Shown here one piece after another: positions 1-64,000 of a DNA stretch of 64,000 nucleotides. Positions within the stretch are counted from its first letter, which is position 1, and the number at the start of each line of letters is the position of its first letter. This DNA comes from Bugula neritina (taxonomy: Eukaryota; Animalia; Bryozoa): positions 17,638,633 through 17,702,632 of the forward strand of contig OZ037769.1 of assembly GCA_964035545.1 (NCBI GenBank). The letters are read 5' to 3'. The position numbers and the translations under genes were made by a program. Under the pieces are notes generated by a model, which had not been told where the DNA came from, did not search any database, and was given only the letters and a program-made list of their open reading frames with translations.

Positions 1-39
1 CTTCTAATTGCTTCATGCTAAACACTCTGACCAGTTCAG

Positions 40-218
40 CTATATACTATATAATATGTATTATATATATACTGTACAGTGTAGTATATACTGTATATTA
101 TATATATACTATACAGTGTAGTATTTACTGTATAGTATATATAATATACAGTGTAGTATATACTGTATATTATATATACTATACAGTGTAGTATATACTG
201 TATAGTATATATAATATA
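40..218. repeat. AT-rich intronic minisatellite
   Basis: Recurring tacagtgtagtatatactgtat units. Confidence 0.8.
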
Positions 219-234
219 CACCGAATGTATTTAG

Positions 235-3200
235 ATTATGAAGAGCAGTACATCAACTCCCTCCTTTACAGAGAAAGTGAAATCTCCTTTGGTATGTCAT
301 TAAATATACTCAAATACTTTGCAAATTATCTCACTGTGTTATACTCTACTCTGTATACTCTGTATACTCTGTATACTCTACACTGTATACTCTGTATACT
401 CTGTGTACTCTGTATACTCTGTATACTCTACTCTGTATACTCTGTATACTCTACTCTGTATACTCTGTGTACTCTGTATACTCTGTATACTCTACTCTGT
501 ATACTCTGTATACTCTGTATACTCTACACTGTATACTCTACTCTGTATACTCTGTATACTCTGTATACTCTGTATACTCTGTATACTCTGTATACTCTGT
601 ATACTCTGTATACTCTGTATACTCTGCATACTCTGCATACTCTGTACACTCTGTACACTCTGTGTACTCTGTGTACTCTGTATACTCTGTGTACTCTGTA
701 TACTCTGTACACTCTGTACACTCTGTATACTCTGCATACTCTGCATACTCTGTATACTCTGTGTACTCTACTCTGTATACTCTGTATACTCTGTATACTC
801 TGTGTACTCTGTATACTCTGTGTACTCTGTGTACTCTGTATACTCCGTATACTCTACTCTGTATACTCTGTATACTCCGTATACTCTACTCTGTATACTC
901 TGTGTACTCTGTATACTCTGTGTACTCTGTATACTCTGTGTACTCTGTGTACTCTGTGTACTCTGTGTACTCTGTATACTCTGTGTACTCTGTATACTCT
1001 GTATACTCTACTCTGTATACTCTACTCTGTATACTCTACTCTGTATACTCTACTCTGTATACTCTACTCTGTATACTCTGTATACTCTGTATACTCTGTA
1101 TACTCTGTGTACTCTGTGTACTCTGTGTACTCTGTATACTCTGTATACTCTGTATACTCTGTATACTCTACTCTGTATACTCTGTATACTCTGTATACTC
1201 TGTATACTCTGTATACTCTGTATACTCTGTGTACTCTACTCTGTATACTCTGTATACTCTGTATACTCTGTATACTCTGTGTACTCTGTATACTCTGTGT
1301 ACTCTGTATACTCTGTGTACTCTGTGTACTCTGTGTACTCTGTGTACTCTGTGTACTCTGTATACTCTACTCTGTATACTCTGTATACTCTGTATACTCT
1401 GTATACTCTGTATACTCTGTATACTCTACTCTGTATACTCTGTATACTCTGTGTACTCTGTGTACTCTGTGTACTCTGTGTACTCTGTGTACTCTGTGTA
1501 CTCTGTATACTCTACTCTGTATACTCTGTATACTCTGTATACTCTGTATACTCTGTATACTCTGTATACTCTGTATACTCTGTATACTCTACTCTGTATA
1601 CTCTGTATACTCTGTATACTCTGTATACTCTGTATACTCTGTATACTCTGTATACTCTGTATACTCTGTATACTCTGTATACTCTGTATACTCTGTATAC
1701 TCTGTATACTCTACTCTGTATACTCTGTGTACTCTGTATACTCTGTGTACTCTGTATACTCTGTATACTCTGTATACTCTGTATACTCTGTATACTCTGT
1801 ATACTCTGTATACTCTGTATACTCTGTATACTCTGTATACTCTGTATACTCTGTATACTCTGTATACTCTGTATACTCTGTATACTCTGTATACTCTGTA
1901 TACTCTGTATACTCTGTATACTCTGTATACTCTGTATACTCTGTATACTCTGTATACTCTGTGTACTCTACTCTGTATACTCTGTCTACTCTGTATACTC
2001 TGTATACCCTGTATACTCTGTTAAGGTGCGACTGAGTGAGAGTTTTCAGGATTTGTCTCGCCATGTAATGAAGTCCTCAGGCTACACAAGTAGCCCGCTC
2101 TCTCAAGAGTCATCTCTCCCCGCCACTCAACCTGCAGACAACTCCAAACTAGGTAAGTATATACTGCTTGCTCAGTCTCCTTGCCTGCAGCACCTGCCTG
2201 TCTCTTTCTCAGACTAAGTGTGTGTCAGTCTCTCAGTCTATCTCATGTAATACTCTCTCTTTTACCTTAGTACTGCCCGAGTGTCCTACTATAACAGAGG
2301 TATGTCTATATGGTTAGTCATGCTTCAATATATATCCAATATGTATTGTATACGCTCAATGTATGTAAGCTGTATTGTCATTGGCTCTCACAATATATTG
2401 TATCCACTCTAGAGTCTAGTATCTACTCTCAGTTGTATACTTTAGTACATTCTATTGGCTGCTGGAATAAATAGCTAAGTCGAGTAGTGGCATGCTGACC
2501 ATGTGGGCTTACCTCTCTCTCTCTCTCTGTGTGCTATTTCATTTCTCCTCTCAGTTTGTATTTCATTTCACCTCTCAGTTTGTATTTCATTTCACCTCTC
2601 AGTTTGTATTTCACCTCTCAGTTTGTATTTCACCTCTCAGTTTGTATTTCACCTCTCAGTCTATTGCTGCTAGTCTATTGCTGCTAGTCTATTACTGCTA
2701 GTCTATTGCTGCTAGTCTATTACTGCTAGTCTATTGGTCGTATACATATTTTAGGCAAGCAGACTTATCTGTCAGGATCGTGCTGTGATTTGCGATCAGG
2801 TTGGATTTTCATCTGTTTCTTGCACTTCTGATTATTTCACTTATTTTTGCTGGTATTGATTGTGACTAACTTATGCTATGGAAACATAGTAGTTGTCTCC
2901 TCTTAAATCTAACTCTTCAGTACTAGTTACTAGTAGCAGTGTCTAACTCTTCAGTACTAGTTACTAGTAGAAGTATCTAACTCTTCAGTACTAGTTACTA
3001 GTAGCAGTATCTAACTCCTCAGTACTAGTTACTAGTAGTAGTATCTAACTCCTTAGTACTAGTTACTAGTAGCAGTATCTAACTCCTTAGTACTAGTTAC
3101 TAGTAGCAGTGTCTAACTCTTCAGTACTAGTTACTAGTAGCAGTGTCTAACTCTTCAGTACTAGTTACTAGTAGCAGTATCTAACTCTTCAGTACTAGTT

Positions 3201-6200
3201 ACTAGTAGAAGTATCTAACTCCTCAGTACTAGTTACTAGTAGCAGTATCTAACTCCTTAGTACTAGTTACTAGTAGCAGTGTCTAACTCTTCAGTACTAG
3301 TTACTAGTAGCAGTACCTAACTCTTCAGTACTAGTTACTAGTAGCAGTATCTAACTCCTCAGTACTAGTTACTAGTAGTAGTATCTAACTCCTTAGTACT
3401 AGTTACTAGTAGCAGTATCTAACTCCTTAGTACTAGTTACTAGTAGCAGTGTCTAACTCTTCAGTACTAGTTACTAGTAGCAGTGTCTAACTCTTCAGTA
3501 CTAGTTACTAGTAGCAGTGTCTAACTCCTCAGTACTAGTTACTAGTAGAAGTATCTAACTCTTCAGTACTAGTTACTAGTAGCAGTGTCTAACTCCTCAG
3601 TACTAGTTACTAGTAGCAGTGTCTAACTCCTTAGTACTAGTTACTAGTAGCAGTGTCTAACTCTTCAGTACTAGTTACTAGTAGCAGTATCTAACTCTTC
3701 AGTACTAGTTACTAGTAGCAGTGTCTAACTCTTCAGTACTAGTTACTAGTAGCAGTGTCTAACTCCTCAGTACTAGTTACTAGTAGCAGTATCTAACTCC
3801 TCAGTACTAGTTACTAGTAGCAGTGTTACTCATACCTCATCTAATCTATTTTATTATTTCAAGGTTGCTAAGAATACACTTTTGTTTTCATCACTTTTAT
3901 AGCTGCTTGACTATGCAAACTCACTTGCTTTTCATGTTACCTGTGTTGCCAAGTATTAGTTATTCATTTTAGTTAATCCAGTCAAACTACCTATGTACTC
4001 CTGTCACCTGTGTACTCCTGTCACCTGTGTAATCTTGTCACCATCTACCTGTGTACTCTTGTCACCTGTGTACTCTTGTCATCTGTGTACTCCTGTCACC
4101 TGTGTAATCTTGTCACCTGTGTACTCCTGTCACCTGTGTAATCTTGTCACCATCTACCTGTGTAATCCTGTCGCCATCTACCTGTGTACTCCTGTCACCT
4201 GTGTGATCCTGTCACCATCTACCTATGTACTCTTGTCGCCTGTGTAATCCTGTCACCTGTGTACTCCTGTCACCTGTGTAATCCTGTCACCTGTGTAATC
4301 CTGTCACCATCTACCTGTGTACTCCTGTCACCATCTACCTGTGTACTCCTGTGTTATCTAGGAAGCAGAGAGTTGGCAGACAGGACTCCATCAGACGAGG
4401 GGTACGGCAGCACGCCGAGACGACTCACTGATGACACTAGAACAGAGCAGCAGATGGAAACACCATTTAGTGATGAGAGTAGAAAGATTGTCCGCTCTGA
4501 TAATGTGCAAAGTGAATCACCAGTGAGTCATCATCTCTCTCTAGCATTCTATTATATTATTATCTTATTTGGTTATATTACTATATTATATTAAATAATT
4601 ATATAATATTATTCTATATCTATTTCCTCTCACATCCACCTCAGGTCAGGTATACACATGTTATTCACTACTTTTCATTTCCTTTGTTTCCGTGTGGTTT
4701 TCAATATTTTCTGGCGTGTAGTGTATTCTTATCAGCCTACATCAGCACTTGGGTGCACCATAAATACAAAATCAGTGTGTTGCTGGGCAACTCAGTGTGT
4801 TACTGGGCAACTCAGTGTGTTGCTGGGCAACTCAGTGTGTTGCTGGGCAACTCAGTGTGTTGCTGGGCAACTCAGTGTGTTGCTGGGCAACTCAGTGTGT
4901 TACTGGGCAACCCAGTGTGTTACTGGGCAACCCAGTGTGTTGCTGGGCTAGTTGCTACTGCACAGCAGCAAGTTTACAAGTATTTGTAGGAGATAAAATG
5001 CAAATTAACAAAGTTATGCCCATTTTTATATTAAGGGTAACTTGCTCAATTATCATGATTAGGAGTAATTAATGCATATTCAGTCCTGGCTACTTTCTGT
5101 GGCCTAGTTTTTATTCACCAATCACCTGTCATTAACCATTTTCGTCCACCAATCTCTTTGTCATTAGCAAATCTCGCTTATACCTTCGGGGTCGAGTTTT
5201 GATCAAATTCCAATTATTTACTAATATAACATCACTCACTGGGAGTCATTTAATATCACTTATTATGAGTCGTTTAGTATCACTCACTACGAGTCATTTC
5301 GTATCACTCACTATGAGTCGTTTAGTATCACTCGCTATGAGTCATTTAGTATCATTCACTATGAGTCATTCAGTATCACTCACTATGAGTCATTTAGTAC
5401 CAGTCACTCTTTACTCTCATCACCTCTATATCACGGATTATCACTTGAAGGAAAGTAAATATAAAGTCTCTTGGACTACACTAGCACTTCTAACTCATCA
5501 CATTATGAAGACAGTGTGACCAGGAGATTGATGCTATAGTTGAATATATCATCAGCTATCAAGTGAATGGATACCTGAGTTGGCTTTGCAATATTGTGGC
5601 TAATTATTGCCTATAATAGCACCAACAATATTTTTATCATTTCTGCATGCATTTTGGTTGGTAAGAATTGCCTGCAGTCCCTGCTGTTCTAACACTATAT
5701 GGTATTGGCATGAGTTGATAGTCACTAGCACTTCCTACCAACCAGCTTCTGCTATCAGTAAACTCCAACAACACCAAGTGGAGAGCATTACCTCTTAACC
5801 TATTGTAAGCTGTATTTTAATTGGATTATCAGAAAGTAAGCTCTCTGCTGATTGGCTGAAAGAAAATTGATGATTTTAGGTCTCCATCGAAACAGATTTT
5901 AAAAGAATAAAACCAGAAGCAAGAAACCATGAAACAGGAGCCCTTACAGCTAATACATTCCATAGTAGCACCAGACCTAGTTATAGTCCTACTCATAGTC
6001 CTAGTCCTACTCATAGTCCTACTAATAGTCATATTCATAGTCCTATTCATAGTCCTACTCGCAGTCATAGTCCTAGTCCTACTCATACTCATAGTCATAC
6101 TGATAGTGATATCTATGCTCCCCATTCAACCCACCACCCACCTTTGGAGCATAAATCTGAGGACAATAATGTTGCCAGAGGTCACAGCATTCCAGCCAAT

Positions 6201-8051
6201 ACTAAGCCTAGTAACAGTCAATTAGCCAATCAGGCTCAGCAAACAGTAGCTGGTACACCAATAGACAGCCAGTGTGATACAGCTGCTGACACTCCTAGAC
6301 GTGGAGAATCTGCTGGGTTACTCCCGGCTAAGGAAGAAGACAACTCCCAGAGACTGTCGGTGAGCTCTGATTTGCTGTATGATTGGTTGACAAGAGACAA
6401 TGCATGCTGGGATAGCGCTGACAGGAAATATGTGTCAGGTTACACGGCCCTTGGGCTACTGATTGTAGGTACAGGTGGAGGAAAAGACAAGCCAACGGTT
6501 GAACATCTCACAAGATGCCAGCTGTGAAGAGGTCTATGAAGAGGATGGAGACAGCAGTTTACACGGTGAAAGAGAAGACAAATCTAGAGTACATATGCAT
6601 AGTGATATTTACAGGTAGAGTATATATACATAGTGATATTTACAGGTAGAGTGCATATAGAGTATTATATTACTACTAGGGAGTACATATAGAGTATTAT
6701 ATTATTACTAGGGAGTACATATAGAGTATTATATTACTACTAGGGAGTACATATAGAGTATTATATTATTACTAGGGAGTACATATAGAGTATTATATTA
6801 TTACTAGGGTGTACATATAGAGTATTATATTATTACTAGGGTGTACATATAGAGTATTATATTATTACTAGGGAGTACATATAGAGTATTATATTATCAC
6901 TAGGGTGTACATATGTTGCTATTACTGACAGCATGAATGCACTGGATGAATTGGAAGCTCTAAGTGACAGCATGGATTCTCTCAACTCCATCGACTGCGA
7001 AGATGACGAAATCTGTGACATATCCCAGCGTGCACCATCCGACATTTCTCAACCAGAAACAAAAGCTTTAGGAGAGTCCGGGGCGCCGTTATTGGTTGAT
7101 GACGATGAGGAGAGCGTGGCAGGAAGTGATGTCGATCAAGATGAGCTGAGTTTGTGTTCTTTTGGCAGCACAGCAGATCTGAACGCCTGTGGCAGCGCTC
7201 CGCTGCCTGCTTGGATTGAGGTGAGAGAATTGCTTGTAGTACAGGTGGGAGTATTATAGTAATATATTCTACAGGTGGGAGTATTATAGTAATATATTCT
7301 ACAGGTGGGAGTATTATAGTAATATATTCTACAGGTGGGAGTATTATAGTAATATATTCTACAGGTGGGAGTATTATAGTAATATATTCTACAGGTGGGA
7401 GTATTATAGTAATATATTCTACAGGTGGGAGTACCAGTTATTATTATAGTAATATATTCTACAGGTGGGAGTACTAGTTATTATTATAGTAATATATTCT
7501 ACAGGTGGGAGTATTATAGTAATATATTCTACAGGTGGGAGTACTAGTTATTATTATAGTAATATATTCTACAGGTGGGAGTACCAGTTATTGTGCTGTC
7601 AACAAAGGGCGACTCCCCTGAGAAAGGTTACATCAGATTCATCGGTGAAACCGACTTTGCAGCAGGGTCGTGGGTCGGAGTTCAACTCGACAGCATGAAA
7701 GGTGAGCTGTAGAAGGTCAAGGTGACAGGATGTTTATCTGATCATCACCTCACAAGTGTCACACAAAGCCATTCAATTTTCATGATCGTTTCTGTTGTAG
7801 GTAAGAACAACGGCACTGTTCATGGTAGAAGTTATTTTCATTGCAAGCCAAACCAAGGAGTGTTTGTTAGACACGACCGGCTCCTTCTGGACAAGAAGAG
7901 AAGTAGCAAGTCATTTACCAATGAGACTCCCACCCCAGCCACTCCTCCCCCTTCCAAAGAACATTCTAGTAGGTCTAAAACTGCACCGATTGCCACCTCT
8001 ACTCCCTCGTACCTCAAACCTACGCAGTCCAGTAAATCTCGTAAGAACTGA
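235..8051 (+). CDS. KIF13B: 3' portion of a kinesin-3 KIF13/khc-73-like gene with C-terminal CAP-Gly domain; exons 235-291, 2026-2152, (optional 2755-2799), 4362-4522, 5880-6359, 6469-6614, 6932-7220, 7575-7701, 7801-8051
   Basis: GT-AG exons join in consistent phase (0,0,1,0,0,2,0,1) with no stops: IMKSSTSTPSF.. / VRLSESFQDL.. / ..SDEGYGST.. / low-complexity S/P/H/D-rich region / PAWIE-VGVPVIV..KGYIRFIGETDFAAGSWVGVQLDSMK-GKNNGTVHGRSYFHCKPNQGVFVR, which is a CAP-Gly domain. A terminal CAP-Gly after a long disordered tail with a GYGS motif fits KIF13B/khc-73. The motor domain lies outside the window, so the name is inferred. Confidence 0.72.
340..2020. repeat. 9-bp tandem array (CTCTGTATA/CTCTGTGTA, with CTCTA interruptions)
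   Basis: Directly visible; source of the 500-600 aa spurious ORFs. Confidence 0.98.
2535..2735. repeat. Two adjacent minisatellites (19/24-bp CAGTTTGTATTTCACCTCT; 14-bp CTAGTCTATTRCTG)
   Basis: Directly visible. Confidence 0.9.
2908..3825. repeat. 34-bp tandem array with internal palindrome TACTAGT-T-ACTAGTA
   Basis: Unit CTAACTCTTCAGTACTAGTTACTAGTAGCAGTRT, ~27 copies. Confidence 0.97.
3988..4353. repeat. 17/24-bp tandem array (TCACCTGTGTACTCCTG)
   Basis: Directly visible; abuts the acceptor at 4361. Confidence 0.93.
4772..4948. repeat. 20-bp tandem array (TCAGTGTGTTGCTGGGCAAC)
   Basis: Directly visible, ~9 copies. Confidence 0.95.
5230..5410. repeat. 24-bp tandem array (TCACTCACTATGAGTCATTTAGTA)
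   Basis: Directly visible, ~7 copies. Confidence 0.9.
6655..6913. repeat. 32-bp tandem array (GAGTATTATATTATTACTAGGGAGTACATATA)
   Basis: Directly visible, ~8 copies. Confidence 0.93.
7240..7592. repeat. 30/40-bp tandem array built from the 3' splice site of the CAP-Gly exon
   Basis: ACAG|GTGGGAGTA at 7241, 7271, 7301, 7331, 7361, 7391, 7421, 7461, 7501, 7531, 7571. Confidence 0.97.
7575..7701 (+). CDS. KIF13B: CAP-Gly domain exon 1 of KIF13-like gene
   Basis: ctacag|GTG GGA...ATG AAA G|gtgagc; encodes G-x-IRFIG-x-T-x-FA-x-G-x-WVGV-x-LD. Confidence 0.9.
7801..8051 (+). CDS. KIF13B: CAP-Gly domain exon 2 and C-terminal tail (terminal coding exon)
   Basis: ttgtag|GT AAG AAC AAC GGC; GKNNG...YF.C...GVFVR; TGA at 8049-8051. 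Confidence 0.9.
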
Positions 8052-8173
8052 TTTGCTGATAGGAATGGTGCTGTGAGACCACACATCTTGTCCCTTCTAT
8101 TGGCCAGGTTGATGTTGAGGAGTTGTCAGTGAATCTGTGCTTAAACATTAGCTAATGCTTGAGGATATTTACA

Positions 8174-8461
8174 AGTGTTCTGTGACATACTGAGTACAGT
8201 GCTCTGTGACATACTGAGTACAGTGCTCTGTGACATACTGAGTACGGTGTTCTGTGACATACTGAGTACGGTATTCTGTGACATACTGAGTACAGTGCTC
8301 TGTGACATGCTGAGTGCAGTGCTCTGTGACATGCTGAGTGCAGTGCTCTGTGACATACTAAGTACAGTGCTCTGTGACATACTGAGTACGGTGTTCTGTG
8401 ACATACTGAGTACGGTGCTCTGTGACATACTGAGTACAGTGTTCTGTGACATACTGAGTAC
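8174..8461. repeat. 24-bp tandem array in KIF13-like 3' UTR (GTGCTCTGTGACATACTGAGTACA)
   Basis: Directly visible, ~12 copies. Confidence 0.96.
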
Positions 8462-8847
8462 CTATGAGGTGAAAAATGCTGATGTCATTTTCTTGGGATA
8501 TATTTTTCAATTTTGAAACTTAATTCATAGAAATATTTCCTGGTTGTACACACGCCCAGTTTAAACTATCAAGCTCCTTTCTCATATCCTACTTACACTG
8601 CCTGTAACTAGGACTTTTTAAATCGTATCATAGGTTTTGCTTACTCCAGATTGTATGATTGGTTATATATAAAGCATCTACAATATTATTATGAACTACT
8701 TGATAATTAATTGTTGTTTATTATTTATATTGCAAGCATTCAATGCTTTATTTACCTCCTTTTTCATCATGTCATTTACTTATTCAATTTATGAAACTAT
8801 TTTTAGATTAACTTACACTTTTAAGTGTAGCATATTGTGGGTGATTC

Positions 8848-8853
8848 AATAAA
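8848..8853 (+). terminator. candidate poly(A) signal of KIF13-like gene
   Basis: AATAAA at the end of an AU-rich 3' UTR, just before the convergent gene. Confidence 0.5.
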
Positions 8854-8894
8854 CGAAACTAGTGATTATATACCATCAGGTAGAAATTATCATC

Positions 8895-8900
8895 TTTATT
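8895..8900 (-). terminator. candidate poly(A) signal of the carboxylesterase
   Basis: AATAAA on the minus strand about 40 nt after the TAA stop. Confidence 0.5.
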
Positions 8901-8940
8901 GTTATCAAATGACTAAAACAGATAATAATAGTATGGTTAA

Positions 8941-11932
8941 TTATTTGGATTTCTTTTTGATTTTGAACTTAAGTGAAACTAGAAAAATTGTTAAAATAAT
9001 AACAAGAGTGGCCAGTAGTACAGCAAGTATTAGTGTGATGATGAGGTAGTGGTTGGCTTCTGCAGGTGTGAGAGTTATCAGTCCATTCAGGTAGAGAGCT
9101 AAAACATAGTGTATGTATACCTGTAGTACTCAGGTAGAGGGCTAAAACATAGTGTATGTATACCTGTAGTACTCAGGTAGAAAACTACTCACCAGTATTT
9201 GACGAGGAAGGGGTGGAGGTAGAAGGGGTTTCACTGTAAGGGACTGAAGAGTTACAATTGATCACAGCAGAGTCTATGGCTGACCAGAGCCTTTGTCTCT
9301 CTTCTAGAGGGAAGGTAGACAACTCCTGTACGCCTGTTTTTAACAGTGCATATGATTGGTTGAGAGGAAACTCAAAAGGAAGGTAGCCCTCATCTGATAG
9401 GTCACTGGAAAATAAAGATATGCATTGAGATGCTACTGTGAGGCCAGAGTTGAAATAATATCAAGATATTTTATTCAGAGCAGTAAATTTACCCAGTCTT
9501 GGCAAATGTTGCCCACTGTCTCATGACTCTTTTGGATAGTTCTCTTTCTAGGTCAGTATAGCTGGTATTATGGTCCCCTGGAAGGTATTATGAAAGGTAT
9601 GTACTGTGTATAGTAAGTTATATCAGTATATTACTATAGTATATTATATCAGTATATTAGTATATAGTATATTATATCAGTATATTACTATAGTATATTA
9701 TATCAGTATATTAGTATATAGTATATTATATCAGTATATTACTATAGTAAGCTGGACTTACAGAATTCTGCAGATAAAAGAATTCTGCTGCTTTCATCTT
9801 TAGTAAGCAAAGGATAGCCAAAGACAAATGGCAGCTCTTCTGCGTGATCAGTCCCTGTACGCAGCCAATCAGGACCTTGGTACCATAAAGGAGGAAAGTT
9901 TGCCCTTTTGTGACTAAATTTGTAAGCGTATGTATTTTTGTTGGAGAAAGCCGTATGCAATTGAAGATGTTGAATTGTGGGAAGTTTTAATGCCACATCA
10001 CCTAAAAAGAGAATTAAAAGTGATTAATATAATATAATAATGTAAAGTAATAATATAATATAATAATGTAAAATAATAATATAATATAATAATGTAAAGT
10101 AATAATATAATATAATAATGTAAAGTAATAATATAATATAATAATACACATCAATTAACTGACCAGCTATTTCTGTATAAATCTCCAATCTCCTTTCATT
10201 CACTGATCTGCCATCACTATTGAGCTCTTCGTTAGTACGCATGTAGAAGTCAATGAGCAGGTCAATAACAAACTGCTTACTGCACGTGCTCCCTCCATAG
10301 TTGTAGAAGGGATAGTAAGCCAACACCTTGGTCAGTACCTCTCTAGATATACCTTCACTCACTGTCCCAGAGTAGACGTTAGACAACTGATTCACGTACA
10401 TCAGCCCTTCTTGGTCGTTCCACCCACTCAGCAAGTCATACATCTTAAAGTTGCCTGACCGTCTCAGCACCTCTGCAGACACGCCATCTCTTGTAAACTC
10501 GCTCAACACAACTCCCAAGTCAAAGGGCAGATAATCCCCATCAACTATTGGGTAAAACGGGAACGGTCTGTTGGTGAGTTGACCAGAGTTGGCCAGCTCT
10601 CTCACCGGTAAGCTTCGCAGACAAGCTAAGAAATTGTCGTCACTTGGTGGGCAGCCAAGACCGCTGGTTATGTTGTGTAACACTGGTGTGGGGTCGCGAT
10701 TCATGAATGTTATAGAGAAAGCAGAGCCACTTTGTGTGATGGCTCTTTGAAACAAGGAGGCATTGTTCTGTGGTGAGAGCATATGAAAGAGGATTGCCCG
10801 GCCCCCGCTGACTCCCCGAACAAGGTGATGCTGCTTGGGTCACCCCCATAACTTTGTATGTTGTCCTTCACCCATTCTATAGCCAGTCTCTGGTCCCACA
10901 ATCCATAGTTTCCTGGCAGTCTGGCATCACCAGTGGTAAGGAAGCCAAAGATGTTGAGACGGTAGTTGATGGTGACCACAACGACCTCTTCATGAGCAAC
11001 GATACTCTCACTGGGGTAGAGGTCAGAGGACCCGTCCAGGAAGCTTCCACCATGGATGAAAATCAGTATAGGCTGAGAAATATAAATAACATATCTATAA
11101 AGCTGGTTTGTAGGGTCATCTCCCCCTCCCACTCATAGAGTAAGTTTCAAGCAACTCTCACCTTGGGGTCAGTAGTATTTCTTGTGTATACATTCAGATA
11201 GAGGCAGTCCTCCTTACCCTTCACCTCTTGGTCAGCTGCTAAAGTCAAATGAACACAAACAGGTGCAAACTCTGTAGCTCTCAACCTTTTGCCATTAAAA
11301 CTGCCGTAGGGTTGAGGTTTAGCAAATCGAAGAGCTCCTTCAGGTGGCTTGGCATACGGGATTCCTGGAAAAATGAGTAGTGACAGAGTGTAAGTAGCGA
11401 TAGAGTGTAAGTAGTGACAGAGTGTAAGTAGCGACAGAGTGTAAGTAGCGACAGAGTGTAAGTAGCGACAGAGTGTAAGTAGCGACAGAGTGTAAGTAGC
11501 GATAGAGTGTAAGTAGCGACAGAGTGTAAGTAGCGACAGAGTGTAAGTAGCGACAGAGTGTAAGTAGTGACAGAGTGTAAGTAGCGACAGAGTGTAAGTA
11601 GCGACAGAGTGTAAGTAGCGACAGAGTGTAAGTAGCGACAGAGTGTAAGTAGCGACAGAGTGTAAGTAGCGACACGGCGTGCGCAGCGGCGCGGTGTGCG
11701 CAGCGGCACCGAGTGCAAGTAGTGATAGCTATGACTATGGTATCACAGTGCAAAACTGACACTGGAATTTGTTCTACTCACCCAAAAACCTCTGCACTTT
11801 GATCCCACTGATCTCTAGCTCAGTACCTGTGATGTCACCCAACGTTGTTTGTAAAGTGACTTCCTTTGTAAGATCAGCTGAAACCCTCAGAATAGATAGT
11901 AGTAGCAAAAATAGACTTAATATGGGAGACAT
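8941..11932 (-). CDS. Type-B carboxylesterase/cholinesterase-family protein (~652 aa), type I membrane; exons 11932-11782, 11364-11162, 11072-10164, 10001-9762, 9577-9493, 9404-9193, 9098-8941; one 1-bp frameshift at ~10795-10806
   Basis: Signal peptide MSPILSLFLLLLSILRVSA; FLGIPYAKPPEGALRF; EDCLYLNVY; IHGGSF; TINYRLNIFGFL; GNYGLWDQ; FGESAG (Ser); GWNDQEG (Glu); GTDHAEELPFVFG (His); WATFAKTG; TM LIITLILAVLLATLVIILTIFLVSL; tail KFKIKKKSK*. All splice phases fit except exon 3, which is 909 nt but needs 910. Confidence 0.93.
9088..9180. repeat. 43-bp tandem duplication containing the last esterase splice acceptor
   Basis: caggtagagrgctaaaacatagtgtatgtatacctgtagtact x2 plus a partial copy. Confidence 0.9.
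9605..9748. repeat. AT-rich intronic minisatellite
   Basis: tatatcagtatatta(c)tatagtatat units. Confidence 0.85.
10025..10146. repeat. AT-rich intronic minisatellite
   Basis: taatataatataataatgtaaag units. Confidence 0.85.
11378..11725. repeat. 17-bp tandem array (AGAGTGTAAGTAGCGAC) in esterase intron 1
   Basis: Directly visible, ~17 regular units plus 3 diverged units. Confidence 0.95.
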
Positions 11933-12130
11933 ATTGTCACACTTGGCAGCTAATGTGGTATGACAGTGGTTAGTAGTTATCAACAGTCTTCAATATTGTA
12001 CAAGTGTATTTGCAGCACTATAGTCATGTTATTGTATCAGCACACAAAGGTCAATTTCTCACACAGATACAGCACTCTTTGATTGATAAGGGTTTTGAGA
12101 TAACAAAATAATTTGGAAGCCTTGCACATA

Positions 12131-12448
12131 ACTGCTTATAGTCTGCTTATATTTGCAGCCGGAGCTGCTTATAGTCTTATTTTCAGCCGGAGCTGTTTAT
12201 AGTCTTATCTGCAGCCAGGGCTGCTTATAGTCTGCAGCCGGGGCTGCTTATAGTCTGCAGCCGGGGCTGCTTATAGTCTGCAGCCGGGGCTGCTTATAGT
12301 CTGCAGCCGGGGCTGCTTATAGTCTGCAGCCGGGGCTGCTTATAGTCTGCAGCCGGGGCTGCTTATAGTCTGCAGCCGGGGCTGCTTATAGTCTGCAGCC
12401 AGGGCTGCTTATAGTCTGCAGCCAGGGCTGCTTATAGTCTGCAGCCGG
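12131..12448. repeat. 23-bp GC-rich tandem array with internal hairpin (GCAGCC-GG-GGCTGC) between divergent genes
   Basis: Unit CTGCAGCCGGGGCTGCTTATAGT. Confidence 0.95.
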
Positions 12449-12511
12449 AACTAGTTTTGTTCAAATTGTTGAGATAATATTGGTTGCAGCTCACCGGCTG
12501 ATTTCATTATT

Positions 12512-15500
12512 ATGACGATGACCCGTTACGGACGACTGGACGCAGACGTTGCAAGTTTACTCGGAATCGACAGGTTGGCTGTGCAACACTCAAAGTGATC
12601 ACTTGCAGTTATACTTATAGTTATTGTGAATGCTGAAAAACTGCTTCCCAACATGTTATAACTTTTCAACAAAAAAAGGTGGGTGTTGACTAGCTCTGAA
12701 CTTAACATTAAAAACTTGCAAGTTTCACCGTCAGGTGAAAGTTTTGTTTAAATTCAATATCAGTTGTTGTATGAGTTAATGTTATCACTTATCAGTATGA
12801 GTATCAGTATCAGTATCTCACCTAGAACTTTCACTTTTACTTTGAGTTTGATTCTGATTTAGAATATAATTCAATCAGATTGTCCTTGAGATTCACTATG
12901 ACTATCGGTATCGATCACTAGGAGTAGAGTGGCCCTTCACTTTGATTCTCAGCAATGTGAATATAAATATTACAGTTACTGTCAGCAATATGAAATATGA
13001 ATAAGTTTAACTAGTGTAATTATTATTATATCGTGAAACTGATTTATCATTTAATGATTTGTCACTATCTGACTGATTTTAATTTATTTCACTGTTTGGA
13101 ATTAATGAGCTGCTAACTATCCGTGTGACTATGAGTATGATTATGTTGAACAAAACATTATAAAAGAAAATAATTTTTTAATTTCAAATAACTTGCAACT
13201 TGTAGAACAGAAGATTAAATTACGATGAGTTATGATTATTATTATTAGGTAATATAGATTAATAATTTTGTTAAATAAGAGAATTTGGATAGTAATCGTG
13301 ATTAAGTTTGTGCAATTTAAATTAATGAAAACATTTAGTTAGCCTTTGTGATGGCAGTAAAATCATTGGCATAGTAAAAAGAAAACTTTTTGCTAGAAAA
13401 ATGCTTATATGGCTTGGTTTGTATTTGAATTGTTTATTAACATTTATGATTAAATGAATAATTAGCATGTGGTGTGTTACGTATATATCATTTATTGTTC
13501 TATTTAACTTTGTGTAAGGGTTAGCACTAAAGACTACCAATTAGCCTACAGCTTTGGGCATCTGGCAGACAGCAGCATAACAAATGAAACTTTATTGTCT
13601 TGGCTATAATATAAGCTTAGCAATAGAAAAGTGCTAAAACTCCCTGAGCTATCAAATTAGGCACCTGAGCATAAATATGTGACATTTGAAACTTTTGCTT
13701 TATTTGGTGAGCAAAAGAAAGAAAATTTTGTTGAGTTGTTTTTTGTGAAAACATGTTCTTGCACATAATATATCACTGTGTATCGGTGAGTAACTCTTAG
13801 CACCAATGACTGCTCAGCAGCAGGCTGACAGATTCTCGGCCTGCACAGCTGATTTTGTGGTTAATCTCGTATTATCCTGTACAATGGGTTGATGACAGTT
13901 CTAGTTAAGTTGACCATGTCGGTTGGTTCTCTTTTAGCAACTCTTTGTATTGACTATAACAACTTTTCTCATTTGGTCTGTAATTTGGGCTTTGCACAGG
14001 TCACTGAAGTAGTTATCTTTTTTAAACCATTTTGGAATTGTCCTGGTGATATGATCAGGAAAGTATGCTGAGAAGTAATTTTTTCCTACTTTTTCTTAAG
14101 TGGCTTGTTCCTGTATAATCTCTAGGTGGCTGGCAGCATGGATTTAACTTTCATAACGTTTTACTTTACCAGGTCTTGCCATAGAGTAGCAATTTTCTTA
14201 AGCCAATTTCAAGTTAGAAATAGCTGGCTTCATAACATCCTAAAAATCACTTCCCAGTTCTCTGCACTACTGCAAAACCAAACCTAATTGCTGCTGATGT
14301 TATATGTTAGTACTGTTTAGTTGGATAGATGTAATATACATTCACCATTCAGCATAGTAGAAAGGGTAGAATATGAGTTTATAGACATGATAAATTTGGG
14401 TGGTGGATTATGCCACCACTGCTTACTTAGGTTGTGTAATGTTATTTTATAAAGTATAATATTATTTTATAAAGTATACTCTATGCTGTAAATATATACA
14501 TGAGACACTCCTGAAGAGCAGATACAATGTAATACATCAATATGCTGCTATTACTTTTATATGGTCCATTTATCTATTAATATGTCCATTATCTATTATA
14601 TTATATAGTTTATACTCTCTATTATATTATATAGTTTATATTCTCTATTATATTATATAGTTTATATTCTCTATTATATTATATAGTATATATTCTCTAT
14701 TATATTATATAGTTTATATTCTCTATTATATTATATAGTTTATATTCTCTATTATATTATATAGTATATACTCTATTATATTATATAGTTTATATTCTCT
14801 ATTATATTATATAGTTTATACTCTCTATTATATTATATAGTTTATACTCTCTATTATATTATATAGTTTATATTCTCTATTATATTATATAGTTTATATT
14901 CTCTATTATATTATATAGTATATATTCTCTATTATATTATATAGTTTATATTCTCTATTATATTATATAGTTTATATTCTCTATTATATTATATAGTTTA
15001 TATTCTCTATTATATTATATAGTATATATTCTCTATTATATTATATAGTTTATATTCTCTATTATATTATATAGTATATATTCTCTATTATATTATATAG
15101 TTTATATTCTCTATTATATTATATAGTTTATATTCTCTATTATATTATATAGTTTATACTCTCTATTATATTATATAGTTTATATTCTCTATTATATTAT
15201 ATAGTTTATATTCTCTATTATATTATATAGTTTATATTCTCTATTATATTATATAGTTTATATTCTCTATTATATTATATAGTTTATATTCTCTATTATA
15301 TTATATAGTTTATACTCTCTATTATATTATATAGTTTATATTCTCTATTATATTATATAGTATATATTCTCTATTATATTATATAGTATATATTCTCTAT
15401 TATATTATATAGTTTATATTCTCTATTATATAGTTTATACTCTCTATTATATCATATAGTTTATATTCTCTATTATATTCAGTATATATTTTCCTAGAAT

Positions 15501-18500
15501 GTTGTTTAGAGACATAAAAAAACTGCCTATGCACAACATACTTTGCATCTGTTTAGTATCTCGTAATTACACATAAAAAAATCAAAGCCAATTATAAGGC
15601 AAAAGACCATAATACTGTACTATCATTGGATAGTTCTTCATCAATAAACAGGTAGTCGCCAGTGGTGGATATGAACCCCTCCTAGATGTTTCTCGTACTT
15701 CTTCCTCAAAAAACATTTTCATTAAGCCAAAAAGAAATAACAATACACCTTTTTAGTTGACACTTTTTAATTTCTGACTGATATTTCACCTTATTTCCAA
15801 TTATAATTAATTTTTAACCGGCACTTTTCTTTGTAGTAATTCCTACCCTTTAGACTGTGTACTTTGAAATGAGTCTGTTTTACTCGTTACATAAAGTATA
15901 GTTGCACTGGCTACAGGTTGACACAAAAGCAAGCCTATCTTGATAAAATCATGCGCAAATGTAGAAACTATCGAGGAGTTTGTTCCTCATAATTAGAAAT
16001 TGACAAATTATTTTTAATCCGTTTAAAAGCATCTGGTTAGGGAAGCATATGCCGTGTTCAATTTGTTATTCTAGCATTAACAATAACAGAATGCAATAAT
16101 TATAAGTTTATGAGAGTAATTTGTTTTCTTTCTAATTACAAATATAATATTTTAGTATAATATATTATTGTAAATTTATAAGGCTTGCATTAGGAATAAC
16201 GCAGCTAAAACATCATTTTCCTTAAAGCCTTAAAAATATATAAGTATAACATAATACACTATGCCGATAAACTTATTAAAGTATCAAGCAAGCTTAGCTA
16301 GTTTAAGAAAAATTACACTAGGTAAATTACCATTATTTATAGAATGCTTGCTGATATTAGCTTTTGATGTAATTAAAGTAAATTATTATTTATCTTTCTA
16401 GCTAAGGATTTCTCGCCGTAAGTTTTGCTTTTATGCATGGAGAAATGTCGTAACAAACGAGTTAAATTTTTATAGCACATAAAAATGTAATCTATAAGTC
16501 GAAGATATTTAAACTTGGCCATTAACTCATTTTAATTAGAAATGTAGCCTAAATCTAATACAATACAAAATATATACCAGTATATATAATATATTTTTAC
16601 CATGCTGGTAATTACAGTATTTGTAAGACAAATTTTATGCTCATTAATTAAATGCAACAAATATTTATAAAATACTAATAATGTTGAATAAATAAATTCA
16701 ATAATTCCTTTTCTATTTAAATGGCTGCATAATTTCTTGCAAGGTTGTATAAAGGAGTTGTGGCCCACAACTTATTATGTGTTCAATTGCCACATATGTC
16801 TTAGGAAGAAGAAAACTCCCCAAAAATTCTTAGTTTGAAAATTCTAGTATAATTAAAATCACTTAATATATGTCTTTGAAATGCATTTTGCCACTCTGCA
16901 AAGTTGCAGGAACAAATATTGCATGAAGTAATAAATGATTTATGAAGTAATTAACAAACCAATGTAAAAACTGTTGTTGTATATAGAACACAACATATTG
17001 ATTTTCTTCAATTTCCACATCAAATCTATATATTCAATTATATCTAACCAATGCTAATAAACTAAACATGCATGCATACAAATATTTGCATCATATGCAA
17101 GTAATATTAGCTAATTAGCAACTACAGCATTTTTTTCATTATCTTTATTGCTTGCATATGTCTAAGTATTATTAAAATAAGGTTTTTATTTGCAACTTTG
17201 CACCACAAATTACATATAATCTAAAAACTTGAGTTGTGACATAGGGCTACCTATACACAAATAGACCTTCATAAAACTCTCAATGATTTTATTCAACTCA
17301 TGTATGCAAAAGTTTTGCTTTAAAACAATTCTTCTAAATCACCCTAGAGCAGGAAATTATTACAAAAACAGCTTCTCATATATAATCTTTCCCCAGATTA
17401 ATTTTTTTTCCTGTATTTAAACTAACTTAGCAAGTGAAGATTGTGATATCACTCAGGTATAATCACATATATATTATTCATAGCTGTAATACTTTAGCAA
17501 TGAATAGATCATGTTTAATTTCCACTCTACCTAGCAGTTTTTCAGAATTATAGAGCTATGTATATCGTGAAATTGGAATAGCCTAATAGTTTTACATGTG
17601 TTTATAGCTAGTCAAGCTAACTTCAAAAGCTTACAATAATTAGATGATATTTGCATTCTTTTGAAGGTTATGGTGAAGCTACTGCAAAACTGGCCATTAG
17701 TTTAGCATAATATGCAATGCCACGCAAAAGCATGCCAAACAAGCAATGTTTATTTACCTTACCAGCGCAATTTTATCACCTTAAACACAAAAGCAAGTAT
17801 AAAATACACATCCATATTAGATTAACTGTCAAGTTAAAAAAAGACAACATATATTCATGAGCTAGTTCTGTTTGCACAAGTACAATTTAGACCAGCTTAT
17901 TATTTAGATTGCCACAAGAATATGACATAAAATATGTCTTTAATCATTATTTTGATATTCACTGGTTGAAGATATTTTTTATATCCTAATATGTAAATAT
18001 TGTACATAAATCTTAAAAATTAACTAGGTGAATAAGGAAAACTGCTAATTTTATGAAACTGTTATGTTAATAAAGACAATGGCTATCAACAAATCCCACC
18101 AGACCACAAACTAATTGTAAATACTAAAGCAATTATATAGTGCTATGTGTTGATCTAGCCTAGTCAATACACCACAAATATGTATTATGACATACCACAT
18201 TTTAAGTACTGGGTTACCATTTATTCTAATGGGTATTTGTTTAAACTGTTATATACAGCTTTTTGCACTACCAATATACAAGCCAGTTGTTATTCTGTCA
18301 CTTTTTATCTACATCTCTTTTTAATGCCAGTTACTTGTTAGCTTCAGTACAAACAGCTAAACATTCTACTCTACAGCCAATCTTACTGTTAACTCTTGTT
18401 TAACAATATTACAAGAATCTAAAAATTTGAGTGTGTTTTAAGTATAATATTCTATCATTATAACTTTTAAATGAAACAATAATATGATAAATGCATTATA

Positions 18501-21500
18501 ACTTTCTGAAAAGTTTGTTTGCAAAGTATATGTTTTTGGAAAATAGTTTTACAACATTTGCTAGGAGCATTATATTTATTCCTATCTAAAATAATTTTGT
18601 TTGAACTGCTATGTTTGTAATCATGTAATCAGAAGTAAAGCATCAGTAAAATGAGTATAAGTAGAAGCTTGACAGCTACATTAGGCATTGCTACATAGTA
18701 CATAAATGTATGGCCGTATTAAATACTTAGCTGCATTCACAGATAAATGCATGGCTTGGAATTACAATACCATGAATACATTATTTATTTAGCTGGGTAA
18801 CTATACAATTATGCCAAAGTGAAAAGCCTTTGGTTATTAATGCCTGAAATGTCTAACAATCTACTTGGGAGACCACCTTGTTGTTACAGAGTGAATGAGT
18901 TATTTGTTTGGCATTTGGATGATGGCACAAAGAAAGGCTATTTGGTTTGTTACTTGAGACTAGTAGCAAACTGCTACAGTCATAGCATCTTAGAAGATTT
19001 TGCATCACTTGCATCACTGCGTACATTATTTTAATGTAGCTATTGAAATTAATATCTCACTGAAAACACAGTATTGCAAAATCTTAAGCTGTACATAATT
19101 ATATTATGCATCAAAAAGTACTTCTGCTATTCGACTATCCCAGGTTTATTTTAAACTAGCACTGCCAAAGTGCCTTGACTCTATTACACTGTTTACTAGC
19201 TAATTTTGTTCTTCTCAATAGTGAAATAGATCTATTGCAAGAAATTAATGACTAGATATAACAATAATGATTTTTAGGCAAGACTTTCGCATCTATATTG
19301 CTCATCTGCTAGCTTGAAATACCCCTCTCCTTGGACTAATCTCAGGCATTTCATTGTTGTTTAAACAGTTTTTAAACTCCTATTTCAATAAATCATTACC
19401 AACACTGCCTGCATGTATTAATATTCATTAGTGCAGTCAATGCACTGTGGAGACAGCACCTGATGTTCTGTATATTACATTATAGTACAGAGATACTAAA
19501 TCCAAAACATCTAAAATAATTGATGCTTCTACCAGATTTTTAGCACACCTATAATATGTATTCCTGTAGTAAATATTAATAAGATGTTTTAACTGATAGT
19601 TTTTATGCCATTATAATAGTTAGATACTATAACTACAACTTGAAACTCTTTAACCAGCACATTGGTTAGTAATATTGCTTCTTGATATTTAATTGCTGGT
19701 TCACAAACTATCAATAATAGGGATGCATATCAAAACTTGACTGCATTCATAATATGATTTTAATGCTATGTAATGACTAAGCATGTCTGGCTGATATGAA
19801 TGAGGTGACTATTTTGTACACTGTTTAACAACATCAGCTTTTTGGGTTCATTTAAAGCATCTGCAAATCTGTATTATACATAATTACTGTTAGGGCCCAT
19901 TAATTAAATTGTTAACCCTGAAATGCTTTTTACACTGTAATACTAAGTAGCAAAAGACATGTATATATATATAAACTGATTGTAATTTATACATAACATT
20001 GTACATTTAAAAAAACTCACAAAATACATAATTTATTAGCTAAATTTCAAGGCGTTTTGTAGGTAGTGGGTTAATGTCAATAAAGTAGAATCCGGGAAGT
20101 TGAGTAGCTTTATTCAAGAGGAAGGCTCTCCAACAGTTCTACCAAAGCCTAAATAACACGTATAAAATAAAGGTTATATGCACAATTTTTTTTCCAAAAC
20201 AGCCTGCAACTGTTTTGCTATTGCATATGCCCTATGCCATTCATCAAGTGGAACAATTTTAACCAGGATATCTAGAAAAGTTGACACAAGGGCTTTATAA
20301 ACTATGTAACAGTAAAACTGTGAGTAGAAATTAATTGACACTAATGAATAATGCTTTAGGTGCTGGCAACAACCATAAAAGAAAAGTTATATAACAAACA
20401 AATAGAAAAAGCACTAAACAAATCAACAGCATTATATACAATTGGGGCACATACATGAAAACAGCAGCTAGTGTCATTTTCTTAAGACAGCACTATTTTA
20501 GGTGTAAATTTGAGAAGTATTAGAAAATGCAGAAATTTACTGCAATTGGTTCATTTTATTTAAGTTAGTACATACTGAAGATCTCAAGTTTTTGCTAATG
20601 AACATGAGTTTTGGCCCGAAACTAAAAAAATATCAATAAATACACCTAAATAATCAAGGCTCTTTTTAAGTTTCTTTGATTTCCTATGCTTTTTTTCTAA
20701 TTACAGCAACTTCTGACTGGGGATCGCCACGGTTAGTTTGTAACAGTAGGCAATCCAAATGAAATGAATAAATAGGAAAAAACATGAGAAATCATGCAAA
20801 ATTAAGAAGAACCTTGATTATTTAGGTGTATTTCTTGATGTCTCACTAATTTTAAGCAAAAAGCATTGTTCATTAGCAGCTAAATTGTAAAAATGGCTAA
20901 AAACTGCAGATTTCCAGTGTGTACTAAATTAAATAAAAGGACTCAATCACCTTTGCAACATAATTCAATAATTGCATGGTCAAGCAGAATAAACTACAAT
21001 TAACAGCAACAACAGTGTAATAGTTGCGTAGAAAAGTTGTACTGCAAAAAACTAAAAGAATGCAAAATCTATAAATGTGTGCTACCAAGTAAATGCTGAA
21101 CAGACATCATGAAATAGTGTACGAAATACAAACTATTAAACTTACCTGTTGATCTAATGCAGCCAAAACCTTAAGCTTAGAGTAGTGGAATGGTGCTGTT
21201 CGATGTTGATACGCTACAAGTAGCTAAGATGACTCAAATTCTTGCCTTTAGGAGTAAGAGGCCTCAGCTCAGTTTCAACAAAACTTCCAATAATCTCAAC
21301 GGATGCGCTCAATTAGGAGCCACAACAAAGCACACCCATGTCATTTTAGTAAACTCTAAAAAATGAACGGAAATAAAACTGTTAGAGAGTAAACAGAGAA
21401 ACATATAGTGATGGGGGAAAAACCTGTCAGAAAAGGTTATATACACTCATAGTCATAACACGAAGAAAAAGATAATGAATAACAAGCTATTCAAGATGAC

Positions 21501-24500
21501 ACAAGAAACCAAACAAATTTCTTTGACTAAAAAATATAATTAAATACTATATTACTTGGCAAAAAATATTTGTTTTGAACAACGTATTATTGGGAAGAAT
21601 TGCCAGTGTCTTAAATTTTGAGATTAAAGTTTCTGCCTTATAGCGGAAATAGAGAGGCAATCAATAGTGTACAAAACATGTTTTCAGTCATTGGCTGTTG
21701 ACTAAATTGACAAAGGTAAAGAAAGCTTCCATATCATTATTTATTTTGTTCTCAAGTGTGTGGTTACAGTTTCATGAGTCAGAAATATAATTATTTGAGA
21801 TATGAAATCAAATGTAGTCAAAAGAGTGTCATACAATTTAAAATGTAGTAATAGAGCTTTGACAATAATTTCTTCTGCTAAGTAAAACAGGTACCATTAT
21901 GTGCTACTTATCTTTTAGAGATGAACATCAAGGATGTTGAAAACAAAATAGTTGTAAATTACAGCAAATACCTTTCTACTTACCTAACCAGAGAAAATAA
22001 GTTTTCAACCTTGCATGCACTCAGCTGGTTTTCAATTGTTTGGATCAGTGACATCTTTATAACTGATAGCAGCATTATGTGATAGCTTTAGGAATTGTTA
22101 CCTTAAATCTAAATTATATAGAACAAGAAGTGCAAAAATATGGCATTAGTACTCATTGCACAATACACACTTGCTAGAGTAGCTAATCTAGCATCACATT
22201 AATTTAAGAAAGACAAAATTTTTTTTACTGTTCACAAATGATGAATATTAAAATTTGAATAATTAGACAAATTAACAATGATATTGATGTTAGTTCAAAC
22301 ATTACTAATGGTAAACACCAAAATACTAATAGGAATAGTCATGTTAACATTAATTAGAAAAGTAAAGATAATTTGAAAATGAGACAGTTTATAGGTCTAA
22401 CTCTTACAGTTGACAAGCAATTACAGGGCAGTCATATTGATGTAGGCTACCCTCAAAATGTAGCACTTTAAAAATATTAAAAAGACAGCACATATAAGAA
22501 CATAATCTTAAAAATAGGCATATGTGACGCCTATATTTTGATTAACAAAGAAATCTTCTTTACTTTATTAATCTAGCTCATATAATGGTATTCTGTCTTA
22601 GTATGTTATTTTAATACTTGAAATCTAATCAGCTACAGAAAAGTACTTCAATTCAAAGGCCTTCATAATTATTCTTTAGTTTGCTATTTAAATAGACAGT
22701 AAGGTTGATGAATAAAATAAAAGTTAGTAAAGTAAAAACTAAATAAATTGAGAATAATATCTCCACTCTAAGGTTATAATCCTTATAAATTAACATTTTA
22801 ATACTCCTGTTATCCTTAGGTATAGTTGTTAGCAATTTAACTATGAGCTCGAAGCCAAATGTCAGTATCAGCATCCCCATTACATTGACTAAGACTGACT
22901 TTATAACCCTCAAGCTGTGGCACTCAATTTCTATAAGTAGTAACTAATAACAAATATAAAATTATTTATTTGCTACTGATAGTGATAATAATTAAAAATA
23001 ATAATATGATCCATTAAAATAGAACTAATAAAGCCAACGACGTTAATGGTATGTCTAACTAAACATGGCATGTCTCGTCTGGCGGTGGGTATGTGGAGGA
23101 CCAGGCAACCTACGGCCGTCAACCCGTTACTGGCACAACTAGAAGAAGATACTCAAGAGAAGACAACAAAGTTGTCATGGAATGCTACTTCAAAAGTACA
23201 CCCAAATTGAGAGGTTATAGAAAAACAATGTATGAGCTCTGTAGACCCGGATCAAAGAATTATTTAAAAAGAATGTGCAAACGCTGGAAAACAGAGGAGA
23301 GTTTAACATCAGCGAATAGAGACTAGCGGATTAAGCAAGAACTATGAAGAAACACAAGCATTTTATGGAAGAAGAACTCCATAAGATTGAAGAAGGAACC
23401 TTGCAAGAACTAGGCACATCAATTGGTGAAGAAGATAATGAAGAGCTAAATTTGCAAATAGAGGATGTTATAGTACAACATGAGATAGCATATAAATCAG
23501 CCATGAGAATTTTAAGAGTACCTAGTTCAGAGGTAGAAAAAGTGTTAGTAGAAAAATTATAAATGAGCATAACAAACTATCTAATGATCGACCAACACTA
23601 AGAGCCCTTAGGCACATTGAGAGGGTCAAATTACTACAGGCAGTAAAACAGATTAATGATGTGCTAAACTGTGTTGAGATTATTAATACCATTGAGCTTA
23701 ATAACACCACCATGGCTTGTGCGAAAAATGGTAACAGAACAAGTGTGTAACAAAAAGGAAAAAGAAAAACTGACAATGTACAAGTATGGAAAATACGACT
23801 GCAGAAGAAATAAAAAGAAATTAGATCAGACTTAAGTAAAATAGCAGAGTGAAAAAGTAGAGCTTACAATGATTCATTGAGAAGAATGGTTGAAGAAAAA
23901 TATAGGATAAAGAACAAAGAGTGTGGTGTAGTGATTGAAAAACTGAAGCAAAACCTGAGAGCTGTAAGCCAGAAGATAAACAGATATACAGAATGAGTTG
24001 ATCAATATAATCAGAACACAATGTTTACAATGATAAGCGCTTTTATCAAGAATTACGAGGAAATGAATGTACATCTAAAGAGGCACCTGACAAGGAAATC
24101 AAAAGCATTCTGATAAAATATATGGGGTCAGCCAACTAAAAATAATACCAATGCAGAATGACTAAATAAAGTTAGCAACAAATTGGAGCATATGTAAAGA
24201 CAAGGAAATTAGATCTTAGAAACGATGCAAACAACTGGAATAGCAATTAATGTCATAAGGTTGATAAGAAAAAGCATGAAACCTGGAAAACACAACTGAA
24301 ATACCTGGAAGAAAAGATAGGAAAAATAAAGATCAAACTAAGAATTTTCCAAGGAGACTCTTTATCTCTATCCCTTTTCTCCAACTACCGATTCGCATGA
24401 CAGAAGCGGCTCAATGATGCAAATTTCGACGAGACAGAAAACAAACCATCTCCTATATGTGGATGACCTGAAGGTAAATAGGAAATCAAAGTCAGAACTG

Positions 24501-27500
24501 GAAGCTTTGGTAAACACTGCCGGGATCTTCACAAGGAATATAGAAATGAAATTTGGATTAAAAAATGTGCCACACTGGTTATGAGAAAGGGAAAGAAAAT
24601 CAAGGACACAGGAATCAGTTTGCCTGATGAACAGGTAATCAAAGATCTGGGTGAGAAGCCGTATAAATATCTAGGAGTTCTTGAGATTGATAGAATACAA
24701 ATATATGAAATGAAAAATAAGATCAAGGAGTACTACAAACAAATAAGAAAAGTTCTGGATTCAAAACTGAATGGTGAGAACACAATCAAAGCAATAAACA
24801 CATGGGCAGTAACAGCAGTGCATTACACAGCTAGAATACTTGACTGAACTGTTTCATGAGCTAAAAAATATGGACTGAAAGACAAGGAAGCTAATGACAA
24901 CAAACCGTGCACCCTATCCGAGAGCAGATGTAGGCAGGCTGTATTTTAGCAGAAGGGAAGGCGGTAGAAGAATGTTGTCAACTGAAAAATGCATAAAGAT
25001 TGAAAACTGCAGCATGTCAGACTACATAAATAAAACATAGACTGATAAAAACACCACACTGAATACCTTCCTAAAAGACAAAACGGCGGTAGAACTAAAT
25101 AATGATAAAGTGATAGAAAGAACTGATGAGTGTAAAGAAAAGCTTCATGTGGTCAATACATCATCAAAATGGTGGAAGACATGAAAGCATTTTCCTGGAA
25201 CTGGTTGAAGTATGGTTGGCTGAAAAAGGAAACAGAAGGACTGCTGACAGCTGCGCAAGATCAACTATTCACTACTAGAAATTATAAAGTGGCTATGGTG
25301 AGAGAACAGGGTAGCAAGAAGTGTGGAATGTGTAACGCAAGAGACAAAACTTCGATGCACGTATTGAGTGAGTTTGAGAAGGTAGCAGAAGGAGAATATA
25401 TGAAAAAACACAACCTTTTGGCATTGATAATTTCAATAGTAGTTGTGTGAACTTCGTGGGTTTCAGAAAAGTAAGAATTGGTACGGCCATCAAGCAGAAT
25501 CAGTACTGGAAAAGGATAATGTAAAAACCTTGTAAGATTTTAACATACACACTGACGTAGTCATCAAAGTTAGGAGACCCGATATATTAGTAGTTGACAA
25601 GCATAATGCTGAAACAACGATAATTGATATCACAGTCCCTGTTAACTACAGAGTAAAAGAAAAAGATTCGAAAAGTTAGGAAAATATCAGAATTTAGCAC
25701 TAGAATAAACCCGCCTTTGAAAAACATCAAAAAAGTCATCCCGTTGTAACTGGAGCCTTTGGAGTTTTATACAAGATTGTAGACTGGCTGACACTACTTG
25801 GAGTAGCTGAAAACAAATGCTCATTAATTCAGCAGACACCCTTACTAGGATCAGGATAAGCTCACATCCTGAGGAAAGTTCTATCCATTTCAGCCTAGTA
25901 TAACTAGGCCAATGGTAAAAGGTTACACCAGCTAAAAAACTACGGTCAATCAACAATAATAATAATATACAACTATATTAGTACAGTTGGTTCTATTATT
26001 AGATTAGCATATCGATTATGACTTTTCGATTGCCACCCTGATACTATGAGTAAAATGTACAAGCATACGTGAAAGTATAGATATGATCATAAGTATAAAA
26101 ATAGGTATAAGTATAAATATAAATATAGGTACAAGTATAAAACGAATGATTATATTATTAATAATATTAGTTAGTGATACCTATAACCGTAATGGTTTTT
26201 AGACTTACAGTTATCATTAACATTAGCTGAGTAATATGATTAGTTAAAATAATGGTATTCATTATTATATCATAGTTATAAGTTATAACTCTAGTCTCTA
26301 AAGAGCAACAGCAAGTGTAATTGGGATATTCATATTAAATTTCATATTCACATAATGCAATGTTTATGTTATGAACTAATTTATTCCTTCAACATTTAAC
26401 TACAAATATGATTAACACTAACTTTGACCAGCAGTATTACTAAAAGAAGCGTATTACACATATAAGATAATAAAATTCTAGTAGTGGGACTAATAGTATT
26501 ACTAGGTCCGGTATTATTCTTGTTATCTTATTCATCATTCATGAGTTATCAAATTTAAAATTACTACTTATTAGCATCAGCATATAAAAAGTAAGATCAT
26601 TAGGAATAATTATCATGAGGTATGATCTATGATTTGCATTATCCATATATAGTTTAATACCAATATGATATATTATTATTGCTGATAGTCTATGTTATAG
26701 TTAAATTTATACTTATCTTTACAGTTACCTATAGTAGCACTTATTAGTTATTTGTGGTAGCCAAACTAATGTTTAATATTAATAAATTAAACTGAGTATC
26801 ATAAAAGTGTTACTAAGAATTTTAATTATAATCGTAATGGTGATCATATTACTTTATTATAATTATTATATTTTATCACTAATGCTAAACTGAGTTAATG
26901 TATATACTTTGAGTTTTACTATTACTCATTATATTTACACTTATAGTAAAACTAAATATGTAAAAGTTATACTTATACTATTATTATTCGTATTTCATTA
27001 GACTTACATCTAAGATCGCAGTCCTATTACTACTACCACTGATACTAGTACTACAACTAGTACTAGTACTGCTACTAGTACTACTACTACTACTACTAAT
27101 AGTACTGTTACTACTACTACTACTAGTACTACTACTAGGTCTACTACTGTACTAGTACAACTACAAACTTTGAAAATAACTGCAAGAAAGGTATGACTTA
27201 CTCTTTTTCTTAGTCTTACTGTGACTCTCAGTCGTAATGTAAAATAAAATTGTGAACTGTAAAGTTAAACCCAAGGCTGAAATTTATTTAATTAAATTTA
27301 GACAATCTGAATCATTGGCTCAATCCTTGAGTTTGACTATTACTATTATTAATATTATTAGTGTTACGATTGTGATTATCATTGGCATTATGATTAATAT
27401 TATGCCATTATCATTATGATTGTAATTGTGGTAATTCTAACATTAATTATAATCATAAATTAAAAGGTAATGATTAATGATAATTATTTTCATTTTGTAT

Positions 27501-30500
27501 TCATAATGATAATCATAATGATGTAAATTTTGATGTAAAACCAAAATACTAAAACTAAAAGTAAAAGTTATAAAATTAAATGATGAAATATTATAATGAT
27601 AATTATAATTATTATATTTATTATATTATTATTGAATATATTATTTCATTAGAAAATAGGTTGCAGCTTAGCATGATTAAAATTCAGTAAAAATTAGTTT
27701 ACCAACAGCAAACATGCATGCGTCTTGTCAACATTCAATTCGTAGTGCCATAGCGAAGCCAGATTACTGGTAGTACGACTACTAGAACTACTACTACTAC
27801 TAGTGATGGATTACAGATTCTTGGCGATTTTAGCTGTGAGTGACCTTCACCTCACATTCTCGTCATGCGCGCGGCATTAGACTAAGTAGAGGGTATAAAG
27901 CACTGAGCTGGAAAAGAAATAATATATTTTAATTATAGGTAATACTAATAGTAATATAATTTATGGTAATATATAGGTAATATTATTGAGTTCATTGGTA
28001 TGGAGTATAGACCTATCACTGATAGTATCAGTATCAACTACCACTTACGTACTACTTCAACTTATAACTTACCTTCAACTCAAACTGCTTGGAATCATTT
28101 GTCTTTGATAATATTCATATTGGCATTGTCATTGTGATTGAAATAACTATTAATATTTTTAGTTCAACATCAATGCCGAACATATTGTAATAATAAGGTT
28201 GATATACTTTGCTAATACTAATACTAATAGTAATATTAATAGTTATAGTAATTCAGTATCACTCTCACTCTGGTGGAGTGAGACTCAGACTTAGAGTTAG
28301 AGACAGGGTGAGTCCGAGTAAGTCTGAGTGTTGGTAATAGTAATACTAATAGTCATATAAATTTAAATTATATTTACTTATTTCTAGCAATCACAAAGTG
28401 ACAATGGCAATAGTTATAGTAACTTTCACTTACTCTTAAATCATTGAACCTGAACTAAAAGTAAAATTAAGCATTATGATTATGATTATCATTATGATTA
28501 TACCTATGATTTTATTATGTTTAAATTAAAAATTAATATCATGATAATATCATAGTGATGAACATAATGATAAATGATAATATAAAAGTAAATCGATAAA
28601 ATATACATTGATTTTGAATCATGGTGATACTTATACTCGTACCGGTACTGATAGTGATAGTAATACTAATAGTAATAGTAATAGTCATATAAATTTAAAT
28701 AATATTTACTCATTACTGGCAATCACAACGGCAATAGTAACTTAAACTTAAACTGTAACAGTAATGGTATGGGTATGTTTGAAATTGTCACCATCAGTAT
28801 TGCTATGAGTCAAAATATAATGCTATCATACCAATAATTTAAAATAGTATTACAAAGCTTCATTTGTAACTTTTACTTGTACCAATTTGGAATTTTGAGT
28901 TATACATATTCTTAGTTAAAGTTTTCAAGTTTGTTGTCAAAATGAACTTGAAATTAAACACTCAGTGGTAAAAATTAAACTAAGACTGACTGTAAGTGAC
29001 TAAAATTAAAAATAAGTAATTTTAAATATCGATTGAGTATTTTTCTTACTCTTTGTCTTAAAATTGATTTTTTTTTTCTATTTCCATTACTATTGCTATT
29101 AGTATAGTTGACTTAAATTTAATAATAGATATAATTATATCTTTATAAATGTGATCTTTGATTTTATGAATAGTAATTCGAAAACTCTTTGTTATTATTT
29201 ATTTTTGATCATTGTAGTTATTATCATTATATTTGTATAATAATTATGATTATCAACTTCAATATCGATATTTGTATCATGATATGGATATCTGCCTCCA
29301 TCCCATGTTCCATCCCATGTTCTATTTTGCAGTGCCTTTTTACATTCCTGTCTAGGTTCACATTGCGGTGGTCATACTGATAGCACTTGGGGATAGTGAG
29401 GAGCATAATGATTATCACTAATATTAAGATTATCGTTATTAGGATTTAGAATAATTTAATAAACAAGCAACTTAAAGCAAATGTTTTTACTAATACAAAT
29501 ATTAATTAATAATATAAATATAATACTATGAATATTATAATTATTATACTTTACAATTCAAAGTAAGATAATCATAATACGAACTGGTAAAACTAAATAT
29601 AAAGTAAACGTAATAATACTAATAGTAGTTATTCATTCTTCTTTGGTTTCACATACTAATAATTGAAAACCTCTGTCCTAATATTATTTCTATTATTATT
29701 GCTCAAAGTTTGATCCCCACTTAATTTTATAGTTCATTCACCAGCTACATAATTTTATTAAAATACATGTGGTATTAGTTATAGTAATAGTGAAACTTGA
29801 AGTTGAATAGCACGCTTATTACTCACTGCTTTTTGCTTACATTATTAGGGTTACTCTTTAGTCTTAGAGATACCCTAACATAAACTTGAAAGCTGGAGGT
29901 AGTACTAGTCTGGTGCTGTGTTAATCCTACACTGTTGACTTATCAACACTGTGACTATAATTATGACTCCTAAGTCAAAGTCATTTTCATATAGTAGTAA
30001 TCACTATGACAGACTGAAAGTCAGGATGATTAAATATAATGATAAAGTGTGTAAGAATAAATCATAATTCTTCAATTATAAAGATAAATGGATAAAAATT
30101 GCAATCATAGTTTAATGTGCCTATTTTAAGCTGTCAATTTAATTACTATAATATAAGTGCCCAAAGTACAACTTTTGATTTTCATAATTATGTTTTAATT
30201 TAATACAGATACCATAGTATCATATAAGGTAGAATCAGTTGTATCTTATTTAATAATAAAGTAACTTTTTGCAGCTTTCACAGTTATTAATTATTCACTT
30301 GTTAGTCTTTGAACTAGGACAATGTTAGAAACTTGAAGTAGAATGAAGTTTGATTTCAGTTACCGCAATGGTATCTGCAGTCACGATAGGGATATGCATA
30401 TAACTATGTTTATATTTGTGAAAAATATATAGTCAAAACTAGATAAGGTAATAGTAATTATAGTTAGTTTCACTTTTAATATATTCCTATAAACTGGAAA

Positions 30501-33500
30501 ATAGACAGAAGCATTTAATCATGAAAGTAAACCTAATGGAAGTAAATCAATTCACTAAGTATAGTAAAATATTTACTATTCAGTGAGTTTATTTACTTTA
30601 GTTAATTGTACTTGATTATTTCTGTTGGTTTTTCAGTTGGTTTTTCTGCCTTTTGCTATAGCATATCAAACTACCACAAAGTCATGCTTCACTATTACAA
30701 TGTTAAACATAGTGTTACTGTGTAATGTTATCGTAATGTGATAGTAATATTTGGATCATTGTAAGTGTTTCTGTTGTTGTACTGATTGAAAAATATTTTT
30801 TAGCTTGCATGGATATTTAATACCATCAAGGTGTCATTTGAACTGGGACTGGAATAAAGATGGCAAATCGAGAAGCTAGCTACAATTCTTCTGCAGAAAG
30901 AAACTTGGTAAGCAAAAATAAGCTGCAGCATAAAGCAGTAAGCGAAATGGCGATGAATTTTGCTTGATTTTGATTGACCTTAAAATGTCTGGTCACCTTT
31001 TACCGCCGTGGTCCTGCGCGGTTGGCGGGTGACCTTAAAATGTCTGATGCACGTAAAATAAATTTCGTGACAGTCAAAAGTATGCTGATCTTTTTTGTAT
31101 TTCAATGCATCGGTGTCTTAGCTTAAGAGCTGAACCCAACAATTTTGATTTAAAGCTGTTTTTTACGAGAAAGTGATTTTACTGTCTTTCTGATTATTCT
31201 TGGTTTTTCAGCTTGATGAATTGAATAAATGGAATTGATTTCGGGTATTATGTAATGGATGAAAGAAATTTTTCTTAAATTTGTACTGAGCAATTTTTGC
31301 TATGGCTATGATGTTTAGTGATAAAATTGCACCCTTAATAACCCTGAAAACTTTCATTACTAGCATTTGTTTATGTTCATTTTTAGGAAATTAAAACGAA
31401 GACACAACTCACCGATGCTATCTCACTGTGCCTGCATGCAGCTTATCTAAAAAGGTACTCCTATTAGCTGGCTCTTGCCCAATACCTGGTTGTCTCTGTA
31501 ACTATTTTTTGCTCGCAGATGAGTTTTTTGAACTTGACATTTTATTGATTTTGAAAGTTATAGTGAGCTTTGAACTTGCTAGCATCGTTTTTAAAGACTT
31601 GCTGCAGTTTTTATCAACATTTTTTAAGTCAATGGTGTTAGTTTGGAAGCTCTCTCACTCCTCTCTCTGTCTCTTTCTCCCACTCCTTCCACTCAACCTC
31701 TCTCTCTTTCTCTCCCTCTCTCCCACCCTCCCTCTCTCCCACCTTCTCCCTCTCTCTCCCACTCTCTGTCTTTCCCACCTTCTCTCTCTCCTAACCTTAC
31801 TCTCCTCCCTTTTCCACTATCTCTCTGACTCTCTCCCTTTCTCTCTTCTACCCCATCTCTCTTCCATCCTCTCTCCTAACCTTTCTCTCCCACCCCCCCT
31901 CTCCCACTCTCTTTCTCTCTCTAGTTTGCATGGCTTTACCCAATTTTGGTTTATTTTGTTTCAGAGTATCCAAAAGGAAAGCTAAAATTTATTTAATATA
32001 TATTATACTAACTTGAGCTTTACATATAACATCAAATAAATGCTGTGTTTTGTTAAAACAATGTTTGCAACTTTGTAGTATATTCAAATTCATAATTTAT
32101 TTGTAGAGTCACACAACAAGACACTACTCTGACACACTCACAAGTTGCCACTGATCCAGCAGTATAGATGATTGTTTTCTCCACTGGCTATGCTGTCACG
32201 CTTTACTGATGTGGTGTTTGAAACAATCCAATTGTTTGCCTACGCAGACTAGGGTGAGAAAAAAAGTGAGAAATGAAAGCTGTTTTTAACACCAACTACA
32301 CTTAGTTTTTATTGAATGAAAAACAAAGTGAAATCATTAGTTATCAGTTAAATGACTAAATCACTGTTTATAAAGATGAAACACAAATAATCTTATAATA
32401 TGCTAATGAAATTTGGCTTTCAAATAGCTTTTTTCTGTATATTTGTTGAGGAAGTTTATCTTCAACAAAACTTCGTAGCTGTTGAATATGTGGAGAGTAT
32501 TTTATGTTGCATAAATTTATAGAGTAAAAGGTTCTTATCAAACTTTTACAACTTAGCTCATCTACGGTTTAAAAGTGTGAGTCACCCTTCACACTAGAGT
32601 TTTATAAAGTTTTAATGAATGTGCAGTATTTCATAAAATATTGTGTGTCTCGTAAATTTAGCTATTTATACCTTTTCAGTGAGATTGGAGTAAACACACC
32701 TCAAAATTCACATCTGGTATCACATTGATCTATCGCAAGTCAAAGTACACCTACTAACTCGTCCTTCCTTAATACCTGCTTGCTTTTGCACTTCTACTCA
32801 TTTCATATACGTAACATTTCTCTTGCAGATGAATTACATCTTTTAAGTTGTAAAAGCCTTAAATAGCATGAAATTAATGAGGTTTAAACCGTGGCCACAC
32901 TAACTATTGATGCGTTTATTGATGGGTTAAATTACACGAAAATATTGTCTCTTTCTTTTTAGTTTCACCTAAAGTATTACATACTATTGATGGAGGCTTT
33001 GCTGAAGTTATTGGGTGATGATTTGTCAATACTTTTCCAGAGAAGATGATGTCACGGTGGCTGGCGTCATTATGCAGTTTCCAAATTTCTTTCGGGCTTG
33101 CTCTAGTGAAAATGTTGGAAAACAATCAACAAAAAGGTTTGTACCATAAACGAAGTTATTGTGTGCATGTTGCCAAAGCATAAAGTGTGCCGGACATTTT
33201 TAAGTTTCTGTTGAGTTGCGTTGATGCTTTTCCTGCATGAAAAAAGTTCCAGTTTCAGTTAATATCACTTGCCGAGTACCCACCTATGTTTTAAATCATA
33301 TTGATGCATAAGTTCTTTTTGTAATATTTAAAGTATAACTTGCCAAATTGCTATTCAATGCCCATTGAAGTTTCCAACTGTAATTAATTAGTTGATTTGG
33401 CAGCATAGTATCGATGATTGATGAAGGCAGCCGATATAATTATAAGCATAAATATCTATATCTACATGAAGATGTCATTCCCAATGATTGTTATTCTGAA

Positions 33501-36500
33501 ATCAGCTGATTAAGTTATCACAAACTAAACATTTTGACCAGCGGCTTTTACAATGCAACTCGGTGAAATTTTAGACCTAGATGAATTGAATTTCTTACTG
33601 AAAATCGTGAAGGTATTAAAGTTTAAAGGGTCATCTCTCTGCGAATTCTAATAGCATGGTGCCAATTAGACTTGAAAAAATTTCAAGGCACTATAAAGCA
33701 CTAAGCCCATTCTTACAAGTAGTTTCAAAATGCACTGGAATTTCAGTTTACTTGTCATTGTATAGAATCCTGATCTACACTATATAGCATTCACTATTGC
33801 CTGCTTCTTCTAAGCATCTATAATGTATTAACTACAGTTTGCTTTGAATTTCTACTTGGTATTTTTTCCTTATCGTTCTGTTGTTTGCCAGTAGTCTTAA
33901 TTTAATGGATTTTCCCTTTTCAAAAGTGGTTGTGACAATCAAACACATCATGCAGCCTGCAACTACACAATCAGTCAGTAATTTCTTCCATTAAAGTAGC
34001 TCTTCTGGTTACTCTTGTTCACCTAAAAGCCTGAGCCTCATTCAAATTGCAAGTTTTTAGAGTTGGTAATTTTTCATGCAGTCTTTCATTTTTTTTTTTT
34101 AGGCACAAAATTAGTATTCACTAGACCTAATCTTTCATCTGCATGTATGCCTATTGTTTGTTCATTAAAGAAAAACCTCTGCTGAATATTGAACTAATAA
34201 TGAAAACGAATTCCCTAAACTAAAAGTAGCAGTGTGATTTTGGTATTACAATCAGTTGTTAGCATAGAGTCAAGTTATTGACAGGAATTTTCATATTGAA
34301 ATAAATGAATTTCATTGTAAGTCAGCAAGATTTAGTCTAAGTAAACATAGCATTACATCATGTTCTTATTTAACATTGGTAGAAGGCAACATTTATTTTA
34401 AGGACTGTTGTAAACTTAAATGTAATTTTAGGTACTTTCCATGTTTGTTATTGTAGATGGTCTTGTTCTTTGGAATGGATGTGACAACTCCTTGTGTCAA
34501 ACTTAACTGATTGACTACTGAATCCCAATCATGTTTTGCCAAAAAATGTGAAAATGGAGTGCATGTCTACTTTATTTGAGAAAATATTAAAAATACTTTT
34601 GAAACTTCATCTAGCCAAACAATACAACAGTTTCATTTTATTAAAAAACATCATTTGCCCAAAATGTATTATGTAATCGAACAATTTCTAGAAAAAAAGT
34701 GCTTTCCTCCAGTTTTGCTAATGAATTACATATTTCATTACATGCTTGTCTTTATAATTTTATTAATTGTTTTTTCTGGTGAGTCAATTAAAGTCAATTC
34801 AACCTAGAAAAGTCTGAATTTCAGACTTAATTTCAAGCTAGAATATTCACATTTTTAGGTCTGCGTTTGCAAACATTGTTGTGTTACTTTACTTTTTATA
34901 TTTTTTGAAATAAATATTTTTTTAGCTTGTGCCTATTCATGATTAGAATAGTATAATAATATTTAAATTTTCTTCAATTTTAATAGATGAAAATTTTGAT
35001 CAGTTGGAGTATTCAGTTTAGCTGAATTTTACTTGCTTCTGCGAAAACAATCTTTTGGAGTTGTCTGCCCTCTCTTTAGGTAATTTTTTGACCTATGGTC
35101 AACGCAATAATTATAACTTTTTAAAGATGCTTGTGAACCTAACAATATAGCACAACTATCAAACCACATTATTTATTCAATATCTGCATAAAATTTAGCC
35201 AATAATCTGCCACCCAATGAGCTTGAAAAGATATTAGAATTCTAGCTCAGTGCTGCCATCAATGTAGATATTTATATTGATATAAAGCCAAAACTCATTA
35301 TTTATAATGATATAAAGCCAAAACTCATTATTGCATGAAATTATCTAACCATTCCTGACGAAGAATCGAGATAATAACTCCAAAGTTGGTCAGTTGAAAC
35401 CACAGCAATAATACTTTAATCCTTATAATTATCAGGTTTAATTTTATACCAAGCCCCAATAAGTACATATCACTATGACAACACAGCCTAAGCACCTCCA
35501 ATGCAAGAAATTTAGTATTGTGGTGCTACAAATCCTCCAGTTACAAATGAGTAGAGCTTTCATGATTATTGGTCTACCATAATGTTTATTTAGCTGTAGG
35601 GACTAGCATAAATGCTATTATATGTGGGAGGTATTTGAAAAGCTTCCAACTCCATCTTCAACTACGGGCTATTATAATTATGCCGATAAACGAGATACTA
35701 CACTCAGACTGCCCTGTTATAGTACTATGATTGGCTACTGCAAAATTTTTGCCGATAGACAACATTTATTTATGATGTAATGTATCTCGTATTGGCACAT
35801 AAGTGTTATGTCTGAAGACGAGATACTGTGAAATTATGCCCTGATTATATTATATAGTTTATACTCTCTATTATATTATATAGTTTATATTCTCTATTAT
35901 AATATATAGTTTATATTCTCTATTATATTATATAGTATATATTCTCTATTATATTATATAGTTTATATTCTCTATTATATTATATAGTTTATATTCTCTA
36001 TTATATTATATAGTTTATACTCTCTATTATATTATATAGTTTATACTCTCTATTATATCATATAGTTTATATTCTCTATTATATTATATAGTTTATACTC
36101 TCTATTATATTATATAGTTTATACTCTCTATTATATTATATAGTTTATACTCTCTATTATATTATATAGTTTATACTCTCTATTATATTATATAGTTTAT
36201 ATTCTCTATTATATTATATAGTTTATATTCTCTATTATATTATATAGTTTATATTCTCTATTATATTATATAGTTTATATTCTCTATTATACTATATAGT
36301 TTATATTCTCTATTATATTATATAGTTTATATTCTCTATTATATTATATAGTTTATATTCTCTATTATATTATATAGTTTATATTCTCTATTATATTATA
36401 TAGTTTATATTCTCTATTATATTATATAGTTTATATTCTCTATTATATTATATAGTTTATATTCTCTATTATATAGTTTATATTCTCTATTATATTATAT

Positions 36501-39500
36501 AGTTTATACTCTCTATTATATTATATAACATTTACAGTAATACAGTAGAACTATCTTATAGCAGTGCTGACTATAGTAACATTTACAGTAATACAGTAGA
36601 ACTATCTTATAGCAGTGCTGACTAGTAACATTTACAGTAATACAGTAGAACTATCTTATAGCAGTGCTGACTAACAACATTTACAGTAATACAGTAGAAC
36701 TATCTTATAGCAGTGCTGACTATAGTAACATTTACAGTAATACAGTAGAACTATCTTATAGCAGTGCTGACTAGTAACATTTACAGTAATACAGTAGAAC
36801 TATCTTATAGCAGTGCTGACTAGTAACATTTACAGTAATACAGTAGAACTATCTTATAGCAGTGCTGACTATAGTAACATTTACAGTAATACAGTAGAAC
36901 TATCTTATAGCAGTGCTGACTAATAACATTTACAGTAATACAGTAGAACTATCTTATAGCAGTGCTGACTAATAACATTTACAGTGATACAGTAGAACTA
37001 TCTTATAGCAGTGCTGACTAATAACATTTACAGTAATACAGTAGGACTATCTTATAGCAGTGCTGACTATAGTAACATATACAGTAATACAGTAGAACTA
37101 TCTTATAGCAGTGCTGACTATAGTAACATTTACAGTAATACAGTAGAACTATCTTATAGCAGTGCTGACTATAGTAACATTTACAGTAATACAGTAGAAC
37201 TATCTTATAGCAGTGCTGACTAGTAACATTTACAGTAATACAGTAGAACTATCTTATAGCAGTGCTGACTAGTAACATTTACAGTAATACAGTAGAACTA
37301 TCTTATAGCAGTGCTGACTAGTAACATTTACAGTAATACAGTAGAACTATTTTATGGCAGTGCTGACTAGTAACATTTACAGTAATACAGTAGAACTATC
37401 TTATAGCAGTGCTGACTAGTAACATTTACAGTAATACAGTAGAACTATCTTATAGCAGTGCTGACTAATAACATTTACAGTAATACAGCAGAACTATCTT
37501 ATAGCAGTGCTGACTAGTAACATTTACAGTAATACAGTAGAACTATCTTATAGCAGTGCTGACTAATAACATTTACAGTAATACAGTAGAACTATCTTAT
37601 AGCAGTGCTGACTAATAACATTTACAGTAATACAGTAGAACTATCTTATAGCAGTGCTGACTAATAACATTTACAGTAATACAGCAGAACTATCTTATAG
37701 CAGTGCTGACTAATAACATTTACAGTAATACAGTAGAACTATCTTATAGCAGTGCTGACTAATAACATTTACAGTAATACAGTAGAACTATCTTATAGCA
37801 GTGCTGACTATAGTAACATATACAGTGATACAGTAGAACTATCTTATGGCAGTGCTGACTAGTAACATTTACAGTAATACAGTAGAACTATCTTATAGCA
37901 GTGCTGACTAGTAACATTTGCAGTAATACAGTAGAACTATCTTATGGCAGTGCTGACTAGTAACATTTACAGTAATACAGTAGAACTATCTTATAGCAGT
38001 GCTGACTAATAACATTTACAGTAATACAGTAGAACTATCTTATAGCAATGCTGACTATAGTAACATTTACAGTAATACAGTAGGACTATTTTATAGCAGT
38101 GCTGACTAGTAACATTTACAGTAATACAGTAGAACTATCTTATAGCAGTGCTGACTAGTAACATTTACAGTGATACAGTAGAACTATGTTATAGCAGTGC
38201 TGACTATAGTAACATTTACAGTAATACAGTAGAACTATCTTATAGCAGTGCTGACTATAGTAACATTTACAGTAATACAGTAGAACTATCTTATAGCAGT
38301 GCTGACTATAGTAACATTTACAGTAATACAGTAGAACTATCTTATAGCAGTGCTGACTATAGTAACATTTACAGTAATACAGTAGAACTATCTTATAGCA
38401 GTGCTGACTATAGTAACATTTACAGTAATACAGTAGAACTATCTTATAGCAGTGCTGACTAGTAACATTTACAGTAATACAGTAGAACTATTTTATAGCA
38501 GTGCTGACTAGTAACATTTACAGTAATACAGTAGAACTATCTTATAGCAGTGCTGACTAGTAACATTTACAGTAATACAGTAGAACTATCTTATGGCAGT
38601 GCTGACTAGTAACATTTACAGTAATACAGTAGAACTATCTTATAGCAGTGCTGACTATAGTAACATTTACAGTAATACAGTAGGACTATCTTATAGCAGT
38701 GCTGACTAGTAACATTTACAGTAATATAGTAGAACTATCTTATAGCAGTGCTGACTAATAACATATACAGTAATACAGTAGAACTATCTTATAGCAGTGC
38801 TGACTAGTAACATTTACAGTAATATAGTAGAACTATCTTATAGCAGTGCTGACTAATAACATATACAGTAATACAGTAGAACTATCTTATAGCAGTGCTG
38901 ACTAATAACATTTACAGTGATACAGTAGAACTATCTTATAGCAGTGCTGACTAGTAACATTTACAGTAATACAGTAGAACTATCTTATAGCAGTGCTGAC
39001 TAGTAACATTTACAGTAATACAGTAGAACTATCTTATAGCAGTGCTGACTAGTAACATTTACAGTAATACAGTAGAACTATCTTATAGCAGTGCTGACTA
39101 GTAACATTTACAGTAATACAGCAGAACTATCTTATAGCAGTGCTGACTAATAACATTTACAGTAATACAGTAGAACTATCTTATAGCAGTGCTGACTAAT
39201 AACATTTACAGTAATACAGTAGAACTATCTTATAGCAGTGCTGACTAGTAACATTTACAGTAATACAGCAGAACTATCTTATAGCAGTGCTGACTAGTAA
39301 CATTTACAGTAATACAGTAGAACTATTTTATGGCAGTGCTGACTAGTAACATTTACAGTAATACAGTAGAACTATCTTATAGCAGTGCTGACTAGTAACA
39401 TTTACAGTAATACAGCAGAACTATCTTATAGCAGTGCTGACTAGTAACATTTACAGTAATACAGTAGAACTATCTTATAGCAGTGCTGACTAATAACATT

Positions 39501-42482
39501 TACAGTAATACAGCAGAACTATCTTATAGCAGTGCTCACTAATAACATTTACAGTAATACAGTAGAACTATTTTATGGCAGTGCTGACTAGTAACATATA
39601 CAGTAATACAGCAGAACTATCTTATAGCAGTGCTGACTAGTAACATTTACAGTAATACAGTAGAACTATCTTATAGCAGTGCTCACTAATAACATTTACA
39701 GTAATACAGTAGAACTATCTTATAGCAGTGCTGACTAATAACATTTACAGTAATACTGTAGAACTATCTTATGGCAGTGCTGACTAGTAACATTTACAGT
39801 AATACAGTAGAACTATCTTATAGCAGTGCTGACTAATAACATTTACAGTAATACAGCAGAACTATCTTATAGCAGTGCTGACTAATAACATTTACAGTAA
39901 TACAGTAGAACTATCTTATAGCAGTGCTGACTAATAACATTTACAGTAATACAGTAGAACTATCTTATAGCAGTGCTGACTAATAACATTTACAGTGATA
40001 CAGTAGAACTATCTTATAGCAGTGCTGACTAGTAACATTTACAGTGATACAGTAGAACTATCTTATAGCAGTGCTGACTAATAACATTTACAGTAATACA
40101 GTAGAACTATCTTATAGCAGTGCTGACTAGTAACATTTACAGTAATACAGTAGAACTATCTTATAGCAGTGCTGACTAATAACATTTACAGTAATACAGT
40201 AGAACTATCTTATGGCAGTGCTGACTAATAACATTTACAGTGATACAGTAGAACTATCTTATAGCAGTGCTGACTAGTAACATTTACAGTAATACAGTAG
40301 AACTATCTTATAGCAGTGCTGACTAGTAACATTTACAGTAATACAGTAGAACTATCTTATAGCAGTGCTGACTATAGTAACATTTACAGTAATACAGTAG
40401 AACTATCTTATAGCAGTGCTGACTATAGTAACATTTACAGTAATACAGTAGAACTATTTTATAGCAGTGCTGACTAGTAACATTTACAGTAATACAGTAG
40501 AACTATCTTATAGCAGTGCTGACTAGTAACATTTACAGTAATACAGTAGAACTATGTTATAGCAGTGCTGACTAGTAACATTTACAGTAATACAGTAGAA
40601 CTATCTTATAGCAGTGCTGACTATAGTAACATTTACAGTAATACAGTAGAACTATCTTATAGCAGTGCTGACTAATAACATTTACAGTAATACAGTAGAA
40701 CTATCTTATAGCAGTGCTGACTAGTAACATTTACAGTAATACAGTAGAACTATCTTATAGCAGTGCTCACTAATAACATTTACAGTAATACAGTAGAACT
40801 ATCTTATAGCAGTGCTGACTAGTAACATTTACAGTAATACAGTAGAACTATCTTATAGCAGTGCTGACTAATAACATATACAGTAATACAGCAGAACTAT
40901 CTTATAGCAGTGCTGACTATAGTAACATTTACAGTAATACAGTAGAACTATCTTATGGCAGTGCTGACTAATAACATTTACAGTAATACAGTAGAACTAT
41001 CTTATGGCAGTGCTGACTAGTAACATTTACAGTAATACAGTAGAACTATCTTATAGCAGTGCTGACTAGTAACATTTACAGTAATACAGTAGAACTATCT
41101 TATAGCAGTGCTGACTAATAACATATACAGTGATACAGTAGAACTATCTTATGGCAGTGCTGACTAGTAACATTTACAGTAATACAGTAGAACTATCTTA
41201 TAGCAGTGCTGACTAATAACATTTACAGTAATACAGTAGAACTATCTTATAGCAGTGCTGACTAGTAACATTTACAGTAATACAGTAGAACTATCTTATA
41301 GCAGTGCTGACTATAGTAACATTTACAGTAATACAGTAGAACTATCTTATAGCAGTGCTGACTAGTAACATTTACAGTAATACAGTAGAACTATCTTATA
41401 GCAGTGCTCACTAATAACATTTACAGTGATACAGTAGAACTATCTTATAGCAGTGCTGACTAATAACATTTACAGTAATACAGTAGGACTATCTTATAGC
41501 AGTGCTGACTATAGTAACATATACAGTAATACAGTAGAACTATCTTATAGCAGTGCTGACTATAGTAACATTTACAGTAATACAGTAGAACTATCTTATA
41601 GCAGTGCTGACTATAGTAACATATACAGTAATACAGTAGAACTATCTTATAGCAGTGCTGACTAGTAACATATATACTATATAATATTACAGTATAATAT
41701 AGTATGATATACTATCATATGTTACAGTATAATATAGTATGATACGCTATAATATATTACAGTATAATATACTATGATATACTATAATATATTACAGCAT
41801 AATATAGTATAAATTACAATATGTTTGCCAACAGGGGGAGTGCTGATTGCCGTGGTTACAATTGTCTTTGGCTTCGCTACTTACTACTTCATAAAGAATT
41901 ATGGGAATGCAAAAGTTGCGGATGGGAGAGCATTTCAGCGAAATCAACAAAGGCTAGGTATATATTACTTTATTGTATTACTGTATTATATTACTATATT
42001 ATACTACTATATTATGTTACTATATTATATTACTGTGTTGTGTTATATTGCTTTATTATATTACTATATTATACACAGTTAAGTGTATGTTACTGTATAT
42101 ACTATATATTACTACAATACATTGCTACGTTAGTTATATATAATTTATATAATATGATCCCATACAAGGTATAAATAATCAAATTGCAACATTATATAAG
42201 CTATATACTATACTATATATTATATTTTATGAAGTATATATAATACATCAGACTATTATAGTATTTTAGCTGTTATGTGATTAGTAAATTATAAAATAAT
42301 GCTAGTATAATAATAAGGAACAATAGTTTGTTTATAATACATAAATTATAAGAAAAAATAATATACTCATAATATGTAAATTAGAACTACTTAATAATAT
42401 ATAATTCATATTATATGAGTTGAAAGTGAAAATATATTTATTGCATTTTGTGACAGAACCGCCCAGTGCAGATCCCTTTTAA
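12512..42482 (+). CDS. Predicted 4-exon single-pass membrane microprotein (~95-97 aa), unknown family; exons 12512-12573, 14353-14430 (or -14435), 41835-41957, 42457-42482
   Basis: Exon 1 ATG...GAC AG|gttggc (phase 2) joins cattcag|C ATA GTA GAA (phase 2). Exon 3 is a 123-nt phase 1-1 exon encoding GVLIAVVTIVFGFATYYFIK (TM) and joins tgacag|AA CCG CCC AGT GCA GAT CCC TTT TAA. The exon 2-3 join needs either the GTAATG donor at 14436 or removal of one T at 14395-14397. Confidence 0.55.
13735..14270 (-). pseudogene. degenerate coding-like fragment of unknown origin
   Basis: One minus frame stays protein-like with scattered stops (..EKVGKNYFSAYFPDHITRTIPKWFKKDNYFSDLCKAQITDQMRKVV..); family not recognised. 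Confidence 0.25.
14592..15479. repeat. 26-bp AT-rich array, left half
   Basis: Unit TATTATATTATATAGTTTATATTCTC. Confidence 0.97.
20545..20947. mobile_element. MITE-like foldback element (~400 bp, long imperfect inverted arms)
   Basis: Arms pair, e.g. aaatacacctaaataatcaagg / ccttgattatttaggtgtattt, gctaatgaaca / tgttcattagc, ttagtacatactg / cagtgtgtactaa; about 65-bp loop. Confidence 0.65.
23006..25966 (+). mobile_element. Decayed non-LTR retrotransposon with restriction-like endonuclease (R4/Dong-like clade), internally deleted, many stops and frameshifts
   Basis: N-terminal RRRYSREDNKVVMECYFKSTPKLRGYRK; RT motifs IFQGDSLS (~24345), NHLLYVDDLK (~24445), YKYLGVLE; LKKETEGLLTAAQDQ; Zn knuckle CGMC..MHVLS; RLE motifs RRPDILVVDK and IIDITVP; (AAT)n tail at 25955-25966 and AAT run at the 5' flank. 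Confidence 0.9.
30860..32253 (+). other. Candidate short spliced cargo transcript inside the large element (exons 30860-30907, 31387-31454, 32107-32253; possible ~59-aa ORF)
   Basis: Canonical junctions ttg|gtaagc, ttttag|..aaag|gtactc, ttgtag|..agg|gtgaga; phases join to MANREASYNSSAERNL-EIKTKTQLTDAISLCLHAAYLK-RVTQQ..PAV*; no recognisable family. Confidence 0.3.
31650..31922. repeat. CT-rich low-complexity tract
   Basis: Directly visible. Confidence 0.9.
35844..36527. repeat. 26-bp AT-rich array, right half (same unit and orientation as 14592-15479)
   Basis: Same unit and same variants (..tactctc, ..agtatata, ..atcatata). Confidence 0.97.
36526..41672. repeat. 49/51-bp satellite, roughly 100 copies
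   Basis: Unit AGTAACATTTACAGTAATACAGTAGAACTATCTTATAGCAGTGCTGACT(AT); head-to-tail with no spacers. Confidence 0.98.
41835..41957 (+). CDS. TM-encoding exon of the microprotein gene
   Basis: High-complexity island between AT arrays; aacag| and |gtatat boundaries; 123 nt; hydrophobic 19-mer followed by basic residues. Confidence 0.7.
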
Positions 42483-42501
42483 TTACTGCAAGAAATACTC
42501 G

Positions 42502-42779
42502 AATATTACACACAGATATTACACACAGGTATTACACACAGATATTACACACAGATATTACACACAGATATTACACACAGATATTACACACGGATGTTAC
42601 ACACAGATGTTACACACAGATATTACACGCAGATATTACACGCAGATATTACACGCAGATATTACACACAGATATTACACGCAGATATTACACGCAGATA
42701 TTACACGCAGATATTACACGCAGATATTACACGCAGATATTACACACAGATATTACACACAGATATTACACACAGATAT
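42502..42779. repeat. 13-bp array (GATATTACACRCA), left part; resumes in degenerate form at 45345-45460
   Basis: Directly visible on both sides of the CACAG element. Confidence 0.93.
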
Positions 42780-45344
42780 CACAGTTAGTTTAAGGTCATA
42801 CTTTTCATTTTCTGGCTCTTTGCCAGGTGCTTTATGTTCTATATGAACAATGTTCCACTGATAGCTCGAACAGGTTGAATGTCACAGGAACAAAAAAAAT
42901 ATGAAAAGATAAAGAAACTTATGTTCTCCAATATGCTTTTTTATTTTTTGCAAAAGCCAATTCATGTTTAAGTTATAGCTCGTTGAAAAACATAGTCCCC
43001 CTTCCACATTCTTTTTAATTTATACGCTCCTGACTTGTTATTGTGTCTCAATATGCCTTGTATTTGAGTGCTTGTTAGTCTCGCTTCACTAACTTTGCCT
43101 ATACTTCACAAGTGCCAGTGCTGCTGGCTCAAAAGCTAAATGTTATAAACTGTCAGCTAAAACCCAATCTTGTATTCCTAGGTTGGTTGGCCTAAATAAA
43201 ACAATAGTCAAATCATGATTTCATGTTTTAAAAATTTACTCTATTCTAACCTGCTGCCTAGCTATAAGTTCTATTTTTGATGTATAATTACAAAATTTGT
43301 GATACATTTTTTTGGCAACCATGTGATTTATAAAATGCAGTAATGGTACTTATAATATTATATTATTATCATTATAATATATTATATAGTATTATGTGTG
43401 TTTTTATTATACTGCATAATATCTATTTTATTATTGTTTTTGTGCAAACAAGTGCAATTAACCTAGTTTTCAAAATGTACCTCTAAATTATCAGAATATC
43501 AGTTTAGATATTTTCATGCTTTGTAAGGTAAACCTAAAAAAAGAGGCTGTATTCCCAAAGTAAAGGGTGTTGAACTATGAACTATATTAGATTAGCCACT
43601 CTGCTACCAAGTGCATCAGTATAATATTATATGAATAGCTCTGATGCTTTGTCTCCGGTGGCTGGCTGCGATATGATAACTTGGCCAACTTCCAAGAGTT
43701 TAAAATTGGCGCAATTATTCAAGAGGTTACATACTGCACAGAGCTAGCAGTGATAGTAACCTTGCTATCGGCTGTACTTATTACAACTGCCAGCATATAA
43801 GCTGCATTGTAGAATGCCGTTGGGGTAGGCTAGTAAAACCAAATTCTGCTCTCTAATATACCTTAAACACAATGCAGCAACATAATTGTTCGTTTCAAAT
43901 TACATTGCCACCCTTACATGAGCTGTGGGCTTCATAAAAATTCATATGATTAGAGATTTATGCTATAGGCTAGCTATGATGAAAAGAAAACACCATTGTC
44001 AAAGTTAACTTCAAGTATGTTGTTTTCCAGAAACTCAGTAATGTCCATTTATATCTCCCGCATACAAATACTTATGTAATAGCATACAGTTTAAGTTTTA
44101 TTTTAGAGCACATCTGCAAACTCTACAATAAGAGCTTGCTTTACCAGTCTATTTCAGACCTGTTTTTGTAGCTAGTAATACGCAAGCTACTTATTTTTAA
44201 ACTTTTGGGTTATTTGTTCAAAACCATTAGCTTTGCTAGTAACCCGAGACTATTGCAACAGTTGACTGCTATCAACATGAATTGACAGCCTAATAATTAT
44301 AACCCATTTGCGCGCAAAATATTTATGTACTCATAGTTACTCATATAGTTGGCAATTTATTAACGATGACTGCGTGGTCCAGAGGTTAAAGGCGTCAGCG
44401 AGAAGCTGGTTGGTCATGGTTCAATCCTAGTATGCTGCATTATTTTTTGTCAATTTATGCAAATCCTACGCATGTATAATAAATATGGCTATAATTGTAA
44501 AGTTTTTTTTTAACTTTTGTTCAACAGTAAGACAACATACATGCATAATACTTAGCTACTGAACACTGGGCTAAACTTTAAATTGATCTTATAGAATACA
44601 ATGTACTTAAAATAATCATATGTGAATTAGAGAAACTGGAAGTACAACTGCTGCACTATAGACAGACCTTTACTGACAAGACTGCAAAGTGAAGTGATTT
44701 AGCTGAAATTAACTCTGCCAAACAAACAAAGAATTATGTTGTGCTGAGGCATTGTCAATAGATTGTAACATAGTGAGATGATTCAGCTAAGTGCTAATGT
44801 AAAACAGGGAACATTATATTGGCAGAAATCCAATAGATTGCCAATTTGTGCGAGAGGGTACTATATGTTATTGTGATAGCGCAGAGCGGCAAACGTACTA
44901 GGAATGTTATAATTAGTCACAGGAGCGTAGCTAGAACCACCATATGAAGAATTTAGATAATTGCAGTGAAACTTGCAAAATGGTGTATGTTTTTACCAAA
45001 TTGTGAAGAGCATAAACAGAATTTCAAAAAACAAAGAAAGTATATTAGAGAAAACATATCAAGGAATGTCAAGTTTAACTTTTAGACTTTATAAAATGAA
45101 TCCCCTGTGCTACAGCAGTGGAACATGGAGGGTGTAAAATTTTACTTATTATGCAACAACTTTCTCAGAAAATTTTTTATTGAAAAATTAAAAAAGTATA
45201 TGAAAGAGGAATGCAAGAGCTATCTTTTCATGTAAAATCTGTTAATGTGAGACAAAAAATGTTCGAGCTATCCCCTGGAAACCGTTTATATATAACATAA
45301 AGCAGTGCCTGAATGTGGAAAGTAATGACCTTAAACTAACTGTG
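42780..45344. mobile_element. Non-autonomous CACTA/CMC-type DNA transposon (2,565 bp)
   Basis: Perfect 20-bp TIR CACAGTTAGTTTAAGGTCAT at both ends with imperfect inverted similarity extending inward (gatagctcgaaca, atgaaaagata); 2-bp TSD AT (42778-42779 / 45345-45346); splits a 13-bp array; no transposase ORF. Confidence 0.88.
44368..44438 (+). other. tRNA-derived segment (SINE head or tRNA pseudogene)
   Basis: A-box-like TGGTCCAGAGG at 44375 and B-box GGTTCAATCC at 44418 with tRNA-like spacing, followed by a T run; stems do not pair well. Confidence 0.6.
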
Positions 45345-45999
45345 ATTACACACAGATATTACACGGATATTATACACATATATTACAAGGATATTACAAG
45401 GATATTACACACATATATTACCAGGACATTACAAAATATTACACACAGATGTTACAAGGATAAGACAAGACTACTACATTTATGATTGTGTATTTAAAGC
45501 AAGTAGTTGTGATTACTAGAAGCTCTTTCATTAGAATTCACGTATCAGTACTGTTATTGCTTCATCAGTCTTTAATACTACTTCTAATAAATTCCTGTGT
45601 TACAGCTTTAGTTTGTTATAGCAATGATATAATTATGTCAGTCATACAACTTCTTCCCTTTTTGAAAAGGGAGAAATTAATAGTCAACATTTAGGAAAGG
45701 GAGGGAAATAGTTTCTTTAAGTCACCTATTCAATTTCTTTATGTCTCTTTGCGATGTTAATTTGTGTTTCTCTTTTTGATAGTTAATTTAGCATAGTCTA
45801 TCTTCTTTTCCTGTTTATTTTGCCCTAAACATGATTTAAAAAGCTGCTTAAATTAAGGGGACAAATTTTTAAAAATATTTGATTGCTACATCTATGTTTT
45901 CCCTTCATTAGATTCTGAAACTTGAAGCACTAAAATTAGTGTACATTTTCTTTGCTGCATACAGATCACTGATTTGGTAATGCCATTGGAACCTTCAGG

Positions 46000-46110
46000 G
46001 TGATGATGAGTCATGAAATATAACACATGACGCAGCAATAGTCACGTGATCAGTTACAGACGACTGAGCACGTGATCAGTTACAGGCGACTGAGCACGCC
46101 TGCTGCGCTG
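46000..46110 (+). promoter_or_regulatory. Promoter-like cluster: TGAGTCA (AP-1), TGACGCA, two CACGTG E-boxes in a duplicated 26-bp unit
   Basis: CpG-containing island just upstream of first donor aag|gtaatc; the paralog at ~58250-58345 keeps TCACGTGA and TGAGTCA and adds CCAAT and GCATGCGC. Confidence 0.45.
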
Positions 46111-49100
46111 TCATTAGTAAGTTGCTCAACTGAAACTGTCATTGCACGAAGGTAATCCTTTATAATTTAGCATTTTATTTAATATTTTTTACTAACCTTT
46201 TACTGACTGTTAATTTGTATTTATTCATAGGCTTGGAATTCACATTGAATATTGTATTTAATTGATAGGTTACTACCCATTTCTAGTCAATTTGATTCTG
46301 CAGTCATTTGAGCAGATGCAACTGCAAGGCTTATAATAAATTTCAATTTAGCTTAGCTTCAAGTTGGCTTAATTTCAACATAACATAATTTACCCTGTTC
46401 TTCTCTGGTCTGTTGAACTAAACTACAAAATCAATACTATATGAATAATAGTATAATTGAAATCAAATGTTTTAATTTTTTTCACTGTAACCTTACCAGT
46501 ACAATCAAGTTGAACTTATGCCCAATGGTTTAATTTGTTTGACTTTATTTTAGTTACATACTCATTATGGTCATAAGCATTCCTTGAAATTGACAAGTTG
46601 AATATTTAGTTTAAGCTGCTGTAACTATAAAAAACAAGTTATATTTCTTATTTGAAGAAATCTCTTTCTTGGTTCTGTAGACTATGTTGAAGTTATCATG
46701 GTACAATTTTCAATACTCTAGATTTTAGAGCCTATGAGATGTCCCATACATGTCTGTCATCATTTATTCAACAATTTTAATTCATCAAATGTGTTTTGTT
46801 TTTTAGAATGTCTCCAAGCAGCTCAGATATTCACACATTAGAGAACATATGGTCTACACCAGGAAGATAGGATCTAGCCAACTGTGGTCAGTTCTGAGAG
46901 CCCCATCTTGGTTATAATTAGGTATTTATTATTTATGATAACTTACTGTGTTTTCAATTTTACAGGATTATAAGGAAAGAATTATCTTGTACTTCTTGTA
47001 TTTTTCTTGATAACTGATGTCCATAATTCATGTATATCTATTTCAGTTTGAAGTAGTGAAAAAGTTATGTTTTTTTCATTATTTTAGTCTTGTTAACTCC
47101 AAGTTTTGTGGAATTGTTCAAGTTAATCACTTGTAGTCAGTAGACTAGTATCTCAGCTCTGCAAACATTCACTATTAGCTAATTAAAATGAAATGTTTTA
47201 TATATTAAGGTAGTTTAGAATATTCCTTGTCTGTTTTGTAGTTGTGTTTGACCACATGCAGATAGAAGCTATACCTTGCTATCAAGACCAGTTTTATATC
47301 CATGAGATGCTCACAAGCCACATGTAGCAGTTGTCTTCTCTCTGTGTTTGATTCATCAAAACTTTTCATCAGTTCAGGTTTGTGTCTAAATGAATTGTTT
47401 ATTGTAACAATATTTACTCTTTCCCTGTGTTATGTGCTATTAGGTTTTAGCATTCATAAAGCTACTACCAGTGCATGGCAATGAGGTGAACTCAGTTGAC
47501 CCATATCTGCTCCTTAGTAGTTTTATTCTAGCTCCTAGGGGATAGCTACTCTCATAAATGATGTTAGATTCAGCTTTTTCTACCTTCCCTTGGACAAAGT
47601 TTGATTTAAGATAAGCATAACAAGCGTTACTACTCAAACACTGAAGCATGTGCTTTTGATCAAAGTTGCAATATAATTGTATAAAGTGTAGAATATATAA
47701 CTTTGTAAAGTTGTGCACATGGAACTGTATAGAGATGATGATTAAAATGCAACTGTGTGAGTGTGGTACATGAAATATTCATACTATATGTTCTGTTAGC
47801 TATGAACTCCACTCTTGATTGATTTTGCAGTGTAACACTTGGCTGTTTTTCTGCTTTTAGTTTTAAAAAATTATGGCTGTTTATTTCATTCAAGAATTTC
47901 CAAACATGTTTCTAATAAAAGTTAAAACAGCCCATTGTAAAGGCTCTTGCAAACCTTACCCTAGCTTTAGCTATGTATGTAACCTTCCTGGCTCAAACCC
48001 AGTGTTGGTTTGTTTCACTTACAGGTTACTGATGGCTGCTTCATAATATTCTTTCTGGATGGTTTGGTATTAGTTGGAGTTGTTTGATCTCTACTTGACC
48101 TGAACTATTTTCAGACTGAGGTGAACTACATACTACTCTATTTGAAGTGTGAGGTTAGCCGGTTATTATACTTTTTGCATGTCTAATTTTTCAGTAGTGT
48201 GTTGGAATTTTTGCATCTGTATCAGCTGTGATGAAAAGTAGACTTAATTTCTGTCAACATAAAACATATTATAGCCAGGAGAATATAAGCTCAGTAGAAG
48301 TGAAATTATATGCATCTTATCCTTGTTTGTCTGAATGCCAATACAAAATTTGACCCAAGAGATGAGAAATCAGCACATGATTAGAATTTTATTTTAAGAT
48401 TTTACTTTTTATGGTAATGAAATCATTGCCTTCATTGAACACCATCAATAAGTAATTTATTTGACTTTGGAGCTGTTTAAGCTGTTTCATGTAAATGCTA
48501 GCAGCAAACCTCATTCCAACTAAATGAGCACTCTTCAATCATATTTGTTATTTTGTCAATTTATTGCTAGCCGTGTGAAAACCTCTTATTAAATAATATA
48601 AGTTTACATAGTGCTATGCTTGCTTGTGGTAAGAAAATGAAGTCTGGTTTTCATTTTAGATATTTTATTATGGTTCTGTCAGCAAATCATGTTTTTTATT
48701 TAAATAATTATGACATTCTTCTATACATCTATACATAAATAAGAATATGAATTTTCTTTTGTACTTCTCCATTTTGCTTCTGTTGCTTTCTTTACCACTG
48801 TTATATAAATTAAGCATTTTATTTCATTGTTTTTCATGATAAGCGACTCTGCTTAATTATAGGCTGCTTTCTTCTTACAGTAACTGGTGTGATGGTCACA
48901 TGGTCAGCTACTGGACAACCAACCAATTGGGTATAAAGTTCGACAAAGTCATTCTAGATTATTCTTCACATGTGTCAGCTGGATGAGCTATATGGAGGTA
49001 ATTCCTGTTGTTTTCAATATATTATAGAGATATTCATTGTAGCAGTCTAAAAAAAGTAGCAAAGTGAAAACAGTTACATCATAAGTTGTAAATGAAGTTG

Positions 49101-50317
49101 CAAGAAGCAAGCGTAAAGATAGGTGAAAATACTGGGTTGTTATACCAGTCAAAAAGGCCAGCTATATTGTAGTAGCCATAATTAATGTGGAAAAATCGTA
49201 ATATAGCTTGCATAGCTGTAATAATACATGAAAAGCTATAATGCATTTAATCACAATTCAACCAGTAAACAGTTTCAAACTTTTCATCGAGTTGTATTTA
49301 CAAGAAGTACTAATAAAAGTTGCACTAAGGTTAAACTGATATATTTTTTTACTTCTCTGTGAGTGGATATGACTTGGATGTTTTATGTGCCTTAACTTTA
49401 CCTGATTATACATACCTGTGGTGGTTGATGTCTACTTTTATATCATAATTATATATTTAGTTTGTTTTACCCTATCAGCTAAATATTCCAATTTTAAATT
49501 AATATAGGGAATAGGTTTTAGCAGTGGCAGCTTAATTCTGCTAAAGTCTCACATAACTTAACTATATACCTCTGGTATTATGCATTATACAATGTACTTA
49601 TTTTCTGTAGTCTCTAAAACTAGTTTTTGATGCTTCAACTAAATTTGGTTGCTTTAAAGTCACTTTTATTGTGGATGTCTGCTTTGATTTCTCTATATAA
49701 TTATTGGTGTGCCATGCATGGGTTTTAAAGCTGTAAACACTGTTTTACGTTTCACAAAATATATATTGTTGTATCCTATATTATCATGATGTTAGTTATA
49801 AAAAAATTTCACTTGTCAAAAAGTGGTAATTTGTATAATTGATAGTCATGAAAGGGGGGGGGGGAATTCATGTGTTATATAATTCTACTGCACTATAAGG
49901 GAGAAAATATGTTGTCCGTATCAACTATCCTGTATAACCCATTGGCTGTTGAAATTTGGGCATACATGCTTTTACAGATACACTGTATAAGGCTTGAAAG
50001 TTGTTGGGACACTACATGAGCAGGGAAAGCTTTTGTTGAATCATTACAGCTTTAGTTGTATTAACATAGCTATGTTAGCTACATTAGGCTATGTTAGCTA
50101 CATTAGGCTATGTTAGCTACATTAGGCTATGGTAGCTACATTATGTTTTTCTCTGTTGTGTTATTTGCTTATGTACAGCTATTTTGGCTATTCCAGAAAA
50201 AAGCTCTTTTCTAGACTAATATAAACCCTGCACTTTCAGCTCTCTCTTCATTCAGTCTTTGGAAATGCACATCTCTTTTAAAGTAACGGGAACTAACTTG
50301 AGAGTTGGTTGTTTTAG

Positions 50318-50631
50318 AAATGCTCACCTTTCATCTGAAGGATTTAAAGCGCCAAAGGCTTACAGTTCATGCAGGCTAATATATAAGGTAAGTTTCATTT
50401 TTCATTTATTGGTGCACACAATTTATTTGATGAAGAATAGTTAATAAATTCAGTTTGATACAAAGTTGTTTGTGGATTAGGTGTTATTTATGTTCAACAA
50501 TTGCTATGGCCATAATAAAAATAGGAAATGTTAGTTTTGAAGTATTGAGTTTACATAACTACCATCTCTAAATTGTGTTTTAGGATAGAATTACCCGTGG
50601 GGTGGATACCAGGGCTACACAATATACTGTG
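50318..50631 (+). pseudogene. PSMB7: PSMB7 (proteasome beta-2) pseudogene fragment, two exons, catalytic Thr region deleted
   Basis: (R)NAHLSSEGFKAPKAYS----SCRLIYK | DRITRGVDTRATQYTV; 12 nt shorter than the paralog at the TGTT site. Confidence 0.85.
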
Positions 50632-51885
50632 TGTCAGTTTGAGACGGAGGGAACACGCCAGTGAGGACTACAGCTCTCGTCTCTACCCCTTCACCTGTGC
50701 TAGAAGTGGTGAGACAGTACTGGTCCTATAAATACTACTAGGCATGGTGAGACAATGATATACACCTACTTATAATTTTCTTTCTTGAACAAGAACAGGC
50801 CATTCCACCACTGGTAGTTATTGCTAGAACGTTTTTGGCTATGTAGCAGGCTACAATAGTTAGCTATTAAGCCATTAGAGAATAGCCTTTATTTTAAGCT
50901 ATTTATAGCAAGCAGATGACAAATACAATTAGTAATCAGTATTCTATTATAAGGCATAGACCCATAAGGAGTGACCCACAAGGTAGCTATTTTGTATTGC
51001 ATTATATTCAAATTTTGTTCTTTTGATAGTTTATAGTGTTGTAGCTTCACTGAATGATATTTCTTGTATTTATGTTTTTTATTGCAGTCAGTTGGTCATG
51101 AGTGTATTATATAGTTGACATTGTTTAATAGGTTTCACTGTTAGTAAAGGTTAGTCACCTAGAAATAAAGATGCAATTCAGTGGCAAATGAGCATCAGAC
51201 TCTACTTGGTCTTGAGAATGAAAATTTAATATACTGTTGCAAGAACGCTCACCAACGGAGCTGGTGGAGACTGTCATAATTTAATATATTATTCTGTTTG
51301 TAGGGGCGCTGGCCAATATCAATCAATTCCTCAAGAGTCCCTGCCTGCTGCACATAGGTTGCGACATCAACTCAGCAGATGTTTTTTATGTCAGCCAATC
51401 AGATATGCTGGAGTGAGGCACAAATATATTGCACCGTTGAGCCCTAGCAGGTGTCTTGTACCATTATTTCTAAGTCTGACATGTGTTCACAGGTGCCTTA
51501 TGTCTCAGGAGATATGTTGACATGAGCTCACAAGTCTTCTTTTACATTGTTATGTACCAATGCTATAGTAAATATTTTATACTAATTTAAGTCTTTTTGT
51601 ATACATTTTATCCATGCGTTAGTGTGCAACAATAAACTGATGACTATACTATTTTCACCAAGTTTTTTTGATATACCCATTTCTAGGATGTAATTTATCC
51701 AATGTATTAGGCTTGCCTTATTATATTACATGCATGATATTCATTATTACAAGAATTTTTATGTTTTTTTACATGTATTTTATTTGATTACAAATGCAAC
51801 AATAAATACTACGGTGGCAGGTGGCTCCCTTTGTGCAAAATGGCTCTTTCTATTACTTTTCTTGTCTGCAAAGAAAAACCAAAAT

Positions 51886-51986
51886 AGTCTCAGTCTCAGT
51901 CTCAGTCTCAGTCTCAGTCTCAGTCTCAGTCTCAGTCTCAGTCTCAGTCTCAGTCTCAGTCTCAGTCTCAGTCTCAGTCTCAGTCT
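51886..51986. repeat. (AGTCTC)n hexanucleotide microsatellite
   Basis: Directly visible, ~16 perfect units. Confidence 0.98.
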
Positions 51987-52090
51987 TATACATATACATA
52001 TACATATACAAAAAAGGAAAAAACTGCTTTGACATGCAAAAGTGAACAGAGAAGTGCATTGTGGAAAAGGTTGATAAACACTGCACTAAC

Positions 52091-52847
52091 CTCTCTCCTG
52101 TTTGCTTTGTCGTAAGGACTGATGTAATGTTTGTGTTGTCAACTCAGAGGTCCATGTGGGAACCTGGGCCCAGGTCATTGGGTATTCCAACACCAGCTTA
52201 ACCTGGCTCAACCTACAAAAGTTTCAAGACTTTAGAGCGGAAAGCAAACCGGAGTACAACAAATTTGTTCCGAAAGAGAAAAGTGAACTGCTTTAAGAGG
52301 ACAGCAAACAGGACAATAAAGAGAAGAGAACAGGAAAACAAAGTTACTAGAATGATTTCAAGCACTTACATGTTCAGTTTCTATTCATTCTCAAAGATGG
52401 CCATAGCAATTAGGGAGCAGGACATTACGGTACGTACGTCAGAGGATCCATGAGAGCATATGGTGGAGAGTTTGGGGCCTGTAGGGTCCACTCCAAGAAG
52501 TAGAAACTAAAGACAGCATGCCAGCTTATCAACAGTATCTTCTGTAGCCCTGGTATCCATGCCCAGGATAACTCCATCCTAAAATATAAGTTGTGTAAAC
52601 TCAATACTTTGCAACTAACAATTCCTATTTTTATTATGGCCCTAACAATTGTTGAACAATAATAGCAAACACCTAATCCACAAACAACTTTGTCTCAAAC
52701 TGAATTTATTAACTATTTTTTAACAAATAAATTATGTGCATCAAAAAATGAAAAATGAAACTTACCTTATATATTATCCCACATATAGTCGTGCCAGTAC
52801 TGTAACCTTTTGGTGCTGTAAAACCTTTAGATGAAAGATGAGCATTT
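52091..52847 (-). pseudogene. PSMB7: PSMB7 pseudogene fragment with introns (exons 52847-52766, 52578-52370, 52212-52091)
   Basis: (R)[27 protein letters not shown] | DGVILGMDTRATEDTV..[deletion]..LGVDPTGPKLSTICSHGSSD..SLIAMAIFEN | GIPNDLGPGSHMDL..YISPYDKAN matches the known beta-2 motifs TGTTIxG, DGxxLGADTRAT, GVDxTGPxLxxIxPHGSxD and NDLGSGSNxDL; in-frame stops and deletions. Confidence 0.92.
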
Positions 52848-55800
52848 CTAAAACAACCAACTCTCAAGATAATTCCTGTTGCTTGAAGAGAGATGTGCGT
52901 TCCCAAAGACTGAATGAAGAGAGAGCTGAAAGTGCAGGGTTTATATCAGTCTAGAAAATAGCTTTTTTCTGAAATAGCCAACATAGCTGCACACAAGCAA
53001 ATAACACAACAGAGGAAAACATACTGTAGCTAACATAGCCTAATGTAGCTAACATAGCCTAATGTAGCTAACATAGCTATGTTAATACAATCAAAGCTGT
53101 AATGATTCAACAAAAGCTTTCCATGCTCATGTAATGCCCAAACAATTTTTATGCCTTACAGTGTACCTGTAAAAGCACGTATGCCCAAATGTCAACAGCG
53201 AACAGGTTATGCAGAATAGATAATGTGGACAACATATTTTCTCCCTTATAGTGCAGTAGAAATATGTAACACAGGAGTTACCAACCTTTCCCTAATATTC
53301 CCCCTTTCATGAATATTTACTATTAATTTCCCCCTTTTGACAAACTGTGAAAATTTTTTATAACTGGCATCATGATAATATAGGATACAACAATATACAT
53401 TATATGAAAAGTGAAGCAGTATTTACAGCTCTAAATCCTGCATGGCACACTAACAACTATCAAGACAAACATCCACAATAAAAGTGACTTTAAAAACAAC
53501 AAAATTTAGTTGAAGCATCAATAACCAGTTTTAGAGACTATAGAGAATAAGAACATTGTATATAATGCATAGTACCAGAGGCATATAGTTTAAATGTGAG
53601 ACTTTGGCAGAATTTGGCTGCTACTGGTAAAACCCATTCCCTAGTAATTTAAAATTGGAATATTCAGCTGATTGGGGTAAAATAATATAATTATGATATA
53701 AAAGTAGACATCAACCACCAAGGGTATGTATAATCAGGTTAAGATAAACCGCATAAAACTTCCAGGCCATACCAACTTATAGAGAAGCAAAATAGTACTC
53801 CATGAAAAGTTTGAAACTGTTTACTGGTAAAATTGTGATAAATTAAAAATTTCCGAATAATTTTATAAGTAGTTTAATCAAGGATTCATGTTATACTTCA
53901 TAGGAATTGTTGGAACTTTACATAAGTTGGGAAAGCTTTTCCCTAATGCATTATAGCTTTTCATGTATTATTACAGCTATGCAAGCTATATTACAATTTT
54001 CTGACACTCATTACGGCTACTAAACAATAGCTGACTTTTTTGACTGGTATAACAACCCAGTATTTTCATCTATCTTTACGCTTGTGTCTTGCAACTACGC
54101 TTACAACTTATGATGTAAAGGCTTTTACATCGATACTTTCTTTTAGACTGCTACAATAAATATCTCTATAATATATTAAAAACAACAGGAATTACCTCCA
54201 TATAGCTCATCCAGCTGACCCATGTGAAGAATAATCTAGAATGACTTTGTCCAACTTTATACCCAATTGGTTGGTTGTCTAGTAGCTGACCATCTGACCA
54301 TCACAGCAGTTACTGCAAGAAGAAAGCAGTCTATAATTATGTGGTGTTGCATATCATGAAAAACAATGAAATAAAATACTAAATATAACTTATTTTATAA
54401 AACATTATTGAAGAAAGCAACAAAAGTAAAAATGGAGAACAACAGGGGGGGGGGGAATTCACATTTTTTATTGATGTATAGGTGTACAGAAGAGTGTCAC
54501 ACTTGATTAATTTAAAAAAATGATTTGTTGAAAGAGCCATAACCAAAAATCAAAATTGAAAGCCTGACTTGTTTTCTTACCACAAGCAAACATAGCACTA
54601 TGTAAACTTATATTTTTTAATAAGAGGTTTTCACACATTCAGCAATAAATTGACAGAACAAGAAATATGATTGAAAAGTGCTCATTTAGATGGAATGAGA
54701 TTTGGTAGTATTTACAAGGTCCAAAATCAAATGAATTACTTATTGATGGTTTTCAATGAATGCAATGAATGTATTAACATGAAAGTAAAATCCTAAAATA
54801 AAATTCCAATCATGTGCTGATTTTTCATCTCTTCAGTCAAGTTTTGTATGGAGCTAGGGTAAGGTTGGCAAGAGCTATTACAATAGGCTGTTTTAACTTT
54901 CATTAGAAATGCATATGGCAATTCTTGAATGAAATAAACAGCTAAAACTTTTAAAGCTAAATATAACGGCAGAAAAACAGCCAAGTGTTACGGTAGAATT
55001 AATCAACAGTGGACTTCATAGCTAACAGGACATATAGTATCAGTATTTTATGTGCCGAACAGTACAGTTTCCTTTTAATCATCACTCTATAGTACAGTTC
55101 TATGTGCACAACTTCCCAAAGTTATATATTCTACACCTTACACAATTATATTGCAACTTTTATCAAAAGCACATGCTTCAGTGTTTGAGTAGTAACGCTT
55201 GTTATGCTTATCCTAAATCATACTTTGTCCAAGGGAAGGTAGAAAAAGCTGAATCTAACATCATTTATGAGAGTAGCTATCTCCTGGTAGTAGCTTTATG
55301 AATGCTAAAACCTACTAGCACATAACACAGGGAAAGAGCAAATATTGTTACAATAAACAATTCATTTAGACACAAACCTGAATGGATGAACAGTTTCGGT
55401 GAACCTAACACAGAGAGAAGACAACTTCTACATGTCGGCTTGTGAGCATCTCATGGATATAAAACCGGTCTTGATAGCAAGAGAACTTTTATCTGCATGT
55501 GGTTAAACACAACTACAAAACAGACAATAAATATTCTAAACTACCTTAATATATAAAACATTTTATTTTAATTAGCTAATAGTAAATGTTTGCAGAGCTG
55601 AGATACTAGTCTACTGACTACAAGTGATTAACTTGAACAAATTCACAAGACTTGGAGTTAACAAGACTAAAATAATAAATAAACCATAACATTTTTACTA
55701 CCAGTTCAAACAGAAATAGATATACATGAATTATAGACATCAGTTATCAAGAAGAATACAAGAAGCACAAGATAATTCTTCCAATACATCGTGTAAAACT

Positions 55801-57062
55801 AGTAAAATTGAAACCACAGAGAAAATTATTGTAAATAATAAATACCTAATTATAACCAAAATGGGGCTCACAGAACTGACCACAGCTGGCTAGGTCCTAT
55901 CTTCCTGGTGTAGACCATATGTTCTCTAATGTGTGAATATCTGAGCTGCTCGGAGACATTCTAAAAAACAAAACACATTTGACAAATTGAAGTTGTTGAA
56001 TAAATGATGACAGACATGTATGAGACAAATTATAGACTGTGAAATCTAGAGTATGGGAAATTTGTATCATGATAAAATCAACTTAGTCTACAGAACCAGG
56101 AAAGACACTTCTTTGAATCAAAAACTTTTTCAGTTGAAACAACGTAAACTGAATATTCCACTTTTTAATTTCAAGGAATGATTATGACTATAATATGAGT
56201 ATGTAACTGAAATAAAGTCAAAGAAATTGAATTATTGGGTAGGAGTTAAAATTTATTGCACAGTTATGGCTATTTTGAAAAGGAAAGTTGATTTCAATTA
56301 TTAGCCATACAGTACAGAGTAGCAAATCAATGAATTAAAATCATAAGCTTGTACATGTGGTGAGCAAAGCAACAGCCGCACTATTACAGAAAGGTCATTG
56401 TAAAATGTTAGTGTAAATATTTGTGTGAAGTTTAATACTCCTGCAGAGGGCTTGATATAGAATCACAAAAAATATGTCTAATGATCATATATCACAACAG
56501 AATACCGTAATTATTAAAACATCATTATATTAATATATAAATTAACCATCCCTTCAGTGTGGATAACAATTAATTAAGGCAAGCAGATAAAATCAAGCTG
56601 AAGACAGGTTTATTGTAAAATGAAAAATTTATAGAACGAAAATGGAAAAAAAACTGCAAACACTGAAATAAAAATAAAATATGATACAAGCAAAAATGGC
56701 TTGGCATATTATATAATTAGTGGTAGGTACAGCAGCACCAATATTATGCTTAGACAAGAAATTATCCCAAAGGATAAATTTTCAATAAACTAAAGAAATG
56801 AGCACTGACTCACTGCATCAACTATTAGCTAGAAAACCTTACATCAAACTAAAAGCAGTATAACAGCTAGGGTGCTAAAATGTATAGCTCACTATTTGTA
56901 GTATTACTAACATTATTATTCCTAGTATATTGATTTTGTGGTTTAGTTCAACAAACCAGAGGAGAACAGGGTAAAATTGTTACCTTGAAATCAAGCCAAT
57001 TCAAAGCCAAGCTAAATTGAGATTTATTATATAAGCCTTGCAGCTGCATTTACTCAATTGAG
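52091..57062 (-). repeat. Copy B1 of duplicated unit (inverted relative to copy A)
   Basis: Collinear reverse-complement match to ~46305-50620, e.g. gtgtagaccatatgttctctaatgtgtgaatatctgag. Confidence 0.9.
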
Positions 57063-57484
57063 TGCTTTAAATATTTGTTTTTGTTTTTGGAAATTTTTTA
57101 AAAGTTCTTAAACTTGTTCATTGAGCTAAAACATATAAAACACTATAAATTAAGCTCATGAATTACAACCATGTTCAGTGCCAGTGAGATGCACAGAATA
57201 AAACGTGTCCATCATTGAAACTGTAATTAAATCAAGTTTATGTTGATAATCAAATAAAGTTTGTTCAATTAAACAATTTATTTGTTCAATTAAACAATTT
57301 ATTTATAATTTTTATTATAAATCTTTAGTGAAAACATGTAACAAAGGGCAAAAAACTGGGTGAAATCATCCGCAACTACCCTCTGTAAACATATAGTAAT
57401 ATGAGGCACGCCTCCTACCGATAAGTAGCATAATGGTGGACAACGCCCTAAAATCGCCGCTCTCATATCGATCATCTCAGGGCT

Positions 57485-58960
57485 GAGGCTGACAAGAGCT
57501 TTTACAATAGGCTGTTTTAACTTTTATTAGAAACATGTTTGGCAATTTTTGAATGATATTAACAGCTACAACTTTTAAAACAAAATAAAACGACAGAAAA
57601 GCAGCTATGTGTTAAGGTAGTGTTAATCAACAGTGGATTTCATAGCTAATAGGAGCAGATATAGGTCAACTGAGCTCACCTAACTGCCTAGCACTGGAAG
57701 TTTTACTAATTCCTCCAAGGGTTGGTAGTGAAGGTTAGACAACACAAACTTAATGAAAGGAAGAGTTAATATTGTAGCAGTAAGCAATTCATTTAAACAC
57801 AAACCTGAACTGATGAAAAGTTTTGATGAATCAAGCGCAGAGAGAAGTCAACTTCTACGTGTTGGCTTGTGAGCATCTCATGGATATAAAACTGGTCTTG
57901 ATATCAAGGTATAGCTTCTATCTGCATGTGGTTAAACACAACTACAAAACAGAAAATTGAAATTTATTATAACTATAATTATAAGCCTTGCAGTTGCATT
58001 TACTCAAATGACTGCAGTATCAAATTGACTAGAAATGGGTAGCAGCAGTCTATCAATTAAATAAAATAATCAATGTGAATTCCAAGCCTATGAATAAATA
58101 CAGATCAACAACCAGTAAACTAAAAGATAACGTTGGTAAAAAGTTATTAAATGACATGCTAAACAAAGGTTTACCTTGGTAAGATGACCAAACAATTTCA
58201 GTTACACGAACATTCACTATGAAGAGCAATTTACTACAATGACAGTGCAGCAGACGTGCTCAGTCATCCGTAACCAATCACTGCTCAGTCGTCTGTAACT
58301 GATCACGTGATTATTGGGGCATGCGCTATATCTCATGACTCACTTCCAATGGTGTTAGCAATTCAGTGCAATCTGTATGCAGCAAAAAGAGCAATACTAA
58401 TTTTGGTGCCTAAGATTCTATGAGGCTTCAAGTTACAGAATATAATGAAGGGAAAACAGAGATGTAGCAATCAAATACTTTTAAAAATTTGTCCTCTTTA
58501 TGCAGCATTATCAATCATGCTTAGGGCAAAATAAACAGGAAAAGATATCACTACTAAATTAACCATTAAGAAAACAAAAAACAATTTAATGACCCAAAAA
58601 GACATAAAGAAATTGAACAGGTGAGCTCAAGAAACTGCTTGTTCTAGAAGCCATTCAGGTAAATGATGAAAATGAGTGTTGCAACTTGGTGTTTTGATTT
58701 TTGGAATTTTTATGGAGCTTTATCATTCTTTAAACCATTCACCTTTAAATCACTAATTTCTGTTATTGAATGCAACTAGATATTAGCATGAGGTTAGGGA
58801 CCTACAGCAAAAGGCCAGGGTTTTGCTTGCCCTTGCTTAGTCACAACTCTGACTACTGTTTGCAGGTAAACATTGAAATACTTGTTCACATGTGTTGGGG
58901 CAGGTCATGGTCATGAATTACTAGACATTCTGTATAGCATTAAGTTTACTATAAGATGTG
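57485..58960 (-). repeat. Copy B2: promoter/5' part plus deleted internal segment
   Basis: Reverse-complement matches to 45715-46330 and parts of 47230-47960. Confidence 0.8.
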
Positions 58961-59597
58961 TATACTGCGTCACTGCCTGATGAAACAACACTTGTCAATA
59001 ATAATTTTAAATAGCATGATTCTTAGGATGAGGAGAATTTTTACTTAATGCAATCTCATATTTCTAAACACTTATAGTTCTCAATAATTTAAATGTATAC
59101 TGAAAATACATCAAACTTAAATATTTGGTAAATAATAGTAAGAGAAGTAGAGGCTATGATATAACAACAGAGAACAATTAAAGGACTGGAGAAAATAATG
59201 AGTTGAAATAAAACATACCACGGACAGATAAAGATGAGGCTTACAGGGATGGAAGAATAACACAGAGAGAAAAAGAGTACAGGTTGCTGTTCCTCTGCCC
59301 ATTCTGTAACACAAAAAATAGTAAATAAACTTGTTCAAAATACAATAGAAAAAAGGAAGCAATAAAAACATCACCTGTAGAATTTTTTCTATCAAATTGA
59401 CAAACTTATTAGCAAATTCCAAGCATTCGGAAAACCCTCAACACTATGCTAACACTGTATAGGAGTATATATTATATATAAAGTTTCCAACTGGTTAAAT
59501 AATTGAACCAACATCAAAATTCTCTACTCGTATTATACAGATGTGTGATATAAGTAGGAAATCTAGTAACCTAATGAGTTTAGTATAAAACAGTATA

Positions 59598-62500
59598 AAT
59601 TTACAGCTCTAAAACCTGCATGGTAAACCAACAAGTCAAAACATCAAGGCAGACATTCACAATAAAAGTGACTGTAAAACATTAAAATTTAATTAAAGCA
59701 CGAAACAGGTTTTTTTTTAGAGAATACAGTATAGAAAATAAGTATGTTGTATAATGCATAGTAGGAGAGACTTTGACAAAATTACACTGCGCCCAAGCTA
59801 ACACCCAAATGCTAGTCAGTCAAAATTGGAATATTCAACAGATTGGGGTAAAATAATATAATTACGGTATACAGGTAGACATCAACCACCAAGGGTATGT
59901 ATAATCAGGTTAAGATAAACCGCATAAAACTTCCAGGCCATACCAACTTACAGAGAAGTAAAATAATATATCAGTTCAACCCTAGTCAAATTTTATTTGT
60001 AATTCTTAAAAATATAACTTGATGAAAAGTTTGAAACTGTTTACTGGTTAAATTGTGATTAATTTAAAATCCCCCCCCCCCCAAATAATTCTATAAGTAG
60101 TTTAATCAAGGATTCATGTTATACTTAATAAGAATTGTTGGGACTTTACAGAAGTTGGGAAAGTTTTTCCCTAATGCATTATAGCTTTTCATGTATAATT
60201 ATTACAGCTATGCAAGCTATATTACACAATAGCTGACCTTTTTGACTGGTATAACAACCCAGTATTTTCATTTATCTTTACGCTTGCAACTTATGATGTA
60301 AAGGTTTTTACATTGCTACTTTCTTTTAGACTGCTACAATAAATATATTAAAAACAACAGGAATTACCTCCATATAGCTCATCCAGCTGACACATGCCAA
60401 AAATAATCTAGAATGACTTTGTCGAACTTTATACCCAATTGGTTGGTTGTCTAGTAGATGACCATGTGACCATCACAGCAGTTACTGCAAGAAGAAAGCA
60501 GTCTATAATTATGTGGTGTTGCATATCATGAAAAACAATGAAATAAAATACTAAATATAACTTATTTTATAAAACATTATTGAAGAAAGCAACAAAAGTA
60601 AAAATGGAGAACAACAGGGGGGGGGGGGATTCACATTTTTTATTGATGTATAGGTGTACAGAAGAGTGTCACACTTGATTAATTTAAAAAAATGATTTGC
60701 TGAAAGAGCCATAACCAAAAATCAAAAATGAAAGCCTGACTTGTTTTCTTACCACAAGCAAACATAGCACTATGTAAACTTATATTTTTTAATAAGAGGT
60801 TTTCACACATTCAGCAATAAATTGACAGAACAAGAAATATGATTGAAAAGTGCTCATTTAGATGGAATGAGGTTTGGTAGTATTTACAAGGTCCAAAATC
60901 AAATGAATTACTTATTGATGGTTTTCAATGAAGGCAATGATTTTATTAACAGGAAAGTAAAATCTTAAAAATAAAATTCCCAACCATGTGCTGATTTTTT
61001 CTCTCTCCAGTCAAATTTTGTATGGAGCTAGGGTAAGGTTGACAAGAGCTTTTACAATAGGCTGTTTTAACTTTCATTAGAAACACGTATGGCAATTCTT
61101 AAACGAAATAAACAGCTATAACTTTTAAAGCTAAATAAAACGACAGAAAAACAGCCAAGTGTTACGGTAACATTATTCAACTGTGGAGTTCATAGCTAAC
61201 AGGACATATAGTATAAATATTTTATGTACCCCACTCACACAGTTGCATTTTAATCATCACTCTATACAGTTCTATGTGCACAACTTTACAAAGTTATATA
61301 TTCTACACTTTATACAATTATATTGCCACTTTGATCAAAAGCACATGCTTCACTATTTGAGTAGTAACGCTTGTTATGCTCATCTTAAACCAAACTTTGT
61401 TGAAGAAAAGGTAGAAAAAGCTGAATCTAACATCATTTACGAGAGTAGCTATCCCCTAGGAGCTAGAATAAAACTACTAAGGAGCAGATATGGGTCAACT
61501 GAGTTCACCTCATTGCCATGCACTGGTAGTAGCTTTATGAATGCTAAAATCTAATAGCACATAACACAGGGAAAGAGTAAATATTTATACAATAAAAAAT
61601 TAATTTAGACACAAACCTGAACCAATGGAAGGTTTTGATGAATCAAACACAGAGAGAAGACAACTTCTACATGTCGGCTTGTGAGCATCTCATGGATATA
61701 AAACTGGTCTTGGTAGCAAGGTGACTTCTATCTGCATGTGGTTAAACACAACTACAAAACAGACAATAAATATTCTAAACTACCTTAATATATAAAACAT
61801 TTCATTTTAATTAGCTAATAGTGAATGTTTGCAGAGCTGAGATACTAGTCTAATGACTACAAGTGATTAACTTGAACAAATTCACAAGACTTGGAGTTAA
61901 CAAGACTAAAATAATAAATAAACCATAACATTTTTACTACCAGTTCAAACAGAAATAGATATACATGAATTATGGACATCAGTTATCAAGAAGAATACAA
62001 GAAGCACAAGATGATTCTTCCAATACATCGTGTAAAACTAGTAAAATTGAAACCACAGAGAAAATTATTGTAAATAATAAATACCTAATTAAAACCAAAA
62101 TGGGGCTCTCAGAACTGACCACAGTTGGCTAGGTCCTATCTTCCTGGTGTAGACCATATGTTCTCTAATGTGTGAATATCTGAGACATTCTAAAAAAATA
62201 AACACATTTGACAAATTAAAGTTGTTGAATAAATGATGACAGACATGTATGAGACAAATTATAGACTGTGAAATCTAGAGTATGGGAAATTTGTATCATG
62301 ATAAAATCAACTTAGTCTACAGAACCAGGAAAGACACTTCCTTTAATCAGAAACTTTTTCAGTTGAAACAACGTAAACTGAATATTCCACTTTTTAATTT
62401 CAAGGAATGATTATGACTATAATAATATGAGTATGTAACTGAAATAAAGTCAAACAAATTGAATTATTGGGTAGGAGTTAGAACGCATTGCACAGTTATG

Positions 62501-64000
62501 GCTATTTTGAAAAGAAAATTTGATTTCAATTATGAGCCATACAGTACAGAGTAGCAAATCAATGAAATAAAATCATAAGCTTGTACATGTGGTGAGCAAA
62601 GCAACAGCCGCACTATTACAGAAAGGTCATTGTAAAATGTTAGTGTAAATATTTGTGTGAAGTCTAATACTCCTGCAGAGGGCTTGATATAGAATCACAA
62701 AAATTATGTCTAATGATCATATATCACAACAAAATACCGTAATTATTAAAACGGCATTATATTAATAGATTAATTAACCATCCCTTCAGTGTGGATAACA
62801 ATTAATTAAGGCAAGCAGATAAAATCAAGCTGAAGACAGGTCTATTGTAAAATGAAAAATTTATAGAATGAAAATGAAAAAAAAACTTTAAACGCTGAAA
62901 TAAAAAGAAAATATGATGTCAGCAAAAATGGCTTGGCATATTATATGATTAGTGGTACAGCAGCACCAGTATTATGCTTAGACAAGAAATTATCCCAAAG
63001 GATAAATTTTCAATAAACTAAAGAAATGAGCACTGACTCACTGCATCAACTATTAGCTAGAAAACCTTACATGAAACTAAAAGAAGTAACAGCTAGGGTG
63101 CTAAAATGTATAGCTCACTAATTGAAGTATTATACTAAGATTGTTATTCTTAGTATCGATTTTGTAGTTTAGTTCAACAAACCAGAGAAGAACAGGGTCG
63201 AAGTTATTTTGAAATCAAGCCAATTTAAAGCCAAGCTAAATTGAAATTCATTATAGAAGCTTTGCAGCTGCATTTACTCAATTGACTGCAGAATTGCATT
63301 GACAAGAAATGAGGAGCAGTTTATCAATTAAGTACAAAACTTAATGTGAATTCCGAGAATGAATGAATACAGATCAACAGTTTACTAAAGAAAATGTTAG
63401 TAAAAAGCTATTATAAATAAAGTATTGAATAGAGAATTACCTTATTGGTGCCATGACCAAGCAGTTTCAGTTGCTGGACCAGTTTCAGAATCTAATGAAG
63501 GGAAAGCAGAGATGTAGCAATCAGATACTTTTAAAAAAAAGTGTCCTCTTTAAGCAGCATTATCAATAATGTTTAGGGCAAAATAAAGAAGAAATAAGCT
63601 AGATTAACCATAAAGAAAAGAAACACAAATTAATGACACAAAGAGACATAAAGAAATTGAACAGGTGAGCTACAGAAACTGCTTGCTCTAGAAGCTATTC
63701 AGGTGAATAATGAAAATGAGTGTTGCAACGTGGAATTTGACTTTTGAAATTTTTATGGAGCTTCATCATCCTTCTACCCATTCACCATTAAATCACTAAT
63801 TTCTCTTATCGAATGCAACTAGATATTAGCATGAGGTTAGGGACCTACAGCAAAAGGACAGGGCTGTGCATGCCCTTGCTTACTCCCAACTCTGACTACT
63901 GGTTGCAGGTAAACATTCAACTACTTGTTTAAAATGTGTTGGGGCAGGTCATGGTCATGAATTACTAGACAATCTGTATAGCATTAAGTTGACTATAATA
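59598..64000 (-). repeat. Copy C of duplicated unit (direct repeat of B1/B2; promoter core deleted; lacks PSMB7 exons)
   Basis: Collinear with 53420-57060 and 58000-58960, including a shared ~600-bp block absent from copy A. Confidence 0.9.

What the first reader, a model, noticed from the sequence alone, without database searches (positions are those of the whole stretch)
15472..35851. 20.4-kb transposon-like element defined by mirror-image arrays of a 21-bp site rather than by a perfect TIR
Seen: one 26-bp array is split, with ATTATATT duplicated on both sides, and the insert starts CAG and ends CTG. The ends are only ~59% identical (42/71, ungapped). Yet a bipartite motif, approximately GTAT(C/G)T(C/T)GT-N5-(G/C)(A/G)CATAA, sits at exactly the same offsets from each end. 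Left copies: 15497-15517 (offset 17), 15521-15541 (offset 41, inverted), 15556-15576 (offset 76). Right copies: 35806-35826 (17), 35782-35802 (41, inverted), 35747-35767 (76), plus an extra copy at 35678-35698 and a partial one near 16260. Known: 8-bp TSDs occur in the hAT, P and Zisupton superfamilies, subterminal transposase-binding sites are typical, and some THAP domains bind GGCA-containing sites. Inference: this is a very large non-autonomous cargo-carrying element whose ends keep binding-site geometry while the spacers drift. Ordinary TIR finders would probably miss it, and it may be an undescribed family. I found no transposase in it.
Basis: partly seen in the sequence, partly recalled or inferred. 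Interest (0 to 1): 0.82.

Follow-up and report, generated by a model that had tools for sequence, protein, structure and literature searches.

The report
Giant gene-less transposon with modular ends
The 20.4-kb insert is one of roughly 80 near-identical copies of an unusually large jumping-DNA element that has no gene of its own and is defined by two 119-bp end modules carrying the same layout of protein-binding sites; the enzyme that moves it was not found.

Summary
A 20,364-bp insert (15480-35843) splits a 26-bp satellite, is flanked by ATTATATT on both sides, starts CAG and ends CTG. It carries a bipartite 21-bp site at offsets 17, 41 (inverted) and 76 from each end.

It is a real DNA transposon. 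Both ends have more than 80 near-identical matches in this 216-Mb animal genome, homology stops exactly at CAG, and 8 of 9 paired copies have their own perfect 8-bp duplications. The site gives 233 genome hits against 0 for the control.

The "cargo" reading fails. The whole 20 kb is the family's fixed sequence, made of non-coding DNA and a decayed retroelement. No transposase domain was found in 60 open segments, nor by whole-genome hAT, KDZ and P profile searches.

New here:
- Each end is a discrete 119-bp module.
- Left-type modules also occur alone at three other loci; one is flanked by an exact 8-bp duplication and one by a near-exact one.
- The right end carries a second, inner end 127 bp in.
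- Insertions prefer a 14-bp palindromic target that is not hAT-like.
- An active hAT and a KDZ element in this genome have unrelated ends.

The superfamily and the mobilising enzyme stay unresolved. This scan already found the same family several times on other DNA.

The parts
14588..15479 (.). left part of the 26-bp satellite array that was the target
   Evidence: Tandem Repeats Finder, period 26, 34.6 copies
15472..15479 (.). left copy of the 8-bp target-site duplication ATTATATT
15480..35843 (+). the element, 20,364 bp, CAG...CTG; a typical full-length copy of the family (modal size about 20.4 kb)
15480..15598 (+). left end module, 119 bp: 17-nt tip, three sites, GCCAAT box, ending ...TATAAG
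   Evidence: homology with the solo modules at C2, C9 and C3 stops at base 119
15497..15517 (+). site L17 (GAATGTTGT-N5-GACATAA)
15521..15541 (-). site L41, inverted (GTATGTTGT-N5-GGCAGTT); forms a tail-to-tail pair with L17
15556..15576 (+). site L76 (GTATCTCGT-N5-CACATAA; GACATAA in most copies)
15587..15592 (+).
16260..16272 (+). isolated partial site (13 nt identical to the second half plus spacer of the extra right-end site)
20545..20947 (.). 403-bp internal fold-back (imperfect palindrome), part of the family sequence
23063..25447 (+). frameshifted remains of a retroelement (a YVDD-like stretch; weak RVT_1 match, E 0.06, below cut-off)
35678..35698 (-). extra site Rx (GTATCTCGT-N5-GGCATAA), the first site of the inner end
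35699..35716 (-). inner pseudo-end: tip CAGGGCA (same 7 nt as the outer tip) followed 18 nt in by site Rx
   Evidence: the only other exact CAGGGCA in the insert has no site
35717..35724 (.). 8-bp spacer TTATAGTA between the inner end and the outer module
35725..35843 (-). right end module, exactly 119 bp, same architecture as the left module (about 60% identical)
35747..35767 (-). site R76
35782..35802 (+). site R41, inverted; intact in only 11 copies genome-wide, GTATCTTGT-type in most
35806..35826 (-). site R17; with R41 a near-perfect 45-bp palindrome
35844..35851 (.). right copy of the target-site duplication ATTATATT
35844..36527 (.). right part of the 26-bp satellite array

Best explanation
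Window 15480-35843 is a full-length copy of a young family of about 75-90 non-autonomous DNA transposons of 20.4 kb in an AT-rich animal genome. Shown: precise CAG/CTG boundaries shared by all copies, a different perfect 8-bp target duplication at each copy, and one fixed 20-kb interior without a recognisable gene. Inferred: a transposase made elsewhere binds the bipartite 21-bp sites (a 9-nt half GTATCTCGT / GTATGTTGT, 5 free bases, then a 7-nt half G/C-R-CATAA). These sites stand as a tail-to-tail pair at 17-61 and a third site at 76-96 in each 119-bp end module. The enzyme would pair the two modules, cut at the CAG tips, and insert with an 8-bp stagger into an AT-rich, 14-bp palindromic target (T-V-T | M-A-W-W-W-W-T-K | A-B-A). 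The two halves of a site are unlike each other, so one protein probably reads them with two DNA-binding parts. The superfamily is unresolved. My split is KDZ/Zisupton-like about 0.3, hAT-like about 0.3, P-like about 0.1 and something else about 0.3.
For: Both 201-bp ends give 84-91 candidate matches, and all 40 scored matches are 99-100% identical. Flanks differ from the base before CAG at all 58 distinct ends read. Eight of 9 coordinate-paired copies have perfect, distinct 8-bp duplications and sizes of 19.4-24.2 kb. The full length is collinear at 93-99% identity in other copies. The strict site has 233 genome hits against 0 for the control; on contigs C1-C5, where the list is complete, every hit lies in a family end except one duplicated relative. 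Half-site positions are conserved between the left and right ends while the spacers are at the random level. Five flank positions deviate from background at p of 0.003 or less. No Pfam transposase domain appears in 60 open segments of 50 aa or more. Six-frame genome searches with hAT (PF05699), KDZ (PF18758) and P (PF21787) profiles put no hit inside any family copy. There is no Rfam or tRNA hit.
Against: No transposase was tied to the sites, so binding is inferred from the layout alone. Exons under 50 aa or a gene family absent from Pfam could be missed. No empty site, excision footprint or polymorphism was seen, so cut-and-paste as opposed to a copying mode is not shown. A search for scars holding both tips found none. 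The lower diversity of the first 200 bp cannot be used, because the loci were chosen by that very similarity.
Confidence: 0.85

Rival explanations
1. The family is a KDZ/Zisupton-type element moved by one of the giant KDZ transposons of this genome.
For: It has an 8-bp duplication, as Zisupton does, and CA..TG termini with little or no inverted repeat, as reported for Kyakuja (PMC12730594). The genome holds five intron-rich KDZ gene copies and four or five intronless ones. Earlier scan notes describe 17-32-kb KDZ elements with 8-bp duplications here, so giant size is their habit.
Against: No KDZ profile hit lies in any family copy even at E up to 10. No strict site lies near the KDZ genes on C2 and C5. 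The one KDZ element whose ends I read (17 kb, with a helicase) has a 19-nt inverted-repeat core and subterminal motifs unrelated to these modules. The ends of the five intron-rich copies were not read.
Confidence: 0.3
2. It is a hAT-superfamily non-autonomous element (a giant Ds-like derivative).
For: It has an 8-bp duplication. The tips are CAG, and the right tip CAGGG fits the hAT YARNG rule. The inverted repeats are short and imperfect, with subterminal repeats as in Ac/Ds and Tol2 (my own knowledge). Hits to the hAT dimerisation domain exist at 14 places in the genome, among them three identical copies with a 563-aa open frame.
Against: The target logo prefers A at position 2 and T at position 7, the reverse of the Ac-type nTnnnnAn, and shows no central TA as in the Buster type (consensus from my own knowledge). 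The left tip CAGTA breaks YARNG. No hAT domain lies inside any copy. The active 3,047-bp hAT has the inverted repeat CAGGGTTGGGGT, GTAATTG-type subterminal repeats, a canonical duplication CTTACTAC, and no site scoring 9 or more in the 1.2-1.3 kb read on each side of its coding region, which takes in both ends.
Confidence: 0.3
3. It is a P-superfamily element moved by a THAP9-like transposase.
For: It has an 8-bp duplication inside a 14-bp palindromic target pattern, the geometry known for P (my own knowledge). Four THAP9-like RNase-H hits exist, the best at E 2e-33.
Against: No scar holding 9 nt of each tip within 30 nt exists anywhere in the genome. None of the P-like hits lies in or beside a copy. 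The target is AT-rich, whereas the Drosophila P target is GC-rich.
Confidence: 0.1
4. Composite origin: the 119-bp modules are the real mobile or cleavable units, and the family was born when two of them came to bracket about 20 kb of ordinary non-coding DNA. This is like a macrotransposon made of two closely linked Ac/Ds ends. It would be compatible with any of the enzymes above.
For: Left-type modules occur alone at three independent loci at 85-89% identity, with homology ending at base 119. In C9 the module is flanked by exact TATTCCGT on both sides, and in C3 by CACTACAT / CACTA-TA-CAT. The right module is also exactly 119 bp and is followed by 8 bp and then a second, inner end. The interior holds satellites, a fold-back and a dead retroelement but no transposase relic.
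Against: Only three solo loci exist, and all are old. The inner terminus of the module does not resemble a tip. Solo modules could instead be relics of repair or deletion. The third solo locus (C2) shows only 5/8 flank identity.
Confidence: 0.2
5. The element is autonomous: an intron-rich gene with short exons is hidden in the 20 kb.
For: Other transposase genes of this genome are split into exons of about 60 aa that ORF lists miss (and earlier notes).
Against: Sixty open segments of 50 aa or more gave only sub-threshold noise. Only 2 ORFs of 90 aa or more exist. Three transposase profiles found nothing in about 80 copies. GC is 24-36%, with long low-complexity tracts.
Confidence: 0.05
6. It is not a transposon but a segmental duplication, a higher-order satellite unit or an assembly misjoin.
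For: Copies are clustered, for example at least 12 within C3:14.8-15.8 Mb, and two pairs share flanks (L007/L009, L021/L022).
Against: There are 58 different flanks, exact common boundaries and copy-specific 8-bp duplications.
Confidence: 0.01

Closest known systems
Ac/Ds and Tol2 (hAT superfamily) non-autonomous elements
   Same: 8-bp target duplication, CAG tips, short imperfect terminal repeats, and repeated transposase-binding motifs in roughly the first 100-200 bp of both ends; moved in trans.
   Different: It is about ten times larger than typical Ds, with a single fixed 20-kb interior. The sites are 21-bp and bipartite, not 5-6-bp repeats. The target logo is the reverse of nTnnnnAn. No hAT partner with matching ends was found.
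Zisupton / KDZ transposons
   Same: 8-bp duplication (Zisupton), and CA..TG termini with weak or absent inverted repeats (Kyakuja) (PMC12730594). Giant KDZ elements are active in the same genome (earlier notes).
   Different: No KDZ relic lies inside. The one KDZ family whose ends were read has unrelated ends.
En/Spm (CACTA) subterminal TNPA motif arrays
   Same: Works alike in layout: a motif of about 12-21 bp repeated in direct and inverted, tail-to-tail orientation in both subterminal regions (my own knowledge).
   Different: CACTA elements make 3-bp duplications and start CACTA; this element makes 8-bp duplications and starts CAG.
P element
   Same: 8-bp duplication centred in a 14-bp palindromic target pattern; internal binding sites set back from the tips.
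   Different: No 31-bp inverted repeat, an AT-rich target, no P-type two-tip excision scars, and no P-like gene associated.
Maize Ac/Ds macrotransposons (two linked ends moving the DNA between them)
   Same: Would explain a gene-less interior bracketed by two small, self-contained end modules.
   Different: Macrotransposons are one-off events. This one became a stable family of about 80 copies. The composite origin is only a hypothesis here.

Membership tests
DNA transposon, non-autonomous (trans-mobilised) | precise common boundaries and copy-specific target-site duplications | tested here: met
   58 distinct flanks ending at CAG; 8 of 9 pairs with perfect 8-bp duplications
DNA transposon, non-autonomous (trans-mobilised) | no transposase coding capacity | tested here: met
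   no Pfam transposase in 60 open segments of 50 aa or more; no hAT, KDZ or P profile hit inside copies; exons under 50 aa not covered
DNA transposon, non-autonomous (trans-mobilised) | an autonomous partner with matching ends | tested here: not met
   strict sites occur only in the family and its solo modules; the active hAT and one KDZ element have other ends
hAT superfamily | 8-bp target-site duplication | tested here: met
hAT superfamily | terminal YARNG and short inverted repeats | tested here: inconclusive
   right tip CAGGG fits, left tip CAGTA does not; 11/17 tip identity
hAT superfamily | target consensus nTnnnnAn (Ac type) or nnnTAnnn (Buster type) | tested here: not met
   position 2 is A in 34 and T in 19 of 58 flanks read inward; central TA in 8 of 58; the genome's own hAT shows CTTACTAC
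hAT superfamily | hAT transposase (dimerisation domain PF05699) in the element or in a partner with the same ends | tested here: not met
   14 hits, none in a copy; the 3,047-bp active hAT has unrelated ends
KDZ / Zisupton | 8-bp duplication and CA..TG termini | tested here: met
   features as given in PMC12730594
KDZ / Zisupton | KDZ transposase (PF18758) or its relic in the element | tested here: not met
   20 candidates at E up to 10, none in a copy
KDZ / Zisupton | ends shared with an autonomous KDZ element | tested here: inconclusive
P superfamily | THAP9-like transposase in the element or a partner | tested here: not met
   4 hits, none in or next to a copy; their flanks were not read
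P superfamily | excision scars keeping about 17 nt of both tips between the duplications | tested here: not met
   0 hits for 9 nt of each tip within 30 nt; shorter remnants not covered
P superfamily | THAP domain binds the subterminal site | not testable with these tools
   needs a binding assay

The most novel reading that the evidence does not exclude
The 119-bp end module is itself the unit that the unknown enzyme cuts or moves. It occurs alone with its own 8-bp duplication, and it sits as an add-on outside an older inner end at the right side. On this reading the 20.4-kb family is a composite that arose when two such modules bracketed ordinary DNA, and then spread to about 80 copies through an enzyme encoded by no element with matching ends, possibly a single-copy or domesticated gene.
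Probability: 0.2. Interest if true: 0.7.

Novelty: new variant of a known kind. Interest (0 to 1): 0.5.

Why it matters
Non-autonomous DNA transposons that reach high copy number are normally tiny. This family moves 20 kb of gene-less DNA about 80 times with roughly 1-2% divergence, so some enzyme in this animal handles very large substrates efficiently. The enzyme seems to recognise them through a compact 119-bp module with an explicit site grammar. That grammar gives a direct handle for fishing out the enzyme by binding assay, one-hybrid screen or profile search for modules. It could also serve as a large-cargo vector system. The case further shows that repeat finders based on inverted repeats will miss such families. 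The solo modules and the doubled right end hint at how such giants are born.

Tried and rejected
After that only short fetches were possible.
2. C1:33585073-33620608 was a candidate diverged or autonomous subfamily. It is only an older, decayed 35-kb copy with CpG-type changes in sites and spacers alike.
3. 19488-35716 was a candidate nested element, because TTATAGTA+CAG at 19480 matches the 8-bp spacer at 35717. There is no end-like homology and the chance level is about 0.07, so I left it as weak.
4. I looked for copies ending at the inner right end. The one candidate (C3:15584361) has the outer module with a mutated first site.
5. Lower diversity of the first 200 bp as a sign of constraint: rejected as ascertainment bias.
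6. Non-family strict sites with spacer base 5 = G/T: none.
7. P-type two-tip scars: none.
8. Rfam and tRNA scans: nothing.
9. A 13/14 direct match between left offset about 137 and the right module boundary: judged chance.
10. The Flustra genome paper is a different, much larger and GC-richer genome, so it does not identify the organism. I did not verify the organism myself.
Full report
1. THE OBSERVATION

The window lies at C5:17638633-17702632 of a 216-Mb, 321-contig assembly. It is AT-rich (24-44% GC) and full of minisatellites. Earlier scan notes call the genome an animal, a bryozoan; I did not verify that.

A 26-bp satellite runs 14588-15479 and resumes in phase at 35844-36527. ATTATATT sits at 15472-15479 and at 35844-35851. 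The 20,364 bp between them start CAG and end CTG.

The seven copies of the bipartite motif are at the stated coordinates. Their offsets of 17, 41 (inverted) and 76 are identical at both ends, and the extra copy is at offset 145.

Several checks put this above chance:
- With up to two mismatches the pattern matches five times in 64 kb, all within 170 bp of the ends, against 0.84 expected.
- A weight matrix at score 12 or more recovers the seven sites and one weak hit elsewhere.
- Genome-wide a strict form gives 233 hits against 0 for the reversed control.
- The "partial copy near 16260" is a 13-nt half-site at 16260-16272.

2. IT IS A TRANSPOSON FAMILY

Each 201-bp end finds 84-91 candidates, and the 40 scored for each end are 99-100% identical over the full length. 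In the 60 loci fetched, homology stops exactly at CAG and the flanks are unrelated, giving 58 distinct flanks.

Nine left/right pairs could be matched by coordinates. Eight of them have perfect 8-bp duplications, all different (for example CTTGGTAA, CGAAAATC, CAGCATTG), with sizes of 19.4-24.2 kb. The duplication is therefore 8 bp and no longer only "modulo 26".

The whole 20 kb is collinear with other copies at 93-99% identity. Interior diversity among copies is about 1-2%. Site coordinates on C1-C5 give a modal length of about 20.4 kb. Larger copies (up to 41 kb) carry later insertions, and one 11-kb copy is deleted.

Copies are clustered: C3:14.8-15.8 Mb, C1:32.9-35.3 Mb, and C5:14.6-17.7 Mb, the last near the contig end.

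This scan had already met the family on other DNA (notes s1-444293, s1-451036, s1-453668, s1-456778, s1-444311, s1-457938). Those notes reached the same basic reading: about 75-80 copies, gene-less, enzyme unknown.

3. WHAT IS INSIDE

Only two ORFs of 90 aa or more exist. I scanned 60 stop-free segments of 50 aa or more against Pfam and found nothing above a family cut-off and no transposase. The only meaningful trace is a weak reverse-transcriptase match (E 0.06) in a run of frameshifted fragments at 23063-25447.

Six-frame searches of the whole genome gave the following, with no hit inside a family copy:

| Profile | Hits |
|---|---|
| hAT dimerisation domain (PF05699) | 14 |
| KDZ (PF18758) | 20 candidates at E up to 10 |
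| P-type RNase H (PF21787) | 4 |

There is no Rfam family and no tRNA. The rest of the interior is low-complexity tracts, microsatellites and a 403-bp fold-back.

"Cargo" is therefore the wrong word. The interior is one fixed, non-coding sequence that belongs to the family.

4. ANATOMY OF THE ENDS (NEW HERE)

- **The ends are discrete 119-bp modules.** The left module is 15480-15598 and the right module is 35725-35843. Each has a 17-nt tip (11/17 identical), a tail-to-tail pair of sites at 17-61, a third site at 76-96 and a GCCAAT box at 107/108. In the right end the pair forms a near-perfect 45-bp palindrome.
- **Sites are conserved between the two ends and spacers are not.** Half-site positions are 31/48 identical, while the positions between them are 10/32. 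The random expectation is 0.285 (Fisher p 0.003). The caveat is that the motif was defined on these same sites.
- **The left module exists outside the family.** It occurs at C2:11835881 and C2:11894721 (one event, later duplicated), at C9:10388928 and at C3:7721265. Identity is 85-89% over bases 1-119 only, followed by unrelated DNA. A pattern for the inner boundary finds just these four places. In C9 the 119 bp are flanked by exact TATTCCGT on both sides. In C3 they are flanked by CACTACAT and CACTA-TA-CAT. In C2 the match is poor (5/8). So a bare module has been inserted, or left behind, with its own 8-bp duplication at least twice.
- **The right end is doubled.** After the 119-bp module come 8 bp (TTATAGTA, 35717-35724) and then a second tip, CAGGGCA, followed 18 nt in by the "extra" site at 35678-35698. 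A copy that seemed to lack the outer module has it, with a mutated site.
- **Only 11 copies keep the exact R41 site.** Most have the GTATCTTGT variant, which still fits the degenerate motif.

5. TARGET CHOICE

In 58 distinct flanks, five positions deviate from background (p from 6e-5 to 3e-3). Read toward the element they are T at -11, not-T at -10, T at -9, A/C at -8 and A (less often T) at -7, with an AT-rich core.

Because both ends show it, the target is a 14-bp palindrome: T-V-T | M-A-W-W-W-W-T-K | A-B-A. This is not the Ac-type hAT rule nTnnnnAn, nor the Buster-type central TA (rules from my own knowledge). The genome's own active hAT does show the hAT rule (CTTACTAC).

6. WHO MOVES IT

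- On C1-C5 the list of strict sites is complete. No site lies near the hAT genes, the KDZ genes or the one P-like gene located on those contigs.
- A second pattern that filters out the three abundant family site types found only 11 hits in the whole genome, all of the family's own fourth type. No other element family with several perfect sites is therefore likely.
- The active hAT is a canonical 3,047-bp element at C5:1591425-1594471, one of three identical copies with a 563-aa open frame. Its inverted repeat is CAGGGTTGGGGT, it has GTAATTG-type subterminal repeats, and no site scored 9 or more in the 1.2-1.3 kb read on each side of its coding region, which takes in both ends.
- I located a 17-kb KDZ-plus-helicase element through note s1-456685. 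It has a 19-nt inverted-repeat core, its own TGTTAGA-like motifs and the duplication AGACATAG. Its ends are also unrelated.
- A search for P-type scars holding both tips found none.
- The ends of the five intron-rich KDZ copies and the surroundings of the P-like genes could not be read.
- Literature: Zisupton makes 8-bp duplications, and Kyakuja has CA..TG termini without inverted repeats (PMC12730594). This keeps KDZ as a serious candidate.

7. MECHANISM

Shown: precise ends, 8-bp staggered integration, a palindromic AT-rich target, trans-dependence, recent spread, self-insertion (C3:15604588) and clustering.

Inferred: a DDE-type transposase reads the bipartite sites with two DNA-binding parts. 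It binds the tail-to-tail pair as a dimer and adds a third site. It then pairs the modules and cuts at CAG.

Open:
- Which enzyme does this.
- Whether movement is cut-and-paste.
- What the solo modules are: a tiny mobile unit, the product of excision between an inner end and the far end, or a repair relic.
- Whether the family began as a composite of two modules around ordinary DNA. I put that at about 0.2.

8. VERDICT

This is a real, young, orphan family of giant non-autonomous DNA transposons. It is a new variant of a known kind, and this scan had seen it before. This report adds:
- the verified site grammar,
- the 119-bp module with solo copies,
- the doubled right end,
- the target logo,
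- the exclusion of two active autonomous families as mobilisers.

Interest is moderate, at 0.5.

Noticed in passing
L065 (C9:10388928-10389046), L066 (C3:7721265-7721388, minus), L063/L064 (C2:11835881 and C2:11894721): Solo 119-bp left-type end modules outside the family. The C9 copy is flanked by exact TATTCCGT on both sides and the C3 copy by CACTACAT / CACTATACAT. The two C2 copies share flanks and are one event duplicated 58.8 kb apart.
   Followed up: partly
L070/L071 (C5:1591425-1594471): Canonical, apparently active 3,047-bp hAT element: one of three identical copies with a 563-aa open frame, inverted repeat CAGGGTTGGGGT, GTAATTG/CAATTAC subterminal repeats and duplication CTTACTAC.
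   Followed up: partly
L067/L068 (C5: about 10983288-11000354): Ends of the 17-kb KDZ-plus-helicase transposon noted earlier: inverted-repeat core TAGGTGCAGWAATGGAGAT, duplication AGACATAG and TGTTAGA-like subterminal motifs. One tip also starts CAG.
   Followed up: partly
genome-wide: Family copies are strongly clustered: at least 12 in C3:14.8-15.8 Mb, and groups at C1:32.9-35.3 Mb and C5:14.6-17.7 Mb near contig ends. This suggests local hopping or accumulation in low-recombination regions. One copy sits inside another (C3:15604588).
   Followed up: no
L007/L009 and L021/L022: Pairs of copies with identical left flanks on the same contig (C7:12.25 and 14.88 Mb; C3:15259280 and 15281229). 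These are segmental or tandem duplications that include an element copy.
   Followed up: no
L030/L057 (C6:410299-432809): A coordinate-paired copy whose two 8-bp flanks do not match (CATAATTT versus ATAATATG). It may be a recombinant between two copies or a mispairing.
   Followed up: no
window 19480-19496: TTATAGTA followed by CAGAGATAC: the same 8-mer as the spacer at 35717-35724, followed by CAG and a near half-site. It could mark the left edge of an older nested element (19488-35716), but chance is about 0.07 and no end homology was found.
   Followed up: partly
window 36526 to about 42000: A long 49-bp (149-bp higher-order) satellite directly abuts the 26-bp satellite. The window start (192-2214) is another coding-frame-free minisatellite.
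   Followed up: no
window 10027-11989, minus strand: Exons with the look of a carboxylesterase-type gene lie 3.5 kb upstream of the satellite. This rests on my reading of the translated motifs only; no family scan was run.
   Followed up: no
L004, L005, L011/L023, L017, L028, L059: Several copies are interrupted within 1.7 kb of an end by other insertions. L011 and L023 are interrupted at the same position, 680.
   Followed up: no
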